A DNA stretch of 64,000 bases from Octopus vulgaris (taxonomy: Eukaryota): NCBI GenBank assembly GCA_951406725.2, contig OX597837.1:34782001-34846000 (forward strand), written 5' to 3'. Under the pieces are notes generated by a model, which was given only the letters and a program-made list of their open reading frames with translations, was not told where the DNA came from and ran no database searches. Below, piece after piece: positions 1-64,000 of this stretch (position 1 is the stretch's first letter; every line of letters starts with the position of its first letter). The position numbers were made by a program, and so were the translations under genes.

Positions 1-454
1 TAAATGATATGGTTACAGCTGGAATATCTTTGGACATGTCTGTTCTATCAAGGCTGGGACTGGGTTAACTTAACAAGACAAGACAAATATAATATCTGAG
101 AAAAGCAAAGTTGTGATTCTCAAGATGGCAGCATGAACCAACAACAACAACAACAACAACAACAACCTTAATAACTTAATAGAAGTGAAGCGCTTGCTGG
201 TTATCTTGACAATAGCATGTTTCTGTGTAGGCAGAATGAAACATCTAATAATAACAAGACAGCAGCAACAAGGATAATGACATCAACATCAGTGTGGTTG
301 GTTGGTGGTCAAAGAGGGGGGGTGAGAGGGGGGAGAAAAGGGGACGAGAGAGAGATGGGGGTGGGGAGATAGGTTGTAGGTGTTTGTGTTCAAGATGGTG
401 GCTGTAGCTGGATGCCACACCTTCAACTAGCTAGAAGTGATGGAGAGGAGACAG

Positions 455-730
455 TGAAGAAGAAGAAGGTGAAGAAGAAGAAGAAGAAGAAGAAGAAGAA
501 GAAGAAGAAGAAGAAGAAGAAGAAGAAGAAGAAGAAGGTGGTGAAGAAGAAGAAGGTGGTGAAGAAGAAGAAGGTGAAGAAGAAGAAAAAGGTGAAGAAG
601 AAGAAAAAGGTGAAGAAGAAGAAGAAGAAGAAGAAGAAGAAGAAAAGAACTGGAAAGACACAAAAAGTAAAAACCAAAGGAAAAAGTGGGTGGGAAAAAA
701 AACGTGAAGAAGAAGAAGAAGAAGAACAGA
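455..730. repeat. (GAA)n trinucleotide microsatellite with GTG interruptions, followed by purine-rich low complexity and (TAT)n at 905-960
   Basis: Directly visible; explains the poly-K/F/S ORFs. Confidence 0.95.
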
Positions 731-903
731 AAAGCGTGTAAAGAAAAGAAAAGGGAGAGAAAATAAAATCAGAAGAGTAAAGAAAACAAGACAAAAAGAA
801 AAGAAAGGATATTAAGGAATGGTAAGAAAAAAGAAAATGAAAGAGAAAAAGAAATAAAGAAAGGCGAAAAGGAAAAACAGGGAAAGAGGCAATACAGTTT
901 GCT

Positions 904-940
<37 letters not shown>

Positions 941-1007
941 CATTATTATTATTGTTATTACCATAATCATATAAGATGTCCTCTTTCCTCATTTTCTCAC
1001 ACATCTA

Positions 1008-1524
1008 CATACATACATAACACACACACATACATCACACTCACACACACATCACACACACACATACATCACACACACATACATCACACACACATACATC
1101 ACACACATACATACATACATCACACACACATACATCACACACACATACATCACACACACACATACATAACACACACATACATCACACACACATACATCAC
1201 ACACACACATACATCACACACACATATACATCACACACACATACATCACACACACACATCACACACACACATACATCACACACACACACATACACACACA
1301 CACACATACATCACACACACACATACATCACACACACACATACATCACACACACATACATCACACACACACATACATCACACACACACATACATCACACA
1401 CACACATACATCACACACACATACATCACACACACACATACATCACACACACACATACATCACACACACACATACATCACACACACATACATCACACACA
1501 TACATCTCTCACACACACACACAC
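1008..1524. repeat. Compound (CA)n/CATACAT minisatellite
   Basis: Reiterated cacacacatacat-type units. Confidence 0.9.
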
Positions 1525-2082
1525 CATGTATATACATACACTGTAGATAATGTGTCAAGAAAGTTGAGCAGAAGCAATGCAGTTGATATTTTGAAAATGT
1601 CTTTCGCATAGACAGAACTGTACGACAACGACGACAACAACAACAACTGAAACAGTCGCAGCAGCAGCAACAACAACAACAATAACAACAACAACAACAT
1701 GAACAAGAACCCTAATAACTGAACAAGAAGTGCTGCATTTGATATTTTCAAACTGACTACTTTTAACGAAAGGATATCTCACTCGGACAGAACAGTACAA
1801 CAACGACCACAACAAGAACAACAACAACCCTAGTAATGAAATAAAAAGTGCTGCATTTGATATTTCCTAAATAGCTGCGTAAAAGATATCTCATACAGAT
1901 GGTAATATACTTGCACCAACACCACTGCCACCACCATCACCACCACCAAGAAGGAGCCTTTACAATACTTGCACCTGATCCGCTAGAAGTAGTGGGTGAT
2001 TCTCTTCTGATCACATGATTACACCCTACCACTTTGAAAAAGGAAGAAAAACATTGGATAATTTATGTATTACATGACACAC

Positions 2083-2517
2083 TTTTTACTCTTTTACTCT
2101 CTCAATTTTACTCTTTTACTTTCTTTCAGTCATTTGACTGTGGCCATGCTGGAGCACCGCCTTTAGTCGAGCAAATCGGCCCCAGGACATATTCTTTGGA
2201 AGCCTAGTACTTACTCTATCGGTCTCTTTTGCCGAAAAGCTAAGTTACGGGGATGTAAACACACCACCGTCGGTTGTCAAGCAATGTTGGTGGGGGAGGG
2301 ACAAACACAGACACACAAATATATACACACACACACATACACATATACATATATACGACGGACTTCTTTCAGTTTCCGTCTACCAAATCCACTCACAAGG
2401 CTTTGGTTGGCTCAAGGTTATAGTAGAAGACACTTGCCCAAGGTGCCATGCAGTGAGAATGAACCCAGAACCATGTGGTTGGTAAGCAAGCTACTTACCA
2501 CACAGCCACTCCTGCAC
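2083..2517 (-). mobile_element. SINE family A, full length (tRNA-like head, internal TA/TG microsatellite, (GAGTAAAA)n tail)
   Basis: Reverse complement of the + copies at 13751 and 58781; head has A-box-like TGGCTGTGTGG and B-box-like GGTTCA; about 15 copies in the window. Confidence 0.9.
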
Positions 2518-2544
2518 ACTATTTGTGGAATAAAAAAAAAGATG

Positions 2545-2780
2545 ATATGGTCATGGCTAGATTGTCTGATTATGGGTTCTTGATTAAGGAGGACAACAAA
2601 AAGCCACAAGAAGAGGCTTCTGCATTGGTTGCTTGATTTGCTAAAAACAGCAGCTCACCTACCAAATTTAAAAGAAGGATATGTTATGCCTCAGCAAAGA
2701 TAGAATAATCACAGCTTGAATGCCTTTCATCACAGGTATGCTCGGTCATGGACTGCCTTGGGGTTAAACAAGAACAACAT
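2545..2780 (+). mobile_element. Old dispersed repeat, family I (unclassified)
   Basis: Motifs ttgaYYtgctaRaaaYagcag and ggtcatggctggaa...tttgatcata...ggctaaacaac recur at about 1-75, 5050-5230, 23935-24110, 42600-42730(-), 51060-51270, 56715-56910 and 59790-59910. Confidence 0.55.
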
Positions 2781-3315
2781 ATACAAGGGGCCAATGGGGT
2801 CAGTGATTTCTATAGGATCTAGAGGGGACTGTCTACATATTGTTAGTTTCCTTATATATCATTAAAAACTTGAGACCATACCACATTGAGAGAAGCACAC
2901 ACACACAAACATACACACACACACAAACACACACACCTCTAAGTCTCTGTTGACTGCTACTACTGGTAAAGACAGATCTTTGCTGAGGAGGCCTAACAAA
3001 AATGAAACCTGTCTAGGGTTATTCAACCACTGCCAAAATCAAAGTTACTGCTTACTCACCACTGTATCATCCATACTTTATTTTTAATTAATTTGAAATT
3101 CAATTTCAAGGTTATCTCTCCTATATTTATTAACCACAACTGATAATGAATTCCTTCGCTTAGGTGTGAGGGTGTTATGATTATAAATTCATGAATTAAT
3201 TGATATTCCTTGACCTACAACAATAATATGCATGTTAGCACAAACATTATAGAATGATAATTTTGGTTTAACAAATAGGGTCCAATTTCATTGAAAATTT
3301 CTACAGAAATATAGA

Positions 3316-3888
3316 CATGGCTCTGTAGTTAAGCAGTTTACTTGCCAACCACATGATTCCAGGTTCAGTTCCACTGCATGGCACTTTGGGCATGTTTCTT
3401 CTACTATAGCCCCTGGTCAGCCATAGCTTTGTGAGTGGACTTGGTAGATGGAAACTGAATGTATGCAGGAGTGGCTGTGTGGTAAGTAGCTTGCTAACCA
3501 ACCACATGGTTCCGGGTTCAGTCCCACTGCGTGACATCTTGGGCAAGTGTCTTCTGCTATAGCCCTGGGCCGACCAATGCCTTGTGAGTGGATTTGGTCG
3601 ACGGAAACTGGAAGAAGCCTGTCGTGTATATATATATATATGTATGTGTGTGTGTATTTGTGTGTCTGTGTTTGCCCCCCCCCCCCCTCCCAACATCACT
3701 TGACAACCGATGGTGGTGTGTTTACATCCCTGTAACTTAGCGGTTCGGCAAAAGTGACCGATAGAATAAGTACTGGGATTACAAAGAATAAGTCCTGGGG
3801 TCGATTTGCTCGACTAAAGGCGGTGCTCCATCATGGCCGCAGTCAAATGACTGAAACAAGTAAAAGAGTAGAAGAGAGTATGTATATA

Positions 3889-3926
<38 letters not shown>

Positions 3927-4280
3927 CATGGGTATGTTTGTGTTTGTGTCTCCATGTCTTGATAGTTGTCCATGACTGAGCATACCTGTGATGAAAGGCA
4001 TTCAAGCTGTGATTATTCAATCTTTCCTAAGGCATAATATATCCTTCTTTTAAATTTGATAGTTGTAAATTGCCTGATAGTTGTAAACGAGCCTCACTGT
4101 CATACAACCGGTGTCATTCATTTGCAAAACTCAGTGAAAATACATCTGGCCACAGGGAAATATTACCTTGGAAACAGGAGCAGGCTGGTAACAGGAAAGA
4201 CATCCAACCATAGAAAATCTGCATCAATGAACTCTGTCCAACCCAAGTGAGCATAGAAAAATAGACATTAAAATGATGAA
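3316..4280 (+). mobile_element. SINE family B (A-type head, different 3' half, (GAT)n tail) split by a family A insertion
   Basis: Head at 3316-3460; 3' half at 3880-4280 matches the uninterrupted copy at 7848-8310. Confidence 0.7.
3465..3878 (+). mobile_element. SINE family A, full length, nested in family B
   Basis: gcaggagtggctgtgtggtaag...gactgaaacaagtaaaagag. Confidence 0.9.
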
Positions 4281-4294
4281 ATGTTGTTCTGCAT

Positions 4295-4530
4295 GACCGC
4301 CACTCCATCTGTTATGACAATGAGGGTCCCTATTGATATGATCAATGGAATAGCCTGCTTGTAAAATTAATGTGCAGGTGGTTGAGCACTCCACTGACAC
4401 ATGTACACTTCATGTAGTTCTCAGGGGGATTGTGATACGGTCGGGCCCTTTGAAATACAGGTGCTACTCATTTTTGCCAACCGAGTGAACTGGAGCAATA
4501 TGAAATAAAGTGTCTTGCTCAAGGACACAA
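4295..4530 (-). mobile_element. Old SINE with a family C-type 3' half and CCTTGAGCAAGACACTT core
   Basis: Diverged match to 33735-33930 plus the core shared with 8360-8652 and 56314-56570. Confidence 0.65.
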
Positions 4531-4576
4531 TGCACTGCAAGGAAGTGAGCTTGTAATCATAACTCATGATAAGTCC

Positions 4577-4741
4577 TATATACGACGGTCTTCTTTCAGT
4601 TTCCGTCTATCAAATCCACTCACAAGGCTTTGGTCGGCCCGAGGCTATAGTAGAAGACACTTGCCCAAGGTGCCACGCAGTGGGAATGAACCCGGAACCA
4701 TGTGGTTGGTAAGCAAGCTACTTACCACACAGCCACTCCTG
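4577..4741 (-). mobile_element. SINE family A, 5' half
   Basis: Head through the internal TA tract only. Confidence 0.85.
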
Positions 4742-5959
4742 TAACTTTTTTACTGATAATTTCTCAAAAGCACGGCTGTGGTTTTCATAACTGTCATGAA
4801 AAATGACATCTCTGTTGGAATTCTTAAAATTGGGCTTTGTGCGTTAAACCACAAAGATCTGACATCATCACAATATTAGTCTTCATTTTACCTCTTGTGT
4901 TAAGGGCCCTAAGCAAGGCATGGACCACAACATCACTAATCTAATTGCTTCAAACAACCAAATAGAATTAAAACAACATATGGAAATACAATCTCCACCT
5001 TCCTATCTCTCACCATCTGAGGGAGTCTGAGTCAAGAAGGACACAAATACCTGGTTGTTCAATTTCCAAGAAACAATAGCTAAATGTCACCTAAATCACA
5101 TCCTACTCTCTCCAAAAAGGAAAAACATTGGATATAGATACAAATATGTATGGGACTCCAAAAAAAAAATATGTATGGTCATGGCTAGAAGGCATTTGGT
5201 CTTAGATCTGCTTGATAAGGGTAGGCTTAGGGAAAATGGAGCATGAGAAGGCATTTATAAAATGGTAGGAGACATAGGGTAAGGTTGATGTTGGAATTGC
5301 AATATAAAATAGGAGATGATGGTGGGTAGCAGGAGGAGAAAGACTGATGGTGATAGAGGAGAAAGATTGATGACGACAGATGAGAAAGATTGATGATGAC
5401 AGAGAAGGATTAATAGTGGCAGGAAAAAGAGAAAAATTGATGGTGACAAGATGAGGGGAAAAGACTGGCGATGGCAGGATGAGGAGAAACACTGATTGTG
5501 ACAGCAGAAGAAAGTGAGTGGGAGGAGGTGAAAGTGAGGTGGGAGGAGGTGAAAGTGAGGTGGGAGGAGGTGAAAGTGAGGTGGGAGGAAGGAGAAATCA
5601 AGAGAAAGGTTCTTGGTGGAAAATTTAGGAAGGAAATGACAAGATAATAAGAGAGAAAGAAGAGAAAATGATTGTTGAAGAATGAGAGTAAATGAGTTTA
5701 AGACTAAAAGAATAGAGAAAAGGAAGAAGGATGAGGAAGAAAAGAGAAAAAGATTAGAGAAGTGAGACTATAGCTTATAGAGTGTGGGGGAGGAGATATG
5801 TAACATGAGAGAGAGAGAGAGAGAGAAGAAGGTTTCAAAAGGCAGAGGACCAATAACAAATACGGTAACCAATAAAGAGGGTAGAGAAATAAGGAGAGGA
5901 GGAAGTGAATGAGAAGAAGAAGAAAACAAGGAGAAGTAGGAAGAAATGAAGAGAAGGGG

Positions 5960-6440
5960 GGAGGAAGAGAAAGGAGAAAATGGAGGGAGAAGGAAGAGGA
6001 GAAGAAGAGAAGAGGAGGCAAAAGAGAAAAGGAGGAAGAGAGAAGGAGGCCGAAGCGGAGGAAGAGAGTAGGAGGCAGAAGAAGAGGAAGAGAGTAGGAG
6101 GCAGAAGAGGAGGAAGAGAGAAGGAAGCAGAAGAGGAGGAAGAGAGAAGGAAGCAGAAGAGGAGGAAGAGAGAAGGAAGCAGAAGAAGAGGAAGAGAGAA
6201 GGAAGCAGAAGAGGAGGAAGAGAGAAGGAGCAGAAGAGGAGGAAGAGAGAAGGAAGCAGAAGAGGAGGAAGAGAGAAGGAAGCAGAAGGGGAGGCAAAAG
6301 AGAGAAGGAAGCAGAAGAAGAGGAAGAGAGAGGGAAGCAGAAGAGGAGGGAGAGAGAGGGAAGCAGAAGAGGAGGGAGAGAGAGGGAAGCAGAAGAGGAG
6401 GAAGAGAGAGAAGGAAGCAGAAGAGGAGGAGGGGGAGGAG
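5960..6440. repeat. Polypurine minisatellite, unit of about 26 bp (AAGGAAGCAGAAGAGGAGGAAGAGAG)
   Basis: aaggaagcag recurs at 6121 and 6147 and onward; lies within a purine-rich tract at about 5300-6610 that also has a 21-bp repeat at 5518-5590. Confidence 0.9.
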
Positions 6441-6865
6441 AAAAAAGAAGACTGGGAAGGGAAGAAAATCAGGAAGAGAAGATGAGGAAGACAAGAGGAG
6501 ACAAAAGATGAGGAAGAGAAGAAAGAAGAGGCAGAGGATAATGAGAGAAGTAGAGGAAAATCATGAAAGGTGGTGGAGGTGAGCATAAGGAGGAGGAGGA
6601 GAAGAAGAGAAGGGTCAAGGTGAACGATGGAATCGAACCTAGTGACTAAAACGGCTACTTGAGTTAGGAGGCGGAGGGGAAAGGGGTAGATGCATGGGTA
6701 GGTGTGCAGGTTGCAGCATCCAATTACGGCATCGACTGCCTTGTTTCACCAGGTTGCATCTGCAAAGGCAATTAATTAGCTGCAAAACAAAAGAGAACAA
6801 CGTGCAGCGAATTCATTACACCACCACCGCTGCCACCATCACCATCACCATCACCGATGACAATG

Positions 6866-6903
<38 letters not shown>

Positions 6904-7464
6904 TGGATGGATGGATTCTTTGTTGGTTTCAATGATGAACATTCGTTTGTTTGTTTGTTCAATCAACTGAATGACCTACTCATTCAATTAATGTGTACAT
7001 GGCTGAGTACTCCACAGACATATGCACTCTTAACATTAAACTTTCTGGCTGGATCAATACTAGATGATATTTCAGTTATACATACAATCCAATTGGCAGG
7101 TTTCAGCACAGTTTCTGTTGCCCTAGTTTCAGTCACAGGGCACAGGTTGACTTGAGGTTATAGTAAAAGAGAACTTGACCAAGACACCGCATAATAACAG
7201 GATTGAACTCAAGATCTCATGACTGCAAAGTGGATGTCTTAATCAAAGGGCTAAACCTGTGTCTACACCACCACCACCACCACTACCACTATATTGCATC
7301 ATTTTGGTTTTCTTTGAATTCCGTTACAATTTTTTGAGGCATTTTTTTTCTTTTCCGTATGGACAAGGGTTTTCTAAATAAGGCAGGATTTAAATACTGG
7401 TTTCAAATTTTGGCACAAAGCCAGCAAGTTTGGGGGAGGGTGTAAAGTCAATTATATCAACCTC

Positions 7465-7696
7465 AGGCGGCGAGCTGGCAGAAACGTTAGCGCGCCGGGC
7501 GAAATGCTTAGCAGTATTTCGTCAGACGTTACGTTCTGAGTTCAAATTCCGCCGAGGTAGACTTTTCCTTTCATCCTTTCGGGGTCGATAAATAAAGTAC
7601 CAGTTTCGCACTGGGGTCGATGTAATCGACTTAATCCCTTTGTCTGTCCTTGTTTGTCCCCTCTATGTTTAGCCCCTTGTGGGTAGTAAAGAAATA
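7465..7696 (+). mobile_element. SINE family D (young), nested in an older D2-type SINE
   Basis: aggcggcgagctggcagaa head, GAGTTCAAATTCC B-box; TSD tatatcaacctc(ag) at 7453 and 7697. Confidence 0.9.
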
Positions 7697-7847
7697 TATA
7701 TCAACCTCAGTGCTCAACAGGTACTTATTTTGTTGCCCCCACCACAAAAGGATGAAAGGCAACATCAACCTTGGTGGAATTTGAAGGTAGGGTTTAGATA
7801 TTACCATAATGTTAAGTGTGGCTTTGGTTATGGGACACACAAGACTT

Positions 7848-8310
7848 GCAGGCATGGCTATGTGGTTAAAAAGCTTGGTTCCCAACCCTGTAGTCTCAGG
7901 TTCAGTCCCACTGTATGGTACCATGGCAAGTGCCTTTTGCTATAGCCCTAGGCTGACCAAAGACTTGTGAGTGGATTTGGATGACTGAAACTAAAAAAAA
8001 AAATGTTGTGTGTGTGTGTGTGTGCATGTGTGTGTGTGTGCATGTGTGTGTATACGTGTGAAGTGTGTGTGTAGCCTTGTCTTGACATCATGTAATAATT
8101 GTAAATGAGCACCTCTGTCATACAAAGGATGTTGTTCATTTTCAGTCTTCAAGAAAACCATGCCTAGCCATGGAGAAATATTACCTTGCTTGAAAACAGG
8201 AGACAATTTCTAACAGGAAGGACATCTGGTTGTAAGAAAATCTGCCACAAGTACTGTCTGACCCATGCAAGTATGGAAAATCAGATGTTAATTGATGATG
8301 ATGATGATGT
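7848..8310 (+). mobile_element. SINE family B, full length
   Basis: A-type head, TG tract, B-specific 3' half, (GAT)n tail. Confidence 0.8.
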
Positions 8311-8359
8311 TGGCCAAATGTCTTGTAAATAAGACAAGAGCAAATATTATTATAATGTT

Positions 8360-8652
8360 AATCACAATCATAAGGTAATAAGTTCAATTCCAGGCTGTGT
8401 GTTGTGTTCTTGAGCAAGATACTTTATTTCATGTTGCTCCAGTTCACTCAGCTGTAGGAATGAGTGCCAAGCTGTATCAGCTTTTGCCTTTCCCTTAGAT
8501 AACGTCAGTGGTGCAAGGAGAAGGGGCTGATATGCATGGGTGACTGCTGGTCTTCCATAAACAACCTTGCCCGGACTAGTGCCTTGGAGGGGAACTTTCT
8601 AGGTGCAATCCCATGGACATTCATGACTGAAGGGGGTCTTTACCCTTTTACT
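8360..8652 (+). mobile_element. Diverged tRNA-headed SINE with TTGAGCAAGATACTT core and TTTACCC tail
   Basis: B-box-like agttcaattcc; core shared with 56314-56570 and 4295-4530. Confidence 0.55.
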
Positions 8653-10146
8653 TATAGGACACACAGCATTTGTATTCAAAATGTAAAGGGATACAACCAA
8701 ATAGCCAAACACCACAAAGAAGTTTGGTTGATGTTCTGCAGAATCTGCCTTACATCAACCTCACTCTTAACTTGTCAGCAACCTGAATATGATGCCTGGT
8801 TATAGCACTCCTTATCCCTATAATATTCAGCTAATGTCTGCAAGCAGGTGTGGTAAGAAGTTTACTTCTCAATCACACGGTTCTAGGTTCAGTCCCACTG
8901 CATGGCACCTTGGACTCGGTAGACTGGTTAGTAAAGGGACTGAGAAAGGAACCATAGAATAGGGTGATGAGTAAGAGAGACTGAGAACATGTGGTATGTA
9001 AATAGCTAGACCTGAGAAGAATACTGTTATAGTAGCAGTAGGGAAAGGCAGAGTGATGAGAATGTAGATTAGTAGGGAAAAGGTTGGAAGGTGTTGGAGA
9101 ATCAGTTTTTGTCAATCAGAGGGATGGCTTTCTTTTTCAATGTGGTGTAGGATGTGTACATGTATGTATTGCAGTACCATTCCTTATGTAGAAGAAATAC
9201 TTTGCTGTGGGCCACACTTGCTTTGTAGAAAGTCATCAACTGTTAGGAGTTGAAATATTTTTCAGGCTCTGAAGGAAGAAGGTTAGTCTTTGAGATACAC
9301 ATGTAGTTATGTCATGGATATGAGATTATCAGCAATTGTGACACCGATGTGTTCTACAACAAAGAACATAGTATTTACTATTCATAAGTGCACAGAAGAA
9401 TTATAATAAAAACAATGATGTATAGATTCGTTCTTAATACATTCTGGCAGGTTCTATAAACAAGAGCCACTATTATTGTTTACATTCACTGATCTATGGG
9501 TAGATTTGACTGAAAAGATACGACCAAGTCAAAACACCAGTGTGTCTGAAGTCCTCTGACATGAATGAATTGAGTATGAACTCAACACAGATTGTCTGAA
9601 AGGAGGTGTTCTCTGAAGGTAAAATATGACAGCAGTTAACATATTCAAGTTCAAATCTACTGAAATCTGTTAAGAATGAAGATGTATGTCATCATCTATT
9701 GTTCTGTTTAGCTGATTGCCAGAAGGATCTAAGCCCATTCTGGGTATGACAGTAATTACTCCTGGGCAAATCCTTTCAATCGATAGGCCCCCATCTACCC
9801 AGTTTAGAGTGAAACATGTCTTTCTCTAAGGTCGGTTGCTAAGCTGTCAAGTCCAGCCTATCCAGTTGGGTAGTAAAATGGTTTATTGTTATAATGAACT
9901 AGCAATGAAAAAAAAATTCAAACCAAGTGATATGGTAAGCAGTGGATTTATTGAGAGAGGGGGAGAGAAAGGGAAACAGACAAACAGGTAGACAGAGAGA
10001 TTTTAATCCAAGAACTAGCATATGCATGGTGCCCATTTTAAAAATGGTAACATGATTGTTGATGGAGATGCAAAATTTTTATAATTTCAGAAATGTAAGA
10101 AACAATTCCTATATTAAAAAAGAAATAGAATTTGTTGAGAGAGAGG

Positions 10147-10186
<40 letters not shown>

Positions 10187-10208
10187 GAGAGAAAGACAGA
10201 CAGACAGA

Positions 10209-10298
<90 letters not shown>

Positions 10299-10584
10299 TA
10301 GACAGACAGACAAGATAGTTTGTCCTAAGAGTGAGTACATACATGGTCCGTTATTTTAGAAGTATTTGTTCCACAAACCAAGAATTTACTTTAACAAAGC
10401 AAACAGTTTGCATGCTATGGACAGTTAAGAACTTGTTGACAAGACATTTGGTTCCGAGTTCTAAGAATGAAACCTTCGTGATTGTTATTCCAAAAACGGC
10501 AACAGTGGCGGTGACAGCAGCAAAACAAATGACAACTGACAGAGATTTATTTCGCTGTTACATTGATCAACGGCGGGCAACTTA

Positions 10585-10845
10585 CATGGAATCTCGACTT
10601 GTTGTTGTAACCAGGATATTGGCATTGTTGACTTTAGATAATATTAAATAGAATGAGCGTATAAGTGTTGTGGGCGTCAGTAATCCTGCGGGGGAATTCA
10701 AGACTTGGAAAAGGAAATTGGCGTTGTGGCTATTTCGGTGTGATCTGACGTTGTTTGGATTCAGTGCAGCGGTTATTATGGACACAGTGTTTCTGCTGGC
10801 ATCGAACCAATTGATATTAATAGTGTGGAACTGCAATAATAGCAT
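10585..10845 (-). other. Candidate first exon, possibly coding, in a repeat-free CpG-containing island
   Basis: 87-codon ATG ORF whose only stop lies inside a canonical donor AT|GTAAGT (acttacat on + near 10579-10586); no recognisable protein motif. Confidence 0.25.
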
Positions 10846-11048
10846 GTTGTCTTCTTCGGTTCTGAGATGAAGCGAAGAATTGCTAGGATACAGCAGGAAT
10901 ATACAGCAACAATCACAAATATAAACGCATTTAAACGAAACCTATTTGCAAATAATGTTTTATTCAGTCTTGGCTTTTCTATATATATTTTTTTTAACTC
11001 TTTTTTTTTTTATTAATTTTATTTATTCTTTATACACATGCTTAAATA

Positions 11049-11081
<33 letters not shown>

Positions 11082-11641
11082 ATAAGATCAGGTGTGTCAA
11101 TATGTGTGTGCGTCTGTGTGTGTATGCTTAAGTAGTTCTATGTGTATGTCTGTATAGATGTATATTGCTACCATCATTCTGTACAAGTAACCTTGTGTAT
11201 CTATGCATTTATTTGTGTGTGTGTGTGCATGCACGTGTATGTAAATGTGAGCGATATCTGCACAAATGCATACATATACCACTATGTGTATGCACGCATA
11301 TATGCATGTATACACACACACACACATGCATGTACACATACATTTATATTTCAAAAGAAAAATACACACATCCACATAAAGGTACATACGTACATACATA
11401 CATACATGCATGCAGAAATAGAAATGCGCGCGCGCGCACACACACACACACACACGCACACACACACACACACAGAGATACACACGCATGCACAAACGAG
11501 TGCAAACATAGCTGCGTTGCCTTTGGTGGCTAATGGGCTTACAGCACTTGCTGAAGATGTAAACAAACAAGACAAAGTGAGCAGGATGTCATGCTGCGAT
11601 ACATTATTGACACATCTGAGCAGAAAATGATCTGTCTTCCC

Positions 11642-11685
<44 letters not shown>

Positions 11686-12256
11686 CAGACTTGGGAGAGC
11701 TGCTTCTGCTGCTGTTGTTGTTGCTGTTGTTGTTGTTGTTATTATCACTATCATCATTACCTACCACCAGCGCCTTGGTTTAACTTGCTCCCGTGTAAAC
11801 TGACTTCAGAGGAATAGTACAGAGATTTTCCTATCATTACAATGGACACTGTGCTGGTGATGATGATGATGATGATGATGATGGTGATGGTTATGGTAAT
11901 GGTGGTGGTGATGATGATGATGATGGTAATGGTGGTGGTGATGGTGGTGGTGATGGTTGTGAAGATAGTAAGGACAGCAACAGGATTTGCTCACTTGCCA
12001 ACAAAGCTTTGAATATATCAAACAAGTGGAATAGATTGTAAGAACTAAGGGAAGAGGAGGGAAAGGAGAGAGAGAGAGGGAGAGAAAAAGAAAGAGGGAG
12101 AGAGAAAGAGAGAGAGAGGGAAAAAGAGAGAGAGAGAGACTGAAAGGTATAAAGATGGTTGATACACAGATATAAACAGTTGAATCAACAAAGATACACA
12201 CACACACACACACCCACACTCTCTCACTCTCTCTCTCTCTCTCTCAGAGATAAATA

Positions 12257-12481
12257 TTGGGTTGGTGCATAATTATTGCGGTTTTTTTTCAACAAAAACA
12301 ATAACAACATCTTTAAATAGTTATTTTGGAGCATATTCACCATCTACCTCAATTACTGCTTCTGATTTCCTTGGCAGACGGTTAGACTGTCATTTGGAGA
12401 TGTTTTTGTTAAATATTGTTATTGTTTTTCGTTGAATAAAATTTGTTGAAAAAAAGCCGCAATAATTATGTACCAACCCAA
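12257..12481 (-). mobile_element. Mariner internal-deletion derivative (MITE), TA TSD
   Basis: TA|ttgggttggtgcataattattgcgg ... ccgcaataattatgtaccaacccaa|TA; the minus strand retains a transposase C-terminus NRLPRKSEAVIEVDGEYAPK*. Confidence 0.9.
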
Positions 12482-12523
12482 TAGATAGATAGACAAACAG
12501 ACAGAGACGCACAAATAGACAAC

Positions 12524-12727
12524 TCTTTTACTTGTTTCAGTCATTTGAGTGCGGCCATACTGGAGCACCGCCTTTTTTTAGTCGAGCAAATCGACCCCGG
12601 GACTTATTCTTTGTAAGCCCAGTACTTATTCTATCGGTCTCTTTTGCCGAACCGCTAAGTGACGGGGACGTAAACACACCAGCATCGGTTGTTAAGCAAT
12701 GCTAGGGGGACAAACACAGACACACAA

Positions 12728-12792
<65 letters not shown>

Positions 12793-12907
12793 TACAACAG
12801 GCTTCTTTCAGTTTCCGTCTACCAAATCCACTCACAAGGCATTGGTCGGCCCGGGGCTATAGCAGAAGACACTTGCCCAAGATGCCACGCAGTGGGACTG
12901 AACCCGC
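12524..12907 (-). mobile_element. SINE family A, 5'-truncated
   Basis: Near-identical to other A copies; stops within the B-box region. Confidence 0.9.
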
Positions 12908-13174
12908 AGGCAGGAAGAAAGACATAAGTACAGTTAGAGATAGACAAACAGGAAGACAGATATATAGATGGACAGACTGAGGTAGATAGATGTATAAATT
13001 GAAAAATAGACAGATAGGCAAACAATTGACAGAATATACCAGAGAGGAGGTTCCCAGAGTGGTCAATACAAATCCCAAGGGATTGAGAGAACTGTCCAAA
13101 GACATAGCTTTGTTAGCAACCAGTTTGGACTCTCTCAGGAAGAACTTAAATTAAACTGAAAGAAAAAAAATCAT

Positions 13175-13612
13175 ACATGTTCTACTTGGATTACAAGTTC
13201 AGGTTTTTTACCTGTAATTATTGGGATGCTGGGAAAGGTAACAAACTGCTTAAGCACCATTCTTGAGAAATTAGGCTTCTCAAAATCAGAAAGGAGAAAG
13301 CAAATTAGAAAATTACAGATTCAAGCTATCAATGGAACTGTCAAAATTTGTGAAACTTTCCAGAAATTTAGCATTTAACAAAAAAATGTGCATGTTTAGA
13401 CATGCAACTATATGCATAAGAATATATGCATAAAACAAAACATGCAAATCTGCACGTGCACTGATTCCAAATACTGCACATATTCACACAAATATGCACA
13501 AATATTATGTTGATGTTGTTGAAATTCCAATAAGGCAGCCTTGGAGCTGGATTAAAAATAGGCTCTTATTCTATTAGCCAGAAATCTTGAAATATAACTG
13601 AATAACAACATA
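13175..13612 (+). mobile_element. 3' end of an RLE-type non-LTR retrotransposon (R4/Dong-like), degenerate
   Basis: With one frameshift reads MFYLDYKFRF/PVIIGMLGKVTNCLSTILEKLGFSKSERRKQIRKLQIQAINGTVKICETFQKFSI*; PxxIGxLG is typical of RLE C-termini. Confidence 0.65.
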
Positions 13613-13614
13613 CA

Positions 13615-14170
13615 TAAGACTACAGATCCAACCCATTAATGGAACTGTAAAAATCTGTAAAACTTTCCAAAAGTTTATTATTTAACTATATATGACCATG
13701 TCTAGACATGCCATTATATGCATGGGAATACATATATAAAACAAAACATAGGCACAGGAGCGGCTGTGTGGTAAGTAGCTTGCTAACCAACCACATGGTT
13801 CCAGGTTTATTCCACTGTGTGGCATCTTGGGCAAGTGTCTTCTACTATAGCCTCGGGCCGATCAAAGCCTTGTGAGTGGATTTGGTAGATGGAAACTGAA
13901 AGAAGCCCGTCGTATATATGTATATATATGTATGTGCGTGTATGTTTGTGTGTCTGTGTTTGTCCCCCTAGCATTGCTTGACAACCGATGCTGGTGTGTT
14001 TACGTTGCCATCACTTAGCGGTTCGGCAAAAGAGACTGATAGAATAAGTACTGGGCTTACAAAGAATAAGTCCCGGGGTCGATTTGCTCGACTAAAGGTG
14101 GTGCTCCAGCATGGCCGCAGTCAAATGACTGAAACAAGTAAAAAAGTAAAGAGAAAGAGAGTATATAAAC

Positions 14171-14207
<37 letters not shown>

Positions 14208-14317
14208 TACATACATACACACAAACAAAAATACCCTGTTGCTGATGCTGAAATTCTAATGAAGGGGCCTTGGATCTTGGCTAGAAACTGGCTTTTTCTC
14301 TATTGGCAAGAAATCTT
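13615..14317 (+). mobile_element. Second, shorter 3' fragment of the same RLE-type element, split by SINE A
   Basis: ctacagatccaacccattaatggaactgtaaaaatctgtaaaactttcc matches 13315-13365; the 3' UTR resumes after 14161. Confidence 0.6.
13751..14161 (+). mobile_element. SINE family A, full length
   Basis: Complete head-to-tail match to other copies. Confidence 0.9.
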
Positions 14318-14560
14318 TAATGTCCACTTTTCCATGCTTGCATGGGTTGGACTGTATTTATTGAGGCAGATTTTCTATAGCTGGATGCTCTTCCTATCAA
14401 CTGCCCCTCTCCATCACCACCTGTTTCTAAGCCAAGTAATATCCACCCATGGGCTAGACATGCTTTTGCAGGATAATGGACATGAATGACACTCATTTAT
14501 AACAGTCACGCAATGTCAAGACAAGGAGACACAAACACACACTCACAAACATAAATATCT
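14318..14560 (-). mobile_element. SINE family B, 3' half
   Basis: Reverse complement of 8070-8300. Confidence 0.65.
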
Positions 14561-14561
14561 A

Positions 14562-14593
<32 letters not shown>

Positions 14594-14856
14594 AATATAT
14601 ATATATACAACACATGCACACATACACAATGGGATACAGACAGTCAGATAGATAAATAAACATGAAAATGCTAAGAACAGAGAGAGAAAGACACAGATAG
14701 AGAGGAATAGCTAGCTAGCTAGATAGATAGACAGAGAGGAATAGCTAGCTAGATAGATAGATAGACAGACAGACAGCTAGATAGATAGATAGAGAGAGAG
14801 GGGCAGAGAGCTAAATAGATAGATATAGATAGATAGATATATATATAGATAGATAT

Positions 14857-16515
14857 GTTTCTTTATTAGCCACACAGGGCTGCACACAGATGGGACAGAT
14901 TACAAAATAGAGTTTTTGGGGGAGGGGAGGAAAAAAAGTGGGGTTAGGTTTTCGATCAAAAGAGATTGGTAAAAGGGAAAGAAAAAAGAAAAGAAAAAGA
15001 AAAAAAGGAAAGAAAAAGAAAAGAAAAAGAAAAAAAGGGAAAGAAAAAAAGAAAAGGAAAAAAACGATCAATAGGGATCATGTATCACAGAAATGTCATG
15101 ATGTAAAGTGAAAAGGGGGAAGTAGATAAGGTTTATCTGTGGAAAGAAAAGCCCACGGAAAAGACCACGGTAACCTTAGTCAATAATGTCACATGTTACC
15201 ACATTTGTTTGCAAGTAGGTAACCCTCTGTTTTACATTTTTCCGGGTTCATAGGGTTATGCTCAAGGTGGCTTCGTCATTCATACGTGCCATCCTTGCTA
15301 CATTCACCCATCTTTTTTGAAACATTCGCTAGACAAAACTTGCCTCTCTACTCTCACTTTCCTTTTCAAGTGATACTTGAAAAAGTTGATGACAGATTGA
15401 CCAGAGAGGAAAGTGTTTGTCTCCAATCCTTTCAGATGTGTCCACCAGATACATTCTTTCACCATAGCCACAAGAATGATGAAAATAGCTCTTCCTTCCC
15501 ATTTGAAGGAAGGAGGCGTGACAATATTGATGACAGACTTGGCTGATAAACCGACTCGTCCCACACGTGACATCAGTCATTCGACATAAGCCCACAGGTC
15601 GGAAATTGTTGGACACTGCATGAGTGCGTGCAGAATGGTTTCGTCGCTCTGACTGCATCTCGGGCAGGTTGGCCCCATTTTTCTCAAGCCGTGTCTGTAG
15701 AGCTTATCCTGAATGGGTAGCACTTCTCAGTAGCACTGCCAGGCCAGGGATCTCTGGAAGTTGTCCATGGGCCCTGGCGTGAAAGTCATCCTGAACAGGC
15801 AGGTCAGGTATTCCTTGTCGATGTCCAGGTTCGCCCCAAGCTCATCGTCATACCTCCCCTCCACTAATCCCCTATAGAATGCTTTGGTTGTGTTGAAGTC
15901 ACTCAAAGTCGACCCAGGACGGCATAGTTGCTTGAGAGCAACACGACACTCGTGGTGCCATTCACCCTTCCTCGGCCTCTTTTTGATCCACGACTGCAGT
16001 TCAGTCATGGAGACGAGTTGCGGGAAAGTGTGCCTCACAAACAGCGACCACACCTGTTCACCATCACCCACATAGAGCCTGAGATGTCGCTGTCTCAGCG
16101 CGTGTCTGCGCATCATCAACCACGGCATGCCCAGTCCTCCTTTTAATGGGTGTTGACAGCAAATGGATCGCCTGACCATCGGGATGCATCCTTTCCACAA
16201 GAAGCGAGAGAGAATGTGTTCTAGTTTGGTGATGGTAGGTTCGGGACAAGGCATGATGGTCAGGCGGAAGTAGATGACAGACGCGATGTACGAGTTCACC
16301 ACCTCCGCCCGACCTTTTAGGGATGGTTTCCTCTCGGCCAATTGCCGGGCAAGAGTGACCACCCTACTTCTTATCTCGTTCCGGTTTTTCTCCATTTGGA
16401 GGTCCAGACCAAACCAGAGCCCAAGCAACTCGACCGGACCGTCGGTCCAGCATCCCATGACGGAGGCACCTGTGCATGGCATGAGCTTGCTTCTCCAGAT
16501 GCCGAGCCGCAAGCT
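14857..16515 (-). mobile_element. 5'-truncated Tx1/L1-clade LINE: ORF2 C-terminal region plus 3' UTR
   Basis: ORF 15727-16512 has LLGLWFG, SLKGRAEVVNSY, FLWKG and GGLG motifs; past an in-frame TGA it continues DKLYRHGLRKMGPTCPRCSQSDETILHALMQCP (CCHC zf-RVT); 3' UTR ends AATAAAGAAAC; (GATA/GACA)n on both flanks. Confidence 0.9.
15248..16512 (-). pseudogene. Disrupted LINE ORF2 (post-RT region and zf-RVT)
   Basis: In-frame TGA stops near 15727 and 15578 and a frameshift near 15310. Confidence 0.85.
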
Positions 16516-16568
16516 ATAGACAGACAGAGAGAGAGATAGAGAGAGATAGAGATAGATAGATAGTTAGT

Positions 16569-16600
<32 letters not shown>

Positions 16601-16845
16601 CAGACAGACAACTAGCTAGATAGATAGATAGACAGCCAGACAGACACAGACAAGCAGACAGATAGATACACAGACAAGCAGACAGATAGATACACAGACA
16701 GACAGTCAGATAGCCAGCCAGACAGACAGACAAATAGACAGACAGACTGAGAAGGATGGGTAGGTAGATAGACAGACAGCTAGATAGATAGATAGATAGA
16801 TAGAGAGATATATAGATAAAGAGACAGATACATACATACATACAA
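16516..16845. repeat. (GATA)/(GACA) tetranucleotide tract
   Basis: Directly visible; a similar tract lies at 14690-14856. Confidence 0.9.
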
Positions 16846-16942
16846 CTACATCAATAAGGTAAGGCATGTGTTCAAGTGTGTACACATATGTTCATGTGTG
16901 TGTATTTGCATGAAGACATGTATGCATGGTATGTTTTGCATG

Positions 16943-16988
<46 letters not shown>

Positions 16989-17248
16989 TGTGTAAAGAAT
17001 TTTTTTTATTCGTTTTCCTTCCTTATTTACATCTGTCTTTCTTTCTTGCTTGCTTGCTTTAATATCTGTGTCAGGATCTTAAGCTTATGTTTTTGAAAGA
17101 AACCAATAAATATATAAGAAAATAAATAGATTTTTTTTTTTATTATTGTTGTTGTTGTTCCTGAAGAACCCAGCAAGGCATTCAGAATCTCAACTAACGA
17201 TAAACTTCTTTTCTAGCAAACCAAAATATTGATTCATAGAAGCTGAAG

Positions 17249-17615
<367 letters not shown>

Positions 17616-17714
17616 CATCATCATACATAGAGAGGGGAGTGAGTCAGAGAGAGAGGGAGAGAGTATTGAGAGAGAGACACAGAAAGACTAAGAGAGTACA
17701 AGCAAGAGAGAAGA

Positions 17715-17749
<35 letters not shown>

Positions 17750-17847
17750 CAAGAGTACAAGTGAGAGTGAAAAAGAGATTAAGAAAGAAGAGAGTGTTAG
17801 AGAGAAAGTGAGAGACTGTGTGTGTGTGTGTGTGTGCGTGTGTGTGT

Positions 17848-17881
<34 letters not shown>

Positions 17882-18532
17882 AGGGAAAGAATGAAGGAAG
17901 TAATCAACAAGGAAGAAGAAAAATAAAAATGATGTAAATACTACAAAAGAATATATTATTTAAAAACAGAAAAAATTGTAAAATCAACGCAAAAAACTGC
18001 GAGAGATAAAAAAAAAAAAAAGAAGATAAAGAAACAATTCTAAACAATTCTTAACAAAAAATTTTAAAAAAAAAGAAATAAAAAAAAGAAATAATACCCC
18101 CCCCCCACCATCAATCCAAAAGGAAAAAAAAAAAAAGCTAAATATTAATAATAGATGTTAACAAAAGGAAGCTACAAGTTTAGTGTACTATGCACACAAT
18201 ACAAGTGAATAGTACGAAAATTAAAGTGCGAGATTTATCTTCTTGACTTTGAATAACCGGTTTGCAGAATAGAGAGATAAATAAATAAATAAAGAATTTT
18301 AATAGAAGCTGGTGATAGGTAGAGAATGTCTTGGAGAGTATTTTCTAGAAATTTGTTTGGGAAGTTGAATATGATTTAAAGATGAATGACGATAATAGAA
18401 AAAGAAAAGGAAAAAAAAAATCCAAAATTGCATAAATATAAAATAAATACTGAATGTGGTTAAATATTATGCAACAATTACATATATTTGTATCTTAAAT
18501 ACAAGACTTGTTTTGATAACTGCAGGTGGTAT

Positions 18533-18805
18533 GTGGAGGCGCAATGGCCCAGTGGTTAGGGCAGCGGACTCGCGGTCATAGGATCGCGGTTTCGATTCCC
18601 AGACCGGGCGTTGTGAGTGTTTATTGAGCGAAAACACCTAAAAGCTCCATGAGGCTCCGGCAGGGGATGGTGGTGATCCCTGCTGTACTCTTTCACCACA
18701 ACTTTCTCTCTCACTCTTACTTCCTGTTTCTGTTGTACCTGTATTTCAAGGGGCCGGCCTTGTCACTCTCTGTGTCACGCTGAATATCCCCGAGAACTAC
18801 GTTAG
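18533..18805 (+). mobile_element. SINE family C, 3'-truncated
   Basis: gtggaggcgcaatggcccagtggttagggcagcggactcgcgg...ggtttcgattccc tRNA-like head; identity with the 33735 copy ends at actacgtta. Confidence 0.9.
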
Positions 18806-18995
18806 CTGGTGCCATATATAATGCAGTCGTGCTGGTACCACGTATAAAGCACCCAATACAATCTGTAAAGCAGTTGGCATTAGGAAGGGCATCCAGCTGT
18901 AGAAACCATGCCAAAATAGGTACCTGGAACTTGGTGCAACCCTTCAGCTGGTCAGCTCCTCTCAAACTGCCCAACCCATGCCAGCATGGAAAATA
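18806..18995 (+). mobile_element. Family E 3' fragment
   Basis: gttggcattaggaagggcatccagctgtagaaac...cccatgccagcatggaaaa. Confidence 0.7.
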
Positions 18996-18996
18996 G

Positions 18997-19198
18997 CCAT
19001 ATCTGGCCCCAAATATTCTACTTGTTTTATGTTCAAACTGGCTAGATCTGGCCTCTCCTATCTACCCTACAATGTCATTCTAAAAATAAACAATCACATC
19101 ATTGTAATCTCAGAGTTATGAGATAATGCATGATTAATTCAAAACAATGTGAATAAATATGCATTACACTGGACAGAATAAACTGAATGCTAAAGGGT
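18997..19198 (+). mobile_element. piggyBac-like MITE (family F), left end missing
   Basis: Matches 50114-50352; ends gaatgctaaaggg. Confidence 0.75.
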
Positions 19199-19202
19199 TT
19201 AG

Positions 19203-20055
19203 GGCAGGGAGCTGGCAGAATCATTCCCACACTAGGAAAAAAGCTTAGTGGCACTTTTTCCGACTTTACATTCTGAGTTCAAATACCACTGGAATTGTCT
19301 CTGCTTTTCATCCTTTCGCGGTTGATAAAATAAGTACCCATTGAGCAACCCACCCGCCCACCCTGCCACTGAAATTGCTGGCCTTAAGCCAAAATTTAAA
19401 ACCATTTTAAACCATTATTGACTGGGGTCAATGTGGTTAACTATCACCCTCCCCACAAATTCCAGGCCTTGAACCTATATCCCTATATCAGAAAAGATTA
19501 TTATTATTAAAGTGATCATTACCTGCGTTGCCTAACTGGGACGTGAACAAAACATTCCAGCGAGGTCATTGCCAGTGCCGCTGGACTGACACCTGTGCAG
19601 GTGGCACGTAAAAAGTAGCATTTGAGCGTGGCCATTGCCAGTACTGCCAGACTGGCCCTCATGCCAGTGGCACATAAAAGCACCCACTAAACTCTCGGAG
19701 TGGTTGGCGTTAGGCAGGGCATCCAGCTGTGGATACTCTGCCAGATCAGATTGGAGCCTAGTGCAGCCAACTGGTTCGCCAGTCCTCAGTCAAATCATCC
19801 AACCCATGCTAGCATGGAAAGTGGACGTTAAACGATGATGAAAGAGGTGAGCTAGTAGAACCATTGGCAAGTTGGACAAAATGCTTGGAGGAATTTCTTC
19901 AAGATTCAAATTATTTGTTCTAGGTTCAAATTATGCTGAGGTCAACTCTGGCTTTCACTGTTGATGAAATAAGGACCAGTTGAGCACTAGAGTCAATGAA
20001 TTAGACTTATGCCTCCCTTAAAACTGCTAGCTTTGTAGCAAAATTTTAAACCATT
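19203..20055 (+). mobile_element. Cluster: SINE D2 (19203-19400), D2 tail (19420-19510), family E (19520-19840), SINE D2 (19845-20055)
   Basis: gagctggcagaa heads, tttcatcctttc core and E-type (GAT)n tail. Confidence 0.7.
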
Positions 20056-20099
20056 ATTATTGATATTATCATCAATATCCCCATGCTTTCCTATGCTTA

Positions 20100-20487
20100 T
20101 CTCTTCTCTCTATATATAAACGGCAGTTTGTCTGTGTGCGTGTCTGTGTGTCTGTCAGGTTGTACCCTCACCCTGACCATGGCTTTCAACCGATTCTGAT
20201 GAAACTTGACACACACATAGCCCAATGTCATAATTCAAAACTAACGCAGCGAAAATTTTGAAAAGTTCCCCCAGTTCTGAAAAAAATCGATAAATTCGAC
20301 ATGGGGTCGACAATCAGAAACACATACCACAGATGGTCTAGGGGGCGCAACTCGACCTTTTTAACTCTCAAAAAAATTTACCATCATTTTTTCCCCATTT
20401 TTTTGCTATTTTTTTGCTATAGCTCTCTAAAAATGCTTTATAGTTATTTCCCTTACAAACCCGAGCAACGCCGGGCGATACTGCTAG
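20100..20487 (+). mobile_element. Non-autonomous Helitron
   Basis: 5' TC followed by a TATA tract; 3' hairpin cccgagcaacgccggg then CTAG|T; 3' end nearly identical to the copies at 52393-53740; no TSD. Confidence 0.85.
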
Positions 20488-21168
20488 TTTATTTATATAT
20501 TTACTATTTCACAGTAACAATAACAACATTCATAAATAGAAACAAGAACCATTCAGTCATTCATTCAAAGCATTGCACAGCTGCTGCATATTTTTGCAAT
20601 ATTTCGCAGCTGCAATGACAGAATGGAATCAATTGTAAAGAAAAAGAAATAAAAACAAATAAAGAACAAAATAACAAAACTAGAGTCAGTCTCACCATCA
20701 CTTGAGGCCAACTATAGATTTACAGTGTTGTTGCACATCTTAAGAAATGTATAAATAGATTCATGCACAGTGCAGCTATGATGCATTTCTTACATTGTGT
20801 AATATGTAATGCACAAGTCATGCTTTGTAAATCTGAGTGAACTGTTGCACCTGCTCTGTCGTTTTCTATTTATTCCAACAGGTTTCATATACATACATAT
20901 GCACAATCATGCATTTACTAAGATATATATATATATGAGTGTGTGTATATAAATATACATATATGGATATGTGTGAGTGTGGGTGTATAAAGACTAATGC
21001 ATGCACACTCTCGTGTGTGTATGAATACACCATTATATATAAAGAGAATCATTCACATATATTTATAAAGATTTCCAATAATGCACATGCAGATATGTAT
21101 ATATATATATATATATATATATCTATCTAATATATATATATAAATAAATAAATAAATAAATACAAACA

Positions 21169-21241
<73 letters not shown>

Positions 21242-21265
21242 TATATATATATATATATATATGTG

Positions 21266-21300
<35 letters not shown>

Positions 21301-21306
21301 ATATAT

Positions 21307-21509
21307 ATCACTTTGATCACTTTGACCGAACAGTCTGTCAGGCGTCCATTTGACACCGCTGGTCACAGCACGCTGTCCACTCCTCTCTGGATCGTGCCTT
21401 TCTCATCCACGTGATCCCAATCATCCACTTGAAATCGTAACTCCACCGTCGTGGAGGTCTTCTGGGTGGACTTTTCCGCTCGCGCGGGTACCACTCGACA
21501 ACTGCATGA
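21307..21509 (-). mobile_element. RTE-clade LINE 3' end inside a (TA)n tract
   Basis: HAVVEWYPRERKSPPRRPPRRWSYDFKWMIGITWMRKARSREEW fits the RTE C-terminal W-PR..KR..RP..RW pattern; tail (CAAAGTGAT)x2. Confidence 0.8.
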
Positions 21510-21940
21510 TATATATGTGTGTGTGTGTATATACATGTATATATATGTGTGTGTGTGTGTGTGTGTATACGTGTATGTATATATATATATATGTATACAC
21601 ACATATATATATATATATATGTAAACTTAGATATGTTTCAACCAAAGATTGGCCCAGGCCATGTCTAACTTAATAGCACCACCTGATATGATTAATCTAA
21701 ATCCTGTTTAAGTCAAGTTTTGTTTGGGGTCCATTCAAGTAGTGAGTTTTTGTTGGGTGAGTTGTATTCAATTATGGGTAGCTTATCTGGTATTCCTTGA
21801 AGGAGTCTATCCAGACTCTGTTTAAAGTTGATGGGATCCTTTTCCTCTTTGACCTCTTTCGGGACAATATTAAATAGGGCAGGGCCTGTTGAGGAAAAGA
21901 AATTATGTTGCAGTGTACATATATGCTGTGATATATGTAT

Positions 21941-22180
21941 ATCATCATCATCATCATCGTTTAACTTCTGCTTTCCATGCTAGCATGGGTTGGATGATTT
22001 TGACTAAGGGCTGGTGAACCAGATGGCTGTACCAGGCCCCAATCTTGATCTGGCAGAGTTTCTACAGCTGGATGCCCTTCCTAACGCCAACCACTCCAAG
22101 AGTGTAGTGGGTGCTTTTTACGTGCCACTGGCATGGGGGCCAGTCAGGCGGTACTGGCAGTGACCTCGCTCGAATCTTTT
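21941..22180 (-). mobile_element. Family E, 5'-truncated retroposon with (GAT)n tail
   Basis: Matches 27272-27620, 49003-49261 and 54458-54782. Confidence 0.8.
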
Positions 22181-22309
22181 TACACATACCACCAGCACGT
22201 ATATGTATATATATATATATATGTATACGTATATATATAAATATATGTATACGTATATATATTTATATAAATATACGTATATGTAAGTATAAGTATATAT
22301 ACATATATG

Positions 22310-22342
<33 letters not shown>

Positions 22343-22477
22343 ATATATATATGAATTTTTGTGTATATGTATATGTGTGTGTGATGTGTGTGTATATGTA
22401 TTTATATATACATATATTATCATCATCATCATAGTTTGACATCTGCCTTCTATGCTAGCATGGGTGAGACATATGTG

Positions 22478-22526
<49 letters not shown>

Positions 22527-22785
22527 TATATATATATATATATATTAACAGACCATAGGCACAAAGTAGTGTTTAGGTATGAGCAGAATTTATATATGTG
22601 AGTGTGTGTGTGTATAAGTGTTTTTTTCACAATGATTACAGATGTTAACACATTATACATTTCTACGTTACATAAACACAAGCTGTTTCTCACTTTAGAG
22701 ACACACATCTATAGACACACACACAGAGAAAGATGAGCCTCTTTCAAATACACATGAAAATACAGTGAAGACATTTATTTTTTTA

Positions 22786-23057
22786 TTCTTTTATTTGTTT
22801 CAGTCATTTGACTGCGGCCCTGCTGGCGCACTGTCTTTAGTCGAACAATTTGACCCCAGGACTCATCCTTTGTAAGCCTAGTACTTATTCTATTCGTCTC
22901 GTTTGCCAAACCGCTAAGTTACAGGGACATAAACACACCAACATCGGTTGTCAAGCAATGGTAGGGGGACAAACACACACACACACGTATATATATACAC
23001 ACGATGGGCTTCTTTGAGTTTCTGTCTACCAAATTCACCTTGCCCAAGGTGCTATGC

Positions 23058-23059
<2 letters not shown>
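22786..23059 (-). mobile_element. SINE family A, older copy with an internal deletion
   Basis: 3' half intact; head partly deleted. Confidence 0.8.
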
Positions 23060-23142
<83 letters not shown>

Positions 23143-24604
23143 GCACACACACACAAACATTAATCAAATGTACACACACACACATCAAAAAATCAATCTG
23201 ACCACAAAATAAATACCTGAAATGAACACAAAGGAGACTTTATATAGACACTCAATTTGCTAGAAATAGAAACCAAATCTTTCTCAAATCACACTTTAAT
23301 ATCTTAGCTAAAAGCACAACATTGCAAACTGGGGTCCTAGGTAAACAGTATGTACAAAAAAAAATGAAAAAAAAAAACAGTACTGACACAGGATTAAAAA
23401 ACAGACACATATGCACAACATACATATACACACCAGACACACTTGTTGAAACTTCAGATAGATAACACATACAAAGAACATGTCTGATCATTTAGCTTCC
23501 GTTACATTTTATCATCAAGTAAATCAATATAAAAAACAAAAAAAAAAAAACAATACAAAATGTGTAGAACATAACTAGCTCTATATATATTCAGTGTCTT
23601 AGACAGAAGTGGTTATGACATCCAAGGTACTTTGACTTTGGGGTACGTAAACCACTAGAGAACCTGCAGAAAGCAGAGCAGTCAGAGCAGAAAATGTGGC
23701 ATCAGTGGGGTATCCAGGAATCCTCCCGGCCCCTTTTGAGTGAAGGGAGTTAAGGGCCAAAACGCTTGCATAAGGGGATGGGATAGTGGCTTCTATGAAA
23801 ATCTCCTGCTATTCATCACCCACCCCTCGAGTTTCTTACTACCCTGTTTGCTGTTCACCAAATTGTATCATCTCTCTCCCCCCACTTTCTTTCATTGAAT
23901 AATCTACCCAGTCTCCAAGGTTGCATTTACACCGGCATTTGATCTGCTAAAAATAGCAGTCAAACCTCCCTCGACTTACAGCATATTGCTTCATAAAATG
24001 AAAGATACATTGCATTATTTGGTCCTAGAAATATAAAGGAAAGATGAGATGATCATAGATGAGGTGCTATTGATCACAAATCTGTACAATCAAAACTGAC
24101 CTAGGGTTAAACTCCTCTTGTTACATGCATAAATATTTCTCTACAGCAATACTTCCCCCCACCATAACCGTCCCTCTTCTTGTCACTTTTGATCATTGAG
24201 CCTCATCCCCTACAGCTAATTGCATCACGAGTGAAATTATAAGGGTGGCAGACAAGCAGAAAGGGCGGAGTAATTAGAGTGTCTGGGTTTAAATCCTGTC
24301 AGAGACAACTTTGCCTTTCACCATTCGAGGGTTAACAAAGCAAAGCCCAGTCGGTATTGACACAGGATTAAGCAACAGACCCGTACATGCACAACATGCA
24401 TATACAATGATCTCAACTAATCCCTCCCCTCAGAGCAGCTGGTTTTGTATTTAAAGTAGAAAGTTAAATCAACTTTTCTTTTTATCTTTTTGGAAAAGAT
24501 AAAAAATTAAATATAGTCAAGTAGTGGGGTCAATGGCATTTATCTGCTCCCCCCATTATTGCTGGCCTTGTGCCTAAATTAGAAACTCAACAACAACAAC
24601 AACA

Positions 24605-25975
24605 ATAATAATAATCCTTTCTACTATAGGCACAAGGCCTGCAATTTTGGGGAGGCGAATAATTAATTACATTGACCCCAGTGTTTCACTGGTACTTAAT
24701 TTATCGATCCTGAAAAGATGGAAAGCAATGTCGACCTCGGTGGTATTTGAACTCATAAAGACGGACGAAATGTGGCGAGGCATTTTGCCTGGCATGCTAA
24801 TGATTCTGCCAGCTCACCACCTTCACTAATAGGGGCCGAGTTCCTTTCGAGTGTTGGGCCTCACGGAAGCAATGACTGAGACCTTTGGCATTATGTTGTG
24901 CTTGAAAAGAAGACCCATCAAGCTGAGCAAAATCGCAGTCATGGCAGATACCGATGTCACACAAATGGCACCTGTGCTGGTGTCATGCAAATTGGCACCC
25001 GTGCCAGTGGCATGTAAAAGCAGCCCAGTGTCATGCAAATGGCACCTGTGCTTCAGAATGTAAAGAGACATAACTTAATCCCACAATAATAATAATAATA
25101 ATTCTTTCTACTATAGGACTATAGGCAAGGGTCAGAAATTTTAGGGCAAGAGACTGGTTGACTATATTGACACAAGTGTTCGACTGATCCTAATTTTATT
25201 GATCTTCAAAAGAATGAAAGGCGAAGCTGACCTCGGCAGAATTTGAACTCAATGTAAAGCCGGAATAAAATGGCACAAGGCATTTTGTCCAATGTATTAA
25301 TGATTTTGCTAGTTCACTGCTTTCTATCTCATTATATTTATTTCTTTATTGCCCACAGGGAGCTAAACATAGAGGGGACAAACAAAGGATTTAAATCGAT
25401 TACACCAACCCCAGTGCTTAACTGCTACTTATTTAATTGACCCCCAACAGGATGAAAGGCAAAGTCAACCTCGGCGGAGTTTGAACTCAGAACGTAACGG
25501 CAGGCGAAATACCTATTTTTTTACTACCCACAAGGGGCTAAACACAGAGAGGACAAACAAGGACAGACAAATGGATTAAGTCGATTATATCGACCCCAGT
25601 GCGTAACTGGTACTTATTTAATCGACCCCGAAAGGATGAAAGGCAAAGTCAACCTCAGCGGAATTTGAACTCAGAATGTAGCAGCAGGCGAAATACCGCT
25701 AAGCATTTCATCTGGCATGCTAGCTCATTGCCCTATCTCACTATGTTGATAACAAGAATAAGGTGGAAAGCTGGCAGCATTGTTTGTACACTGGGCAAAA
25801 TGCTAAGCAGCAATTTGTCCGCCTTTGCATTCTGAGTTCAAATTCCACCGAAGTCAACTTTGTTTTTCATTCTTTCTAGGTAAATAAAATAAATATCAGT
25901 TGAGCACAGGGGTTGATGTAATCGATTTACTACCTCCTCCAAATTGCTGGCCCTTGTGCCAAAACTTGAAACCAA
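24605..25975. mobile_element. SINE cluster: D2(-) 24615-24825, E-related 24830-25050, D2(-) 25100-25320, D dimer(-) 25338-25735, D2(+) 25760-25975
   Basis: Repeated gatgaaaggcaaagtc...tttgaactc core. Confidence 0.75.
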
Positions 25976-27064
25976 TATTGATAACAAGAACTTCTCATAT
26001 TTGTTACAGGATCACAGATCTGCAAAAGTGGTAGAGCATGAAGCCAATTTGATTGATTAAATCCCAGCATATAGCTGGTATTTATTTCATTTCATTGGAT
26101 GAGATGAAATACAAAGGTAACCCTAGCAAGATTTGAACTCAGATTCTAGACTAACAAAAACAAAACAAGATAAAACACCACCTTCTGGCAAAGATTTATT
26201 TATTCCAGTGTGGTCCCGTTTCTGTTACTACTACTACTACTACTACTACTACTGAGACTACTACTACTACTTTTTGATTATCTACTGGTCTTTACATTGG
26301 AAATAGCTACAGCATCAATAATACCAACACTGGCATTACCATGACGACCACTACTGATGATGATCATGATGGTAATAATGACAATAATGAAAAATATGAC
26401 GGTAATACTAATGGTGAGCGATGATAGTAATGATAAAGATAATACTAGTGATCATGGCGATAATAATGATGACAATCGTAATGACAATAACGACAATGAT
26501 GATGACAACAATGATACTGATGATGATGATGAAAATGAAAATGATGGAGTTGATGTGAATGATGATGATGATTATGACAATGCCATCATCATCATCATCA
26601 TCATCATCATCATAACAATGCTGGTGGTGATAACGATGATGACAAGTGCTATTGATGGTGATGATGATGATGATAATGATAGTAAGTAGGGCAATAATTT
26701 GATTTGCTTTTTTTTTGTTTTGTTTTTTTTTTCTTTTTTTTTTTTTGATAAAAATATTTTCTGAAGAAGACAAGTAAAAAATGAAACGGAGCCGAAGAGA
26801 GCGGAAATTAAATTTGATAAGAACAAATATTACAATAGAAGATTACACAAATTAAGTGAGATTAATTAGCAGGAATTAAATAACGTCTTGGAATTAGGGT
26901 TTGGAGAAAAAGGAAACAGAAAGAACATCTTTCTTGCCCACCTTCACCCCCACCCACCCTCCCTCCACAATAAAAGATAAAAAAAGACAGAGTAAAACTA
27001 GTCGATTTATTGATGATGATGACGATGATGATGATGATGATGATGATGACTAATAATAATAATA

Positions 27065-27231
27065 ATTGGTTCTAATTTAGGAACAAGGCCAGCAATTTTG
27101 AGGGGTAGGGGGGTTAGTCAGTTAATTTGGACTCCCTGGTACTTGACTGATACTTTATCTTACTGACCTTCAAAGGATGAAAGGTAAAGTGCACCTCAAC
27201 AAGATTTGAATTCAGAATGAAGAAAGTTGTA

Positions 27232-27270
<39 letters not shown>

Positions 27271-27845
27271 CATCATCATCGTTTAACGTCCGTTTTCCGT
27301 GCTAGCACGGGTTGGACGGTTCAACCGGGGTCTGGGAAGCCAGGAGGCTGCGCCAGGCTCCAGTCTGATCTGGCAGAGTTTCTACAGCTGGATACCCTTC
27401 CTAACGCCAACCACTCCGCGAGTGTAGTGGGTGCTTTTTACGTGCCACCTGCACTGGTGCCAGGCGAGGCTGGCAACGGCCACGGTCGGATTGGTGTATT
27501 TTATGTGCCACCAGCACGGAAGCCAGTCGAGGCGGCGCTGGCATCGGCCACGAGTCGGATAGTGCTTTTTACGTACCACCAGACCAGGGATCCTGGCTGG
27601 TTCAATTCGATTTCGCTAGCCAGGATCCCATCCTTTCTACTATAGGCACAAGGCCTGAAATTTGTGGGGAGGGGACTAGTTGATTACATCGACCTCAGTG
27701 TTTCACTGGCACTTAATTTAACGACCCTGAAAGGATGAAAAGCCAAGTCGACATTGAAGAATTGGAACTCTGAATGTGGCAATGGACGAAATACTGCTAA
27801 GCATTTCATCCTTCGTGCTAATGATTCTGCCAGCTTGCCACCTTA
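27065..27845 (-). mobile_element. D2 (27065-27215), family E (27272-27620) and D2 (27630-27845)
   Basis: Family E sits between the D2 tail and its (AAT)n tract. Confidence 0.75.
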
Positions 27846-28352
27846 ATGATAATAATAAAAAGGAGAAAGAGACAGACAAAAACAAAAACACTAACCACAG
27901 TACCATTCTCTTACTAGGTACTGTCTCTCTATCCCCCGATTCATGCTATGTTTCCTCATTTTAGCACCACCATGCATATTTATCCTATATTTGCCGGGGT
28001 ACCCTCAACCTGTTGTTCAAGTACCCTAAACTTTACCTTCCATTTATTTTCATGTACCCTTCCATCAGACCTTTGCTTCTCAAACAGTCAACATCTGGTC
28101 CAACATATGTTGCCCAAGATAAAGGTCCCTCTCCTACTCCAGCAGAGAAAGGGAAGTACTCTGTCTTACATCATGTTTAAACTGGAACCCTAATAAGGAC
28201 CAGCCCCATTAACATATTAAGAATGAATATGTATTCATAACATGAAAGTTGCTCTTCCCTGATTCGCAGTCCAGTGGTTATTGGTGGAAGGTTATGGAGC
28301 AGTAAAATAAGTAAATAAATAAAGAAAGAAATTAATAATTGCTCCACCAATT

Positions 28353-28495
28353 ACATGAGGAGGTGCTAAAAAGTCCCTGGCTTTAAGGGTCTCACGAAGG
28401 GCCTGGTAGCAGGCCCAACCTTCCAAGTTCTTTTACAAGGCTTAGAAAAACTGAAGGACTGCTGCAATAAGTGTGTGAATCTGAGAGGAGAATAT
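28353..28495 (+). mobile_element. Mariner deletion derivative (second type), right part displaced by family E
   Basis: TIR-like gaggaggtgctaaaaagtccctgg; 28439-28495 encodes GLEKLKDCCNKCVNLRGEY, a mariner C-terminus. Confidence 0.7.
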
Positions 28496-28790
28496 CATCA
28501 TCATCATTTAACGTCTGCTTTCCATGCTGGCATGGGTTGGAGGCTTTGACTGAGGACTGGCAAGCCAGAAGGCTGCACCAGGTTCCATCTGATCTGGCAA
28601 GGTTTCCTAATGCCAACCACTCCAAGAGTGTAGTGGGTGCTTTTTACATGCCACTGGCACAAAGGCCAATCAGGTCGTACTGGCATCGACCATGCTTGAA
28701 TGGTGCTTTTTACGTGCCACCAGCATGGGAGCTAGTTAGGTGGCACTGGCAACAACCATGCTCAAATGGTGCTTTTTACATGCCACCAAA
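28496..28790 (-). mobile_element. Family E fragment
   Basis: (CAT)n tail and three GGTGCTTTTTAC(A/G)TGCCAC repeats. Confidence 0.75.
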
Positions 28791-29002
28791 CTTATCCTCC
28801 TGTATTTTCTTATACCCAAGACCAAGAACTTTTATGCAGCCCCTTGTAAGAATACTAGAACATCAGCTGCCATGTCACTTGTCTCTATAGTGGCCACTAC
28901 CTCTGAATAAATCTAGAATCCATGAGCTTGCTGCACAACTGGTCTACATTTGATATATGAACAGTAAAAAAAAAAGCCATCAGTAAAATAAAAAAACCCT
29001 AA

Positions 29003-30485
29003 ACAAAACATTAATCAATTGCAAATATTTTATTTTTATTTTCTAGAGTAAACAGGGGAAATAACAACTGTCCTGTTCTAGTCTTAATCCAACCTCTTTA
29101 GCAAAACATTAATCAATCGCAAATATTTTATTTTTATCTTCTAGAGGAAACAAGGGAAATAACAACTGTCCTGTTCTAGTCTTAATCCAACCTCTTTAGC
29201 AAAACATTAATCAATCGCAAATATTTTATTTTTATCTTCTAGAGGAAACAGGGGACATAACAACTGTCCTGTTCTAGTCTTAATCCAACCTCTTTAGCAA
29301 AACATTAATCAATCGCAAATATTTTATTTTTATCTTCTAGAGGAAACAAGGGAAATAACAACTGTCCTGTTCTAGTCTTAATCCAACCTCTTTAGCAAAA
29401 CATTAATCAATCGCAAATATTTTATTTTTATCTTCTAGAGGAAACAAGGGAAATAACAACTGTCCTGTTCTAGTCTTAATCCAACCTCTTTAGCAAAACA
29501 TTAATCAATCGCAAATATTTTATTTTTATCTTCTAGAGGAAACAAGGGAAATAACAACTGTCCTGTTCTAGTCTTAATCCAACCTCTTTAGCAAAACATT
29601 AATCAATCGCAAATATTTTATTTTTATCTTCTAGAGGAAACAAGGGAAATAACAACTGTCCTGTTCTAGTCTTAATCCAACCTCTTTAGCAAAACATTAA
29701 TCAATCGCAAATATTTTATTTTTATCTTCTAGAGGAAACAAGGGAAATAACAACTGTCCTGTTCTAGTCTTAATCCAACCTCTTTAGCAAAACATTAATC
29801 AATCGCAAATATTTTATTTTTATCTTCTAGAGGAAACAAGGGAAATAACAACTGTCCTGTTCTAGTCTTAATCCAACCTCTTTAGCAAAACATTAATCAA
29901 TCGCAAATATTTTATTTTTATCTTCTAGAGGAAACAAGGGAAATAACAACTGTCCTGTTCTAGTCTTAATCCAACCTCTTTAGCAAAACATTAATCAATC
30001 GCAAATATTTTATTTTTATCTTCTAGAGGAAACAAGGGAAATAACAACTGTCCTGTTCTAGTCTTAATCCAACCTCTTTAGCAAAACATTAATCAATCGC
30101 AAATATTTTATTTTTATCTTCTAGAGGAAACAAGGGAAATAACAACTGTCCTGTTCTAGTCTTAATCCAACCTCTTTAGCAAAACATTAATCAATCGCAA
30201 ATATTTTATTTTTATCTTCTAGAGGAAACAGGGGAAATAACAACTGTCCTGTTCTAGTCTTAATCCAACCTCTTTAGCAAAACATTAATCAATCGCAAAT
30301 ATTTTATTTTTATCTTCTAGAGGAAACAGGGGAAATAACAACTGTCCTGTTCTAGTCTTAATCCAACCTCTTTAGCAAAACATTAATCAATCGCAAATAT
30401 TTTATTTTTATCTTCTAGAGGAAACAGGGGAAATAACAATTGTCCTGTTCTAGTCTTAATCCAACCTCTTTAGCAAAGCATTAAC
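29003..30485. repeat. Tandem satellite, 98-bp unit x15, near-identical
   Basis: gcaaaacatt recurs at 29101, 29199, 29297 ... 30081; final partial unit starts at 30473; no spacers. Confidence 0.97.
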
Positions 30486-31039
30486 CTCCATTCTACATCT
30501 TGTTACAGCAACGTTGAATGAATAAATAAATAAATATACAAAAGGCAGTATATTTATTGACTAAGTAAAAGTAGAACAGCTTAGAGATTATGGCTAATGT
30601 TGTCTCACAGATTAAGATTTGAAGGAATCCTGACGCCAACAGCTAGCATAGATTTCATTTGTCGATACAGATTTGATGTTTATTTTTGAATCAGGTGTTT
30701 CTGCGGATTAAAATATGCAACATATGTTGTCATCATGAAAAGTCATGAATTTGCTTAAAAGGACAAGAGACTATCACAACAGATCTATCAAACATGATGC
30801 CAGTAAGCAGGACTGACTCGGATTTAATTATCTAACAAGTATGACCAACTGACTTAACCAAGAAATACAAGCAGGTTTCTCTTTGGTTAAGGTTTTATCT
30901 GAAGATTAATTTATAAGTCGAGAATTGCGTTTCACAAGCCAGGAGGAAGAGAAAAAGATTTGCGGCCTTAAAAATGGATTTGGTATAAAGAAACTGAAAG
31001 GAGCTCAATGTATGTGCGTGCATATAGACATGGGCACGA

Positions 31040-31460
31040 CAGGTGCAAGCATGGTAGTGTGGCTTCCCAACCACATGGTTTCAGGTTCAATCTTATTGTG
31101 TGACAGCATAGGCAAACATCTTCCACTATAACCCCAGGCAGATCAAAACCTGGTAAGGCTGTGTGGTTAAGAAGTGTGATTCCCAACCACATGGTTCAGG
31201 GTTCAGTACCATTGCATGGCACCTAGGGCAAGTGTCTTTTACTATAATCTCAGCTTGACCAGAGCCTTTCAAGTGGATTCGGTGACTGGAAACTGAGCCA
31301 ATCCTGTCGTATATGTAACTTTACTTTTAGTCTTCCGTGGAAAATATGTCTAGCAATGGGAGAATATTACCTTACTTGGAAACAGGTTAAGTTTGGTGAC
31401 AGGAAGGACATCTGGCTGTAGAAAATCTACCTCAATAAACTCTGTTTGATCCATGCAAGC
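31040..31460 (+). mobile_element. Two tandem A/B-type SINE heads followed by a family B 3' half
   Basis: cccaaccacatggtt at about 31066 and 31182; B tail to about 31460. Confidence 0.65.
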
Positions 31461-31585
31461 ACTTATCTATGCTTGCTTGGGTCAGATAGAATTATGATGA
31501 TGTAATAACAAAATCTTACATGCAAAACAGATATTGAATATTCAATGATGAGTATCTTAATAGATTGGTAGATGAGACCCTAGAA

Positions 31586-31892
31586 CACTGGGTCTCAACC
31601 ATTTTTGGCCTGTGGACCCCCTAAGATTCTTATTTTACTTAGGTGGATCCTCATAGCTATTCACTATTTAAAAAAACCCTACTATATTTTTATAATTAAA
31701 TATTATTAGGAACTGCATAAATTTTTTTTTTTTATATTTTATGTATTGTAGAAGAATCTACTATAATAATACTCTAGTGATTTTCTCCATCACAACATAT
31801 AAATGAGAAAGGAAGGGGTGATGGCAAACTGATGGGATGGTGAACATTCAATGCTGAAAAAAAAAATCAAACAGCATTTCAACTCTGTGTGA

Positions 31893-31928
<36 letters not shown>

Positions 31929-32131
31929 AAGGGAAGTCTATGAATGCATATGAACATTGACAAGTGTATCAATTTGATTTACCATCCATATTTATATATA
32001 AAATACTACAATTAGCCATCATTTTTGACAGCATGGGGCCATCTAGTAACCAATATACTGCACATGAATTTTAACAACAAAATCTTATGTGGATCCCCAA
32101 GGGCCATATGGACCCTGGTTGAGAACCACTG
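31586..32131 (-). mobile_element. hAT (Charlie-like) MITE carrying extra internal sequence
   Basis: TIRs cactgggtctcaacc / ggttgagaaccactg; 8-bp TSD ccctagaa / ccccagaa; homologous to 59521-59769. Confidence 0.8.
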
Positions 32132-33076
32132 CCCCAGAAGAATCCAGGGACATGTTGACCCCAACTGATACAGCAGATGCAACACAAACTGCACATATTG
32201 CACACTATAAAAACCAGATGCACCCCCGCTTTTAAAACAGCTTCATTAAAATTCATAAAACAGATCATAACTTGTGCCACACCTAACCACAAACTCATAA
32301 ATGTGATATATTACAATAACACGAGAACGGGGGGGGGGGGGAAATGTCTCCTTATCAGCATGAAACCACAAACAAAACACATCACAAAACATAATTCAGA
32401 TAATTAATGCAGTATGTGAATTTCAATGTAAACACGAAAGTTGTCAGTTTTATGACACCATTTGTTACAGTGGACACAGAAATATGAGATTTTCTTGTCA
32501 GTTGACCTTGTATATACAACAAGGAGCCATTTGCAATTCATTAAAATGCCATATACAAAACAAAACTGGATAGAAAAGCAATAGTTGACAGCAATACAGT
32601 TTTATATAAAATTTCACACAAAGAAAAAAAAAACAAAACTCTGAATAATTATAACCAGATCATTAGCACACCAGGCAAAAATGCTTAGCGGCACTTTGTC
32701 CCTCTTTACATACTGAATTCAAATGATGCTGAGATCAATTTTTGCCCTTCATAGTTGTGCTTTTAATACAACAGATTTGAAAGAAATGTTCTTCTCGAAT
32801 GAGTGGGGGGGGGGCGGAGAGGGAAAATGAAAAACATACATACATTGATATTAAAGCACACACACACACAAATTTGTCAGAGAGAGAGAAAGAAACAGAG
32901 GGAGAGAAAGTGAGAGAGTAAGAGAGAGGAGGAGAAAGAGAGAGAGAGAGGAGAGAGAGAAAGAGAAAAGGAGAAAGAGAGATAGAGAGGGGGGAGATGC
33001 AGACAGATATAGACACACAGGCAGACAGACAGACGTACAGCTTGATAGACAGGCCAGATTCTCAAACAGATACATA

Positions 33077-33149
33077 CAGCAATCCCTGGACTATCCTATC
33101 GCAGGTGTTATGTTTCAAAACCTCCGGTGATAGGTGAAAACCCCGCAAA
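33077..33149 (+). mobile_element. Tigger/pogo-like MITE left end
   Basis: TA|cagcaatccctggactat...gataggtgaaaaccccgc; recognised from recall only; right end not found. Confidence 0.4.
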
Positions 33150-33547
33150 AAGTAGCTTGCTAACCAACCACATGGTTCCGGGTTCAGTCCCACTGCGTGG
33201 CATCTTGGGCAAGTGTCTTCTGCTATAGCCCCGGGCCGACCAAAGCCTTGTGAGTGGATTTGGTAGACGGAAACTGAAAGAAGCCTGTCGTATATATGTA
33301 TATATATATATATGCATGAGTGTGTTTGTGTGAGTGTGTTTGTCCCCCTAGCATTGCTTGACAACCGATGCTGGTGTGTTCATGTCCCCGTTACTTAGCG
33401 GTTCGGCAAAAGAGACCGATAGAATAAGTTTTGGGCTTACAAAAGAATAAGTCCCTGGGTCGATTTGCTCGACTAAAGGCGGTGCTCCAGCATGGCCGCA
33501 GTCAAATGACTGAAACAAGTAGAAGAGTAAAAGAGAGTAAAGAGAGT
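33150..33547 (+). mobile_element. SINE family A, first ~25 nt missing
   Basis: Near-consensus sequence. Confidence 0.9.
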
Positions 33548-33734
33548 ACTGTATATTTTTTATTGTTATTATTTTTGTAATTTGTATATATTTATTTTAT
33601 TATAAATGCAAAACAACACCATGGAGGAATTGACATAAGCTTAAATAATAAACCATGTTGGATGAACTGCAATATGGCAAGGGATTACTGTACCTTGATG
33701 TTAAATACACATTCAATCACAAATTTCTCAGAGA

Positions 33735-34124
33735 TGATGGAAGCACTCCGTCGGTTATGACGACGAGGGTTCCGGTTGATCCGAATCAACGGAACAGCCT
33801 GCTCGTGAAATTAACGTGTAAGTGGCTGAGCACTCCACAGACACGTGCACCCTTAACGTAGTTCTCGGGGATATTCAGCGTGACACAGAGAGTGACAAGG
33901 CCGGCCCTTTGAAATACAGGTACAACAGAAACAGGAAGTAAGAGTGAGAGAAAGTTGTGGTGAAAGAGTACAGCAGGGATCACCACCATCCCCTGCCGGA
34001 GCCTCGTGGAGCTTTAGGTGTTTTCGCTCAATAAACACTCACAACGCCCGGTCTGGGAATCGAAACCGCGATCCTATGACCGCGAGTCCGCTGCCCTAAC
34101 CACTGGGCCATTGCGCCTCCACTC
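33735..34124 (-). mobile_element. SINE family C, full length, young
   Basis: 11-bp TSD tttctcagaga at 33724 and 34125. Confidence 0.93.
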
Positions 34125-34130
34125 TTTCTC

Positions 34131-34162
<32 letters not shown>

Positions 34163-34653
34163 GGAAGAGTCAGTACTGTTGCACATAGAATTCTTAACAA
34201 GATATTCCGTCTTCCCCTAACCCCCCTCACCTCCACCACCCCCACACACAACCCTCCTTCAGCCACTCCAACCATGGCCGGCCATAACAGTGCTCAGCTG
34301 ATCAGAAACTGTAAAAGGCTAGAGGAGACTATTGCAAAAGTGAAGAAATTTGTTTACACAGAGAAGAACAAAGACAAAAGATTTACCATTTACTGATGAA
34401 CAACGTCATTAAAGAAACAACAAACAACAAACAACAAAAGACAACACCTGCAGCAAAGTAAGGCCAACCACCTTATGATCACCCTCAACACAGTCCCATC
34501 ATGCCTTACCTCTACCGCCCCTTGAAACCCTCCACACAGCTCCACCTCCTTCATCAAATACATTCGTTTGTTGTCCACATTATATTATCGTCAACCCTTT
34601 TGTTCATTTGGAAAGCAAATTAGCACTTTTAGAATAGCTTAAGACTGACTGCA

Positions 34654-34706
<53 letters not shown>

Positions 34707-34994
34707 TTGTGTGTGTGTTTGTGTGTGTGCATGTGTGTTTGTGTGTGTGTATGTGTGTGTGTGTGTGTTGTGTGTGTGTGTGTATGTGTGTGTGTGTAAG
34801 AGAGGCAGGAAGAATGTGCAGTGGGTAAATATATGCATATGTTAGAGTGAGAATGCACAGAGGAGAGAGGGTGGGAGAGAGAGAGAATGAGTGTGTAAAA
34901 GAAGGAAGAAAGAGAGAGAAATATAGCAACATACATATGGAAAGAGGAACTGGAAGATAGATAGGAAGACAGACTAATTAGACAGGTATGTAAG

Positions 34995-35337
34995 TAATAA
35001 TAATAATGATGAAATTATTGTATACAGTGCTCAGGTGCACCACAACTTGTCAGAAAGTGCGTATAAAGCATATGCAGTAATGTACAAATGCCTGGAAAGC
35101 GAACAGTGTATGAGTCAGATACATGCTTGTGTGTGTATGGAGGGGAGAAAATCAGGTGTAGTGTTGGCGAATCTCAGAAAGCATGGAAGTTTTGAAGGAT
35201 GCAGTGCTCTGACAACTAACAACTGATGAAGGCAGTTTGTTCCATACTTCAGCGTGAAAAAATGTTTCCGAAAGTCATGGGAGCTGTGCTGTTTTCTGAC
35301 TTTGTAAACATGTCCACGGGTGTTAGACAGGTGGAGT
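34995..35337 (-). mobile_element. CR1-clade LINE 3' end
   Basis: Minus strand: LSNTRGHVYKVRKQHSSHDFRKHFFT/VWNKLPSSVVSCQSTASFK, the CR1-type TRGH...FF...WNxLP motif; (ATT)n tail. Confidence 0.8.
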
Positions 35338-36028
35338 TTAGTAGATAGCCAGATAGATATGTATACATGCTTGTATATATGTAGTCAGATATGTATGTAA
35401 ATAGTTAGAAAGTGAGAGAGGTCACATCCAAAAGAAAACCATTAAACTGATTGGCAATGGTTCCCTCTTCAATATAACAGGTATAACATTCCTTCTTTAT
35501 AATCTCTTCTCTTATAACAACAATAACAATACCTCTGGCCCTTTGAACAATACCATTCAATCAATTAGCAATGATTCACCAGTCTCCATGTTTCACAGTT
35601 ATAGCACTCCCTGCACCTTTTACCACTACTACAATGGCTTCTGCTCCTCTCAACTAGCAAGCTTTCTGCCCTATCGCCTCCAATAAAGCACTCCCATAGC
35701 ATTAGTTTCCCCTACTCCCATCACACCATGTTTCCCCACTCAGACCCCTACATTGAACTTCTCTTAACCTTGAGATCTTGTTATGGAAGAATCCTGAACA
35801 CCTCCATGTCACAGAAGGTGGACTAACTGATTACAACCCATGCCAGCATGGAAGGCGGACATTAAACAATGATGATGATGAACTGTCAAGGGTGGGGGCA
35901 GTTGACGGTGTTAGTTTGACGTGTTGGTTTGACAGTCGGTACCTGATCAATGCAATACTGAATATCATATCTACTTTTGAGTAGTGCATAGTGCATTCTG
36001 TGCTAACATATATCATTCTGCGATATAT

Positions 36029-36247
36029 CTCTTTTACTCTTTTACTTGTTTCAGTCATTTGACTGCGGCCATGCTGGAGCACCGCCTTTAGTCGAGCAAA
36101 TCGACCCCGGGACTTATTCTTTGTAAGCCCAGTACTTATTCTATCAGTCTCTTTTGCTGAACCGCTAAGAGACAGGGACGTAAACACACCAGCATCGGTT
36201 GTCAAGCAATGCTAGAGGGACAAACACAGACACACAAACATATACAT

Positions 36248-36288
<41 letters not shown>

Positions 36289-36460
36289 CATATATACGAC
36301 AGGCTTCTTTCAGTTTCCGTCTACCAAATCCACTCACAAGGCATTAGTCGGCCCGGGGCTATAGCAGAAGACATTTGCCCAAGATGCCACGCAGTGGGAC
36401 TGAACCCAGAACCATGTGGCTGGTTAGCAAGCTACTTACCACACAGCCATTCCAGCGCCT
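36029..36460 (-). mobile_element. SINE family A, full length
   Basis: Complete match to other copies. Confidence 0.9.
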
Positions 36461-36730
36461 ACAACCAGCTATTTATTTGTGTAATACTATTTTACGCCAG
36501 ACGTGTATACCCATGTCGTAACAGATCTGAAACTCACTGGAATGCCCCTTCTTTACCAATTCTCCATCAGACATTGATCTACAGACTTTGAAGTTAAGTA
36601 TTAGCTACACCCACTTCACGGGTTTTGAAAGGCCAGCAAAGGTCATGGGCTCTTCCCGGCTTCCCCTGACAATCCTATCTTACTGAAAACTGTAGCAAGA
36701 TAGAAAAGGAGATAGGCTGACATATAAAGC

Positions 36731-36803
<73 letters not shown>

Positions 36804-36899
36804 ACAAATAGAAAGGAAGTTAGAGAGTGCAGTGCAGATTAAAACAGAGAGAAAAATAAAGCAAGGTAGAAAGAGAGATAAATGGTTGACTGGTTACTT

Positions 36900-37350
36900 A
36901 AAGAGTGAGATGGTGCATGAGATAGAGTGTGAGGTGGAACATGGGATGGAGTGTGAGAGGGAGCATGATATGGAGTGTGAGAGGAGCACGAGATGGAGTG
37001 TGAGAGGAGCACGAGATGGAGTGTGAGATGGGACATGGGATGGAGTGTGAGAGGGAGCATGATATGGAGTGTGAGATGGGACATGGGATGTAGTGTGAGA
37101 GGAGCACAAGAGTGTGAGATGGGACACAATAAAGAGTGTGAGATGGGACACAATAAAGAGTGTGAGATGGGACACAATAATGAGTGTGAGATGGGACACA
37201 ATAAAGAGTGTGAGATGGGACACAATAATGAGTGTGAGATGGGACACAATAAAGAGTGTGAGATGGGACACAATAATGAGTGTGAGATGGGACATGAGAT
37301 GGAGCATGAGAGGGAGCACGAGATGGAGTGTGAGAGAGGAAACATGAGAT
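36900..37350. repeat. Minisatellite, 24-bp unit GAGTGTGAGATGGGACACAATAAW with degenerate flanking units
   Basis: About 7 clean units at 37110-37280; gives the ECEMGHNK ORF repeat. Confidence 0.9.
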
Positions 37351-37654
37351 GGATTGTGAGGAAGAGTGGAAATATACCATCTTGAACATTTCCCTCACCA
37401 CTGTGAATTTTCTTTCCTTTTTCCCCACTTTATTTTCTTTGTTACTTTCTTATTTTTTCTCCCTTTTTTCTGTCTTTCTTCCCCTTTTTCTCTATCACAT
37501 GACATTGTAAATGAACAATCTGGTGTGTTTATTTTAATGGTCTACCAATGTATACCGTATATTTCTTTGCCCTAGGTGTCAGGAAGACATTCGAGAAGAA
37601 ATGGAAACAGAATTGAAAGAAGATAATGAAAATAATAATAATAATAATAATAAT

Positions 37655-37870
37655 AATCCTTTCTACTCAAGGCACAAGGCATGAAATTTGAGGGGAGGGG
37701 AACTAGTCGATTACACCGACCCCAGTGTTTCACTGGTTCTTAATTTATTGATCGTGAAATGATGAAAGGCAAAGTTGACCTTGGCAAAACTTGAACTTAG
37801 ACTATAAAGATGGACAAAATGCCGTTAAGCATTTTACATTTGTGTGTTAGCAATTCTTCCTGCCTGCTGT
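37655..37870 (-). mobile_element. SINE D2
   Basis: (AAT)n tail, cctttctact...ggcacaaggc, core and head. Confidence 0.7.
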
Positions 37871-37924
37871 TTTAAATAATAATAATAATTTCTAACCTAG
37901 GTACAATAACATACACTTTTTTTT

Positions 37925-38292
37925 TTTTACTTTTTTCAGTCATTTTGACTGCGGCCATGCTGGAGCACCGCCTTTAGTCGATCAAATTGACCTTGAAACT
38001 TATTCTTTGTAAGCCCAGTACTTATTCTATGGGTCTATTTTGACGAACCGCTAAGTAACGGGGACGTAAACACACCAGCATCGGTTGTCAAGCAATGCTA
38101 GGGGGACAAACACAGACACACAAACACACACATACATACATATATATATATATATATACATATATACGACAGGCTTCTTTCAGTTTCCGTCTACCAAATC
38201 CACTGACAAGGCATTGGTCGGCCCGGGGCTATAGCAGAAGACACTTGCCCAAGATGCCATGCAGTGGGACTGAACCCGGAACCATGTGGTTG
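37925..38292 (-). mobile_element. SINE family A, 5'-truncated
   Basis: Match to other copies. Confidence 0.88.
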
Positions 38293-38667
38293 GGGCTACT
38301 GTTGATTAAATCAACCTCAGCAGAACTTGAATGTAACTTATTTTATCAATCCTGAAAAGGCAAGAGTTAAAGTTGACCCGACTGGGATTTGAACTCGCAG
38401 TGTAACGAAATGCAATGAAACACTGCAAGATAAGCAAAGATGTACTAAAATACATATTAAAAACAACAACAACGCCGCCGCCACTGCCACCACCGCCACC
38501 ACCACCACCACGAACTTAACCACTGGTTGTAATGATGAGGGTCACCCACGTTGGTTATCTGTTAAGAATCAATGAATACAGAATGAAACCAAAGAGAGTG
38601 TGTGTATATAGCTTGACCTACTAGAAGTAGCAGCTAGATCTCTCTCAATTCATAGGCTCAATGTGTA

Positions 38668-39094
38668 TACTCTTTACTCTCTTTTATCTTTTACTTGTTT
38701 CAGTCATTTGACTGCGGCCATGCTGGAGCACCGCCTTTAGTTGAGCAAATCAACCCCGGGACTTATTCTTTGTAAGCCCAGTACTTATTCTATCGGTCTC
38801 TTTTGCCGAACCGCTAAGTGACGGGGACATAAACACACCAGCATCAGTTGTCAAGCAATGCTAGGGGGCCCAAAAACACAGACACACAAACACACACATA
38901 CATATATATATATATACATATACATATATACGACAGGCTTCTTTCAGTTTCCGTCTACCAAATCCACTCACAAGGCACTGGTCAGCCCGGGGCTATAGCA
39001 GAAGGCACTTGCCCAAGATGTCACGCAGTGGGACTGAACCCGGAACCATGTGGTTGGTTAGCAAGCTACTTACCACACAGCCACTCCTGCGCCT
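38668..39094 (-). mobile_element. SINE family A, full length, splitting an old family I repeat
   Basis: Complete match; family I halves at about 38608-38650 and 39100-39212. Confidence 0.9.
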
Positions 39095-39536
39095 ATCTGT
39101 ATTAAAAAAAAAAAAAGAATGGAAAAAACCAAGATGGTCATAGCCAAATCATCTTTGATAATAGAAAGAAAAAATGTCAGCTTGATTAGAGTGGACTTTG
39201 TACTAAACAACAAACGGGATTGATTTGGTCAATTATACCAAACTCCCCTGCGGAATTAGCCTTGCTCCTGGCCAAAAACCATTAATCATTATTATACATA
39301 AATATAAATGTACATACATAGATATACATGGTTGTGTTTGTGTGTGTTTGTGTGTGTGTATTGCTTTGCTTTTTATATTTATTTGTTGTATCAAATATGA
39401 CAAATATTGCCTTTTCAGTGGTTCATTTTTCATTTCCAGATCACTTGATGAAGCAGTATTGAATTATGTAGAGAAGAGAGTAGTTTTTATGTGTGTATGT
39501 GTGTGTAGATTGATAGATAGATCTATGCACGCACAC

Positions 39537-39580
<44 letters not shown>

Positions 39581-40099
39581 CTGGTGTGAATGGTTTTGTT
39601 ATACGGCACTGTGTTTTACAATCTTGTAATTGATAATAATGCTATTTATATAAGCTTAAAGCTTATGGCAATCACTGTGCAATGACTAAGAAAAATAGTC
39701 TAATAAAGGGGCATATAAGCCCTCAACAGAAAAAAGAAGGCTTTCCTATCCGCATGGGACTCGAACCCACATCCCTTTGTTAACACGACTAATATATAAA
39801 ATCATCATTTTAGAACTGCTTTCCATATATTGGATGGGTCCAAATCAGTTGTCATCCCGACTAACTATCCTCTCAGACAGGTCAGGCAATGTGGCTTACT
39901 CCCATGCTTAAATTTTGGCACAGTTCCCAAAGCAGGATTCCTTTCCTAACACCAACTGCTTTACAGAGTGTGGGACCAATACTAGAGCTGTTGTCATGTT
40001 CTCAACAGGACTAAAAGGCCCTTTGAGCCCTGTGATGCTTTTGTTTGTCCAAGGGAATGTGAAGCAGAAGTGAGGTGAATAGAAAAGAGAGCAATGACA

Positions 40100-40320
40100 G
40101 TGAGCTTTCTCCTTCTTATGCCATAATTTTCAGAACTTGGTCCAGCAATTTGATGCTTCCGTAAGAGTCCCTCTCTAATGCACCCCCTTTGCCCTTCTGT
40201 TCTACCAATGTCGGGTATGACACCTTCCTGTACTATTTGATTGGCTATGTTGACGACTTGCCTGTTCTCTACTCCACCATATATTTGAAACACATCATCA
40301 ACATCTATTAATGATGGACA
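40100..40320 (-). mobile_element. Degenerate RTE-type reverse transcriptase fragment
   Basis: With frameshifts reads NQIVQEGVIPD/KGKGGALERDSYGSIKLLDQVLKIM, resembling RT domain 0/1 (KGKGD...YRGIKLL). Confidence 0.6.
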
Positions 40321-40328
40321 AGATACCT

Positions 40329-40561
40329 ATTTCTTTACTACCCACAAGGGGCTAAACACAGAGAGGACAAACAAGGACAGACAAACGGATTAAATCAATT
40401 ACATCGACCCCAGTGTGTAACTGGTACTTAACTTATCGACCCCGAAAGGATGAAAGGCAAAGTTGACCTCGGTGGAATTTGAACTCAGAACGTAGCGGCT
40501 GACGAAATACGGCTACGCATTTCGCCCGGCGTGCTAACGTTTCTGCCAGCTCACCACCTTT
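40329..40561 (-). mobile_element. SINE family D
   Basis: 9-bp TSD aagatacct at 40320 and 40562. Confidence 0.9.
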
Positions 40562-40995
40562 AAGATACCTTCTTTGTCTTCTTAACCTTAACTGTTGTCA
40601 AAGGCCTTCTCCAGGTTCATAAATGACATGTACAGCAGTGTACTTCAAGCTAAATACCTAGCCTGCAACTGTTTCACTTGGAAAAGGTCATTGGCCTACC
40701 TCTTTCTAGGATAAACTGGAGCTGCATCTAATTTAGGCTAAATGAATTCAGTAATGACCCCCCCAACCTCACCCCACATACATACAGATACACGTATGCC
40801 TATATGCTTCTATATGAATATGTATGCAGATATATACAAATATACGCATATGCACAAACATCTATATGTATGTACATATGTAGGTATATACATGTGTGTT
40901 CGTGTCTATGTATGTGAATGTACACATGTATTTCAGTACATTATATTTCCGTACGTACACAATGTCCATGCGTGTGTGTGTGTGTACATTCATAC

Positions 40996-41039
<44 letters not shown>

Positions 41040-42812
41040 TGTGTGTATACATACATGTATTGACATTGTGTATGTATGTAAATGTAATGTACAAATGTAC
41101 ATGTGTATATTTGCCTTATATCATTATGTATGAATGAATCTATGTATGTATGTATGTATGTATATACACACACAGTGAGGGAGAAAGAAAGAGATCTATG
41201 TATGTGTATTATATGTACGCATAATACACACACACGCACACACATATATATATACATATGTGTGTGTGTGTATATATATGTGTGCATGTATACATGAGTC
41301 CGGAAGAGTGCATTTATATAGGTGTGAATGTGCACATATAATGCCAGTGTGTGTAGATGAACACATGTACTGGCACGTGCATGTATGTATGCGTAACAGT
41401 GCACTAATTTCCCCAGAGAAGACACACACTGAAATTGCCAACCCAACACAATCCAACCCAGCCCATCCCATTGATACACAAACTTATAGCTTTGAAACTT
41501 GTCAATGAGACAAATTGAGTTTTACCAGATATCACTATCAATAGGTAAGAAAAACTACCACTGCCACCACCACCACCACCACCACCAATACCACCACCAA
41601 TACCACCACCACCACTATCACTATTCCAATATCTGTATCCTCACTACTACAACTTCCATGATAATCATCATCATCATCATAAATATGATCAACATTACAG
41701 TGCTGTGTACAACTACCAACACCACCGCCACTACCACCACCATTATGTTACCACTAGCAACATCACATCTAGCTATACCACCACCACAACTACTACTACT
41801 ACTACTACTGCCACAACCACCACCACCAATGATACTGTTATTATCATTACACTACTGCTATTAACATCCCAATATCAGTGTCGCCACTACCACTACCACC
41901 AATGTCCAATACACTGCCCCACCACCAATATCTAATATACCACTACACCACCACCAGCATCATCCCTACGTCACCGTTAGTAACATCACCTCCAACCATA
42001 CCACCATCACCACTATCTATAATATCATCATCATCATCATCATTACAACACAACTATTACCGTCCCTATATCAGCTCCACTACCATCACCACCACTATTC
42101 CAACCACCCTACCACTCACTCACACACACACATGCATGTGCGTGCACACATACCATACCATACCATACCATTCGTTCATTACACCTACTGCCTTTGCTAT
42201 TCCACCACTATCATTACATTCATCAATGTTGCCGCTAACATTTTACACAACTTCTATCACTGCTTTGCTATTTCTTAGCAAATAAAAGACGATGGAAGAA
42301 AAAGAAAAGAAAGAAACAGACAAAAGAAAGAAAAGAAAAGGAAGAAAGAAGACAAAAAAAAGAAGCAGAAGAGAAAGAAAAATATAGAGGAAAACAAGGT
42401 GAAAAAAATGAAGTGGAAAAATGTAAAAGAAGGAAGGAAAAAGAAGGGAGGTTGGGAAGGGGATATTGGAGAAAAAAAAACATGGCATGGTAGAAATAAA
42501 AAAAAGTGACATTATCCAGAAGGTTTATAACAAGAAGGAAGATGGCATATTGAAACAGATTTAATCTAAGGTTGGTAAAAATCTAAAGAAACATCTAAAG
42601 ACTTGTTAAAACTGCACCAGGATCACAAAATGTTGGGGGTTTTTTTTTTGTTTTTTTTTTTGTTTAGCCCTAAGTCAAATGTGATCGAGCAGGACTTTGA
42701 TCAAAGAAACAACATTACAACCATGACAGGGCTGTTTAGAACTTTATTTTTATGTCTGGTTTTTTTTTGGGTTTTTTTTTTTTTCGAAGCTGTCATGGGT
42801 TTGACAAAATAC

Positions 42813-43550
42813 TTTAAACCGGCCATATCCGGCCAAAAGTATTCTTCCTGTTTTATGTTCAAACTGGCCAGATCGGTCTCTCACACCAACCCTACAATAT
42901 TATTTTAAAAATTAACAGCTACCTCATCAAAATCTCATTGCTACAAGATAATGCATTTAAACTGGCCATATCCGGCCAAAAGTATTCTGCCTGTTTTATG
43001 TTCAAACTGGCCAGATCTGGTCTCTCACACCAACCCTACAATATCGTTTTAAAAATTAACAGCTACCTCATCAAAATCTCATTGCTACAAGATAATGCAT
43101 TTAAACTGGCCATATCCGGCCAAAAGTATTCTGCCTGTTTTATGTTCAAACTGGCCAGATCTGGTCTCTCACACCAACCCTACAATATCGTTTTAAAAAT
43201 TAACAGCTACCTCATCAAAATCTCATTGCTACAAGATAATGCATTTAAACTGGCCATATCCGGCCAAAAGTATTCTGCCTGTTTTATGTTCAAACTGGCC
43301 AGATCTGGTCTCTCACACCAACCCTACAATATCGTTTTAAAAATTAACAGCTACCTCATCAAAATCTCATTGCTACAAGATAATGCATTTAAACTGGCCA
43401 CTGGTCTCTCACACCAACCCTACAATATCGTTTTAAAAATTAACAGCTACCTCATCAAAATCTCATAGCTACAAGATAATGCATGATTAGTTCAAAACAA
43501 TGTGGATGAAGAAGCATTAATTTTAGCAGAATAATGCGAACACTAAAGGG
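42813..43550 (+). repeat. Tandem array of a 144-bp internal segment of piggyBac-like MITE F, ending in the right TIR
   Basis: Units start at 42813, 42956, 43100, 43244 and 43388; the fifth has an internal deletion; ends cactaaaggg|TTAA. Confidence 0.92.
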
Positions 43551-43799
43551 TTAATGAGGTATTGTTTTAAAGGCAGATGCCCTTCTTATTGTTAAACCTA
43601 ACATGTTTTCCAAATAAGGGATCTCTTATTTCATATGCCTTCGAAAGCACAAAGTCACTGGATGATTTATTGACAGGAGGAATGGCAACAACATCACCAC
43701 TTGTAGTTTACAATTTTGGGAGAAGAACAAATACAAATAGACACACTGAAATGCACATACACACACAAATTAGGCTTAATTAGTTATTAATGTGGACTC

Positions 43800-44215
43800 A
43801 TCATTATCATCATTTTCTATGATGGGTTGGACAGTGTGACAGGAGCTGGCCAACCAGAGAACAGCACCAAGCTCCAGCTATCTGTTTTGATATGATTTCT
43901 GTAGTTGGATGCCATTCCAAACTTTACAGAGTATATTGGATGCTTTTCATGTGACACCGGCACCAGTATTTCATATGTGGCACCGGCACAGGTGCTTTTA
44001 TACATGGCACTGGAACAGGTGCTTTTCACGTGGCACCAGGACAAGTGCTTTTTATGTGACACCGGTACAGAAGCGATTTACATGACACCAAAATGGGTGT
44101 TTTTCACATGGCACCAATACAAGTATTTTTTACATGGCACTAGCACAGGTACTTTTGCATGGCATAAGCACTGCTGCCATGTGTAAAGCACCCATGTCAG
44201 TGCCGGGTGGACTAT
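43800..44215 (-). mobile_element. Old family E copy with expanded internal repeats
   Basis: Reiterated gtgcttttxacxtggcac motifs. Confidence 0.6.
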
Positions 44216-44239
44216 AAAAAGCAAAAAAAAAAAAAAATA

Positions 44240-44633
44240 GACGTAGGAGTAGCTGTGTGGTAAGTAGCTTGCTAACCAACCACATGGTTCTGGGTTCAGT
44301 CCCACTGCGTGGCATCTTGGGCAAGTATCTTCTGCTATAGCCCCGGGCCGACCAATGCCTTGTGAGTGGATTTGGTAGACGGAAACTGAAAGAAGCCTGT
44401 CATATATATGTATATATATATATATGTATGTGTGTGTTTGTCCCCCTAGCATTGCTTGACAACCGATGCTGGTGTGTTTACGTCCCCGTCACTTAGCGGT
44501 TCGGCAAAAGAGACCGATAGAATAAGTACTGGGCTTACAAAGAATAAGTCCCGGGGTCGATTTGCTTGACTAAAGGCGATGCTCCAGCATGGCCGCAGTC
44601 AAATGACTGAAACAAGTAAAAGAGTAAAAGAGT
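44240..44633 (+). mobile_element. SINE family A, full length
   Basis: Complete match. Confidence 0.9.
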
Positions 44634-44979
44634 GTGCACACCCTTCATTTCTCATTGAACCTGCTACAGTAATTGTTGAGAAGCAAACAAAAAAATAAAA
44701 TACAAAACAAAAAAAATGTGGGGGAGTGGCAACTAGTCATAGCATGACTATCTCTAATCATAGATCTGCACTATCAGAGCCAACAGATGGTTAAATAATG
44801 ACAACTTGGGCGTTATCAGTTTTGTGGTAGAATCACTTCATTATATCAGGTGTTGCCTCTTATTCTTACCTATCAACATTTAAGTTCTCTGGCATTTGGT
44901 AAAATTTGGAATAGTTTCAGATAATATATTGTTTACAGATCCAATTCTCAGTAAACCGAGTTTATGATTCCTCAGTTAT

Positions 44980-45364
44980 GGATGGAAGCACTCCGTCGGT
45001 TACGACGACGAGGGTTCCGGTTGATCCGATCAACGGAACAGCCTGCTCGTGAAATTAATGTGCAAGTGGCTGAGCACTCCACAGACACGTGCACCCTTAA
45101 CGTAGTTCTTGGGGATATTCAGCGTGACACAGAGAGTGACAAGGCCGGCCCCTTGAAATACAGGTACAACAGAAACAGGAAGTAAGAGTGAGAGAAAGTT
45201 GTGGTGAAAGAGTACAGCAGGGATCACCACCATCCCCTGCCGGAGCCTCGTGGAGCTTTAGGTGTTTTCGCTCAATAAACACTCACAATGCCCGGTCTGG
45301 GAATCGAAACCGCGATCCTACGACTGCGAGTCCGCTGCCCTAACCATTGGGCCATTGCGCCTCC
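44980..45364 (-). mobile_element. SINE family C, full length, young
   Basis: 12-bp TSD ttcctcagttat at 44968 and 45365. Confidence 0.93.
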
Positions 45365-45774
45365 TTCCTCAGTTATAACCACTGTTTGTATCATGAATAA
45401 AAATTACTTTGAGAACAATAATAGACCTTCACCGGTTTAGCGTGTCCTTTAGTGGCTGACGATCATACATCTCTGATCACAATCAGGAATAGTGCGGTAG
45501 CATCATAGCCATGTGCCGAGAAGAATTCTTTGGGATTTGAATAATTCACCTCCAGAAACACTGCCACATGAAGGTCACTGCCAGCTCTCACTGCGCATGC
45601 AGACATGTGCTGCCATCTGTTGGTATGCTACAGAATTAGTCCAGGAAATTTTTGATGCCACCTAGAATTGCTACTTTCAGCCCCGACTTTTGCCCTTTTC
45701 TGATGAGTTGTAATGAACCGGAACACTGTATACATTAAGCTCATAATCATTATTTTAAATACTAAATAAATATT

Positions 45775-46093
45775 TGAAATTTAGACAAAACGTCAGCTAT
45801 TTTGAGGGGAGGGGTTTACTAGTACATATTGGTACTTACTGGTTCCAACAGGATGAAAAGGCAAAGATGATCATAGCAAGATAATAATAATAATGCTGCT
45901 CTCAATTATAGACACAAGGCCTGAAATTTTAGTGGAGGGGGATGATCGATTATATTAGCCCCAGTGCTTAACTGGTACTTGTTTCATTAACCCTTGAAAG
46001 GCAAAGTGTCAACTTGAACTCAGAATGTAAAGATACACGGAATGCCACTGAGCATTTCGTCTAGCATGCTAACAACTCTACCAGCTTGCTTCC

Positions 46094-46141
<48 letters not shown>

Positions 46142-46380
46142 TAATAATAATAATAATAGTACTAATGATAATAATGGTTTCTAATTTTTCCACAAACACA
46201 GCAATTCTGGGGAGGGGATGAGTCGATTATATTAACCCCAGTGTTTAACTGGTACTCATTTTATCGGCCATGAAAGGATGAAAGGTAAAGTCGACTTTAG
46301 CAGAATTTGAACTCAGAACATAGCGACAGGCGAAATACCACTCAGTATTTCATTCATTGTGCTAACGATTCTGCCACCTC

Positions 46381-46425
<45 letters not shown>

Positions 46426-46640
46426 CCTTTCTACTATAGGTACAGGGCCTGAAATTTGGGGGAAGCAGAGTAGTCAATTACATTGATCCCCAATGCTTAA
46501 CTGGTACTTATTTCATCGACCCCGAAAGGACAAAGGGCAAATTCAACCTCAATGGAATTTGAACTCAGAATGTGCAGATAGACAAAATGCTGGTAAGCAT
46601 TTCGTCCAGCATGACAGTGATTCTACCAGCTTACCACCTT
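45775..46640 (-). mobile_element. Head-to-tail chain of four D2 SINEs separated by (AAT)n
   Basis: Copies at about 45775-45880, 45897-46092, 46176-46380 and 46425-46640. Confidence 0.75.
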
Positions 46641-46909
46641 TGTTTGACTGCTACTTATTTTATCAACCCAGAAAGAGGTCAATGAAATAAGTACCAGTTA
46701 AATATTGGGGGTTGATGTGATCTACTAGCCTTGCCCTAAGTACCATTACCAACAGACTTGGTAGTTTCCATATTGAGATAGAGAAACTATGGAAACTGAA
46801 TTAATACAAAAATCTGTTCTATTAGGAAAAGCAGGGATTGTTTGAAACATCTCTGATGCCTAAGGAAACTAGTTGTGACCTGGTTTCAAGAACAATGAAT
46901 CCAAATATA

Positions 46910-47303
46910 TGATGGAATGGAAGCACTCCGTCGGTTACGACGATGAGGGTTCCGGTTGATCCGAATCAACGGAACAGCCTGCTCATGAAATTAACATGTC
47001 AGTGGCTGAGCACTCCACAGACACGTGCACCCTTAACGTAGTTCTCGGGGATATTCAGCGTGACACAGAGAGTGACAAGGCCGGCCCTTTGAAATACAGG
47101 TACAACAGAAACAGGAAGTAAGAGTGAGAGAAAGTTGTGATGAATGAGTACAGCAGGGATCACCACCATCCCCTGCCAGAGCCTCGTGGAGCTTTTAGGT
47201 GTTTTCGCTCAATAAACACTCACAATGCCCAGTCTGGGAATTGAAACCGCGATCCTATGACCGCGAGACCGCTGCCCTATCCACTGGGCCATTGCGCCTC
47301 CAC
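46910..47303 (-). mobile_element. SINE family C, full length
   Basis: 13-bp TSD gaatccaaatata at 46897 and 47304. Confidence 0.93.
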
Positions 47304-48223
47304 GAATCCAAATATAACACATTTGTGCATACGATTAAATGATAATAATAATAATAATAATAATAATTTCTAACATAGGTAGGCCAGGAACAATCAAATA
47401 AATGGACCCCAGTATAAGACTGGTACCATATTTCATCTTTTCTGTAACATGTATCATTTCAATTGCTATGTCACTGCTTTCCACAGATAGGCTTGATGGT
47501 GAAGAATGGTGGTAGCAGTAAACCAACAATAACCACCACCTCAACTACCATCACCAGCATTGAGAAAACCACCTGTAATGTTATAATGAGGTTTCCCACA
47601 TCAGTTATAAGAAATCTATAAAGTTACTACTTTTCTTGCATGGTGGAAAGAAAGAAAAGGTATTTATTATAATAGATGAGAGAATGGTAACACGGGACAT
47701 GAAAAGGTGGTGATGGCATCGGCGGTGGTAGTCGTGACAGTGGTGGACATTATCACAGATGCAGTTGCTATCAGAAATAATTGATTTCTTGACCAATGTG
47801 GGACATTTTTGTTTTCCATGTTAAGGTTTTTGCTGCAGATGTTTTTAAAGTAAACACTCATAACAGTTTTTTCTCTCTCTTCTTTTGTTATTTGTTGAAG
47901 ACCCCAAAACACAGTTTATAGAAGTGAGGTCTCATGCTTCATGAACAGCCAGGTGGATGGATGGATGGATGGACAGGTAGGTGGAGAGGTAAATAGGTAT
48001 ACAGAAGTAGGCAGAGATGTACATGGACACAGTTACACGAACACACAAAAAAATAGATAAATGGATAAGTTAGAGGAATAAGGTAGATAGATTGATAGGT
48101 AGGCGGGTAGGTAAATAGATAGATAGACGTATAGCTAGACAAACAGACATAAACATAGATAAATGGACAGAAGGAAACGATATATGTGTGCGAGTATGTG
48201 TGATTAGTGAGAAAGGTAGGTTG

Positions 48224-48258
<35 letters not shown>

Positions 48259-48304
48259 TGTGTGTGTGTGTGTATATATATATCAATAGATAACTATTCA
48301 TATG

Positions 48305-48395
48305 ATCGTGTGACCGACCAAGCTAGCAGATGTTGTTACATATCACTGATCACGATGCGTTTTGCATTGCTTTAGCTTTCAAATGACACCACCCT
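48305..48395 (-). mobile_element. Short retroposon 3' end with an RTE-like tail
   Basis: Reverse complement of 50820-50915. Confidence 0.6.
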
Positions 48396-49002
48396 AGGCC
48401 ATGCGCTTTCACAGAAAACTATATAGTCAACTAAATCAATGAATGTCTATACACGTATAAGCCCTCCATACACTAAAACACAATGCGTATGTGTCTGTGT
48501 GTATGGATGTATAGTAATGTGTTTGTGTGTGTAAAAACTGAAAGTCGGTACAAGCGTAACCAAAGAATTCACAAGTCCACTGCGCAATTGTAAGGTCCCA
48601 GGTGTGATCTCATTTCATTTTACCTTCGTGTATTGGTTTCTCCCCATAGCTTAACGAGATAATTTCTCTGCATACAACTCACAAACTTTGTGAGTGTAAT
48701 TTGATAAAAATAAAATGTGTGGAAGTTGGTTGGATGGAAAGCACCTGAGATTTGGCAGATCAAGTTTGGCAAATACTAACACAACTGATTCCAGCTGACA
48801 ATTATCGAAGATACATACTAACAATTTTCTTACCAACCCAACCCAACCCAACCAAGATGAGATTCTCATACTACAATACAAAAACCTGTCCATTTTAAAG
48901 TGTTTGTATTTAAATAAGATAATTCTGCATTTTCACCTAAAACTTTTTTTATTCCACATTTCTGAACTCCAGCATCACAACACGATTATATATTTTACTA
49001 AG

Positions 49003-49261
49003 GCCCCCATGCCGGTGGCACGTAAAAAGCACCATCCGATCGTGGCCGTTGCCAGCCACGCCTGGCCCCCGTGCCAGTGGCATGTAAAAAGCACCCACTA
49101 CAGTCACGGAGTGGTTGACGTTAGGAAGGGCATCCAGCCATAGAAACACTGCCAGATCAGACTGGGCCTGGCACAGCCTTCTGGCTTCCCAGACCCTAGT
49201 TGAACCGTCCAACCCATGCTAGCATGGAAAACGGACGTTAAACAATGATGATGATGATGAT
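49003..49261 (+). mobile_element. Family E, 5'-truncated
   Basis: gtggcacgtaaaaagcacc repeats, ...gacgttaaac(aatg)(atg)n tail. Confidence 0.8.
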
Positions 49262-49374
49262 TTCAAATTGCTGATCAGTTTCAAAAGTAACTGAAACATA
49301 TGGACAAAGCATTTCTGTAGAGATATGATCACCACAGTATGTTGCTCAGAATGTAAAGGGCAGGATATTCAATG

Positions 49375-49945
49375 CCCTAGGCCAGCACTACAATGTGCAA
49401 TCCTTTTTCCAGCTCAACAATATGCTTACCCTTCTCCCAGCCCTACAGTGTACTCCCATCTTCCAGCCCTACAATATGCTTGCCTTTCTTCCAACTTTAC
49501 AATGCACCCCTTTCTCCCAGCCCCACAATGTGGTCCCCTTTATCTCAACCCTGCAAGATGTGCTCCTTTTCTCCCAGTTCTACAATGCACCCCTTTCTCT
49601 TAGCCCAACAATGCACCCCTTTCTCCTGAGCCTGTAAGATGTGCTCTTTTTCTCCTAGTCCTACAATGCACCCCTTTCTCCCAGTCCCATAATGTGATCC
49701 CCCTTGTCCCAACCTTGCAAGATGTGTTCCTTTTCTCCTAGTCCTACAATACACCCCTTTCTCCCAGCCCAACAATGTGCCCTCCCCCTATCCCAACCCT
49801 GCAAGAGATACTCCTTTTGTCCCAGCCCTACAATGCATCCCTTTCTCCCAGCCCCACAACATGGTCCTCCTTATCCCAACCCTGCAATGTGTGCTCCTTT
49901 CCTCCCAGCATTAAGTACCCCCTTTTCTTCCCAGCCTTACAATGC
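49375..49945. repeat. Degenerate C-rich minisatellite, units of about 27-30 bp with higher-order structure
   Basis: cccctttctcccagccctacaatg variants alternate with tcccaaccctgcaagatgtg variants. Confidence 0.8.
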
Positions 49946-50113
49946 GCATCCACTTTATCTTCCGCTTCCTTCTGCACAACTCCTTTTATACTCATGACAA
50001 ATAGGAGTAGTTCTTATGTGAATGAAATAACCACCAAAACTCTTTCAAATCACAATTTACCATCTTAATCAAAGAATGGACACTTTAAATAATGTAGTTC
50101 AACATATCCTTAA

Positions 50114-50352
50114 CCCTTTAGTGTTCAAACCGGCCATAACAGGCCCCAAATTTTCTACTTGTTTTATTTTGAAACTGGTCAGTCTGGCTGGCCTCTCACA
50201 CCTACCCAACAATGTCGTTGGTAAAATTTCCTTGTTGAAATATACACTCACAAGGTTGAAATCAGAAAGCTATAAAGATAATGCATGATTAAATTAAAAC
50301 AATGTGAATAAGCAAACGTTACATTTGACAGAATTATCTGAATGCTAAAGGG
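50114..50352 (+). mobile_element. piggyBac-like MITE (family F), complete
   Basis: TTAA|ccctttag ... ctaaaggg|TTAA. Confidence 0.85.
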
Positions 50353-50569
50353 TTAAAATATCAGAACAGCCACAAAGTGGACTGGCTTTGATCATAGATT
50401 TCTTCACTCAAGGCTGGACTGGAGTTAAGCAACACCATGCACCAACCAACCAGCCAGCCAGCCAGCCCTTGTTACCACTTGCTTAATAAAACCATACTAA
50501 CTCCCACCACCGCCACCACCACTACCATTACCATGCACTATTATCTTTTACATGTTCCATTCATTAGAC

Positions 50570-50760
50570 AGTGGCCATGCTGGGGCACTGCTTCGAAGGA
50601 TTTTAGTCAAACAAATTGATCCCCAGTACTTATATTTTTTCCAAAGCTTGGTACTTATTCCATTGATAGCTTCTGCTGGACCACTAAGTTATGGGGATGT
50701 AAATACACCAACAATGATTGTCAAGAGGTGATGGGGAACAAACACAGACACAAAGACACA
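50570..50760 (-). mobile_element. Old SINE family A, 3' half
   Basis: Diverged match. Confidence 0.65.
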
Positions 50761-50799
50761 CACACACTTATATATATATATATATACATATATATATTG

Positions 50800-50912
50800 A
50801 CCTGCTGGCTTAGCCAGCGGGGTGGCATCATTTGAAGGCTAAAACAATGCAAAGTGCATTGTGACCAGTGATGTATAACAACATCTGATAGCCTGGTCGG
50901 TCACGGTGATCA

Positions 50913-50916
<4 letters not shown>
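50800..50916 (+). mobile_element. Short retroposon 3' end with an RTE-like tail inside a (TA)n tract
   Basis: tgtgaccagtgatgt...ctgatagcctggtcggtcacggtgatcagtgat(at)n resembles the RTE tail at 21307-21370. Confidence 0.65.
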
Positions 50917-50959
<43 letters not shown>

Positions 50960-51339
50960 CTTCTTACAACACAGCCATACCAGCACCTAGTTAACAAAAA
51001 CATTTTGACCACCCTTTTTAACTTTCCACACCATAGTGAACTAACGCAGATGCCGGTACAGGGTTGTTTGAACGCTAAAAGTAACAACAAAGTCTCCCTC
51101 AATTAACATCCTACTGTGTTAAAAGGACACACTGGCTAATGTAGTCAGCCATGCACCATTTCTAAAAACAAACACACAAACACACAAATACACACACACA
51201 CGCACATACAAAGAATGTATAGTTAATTCTTGAATGCCTTTGATGGTAATTCTGCTTGGTCAGGCCTCACTTCAGATTAAACGAACATCAACAACAGTTA
51301 CTGCCAACAGCCTACTTAGGCACGCACACACATACACAC

Positions 51340-51341
<2 letters not shown>

Positions 51342-51416
<75 letters not shown>

Positions 51417-51434
51417 CCATCACCATCATCATTG

Positions 51435-51500
<66 letters not shown>
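51342..51500. repeat. (CAT)n microsatellite
   Basis: Directly visible; source of the poly-H/S/M ORFs. Confidence 0.95.
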
Positions 51501-52392
51501 CCACACTACCCACTGCAACAGCCATCGTCCCATCACCAACGATCTATGCCAATTGCATATCAACACACACCAAACACACACCTGCACTCACAGCTTCCGA
51601 ACCCCGTCCCCACCCCCACCCTGCTGCAGCCACCCACACTGTTCCTCACCCCACAAAAAAAAAAAAAAAAAAATCCCCCTTCTCCCCGTCACTGGCGACT
51701 CACCAATGCATCAATGCACCACGCCACTGCCAGCGCAGTCGCCAACAACCCTTCCGTATCAACCACTCTCATCATTATTATTCATCAATACACCACCACC
51801 ACCACCACCACCACCACCACAACAGCCACTACCACCACCACCACCACCACCACCACCAACACCATTACCACCTTCAGTTTTAGTATTTCCAATTCTACTA
51901 ATGGAAAAAAAAAGTCAGCATTGCATGGTTTGTTGGTGTGAATGAATGCTTTCAATATATTTTTTTTACTCTCTCACTCAGTGTCTCACACACACACACA
52001 CATACACACACACACATACACACACACACATACACACACACACACACACATACACACACACACACACATGTGCAGTGCATGCACACATGTACACATGCGC
52101 AGCAATATTATCAAATAGGCATGTATGTAAATTAATTAGTTTATACGGACACTCAAACATGCACAAACATATTTTGTATCAGAAAAATGAACAGAAACAC
52201 AGAGAAACGCAGACTCAAGCAAACAGCAAGCATACATGCATATATAACACAAAGCACAAACAGTTTCATAACAAGCTCTACTTGAACTCCCCAAACACCA
52301 TTTACATTACAAACATACATAAACAGATATAAATTCCTCAGTGCGTGTGTGTGAGTGTGTGTGTGTGTGTTAATGCTCGTTTTTAAGTGAAA

Positions 52393-53208
52393 TCTTTATA
52401 TATATACTAGCAGTATCGCCCGGCGTTGCTCGGGTTTGTAAGGGAAATAACTATATAAGCATTTTTAGAGAGTTACTTCCTTATAGATGCCAATTCGGGC
52501 TTTCTTAGCCATTTCTGTTTTGGTGTCTTCAAGCCATGAAGTCGTTGTTCTAAAAGAACACTGGTCTCCTTGACAACGCTTTACGACGTTGATTTCCTTA
52601 AACTCCCTTCCCCACAGCTTCACGAGGGAGGGAAGAAGGGGGAGAAGCAAACAGGTGCAGGTGTGACCATGGACGCCAACTCCGCCGCCATCGACACACG
52701 AAAAATTATGCATTAAAATGGAATAAAAAATGATGTTAAATTATTTTTAAAATCGTAGACTCATCGTAGACGCGCGCTAATAGCCAGAAGGGCTCGATAT
52801 GAATCACGACTATAAGATACCCGAATTTGGTTAAACTGCACCGCAAAATGTGGGAGTAGTTAGGAATCTAAATCGAAGGGGACAGACACTCACACAACTA
52901 CAGTTCTATATATATAGATTGAAGTTGTGTGTGTGAGACTCTGTCTCCTCCGATTTAGATTCCTAACTACTCCCACATTTTGCGGTGCAGTTTAACCAAA
53001 GCGAGTATCTTATAGTCGTCATTCATATCAAGCCCTTCTGGGTATTAGCGCACGTCTATGATGAGTCTACGATTTAAAAAAAAATTTACCATCATTTTTT
53101 CCCATTTTTAATGCATTTTTTGTTATTATATAAGGGAAGTAACTCTCTAAAAATGCTTATATAGTTATTTCCCTTACAAACCCGAGCAACGCCGGGCGAT
53201 ACTGCTAG
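52393..53208 (+). mobile_element. Non-autonomous Helitron (host copy), interrupted at 52406/52919
   Basis: A|TCTTTATATATATA start at 52393, body resumes at 52919, hairpin and CTAG at 53205-53208. Confidence 0.82.
52407..52918 (-). mobile_element. Non-autonomous Helitron nested in opposite orientation
   Basis: On the minus strand A|TCTATATA ... hairpin ... CTAG|T, no TSD. Confidence 0.88.
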
Positions 53209-53740
53209 TCTATATATATAAAACTGTAGTTGTGTGAGTGTCTGTCCCCTTCGATTTAGATTCCTAACTACTCCCACATTTTGTGGTGCAGTTTAACCAA
53301 AAGCGGGTATCTTATAGTCGTGATTCATATCGAGCCCTTCTGGCTATTAGCGCGCGTCTACGATGAGTCTACGATTTTAAAAATAATTTAACATCATTTT
53401 TTATACCATTTTAATGCATAATTTTTCGTGTGTCGATGGTGGCGGAGTTGGCGTCCATGGTCACACCTGCACCTGTTTGCTTCTCCCCCTTCTTCCCTCC
53501 CTCGTGAAGCTGTTGGGAAGGGAGTGTAAGGAAATCAACGTCGTAAAGCGTTGTCAAGGAGACCAGCGTTCTTTTAGAACAACGACTTCATGGCTTGAAG
53601 ACACTGAGTCAACGATTTAAAAAAAAAATTATCATCATTTTTTATTCCATTTTTAATGCATTTTCTTGCTATAACTCTCTAAAAATGCTTATATAGTTAT
53701 TTCCCTTACAAACCCGAGCAACGCCGGGCAATACTGCTAG
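53209..53740 (+). mobile_element. Non-autonomous Helitron joined head-to-tail to the previous copy
   Basis: CTAG|TCTATATA junction at 53208/53209; ends hairpin and CTAG|T at 53740. Confidence 0.88.
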
Positions 53741-53969
53741 TCTTATATAAAAACAATAATTGAAAATTAAATGGAAATATTACTTAATACTTTTCAATTA
53801 CAAGGACTTGTAAAGTGTCAATGGCAAACTTCTGATCTGTGTAATTGACCAGCTGAAATTGTGGACACACTTTTCCATTGTCATCTACTGACCAAATAAC
53901 TACTTATCTTGACAGGATCAGAATGAGTCAGAGTACACATTGGGACATTTTGGAAATTTAGTCACTACC

Positions 53970-54202
53970 TATTTCTTCACTACCCACAAGGGGCTTAACA
54001 CAGAGGAGACAAACAAGGACAGACAAACGGATTAAGTTGATTACATTGACCCCAGTGCGTAACTGGTACTTAATTTATCGACCCCGAAAGGATGAAAGGC
54101 AAAGTCAACCTTGGCGGAATTTGAACTCAGAATGTAACGGCAGACGAAATACGGCTACGCATTTCACCCGGCGTGCTAATGTTTCTGCCAACTCACCACC
54201 TT
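53970..54202 (-). mobile_element. SINE family D
   Basis: TSD aaatttagtca at 53954 and 54203, extending imperfectly to about 17 bp. Confidence 0.88.
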
Positions 54203-54457
54203 AAATTTAGTCAATGCCTATTAGCTGAAATTGCCTCATCAAGTTTGCAAGATTTTCAGTTATTCCCACAATGTCAGTGTGCACCCATCATGCTATTCCA
54301 GCCGCCAATAAGCACTAAGAAGCAGAACATTCCCCAATATGCTTCTAGATTCCCTTATATGCTCAACAATGCTGTTCCAGCCACCTGTAAGCATTAAGGA
54401 GTAGAACATTCCTCAGTATGTTTCTAGATGTCTGAAGAAGTGCAGTCACTCTGTCCC

Positions 54458-54782
54458 ATCATCATCATCATCATCATGATCATTTAGCATCCGCTTTCCA
54501 TGCTAGCATGGGTTGGATGGTTCAGCTGGGGTCTGGGAAGCCAGAAGGCTGCACCAGGCCCATTCTGATCTGGCAATGTTTCTACGGCTGGATGCCCTTC
54601 CTAACGCCAACCACTCCATGAGTGTAGTGGGTGCTTTTTACGTGCCACCAGCACAGGTGCCAGACGAGGCTGGCAAACGGCCACGATTGGATGGTGCTTT
54701 TTACGTGCCACCGGCACGGGGGCCAGGCAAGGCTGGCAACGGCCATGATCGGATGGTGTTTTTTACATGCCACCGGCACAGA
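54458..54782 (-). mobile_element. Family E, 5'-truncated
   Basis: (CAT)n tail and three internal repeats. Confidence 0.8.
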
Positions 54783-55273
54783 GCATAAATGACCACTGGT
54801 CTGAAGTTAGCATGAAACAGTGTTGTTCAAGTCAAGTATGATTAACTTATCATCTGAATCCAAGAAGATTGTCTCTTCATATTCAGATTTTTGTGAAATA
54901 GCCCAGTCACTTTGCCCAATTCAACCGAATTGGAAGATGAAAAATAGTTATACCTTGTGGTCATTGAGAAAGAGTGTGGGTGGAGATATCTGAGATATCA
55001 TGGTCTCACTGATGGCTGCCACTTCTGAATGTAGTGACCTGAGGTTTTTGAGCAAGTGACCCCCAACAACACTTTCATTTATTTAATTAACTTTCAGCAA
55101 CGACTGTCATAATAAGAGTTTACGTACATGAACTACGTTCTGGTCAACTAAGTCATCCAGTTTTCCAGAACTATCAAAGGCCTTTTACAGCATTAAGCAT
55201 AAAAGACACTACAAATTGCTGAAGGTACAGTCCATTGTAGTGACACTGGTAACTGACAGTTACTTATAATACT

Positions 55274-55503
55274 TATTTCTTTATTACCCACAAGGGGCTA
55301 AACACAGAGGGGACAAACAAGGACAGACATAGGTATTATGTCGATTACATCGACCCCAGTGCGTAACTGGTACTTAATTTATCGACCCCGAAAGGATGAA
55401 AGGCAAAGTCGACCTCGGCGGAATTTGAACTCACAACGTAACGCAGACGAAATACCGCTAAGCATTTCGCCCGGCGTGCTAACGTTTCTGCCAGCTCGCC
55501 GCC
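55274..55503 (-). mobile_element. SINE family D, young
   Basis: TSD ttataatact at 55264 and 55504; CpGs intact. Confidence 0.92.
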
Positions 55504-55708
55504 TTATAATACTGACCCACCACCGCCACAAGGAAAAATGGCCAAAGTATATGAGAAGTACATATTGATAAGGATGGGATAATCTATTATAATGACTCAA
55601 GTAATTGACAGGCCCTTATTTTATATACCCTCAAGCACAAGGATAAAAGGTTGAAGTTAATCTCTACAAGGTTTGGACAAACTCAAGATGTGAAAGAAAA
55701 TTATTAAA

Positions 55709-56082
55709 GTGGCAGTGGGGTAAGAAGTTTTCTTGCCAACCACATGGTTTCAGGTTCAGTCCCACTGTGTGGCACATTGGGCAAGTGTCTTCCACTATAG
55801 CCTTGAGCCAACCAAAGCCTTGTGAGTGGATTTAGTAGATGGAAACTGAAGGAAGCCCTTCGTGAATGTGTGTGTGTTTGTCCTGCACCACTGCTTGACA
55901 ACTGGTGTTGGTGTGTTTACGTCCTTGCAATTTAGCAGTTTAGCAAATGAGACTTTCAGAATAAGTACTAAGCTTAAAAAAAGAAATAATAAGTCCTGGG
56001 GTCGATTTATTTGACTAAAACCCGTCAAAGTGATGCTCCAGCATGGCTGCAGTCAAATTACTGAAACAAGTAAAAGAAAAGA
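55709..56082 (+). mobile_element. Old SINE family A variant with a short internal microsatellite
   Basis: Full-length diverged match. Confidence 0.8.
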
Positions 56083-56313
56083 TAAAACATACAGCAGAAT
56101 AGTTTGCACAACATTGTAATAAGTCCAGCATTCATTCACCACTGACCACACGGAGGAAGGAACCACACCCACAACTAGGAACAGATACTACTGACCACAC
56201 ACATATACACTGGGAGAAAGTAGATCACTACCAAAATTCACCACTGACCAGATACACACACACACACACATACTCATGCACTAAAAGTCATATCACAACG
56301 AACACTCACTACT

Positions 56314-56570
56314 GAGTGGTTTGGTGGTTAGGGTGTTGGACTCATGATCATAAGATTGTGGTTTCAGTTCCTAGACCGGGCAATGCATTGTGCTCTTGAG
56401 CAAAACAATTCATTTCGTGTTGCTCCAGTCCACTCAACTGGCAGAAATGAATAACCCTGCGATGGACTGGTGTCCCATCCAGGTGGGGAATACAGTCGCC
56501 ATGGAAACCAGGAAAACTAGCCCTTTATGAGTCAGTATGACTCGAGAAGATAACTTTACTTTCACTTTCT
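56314..56570 (+). mobile_element. tRNA-headed SINE (C-like head) with CCCTGCGATGGACTGG central motif
   Basis: Head resembles family C; ccctgcgatggactggtgtcccatccagg recalls V-SINE-type domains; ACTTT tail. Confidence 0.65.
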
Positions 56571-57952
56571 CACTACTGACCACACACACACACACACACA
56601 CAGAGGAAGAAGTCATATCACAACCACACACACACTCTGGAAGGAGCAACACAACAACTACAACCAACACCATTGAGCCAACTGTAGTGACCATACAGAG
56701 GACTATGTGGCTACCTAACTTGCTAAAAATAGTAGTCAAATTTCTCTCCACTGACATTCCAGAAAGTTTAACAGTGGGGAGGGGGACAAAGGAGAGAGGG
56801 CATAGACGATGATTCAAAATTTAATAGAGTGTCTCAGGGATGGATGTGGGGTACAAATATAGGGTGGTCACAGCTGGAAAATCTTTGATCATAGATATTT
56901 TTAATCAAGATGAAGGTGAGGTAATAACACCACTGGCCACACACAACACATATCTGAACACAAACCACCATAAAAACATAATCACCACCATGACCACCAC
57001 CACCAACAGGAAGAACAGTAAAATATTTGTATTTATTCCGTGCTGTTTTCTGGTATCTGCCTTTTATAAATGCATGAGATTCATTCAAATAGACTGACAT
57101 GCACTCTGTGGATATTGACAGGCAAGTGAGATGGGAGAGAGAGAGAGAGGGAGAGAGAGAAAGAGGAGGGAGAGGGGAGGGAGAGGGGAGAGAGAGGGAG
57201 AGAGAGAAAGAGAGGAGAGAGAGGGAGAGAGGGGTAGAGAGAGTGAGAGAGTGAGAGAGAGGAAGAGAGAGGGGGAGAGAGAGAGGAAGAGAGAGGAGAA
57301 AGAGAGGGGGTAGTAGAGAAAAAGGAGCGAGGAGTGGAAAGGATGGGAGAGGAGTAGAGAGGAGGTAGAGGAAAAGGAGGGAGGTAGGGAAAAGGTGGGA
57401 GGTAGTTGAAAGAGAGAGGTAAGGGAAAAAGCGCAAGATAGGGGAAAGAGAGGGATGGGAAATGATAGGGAGGGATGGGGAATGAGAGAGAGGGAAGGGA
57501 CAGAGCAAAGAGGGGGCAGGGGAAAAAGCATGTGTGCATGAGCGTCTGCATGTGTGGTGGTGAGTGCGTGCATCTCTGTAAATGTACGCATTAATGTGTA
57601 TGTGTAATATGACGAGTGTATGATTTCAATGAAAGTAAATTTGGCTGTTATTTCTAGCAAAGTGGATGACCCACATAGAGATTCCCTCATCGGACTCTAG
57701 TAAACGTGTCATTGCTGCTTGTGTCAAAGGTGTGGACGGCCTCCTTAAGCAGTGATGGGGATGGTGTCAGCAGTGTTGGTGCTGGTTGCTATATTTTATA
57801 TTATTGTCATTGTTGTTAACAATCACTTGCTTAATATCACATAAAAGTTCCGGAAATCTCAATAAAAATGCCTTTATTACATTCACAAAAGAAATAAAAT
57901 TGCAATCTTGGACAGAAGAGAATTCATAAATCATGAACATATTATTCATAGC

Positions 57953-58057
57953 TATTGTTATTGAGGTTGCAGTTGCTGTTGTTATTGAGGTTGCAGTTGC
58001 TGTTGTTATTGAGGTTGCAGTTGCTGTTGTTATTGAGGTTGCAGTTGCTGTTGTTAT
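57953..58057. repeat. 24-bp tandem repeat x4.3 (TTGTTATTGAGGTTGCAGTTGCTG)
   Basis: Directly visible. Confidence 0.9.
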
Positions 58058-58499
58058 GCACCAGGTCAATCCCCAACGGAAACTGATCAAGATGTGCCCA
58101 AGTCTGTCAATTTTCCAGTCAACAGGCATTCAGGAGCACCTGGTTTGAACCTTTTTCCTAGCCGACGATGAGCGATGACTAGAAGTATATTGAGTTCTTC
58201 ATAACCAGCTGATCTAGCAAGCGGGGCCTCATATCAGTGAGGGGGGGCCGGTGCGCATTGATGCCGTCGAGAGGTAGGCCCTGAAACGGCACGCATACTC
58301 TCCTGATGACCCATACACTTGCTAGCTTCCGGTATACGGAGCTTTTAACTGGTAGCACTTGCACGTGCAAGTTGTTTGCAAGACACCTGCACAAGAATGC
58401 ACCTAGTACTTTGAAACCAATTTTTTGTTTGAACCTTTTTGATACCAACCCACCTGAGACCCCCACCTCCTGGTCTTTGACATGAACTTACTGTTTTTA

Positions 58500-59378
58500 A
58501 ATCGTCTAAATTATGATCTTCCTGCGAAATATTATGCTAATTTGTTCCAGACCCAAGCTTAATAATGAGAAAGGTTGTTTTACTAAATTCTTCATTATTT
58601 TAAAAATTAACTGAAACAAAAGCAGCGTATGTTGACAGAGATATGGTAACAAAAGGGTTAAAGTGATCTAAACTCAACCCTTCAATCAAAAATGCATGTT
58701 AATTTATATTCCAAACACTAGCTTAATAATGACAAAATTACATTCTAAATTCCTCATATTTTCCAAATTAATTAAAACAAAGGCGCAGGAGTGGATGTGT
58801 GGTAAGTAGCTTGCTAACCAACCACATGGTTCCGGGTTCATTCCCACTGCGTGGCATCTTGGGCAAGTGTCTTCTGCTATAGCCCCGGGTCGACCAATGC
58901 TTTGTGAGTGGATTTGGCTGATGGAAAACTGAAAGAAGCCTGTCGTATATATGTATATATATATATGTGTGTGTGTGTGTGTTTGTGTGTCTGTGTTTGT
59001 CCCCCTAGCATTGCTTGACAACCAGTGCTGGTCTGTTTACGTCCCCGTCACTTAGCGGTTCGGCAAAAAGAGACCGATAGAATAAGTACTGGGCTTACAA
59101 AGAATAAGTCCCGGGGTCGATTTGCTCGACTAAAGGCGGTGCTCCAGCATGGCCGCAGTCAAATGACTGAAACAAGTAAAAGAGTAAAAGAGTAAAAGGT
59201 AATGTATTTTAACAGAAACATGGTAACAAAACACTAAAATGGCTTAAATTAAAACTTTCCATCAAAGTTACATTCTAAAAACCAGATTGATAATAACTAA
59301 ATTAGTTTACTAAATTTTCAAAATTCATTGAAACAAAGGCAATGTACGTCAGCAGAAACATGGTAACAAAAGGGTTAA
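58500..59378 (+). mobile_element. Three tandem right-end segments of a second piggyBac-like element, split by SINE A
   Basis: cagaRaYatggtaacaaaa at about 58636, 59213 and 59353; two end GGG|TTAA. Confidence 0.55.
58781..59197 (+). mobile_element. SINE family A, full length
   Basis: ggcgcaggagtgg ... (gagtaaaa)n. Confidence 0.92.
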
Positions 59379-59520
59379 TGTATTCTTCTTTTTATAAGGT
59401 GGTGGGATAAGATTTGAGGGAAATTTGGCTACTGTTTTTAGCAGGGTGACACCACTACAATCACCAAAAAAGTTTGCTACTGCCACCACCACCAACAAAT
59501 GAACAACGGGGCCTCTACAG

Positions 59521-59769
59521 CAGTGGTTCTCAAATGGGGTCCATATGGCCCTTAGGGGTCAGTATAAGATCTTTTGTTAAAATTTATGAGCAAAAAACTG
59601 TTTATATTTCTACAATACCCCAAGTATTTTAACAATTTTTTTGATAAAATTCCAAATAATATTTAATAATGAAAATATAATATTTTTTAAACACCGAATG
59701 CTGATGAGGGGCCAGCGGTGTAAAATAAAAGTCAAAAGGGCTCTTAGAAAAAATGGTTAAGAACCACTG
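59521..59769 (+). mobile_element. hAT (Charlie-like) MITE, complete
   Basis: TIRs cagtggttctcaa / ttaagaaccactg; perfect 8-bp TSD ctctacag at 59513 and 59770. Confidence 0.92.
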
Positions 59770-60665
59770 CTCTACAGAGTCATGTAGTCAACTAGAAATA
59801 TCACCCTAACCTTGCTCAAATTATATCTTATAATCCTAGAGATGCAACATATAGGAAAAAAACAGGATGGTCAACATCTCCGATGTTCTGGATTAGGGCT
59901 GAGCTAAAGCAAAGCAAAAGTGACGACCACACCATGTCACCACTATGCATCAACACAGCCACCCCCACTGCTAATACACAGCTTATGTACACTCATTTAA
60001 ATCTGTTTATAAAAAAAATAGAACACAATAATTTCACAATAAAAACAGTTTTTATTAGTTCACTACCATTTAATAATGTATTTAAGCCAATCTAAGTTGT
60101 ATAATTAGTTGTTCCATTTATGGTAACTTAATCCCTACAGGTCTCTGCCTCCCTCTCTCTCTCTGATATATGTACACACACACACACATACATACATACA
60201 CACACACACACACATACACACACTGGAAAAATAGATGATGATGATTATAATGAATGTAAATTCACAACAAACCCTTCCCTTTTCCTTCTCCAATGTTGTT
60301 CAGTAACATTACAAATAATATCAATAATAAAGACGATAATGATGTTGATACAACGATGACAATGATGATGATGATGATGATGACTGTTACCCCCACCCCA
60401 CACCCCACCCACACACACCAGGATGGAGAACAGAAAGGTTTCCTGAGTTTTGAAACCATAGCATATATCCTTGAATGACAACCATTGATAGCCCATATCA
60501 AGTCAGCCTGACTTTGAACATCACCAATGTCCTCATTTTCACTGTAGCCATCATCACCACCACCACCACCAAATTCCTTAACAGTTGTGATGCCTCGTGT
60601 TGGTCACAGGCCAATGTGAAACCAGTACAATCAACAGTGTGTGTATATGTATATATATATATATA

Positions 60666-61207
60666 TTGGGTCATCTCATCAATAATGTGATTTTTTCCAT
60701 TTGCATGAACTAAAAGTTGGAGGGGGGATGGGATAAACTACCTGCATCAACTTGCTATCAAAGCAGGTAGTAATTTTACCTTGTCCTTATTCTTAGTGCA
60801 AGTTTTGAAGAGTGCAGTTTGATTTTAACAGTTATTTTTTCAAAGCTATAATGGAAGTAACAAAGGAGCATATTCAGCATATTTTGCTTTATGAGTTCAA
60901 TAAAGGCAACATCACAATGGAAAATGTGAGGAATATTAATGCAGTATATGGGAATCGGACAATAAGCATAAGCCAGTGTTAACGGTGGTTCCAGAAATTC
61001 CAAACTGGAAACTACAGCCTAGAAGATGAGCCTGGAAGATCTGTAGAGCTCGATGAGGATGTCCTGCAAATCCTAGTGGAACAAATTCCCATCATAACTG
61101 TTGTGGAATAAGCAGAGAAGCTTCGATTTGGTCATTCAACCATTCATCAGCACCTACATACCATTGGAAAAGTCAGCAAATTGGGTCAAATTGTTCCTTG
61201 CAATCTT
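60666..61207 (+). mobile_element. Mariner transposon, 5' part
   Basis: TA|ttgggtcatc TIR-like start after a TA tract, followed by the transposase N-terminus. Confidence 0.85.
60851..61207 (+). pseudogene. Mariner (Mos1-like) transposase N-terminal HTH region with two in-frame stops
   Basis: MEVTKEHIQHILLYEFNKG...QC*RWFQKFQTGNYSLEDEPGRS...HLHTIGKVSKLGQIVPCNL (decayed WVPHEL motif); not in the ORF track. Confidence 0.9.
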
Positions 61208-62506
61208 TCCCTCTTATATCCCTCTTTCTTTACTTCCTGGAATGATCCCCTGTAAAGACATTGGAGGCTAAGGTTGAATCTTTTGAGCACTACTAAGTGT
61301 CTTCTATACGGAGGATCTCTGAATCTCAGCTGCAAACTATATACATACATGTGTGTGTGTGTGTGTGTGTTTATAAGTTTAAAAATGTATAGTAAATGCA
61401 CAAACAGAAACAGATATAGAATGGTAGCTTAAAAAACATAGTAAATGCACAGATGAATGGAAAACGGACAGAAGGTCCCCAAATCCCCATCCGTTATCAG
61501 CCAGACAAACGCAATTTCATGCCTACACAAGCATACACACAGACAGACAGGCAGGCAAGCAGACAGACAGACACAGACACAGAAATGCACCATGTAGGTG
61601 ATCCAATTGCTAGAATAGTCACAGACTGCATGTCATTGATCAAAGAACTGTTCAACCAGAACTGATTTACTACTAAACAACATTATATAACGACATTATG
61701 TACATGTACACGGCTGAAGATTTACAATTGGGAAATGTCCTTCATGTTTATATATGTATGTATATTTCTATTAGGAATGTATTATATTTATATTATTGAA
61801 ATAAAAATATTTAGATTCATAAAATATATTTCCCATCTTCTAATGAAACATGTGTAACACATTTAAATTATACCACATTTTTTATGTGTGCGTATGTATG
61901 TGTATATTTACATATATATATATATATATATAAGCACAAACATGCTATCTTCAAGATAGCATGTTTTATATCATTGTATCATATATTCTGTAGAATATTT
62001 GTGTAAGTATACATATGGCATGAATGCAGAAAGAATGCTGGTAAGACATGTAACATGAATGAAGCTTGAACATCAATAATGGGAAATGTAGAGTTATAAG
62101 ATGAAATGCAAATATGTTAAAAGAATACGAGTTTAAAAAGCAACGTAAAATTACTACCTAATTACTGCCAATAAATTTAATAACACACACACACACACAT
62201 ACACACACAGCAATGCATTTTTAATACAGTTAGTATTTGTTATTAAACACAGTATCATCATGAATACAGTTACCCGATTTATATATAGTGAAAAACTGAG
62301 CCCATCTCATTCACAGTATTGTCACTTTTTTGATGCAAACTGAATGGAAGAAGTACATTCTTTGTTTATATATAACATGCAATTATAGAATTAAATAGTG
62401 TTATATACAAAATGAAAATAAAGCAAAGAAAGCTGATATGTAGATATATAATAGTAATGTAATCTTAGTATGAGTTACGTTAAAGCAATGGGCATACATA
62501 CATAAC

Positions 62507-62978
62507 TGTGTCCTACCATCTTTGTTTCTTTATATAACTCTCAGAAAAATGGATATTTTTGAATGAAAGTTTCTACAAATATGCTTCAAATGGTATTGGT
62601 TCCAATTGTATTTGAATTTGTTGTCAAAAACACGTATTCAGGGGAGTGAGGAAAGGAGTTTCAGAAAATTCACACGAGTTGGATTTGTTTCCACATAACT
62701 TTTTGAAAAATAGGCATTTTTTATTGAAAATTTCAACAAATACCTTTCAGAGTGTAGATTATGATCATATTAGAATTTAATACGTAAATAAAAACTGATG
62801 GGATAGCATTAGCACATATACATACTGACACACATTACATTTTTACTCGAATAAATTATTTCAAAATAAATTCTGATATAATCAGAATCTATACGTCTGA
62901 AGCATATTTGTAGAAAAATTTCATTAAAAAATATCCATTTTTCTGAAAGTTATGAGGAAATAAAATTAGTGGGACACA
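62507..62978. mobile_element. Old foldback or MITE-like element with imperfect inverted repeats of about 95 bp
   Basis: ataactctcagaaaaatggatattttt...tttctacaaatatgcttca is mirrored by tgaagcatatttgtagaaa...aaaaatatccatttttctgaaagttat; a third internal copy lies at about 62695-62770. Confidence 0.65.
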
Positions 62979-63385
62979 TGTGTAAGTATGGTGCAGCTAA
63001 CTCTGGCCAGTCAATGTATATTACTATGCATGCGTTACTGGAAGTCAATAGTAAACATGTATTATTTTAAATATATAGTGTAGATTTTTAAGTGTATATA
63101 ACAAAACAGGTACCTAGAAAATATTTTGGTAAAGCAATTTTCCTGACTCCCATTTTGTTATATAATAACTCTGCAAACAAGATTTCCAGAACTTTCAACA
63201 CTAATACATACCTCACATCAATATAATATCAACAACAACTACATACTGAATTGCAATAATAGAACAAGCAGGTTGCTTCAAAAGGACACAGCTTGGATTT
63301 TTCCGTACCTATTTGTGTATGTGTATTTGTGTGAATATATATGTGTATGAGAGTGTGTATGTATGTATGTATGTATGTATGTATG

Positions 63386-63423
<38 letters not shown>

Positions 63424-63514
63424 CACGAATATATATATGTATATGTATATATGTATGTATATATGTATACATATATAGGTATGTATGTATACACGCACAT
63501 ATATATATATATAT

Positions 63515-63725
63515 ACTCTTTACTCTCTTTTACTTGTTTCAGTCATTTGACTGTGGCCATGCTGGAGCACCGCCTTTAATCGAGCAACTCGACCCCGGGA
63601 CTTATTCTTTGTAAGTCCAGTACTTATTCTATCGGTCTCTTTTGCCGAACCGCTAAGTGACGGGGACATAAACACACCAGCATCGGTTGTCAAGCAATGC
63701 TAGGGGGGACAAACACAAACATACA

Positions 63726-63775
<50 letters not shown>

Positions 63776-63946
63776 CATATATACGACGGGCTTCTTTCAG
63801 TTTCCGTCTACTAAATCCACTCACAAGGCTTTGGTTGGCCCGAGGCTATAGTAGAAGACACTTGCCCAAGGTGCCACACAGTGGGACTGAACCCGGAACA
63901 ATGTGGTTGGTAAACAAGCTACTTACCACACAGCCACTTCTGCGCC
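63515..63946 (-). mobile_element. SINE family A, full length, in a TA-rich tract
   Basis: Complete match. Confidence 0.92.
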
Positions 63947-64000
63947 TATATATAAACATTTATGTACAGGTAGAAACACAGACAAGCAATAACAGATGTA

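What the first reader, a model, noticed from the sequence alone, without database searches (positions are those of the whole stretch)
14858..14899. SINE D 3' tail matches the 3' end of the Tx1/L1-clade LINE: candidate SINE-LINE partner pair
Seen: the last 42 nt of the LINE (element strand tctgtcccatctgtgtgcagccctgtgtggctaataaagaaa) align without gaps to the SINE D tail at 55276-55317 (tttgtcccctctgtgtttagccccttgtgggtaataaagaaa) at 35/42. Both can form a small hairpin with a UGU-containing loop just before AATAAA (AGCC/GGCT in the LINE, GCCC/GGGT in the SINE). Established: SINEs borrow LINE RT through shared 3' tails, mostly from L2, CR1 and RTE, while mammalian L1 recognises poly(A). Inference: SINE D is mobilised by a stringent-type Tx1/L1 relative, which fits its 9-14 bp TSDs.
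Basis: partly seen in the sequence, partly recalled or inferred. Interest (0 to 1): 0.8.

Follow-up and report, generated by a model that had tools for sequence, protein, structure and literature searches.

The report
Octopus SINE shares Tx1-type LINE tail
A short jumping gene (SINE) of what is likely an octopod ends in nearly the same 42 bases as a many-copy, likely Tx1-type retrotransposon lying in a GATA repeat, so it likely borrows the copying enzyme of that lineage by mimicking its RNA end, a pairing so far described for this retrotransposon group only in plants and algae in the papers I could search.

Summary
The match is real: 35/42, end to end, above all 400 shuffles. The main refutation did not hold. 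Public contigs from four runs with four species labels carry the LINE-type tail; in three runs pieces run on into the LINE's own upstream 3' sequence, and none of the four runs shows a variant of 5% or more in the last 24 bases. The tail is therefore no SINE scrap at this locus. The LINE is of the L1/Tx1 group, probably Tx1, lacks poly(A), and sits in (TATC)n on both sides; 4 of 5 SINE D target duplications start with a similar RTATY word. Against: the hairpins are one base out of register, with no compensatory change; AATAAA is in only 2 of 6 SINE copies; no SINE D copy lies in a (TATC)n array; other LINE clades could not be compared. Verdict: SINE D's tail likely derives from this lineage and is likely read by it or a sister family (0.68). 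New variant of a known kind.

The parts
14858..14899 (-). 3'-terminal 42 nt of the LINE, shared with SINE D; ends in GAAA with no poly(A)
   Evidence: 35/42 to the 55.3 kb copy, 32-33/42 to five others; present on many contigs in 4 of 4 runs
14868..14881 (-). Predicted 4-bp hairpin (AGCC/GGCT, 6-nt loop); inside the stretch with no variant of 5% or more among laid contigs
   Evidence: Fold (z -0.8, not significant); variant table has no row for 14850-14881
14900..15247 (-). Rest of the LINE 3' untranslated region, with a 94-nt pyrimidine tract at 14971-15064
15248..16515 (-). 5'-truncated ORF2 remnant (end of RT, thumb, zf-RVT region); two in-frame stops and one frameshift near the end
   Evidence: tblastn 56-65% to P0001-P0005 over about 390 aa; translations; relatives carry RVT_1 and zf-RVT
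14720..14857 (.). (TATC)n/(GATA)n microsatellite directly after the LINE's 3' end
   Evidence: TRF; junction printed
16516..16830 (.). (TATC)n/(TGTC)n microsatellite directly before the LINE's truncated 5' end
   Evidence: TRF; junction
55274..55504 (-).
7465..7696 (+). SINE D, full-length copy; 14-15 bp target duplication beginning TATATC
40328..40560 (-). SINE D, full-length copy; 9 bp target duplication beginning AGGTATC
53970..54202 (-). SINE D, full-length copy; target duplication of 13 bp or more whose two copies differ at the start
25339..25730 (-). Two SINE D units head to tail or nested, joined over a 14-bp duplication; the downstream unit has a more diverged tail

Best explanation
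SINE D ends in a 42-base stretch that matches the conserved 3' end of a many-copy L1/Tx1-group LINE family, and it likely took this tail from that lineage and is likely copied by its reverse transcriptase or by that of a sister family. Shown: the match, its terminal position in both elements, the many copies of the LINE-type tail joined to LINE-type upstream sequence, the constancy of its last 24 bases, the lack of poly(A), and the microsatellite on both sides of this copy. Inferred: (1) the tail was joined to the older SINE head and body by a template switch, since sibling SINEs have the same body with other tails; (2) the ORF2 protein recognises the terminal stem-loop region and not poly(A), i.e. 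it is of the stringent type; (3) its endonuclease nicks at TATC/TATT words, which places the LINE in (TATC)n arrays and SINE D, more loosely, at single RTATY sites; (4) the working partner is probably a sister family whose hairpin is in the SINE's register, not this decayed copy.
For: Match above shuffles and confined to the last 40 nt of both elements; sibling tails do not match., window 14850-14977 at 80% likeness: 4631, 3387, 1355 and 769 contigs laid in runs X1, X3, X7, X11 (four species labels). The tool counts 3, 2 and 3 listed pieces as spanning the whole stretch in X1, X3, X7; they carry 15-23 other letters, so they are not this copy. Contigs anchored in the upstream block have loose ends that read like the tail-proximal sequence (21 contigs, agreement 0.77, X1). 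No variant of 5% or more in 14850-14881 in any of the four runs, while 14882-14938 holds all 40 variant rows. The four SINE D letters at 14869, 14875, 14876 and 14882 are not among the variants, so the depth is not SINE D. Three other SINE D letters (14898, 14891, 14883) do occur as family alleles, and are the majority in X11 (98%, 64%, 74% of depth), which by column majority would make 38/42. Loose 3' flanks are GATA-rich (X11 at 14862: 22 contigs, agreement 0.71; X11 and X3 at 14851: 0.63, 0.49). RTATY at places 4-8 after the terminal GAAA in 4 of 6 D copies, one mismatch in the other two; background 0.005 per position. Protein: best solved relative human L1 ORF2p, E 3e-50 against 4e-24 for R2; the tree groups the octopod-type proteins with fish and frog elements that carry PF23057/PF23058 ORF1 domains, apart from plant L1 (88/92).
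Against: Hairpins are one base out of register; 0 of 4 pairs change on both sides and the LINE breaks one pair of the SINE's stem; folding is not above shuffles. 0 of 6 SINE D copies lie in a (TATC)n array. The stretch laid ended at 14977, so tail-to-ORF2 continuity is seen only in this copy. Summed depth is 23-70 times higher over the tail than over 14945-14959 in three runs and about 4000 times in X11, and no listed X11 piece spans the stretch: most tail carriers are short, diverged upstream, or belong to other families (depth is no copy number). Contigs were gathered by likeness to this copy, which favours constancy where seeds fall. Several 3'-flank consensuses are only AT-rich, with agreement 0.40-0.47; 24 of 198 loose-end rows were shown. 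The RTATY word was defined after seeing the data, on five sites, and could come from pairing with the SINE's own RNA end. The tree branch is below the starred threshold and holds no named Tx1. No other octopod LINE 3' end was available for comparison.
Confidence: 0.68

Rival explanations
1. The working partner is a LINE of another clade with a closer tail; the Tx1-type family shares the tail through a common donor or by capture from the SINE lineage.
For: Register shift and four near-fixed differences. Sibling SINE tails have a similar build (pyrimidine run, 4-bp stem, CTTGT loop, GAAA) without matching this LINE, so the hairpin may be older than this pair. O. vulgaris also has recently active RTE, CR1 and Dong-R4 families (PMC13282606).
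Against: The LINE holds none of the SINE body upstream of the tail. Family alleles move towards the SINE. A passively captured tail would not be expected to stay more constant than the sequence beside it. Both elements show RTATY/TATC at the 3' junction.
Confidence: 0.14
2. The tail came from this lineage but is now a relic, or is read loosely: SINE D is moved by relaxed machinery that primes on its AT-rich end, and the shared tail records ancestry only.
For: No covariation, weak hairpin, AATAAA not kept in 4 of 6 copies, no SINE D copy in a (TATC)n array.
Against: The 4-bp stem is kept in 6 of 6 D copies (the one unpaired cell of 28 is the LINE's); there is no poly(A) for relaxed recognition; the LINE end is constant across four runs.
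Confidence: 0.1
3. The many-copy tail seen in the runs belongs to a separate non-autonomous element that lies behind the LINE here; the LINE's true end is further upstream.
For: Tail-to-ORF2 continuity was not tested in other copies; depth over the tail far exceeds depth further upstream.
Against: The copy is colinear from the stop codon to the tail over 390 nt with no second end, no duplication and no SINE head; one microsatellite flanks both ends; the runs were found with the whole LINE remnant as query.
Confidence: 0.06
4. A 5'-truncated SINE D fragment abuts this one LINE copy, or the match is chance.
For: Only one LINE copy in the window; the tail is short and partly AT-rich.
Against: Shuffle tests; the LINE-type letters are near-fixed on thousands of contigs in four runs and joined to non-SINE upstream sequence.
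Confidence: 0.02

Closest known systems
Maize/sorghum ZmSINE2, ZmSINE3 with LINE1-1_ZM; Chlamydomonas SINEX-3_CR with L1-1_CR (PMC3472496, PMC3747384)
   Same: L1-group LINE whose last 45 or so bases are more conserved than the rest and are shared with a tRNA-type SINE; small terminal hairpin.
   Different: Those are plant and algal L1 lineages with compensatory changes shown. This is an animal, probably Tx1, element with no poly(A), and no covariation was seen.
Crocodilian SINEU with Tx1-Mar (PMC4494074)
   Same: SINE proposed to be moved by Tx1 elements; two of the three SINEU families show a much weaker target preference than the third.
   Different: SINEU has snRNA heads and poly(A) tails; in the section read the link rests on shared targets, age and shared 5' heads, not on a shared 3' tail.
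Microsatellite-targeting Tx1 families Kibi (TC)n, Koshi (TTC)n, crocodilian (TTCC)n/(TTTC)n (PMC4494074, PMC3812793)
   Same: Tx1-type element found within a microsatellite.
   Different: (TATC)n is not among the targets named in the passages read; no SINE partner is named for them there.
Stringent L2/CR1/RTE/Nimb SINE-LINE pairs, e.g. UnaL2/UnaSINE, ZfL2, bivalve HCD SINEs (PMC4176376, PMC11481361, PMC4824008)
   Same: 35-61 bp shared tail at 72-95% identity is the accepted mark of a partnership; tail swapping on a common body.
   Different: Partner clade: bivalve partners are CR1, CR1-Zenon, L2 and Nimb; Tx1 is not mentioned in the main text of PMC11481361.
Octopus OK, OR1, OR2 SINEs (Ohshima and Okada 1994; seen only as citations) and cuttlefish SepiaSINE2 (PMC4824008)
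   Same: tRNA-type SINEs of cephalopods; SepiaSINE2 has a tail of unknown partner.

Membership tests
L1/Tx1 group of non-LTR retrotransposons | ORF2 with APE endonuclease, RT and C-terminal zinc motif, closest to L1-type RT | tested here: met
   Relatives at 56-66% carry RVT_1 and zf-RVT; full-length kin add Exo_endo_phos; best PDB hit human L1 ORF2p. The window copy is truncated; its two pieces scanned alone hit no relevant Pfam family.
Tx1 clade | RT groups with named Tx1 elements in a tree | tested here: inconclusive
   Groups at 88/92 with fish and frog elements bearing PF23057/PF23058 (and in fish PF00098) domains, apart from plant L1 and other frog elements (34 of the 154 proteins fetched, chosen by hand). 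That such an ORF1 marks Tx1 is recalled, not from a call; no named Tx1 was in the tree.
Tx1 clade | Target preference (over 20% of flanks of one type, criterion of PMC4494074) | tested here: inconclusive
   This copy has (TATC)n on both sides, where 0.8% of the window lies within 20 nt of such a tract; several loose-end consensuses are GATA-rich, others only AT-rich. No per-copy count was possible.
tRNA-derived SINE | Short, non-coding, dispersed, target duplications | tested here: met
   About 230 nt, 6 copies in 64 kb, the four full-length ones 90-94% alike, duplications 9-15 bp.
tRNA-derived SINE | tRNA-related head with A and B boxes | tested here: inconclusive
   A B-box-like word is visible by eye; ARAGORN and Rfam found nothing.
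Stringent SINE-LINE pair | Shared 3'-terminal sequence | tested here: met
   32-35/42, terminal in both.
Stringent SINE-LINE pair | Tail is part of the LINE family and more constant than the sequence beside it | tested here: met
   continuity shown to 14966 only, not to ORF2, and open to seeding bias.
Stringent SINE-LINE pair | Stem-loop kept by compensatory changes | tested here: not met
   0 of 4 pairs with change on both sides in 7 rows; register shift.
Stringent SINE-LINE pair | Overlapping activity in time; best match among all host LINEs | not testable with these tools
   No genome is held for this window; collections gave no loci.
Stringent SINE-LINE pair | Tail-dependent trans mobilisation | not testable with these tools
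   Needs a cell assay.
MetaSINE or CORE-SINE superfamily | Conserved central domain | tested here: inconclusive
   The body resembles the Meta domain from recall only; a body word was not found in the supplement files searched (one file of each paper could not be searched, and figures are not held).

The most novel reading that the evidence does not exclude
Octopods run a set of stringent, poly(A)-free Tx1 families that each target a microsatellite, and one SINE head and body has swapped tails among them: tail D with the (TATC)n family, the two sibling tails with (ATT)n families. The tail would then choose both the enzyme and the landing site, and stringent 3' recognition would be the old state of animal L1/Tx1, not a plant exception.
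Probability: 0.25. Interest if true: 0.82.

Novelty: new variant of a known kind. Interest (0 to 1): 0.62.

Why it matters
A survey of 58 SINE-LINE pairs found only three SINEs with L1-clade tails among over 800 L1-clade LINEs, all in grasses or a green alga (PMC3472496, PMC3747384 Table 1). An animal Tx1-type case would extend stringent recognition to the closest kin of vertebrate L1 and give a system to ask how poly(A) recognition arose, by comparing the tail-binding region mapped in L2 (PMC4176376). It would name a driver for an abundant octopod SINE (SINEs are 11.6% of the O. vulgaris assembly and 893 of 900 recently active SINE families are unclassified; PMC13282606), and would add (TATC)n as a candidate Tx1 target.

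Tried and rejected
No genome is held for the window, so genome-wide consensus and age profiles could not be made. Cluster members of P0001-P0005 could not be looked up. Scans for related loci with the ORF2 C-terminal alignment found none in metagenome, genome and viral collections, nor did tail patterns. No RNA holder listed. Pfam scan of 80 frames of the window (most of the 125 low-repeat frames of 75 aa or more, SINE-overlapping ones largely left out, three added) found no second LINE. The ESM Atlas gave only unnamed RT clusters. ARAGORN and Rfam gave nothing for the SINE head. Three look-ups in earlier findings returned nothing. Rejected: covariation as support; duplication length as a clade marker; AATAAA as a shared signal (2 of 6); the 29 'TX1' hits in PMC4176376, which in the passages shown are names of mutant ZfL2-1 fragments. 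P0149 and P0139 have long branches in the tree and were not relied on.

Full report
Observation. The window holds six SINE D tails, at 35, 33, 33, 32, 32 and 32 of 42; the column majority gives 34. Against the whole 1658-nt LINE remnant the best local hit of every D copy is the last 40 nt of both elements. The score is 50 for the quoted copy (shuffle maximum 29 in 400) and 35-40 for the others (maxima 28-35). Seven sibling copies that share head and body but have other tails score within the shuffle range. The hairpin claim is weaker: the stems are one base out of register, folding z-scores are not significant, no pair changes on both sides in seven rows, and the LINE breaks one pair of the SINE's stem. 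AATAAA is in 2 of 6 D copies.

The LINE. It runs from about 16515 to 14858 on the minus strand: a 5'-truncated ORF2 with two stops and a frameshift, then a 390-nt untranslated region. The 262-aa piece found 17 relatives among 1320 candidates, five at 56-66%, one from Argonauta hians, so the host is likely an octopod. These carry RVT_1 and zf-RVT, and full-length kin add an APE endonuclease. The best solved relative is human L1 ORF2p (E 3e-50; R2 4e-24). In a tree of 34 hand-picked RT regions the octopod-type rows form a firm group with five unnamed proteins and join, at 88/92, fish and frog elements with PF23057/PF23058 domains, apart from plant L1. I recall this ORF1 type as Tx1-like; no named Tx1 was in the tree, so Tx1 is probable and not shown. 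The element has no poly(A): it ends in GAAA and passes into (TATC)n, and its truncated 5' end also abuts (TATC)n. Only 0.8% of the window lies within 20 nt of such a tract.

Is the tail part of the LINE? No genome is held and six collection scans found no loci. A search of public runs with the whole remnant listed 24 runs, 20 holding part of it, under five species labels. I laid 4 of them on 14850-14977 at 80% likeness: 4631, 3387, 1355 and 769 contigs. In X1, X3 and X7 single pieces span tail and upstream sequence with 15-23 other letters, so they are other copies; no listed X11 piece spans it. All 40 variant rows lie in 14882-14938, none in 14850-14881. The four SINE D letters in the last 25 nt are not among them, so this depth is LINE-type tail and not SINE D. 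Three other SINE D letters do occur as family alleles, and are the majority in X11, where column majorities would match the SINE at 38/42. The upstream loose ends shown look like the LINE's own sequence, but for one row each in X3 and X7 that passes into microsatellite; none reads as SINE D body (24 of 198 rows shown). Limits: the stretch stopped short of the pyrimidine tract, so the link to ORF2 rests on the window copy; depth over the tail is 23-70 times (X11 about 4000 times) that over 14945-14959, which may mean short copies, sister families or further non-autonomous carriers; and contigs were gathered by likeness to this copy.

Target sites. Loose 3' flanks are GATA-rich in several rows (agreement 0.71, 0.63, 0.49) and merely AT-rich in others (0.40-0.47). 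SINE D copies lie in no such array (0 of 6). But places 4-8 after their terminal GAAA read RTATY in 4 of 6 copies and are one base off in the other two, against 0.005 per position, and in four of five cases the word lies in the duplicated target. The word was picked after seeing five sites, one of which may be a tandem duplication, and pairing with the SINE's own RNA end would give the same picture. It is a lead that fits shared machinery. Duplication length (9-15 bp) does not mark a clade: bivalve SINEs with other partners have 6-18 bp.

Mechanism. Most likely a template switch joined the 3' end of a Tx1-type RNA to an existing SINE head and body; sibling SINEs with the same body and other tails show such swaps here. 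ORF2 would bind the terminal stem-loop region, nick at TATC/TATT and reverse transcribe from the GAAA end. The four near-fixed differences and the shifted stem suggest that the working partner is a sister family; O. vulgaris has 80 L1-Tx1 families, 13 recently active. Binding, nicking and mobilisation are all inferred.

Known systems and novelty. Table 1 of PMC3747384 (table and passages read) lists no animal pair with an L1 or Tx1 tail; PMC3472496 (passages) counts three L1-tail SINEs, in grasses and Chlamydomonas. PMC4494074 (passages and section 16) links SINEU to Tx1-Mar by targets, age and 5' heads; SINEU ends in poly(A). PMC11481361 (passages) gives CR1, CR1-Zenon, L2 and Nimb as bivalve partners. 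PMC13282606 (first third, passages and one supplement) holds neither 'partner' nor 'tail' as a word. Also seen as passages: PMC4758252, PMC4824008 (with section 9), PMC5786205, PMC13295347, PMC3812793, PMC9004415, PMC5753468, PMC3531059, PMC4176376. Ten full-text searches showed no report of this pair. Repbase, Dfam, SINEBase entries, subscription papers (Ohshima and Okada 1994, 2005; Kojima and Fujiwara 2004), figures and one supplement file each of PMC4824008 and PMC4758252 were out of reach; the SINE itself may well be named there.

Verdict. Real feature, new variant of a known kind: a shared-tail pair with a partner clade not seen among such pairs in animals in the papers searched. Confidence 0.68 in the best reading; interest 0.62.

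Noticed in passing
window 24610-24825 (-), 27630-27850 (-), 37670-37850 (-), 45900-46645 (-), 25755-25975 (+), 19846-20060 (+), 7395-7470 (-): Sibling SINEs with the head and body of SINE D but two other tails, each with a 4-bp stem around a CTTGT-like loop, then GAAA and (ATT)n. 4 of 10 have (ATT)n before the head too (background 1.9%), but three copies at 45.9-46.6 kb are chained, so these are not independent. Partner unknown; they do not match this LINE.
   Followed up: partly
loose ends at 14891 in runs X3 and X7: A few contigs (11 and 2) leave the LINE after about 45 nt into a GATA-like sequence, which may be extremely short 5'-truncated copies inside the microsatellite.
   Followed up: no
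window 2090-2535, 3460-3860, 13750-14150, 36020-36460, 38670-39110, 44230-44630, 58780-59175, 63510-63950: A 450-nt SINE family, the commonest in the window, with an internal (TG)n and a 3' end of repeated GTAAAAGA-like units; it holds a TTTGTCCC word like the start of the D tail.
   Followed up: no
window 33723-34122, 44967-45364, 46912-47303 (-), 18533-18760 (+): A 400-nt SINE with a clear tRNA-like head and little divergence between copies.
   Followed up: no
window 19549-19840, 21931-22198, 27271-27588, 28493-28791, 49002-49261: A repeat with internal tandem units that ends in (ATG)n; the tail looks RTE-like from recall.
   Followed up: no
window 52523-52918 and 53209-53604: Inverted repeat, 396-nt arms 98% complementary, 290 nt apart; possibly a young MITE or an assembly fold-back.
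   Followed up: no
window 28906-30577: Tandem array of 98-nt units about 98% alike.
   Followed up: no
window 42818-43468 (+): 216-aa open frame with scattered weak Pfam hits typical of a repetitive peptide; not examined.
   Followed up: no
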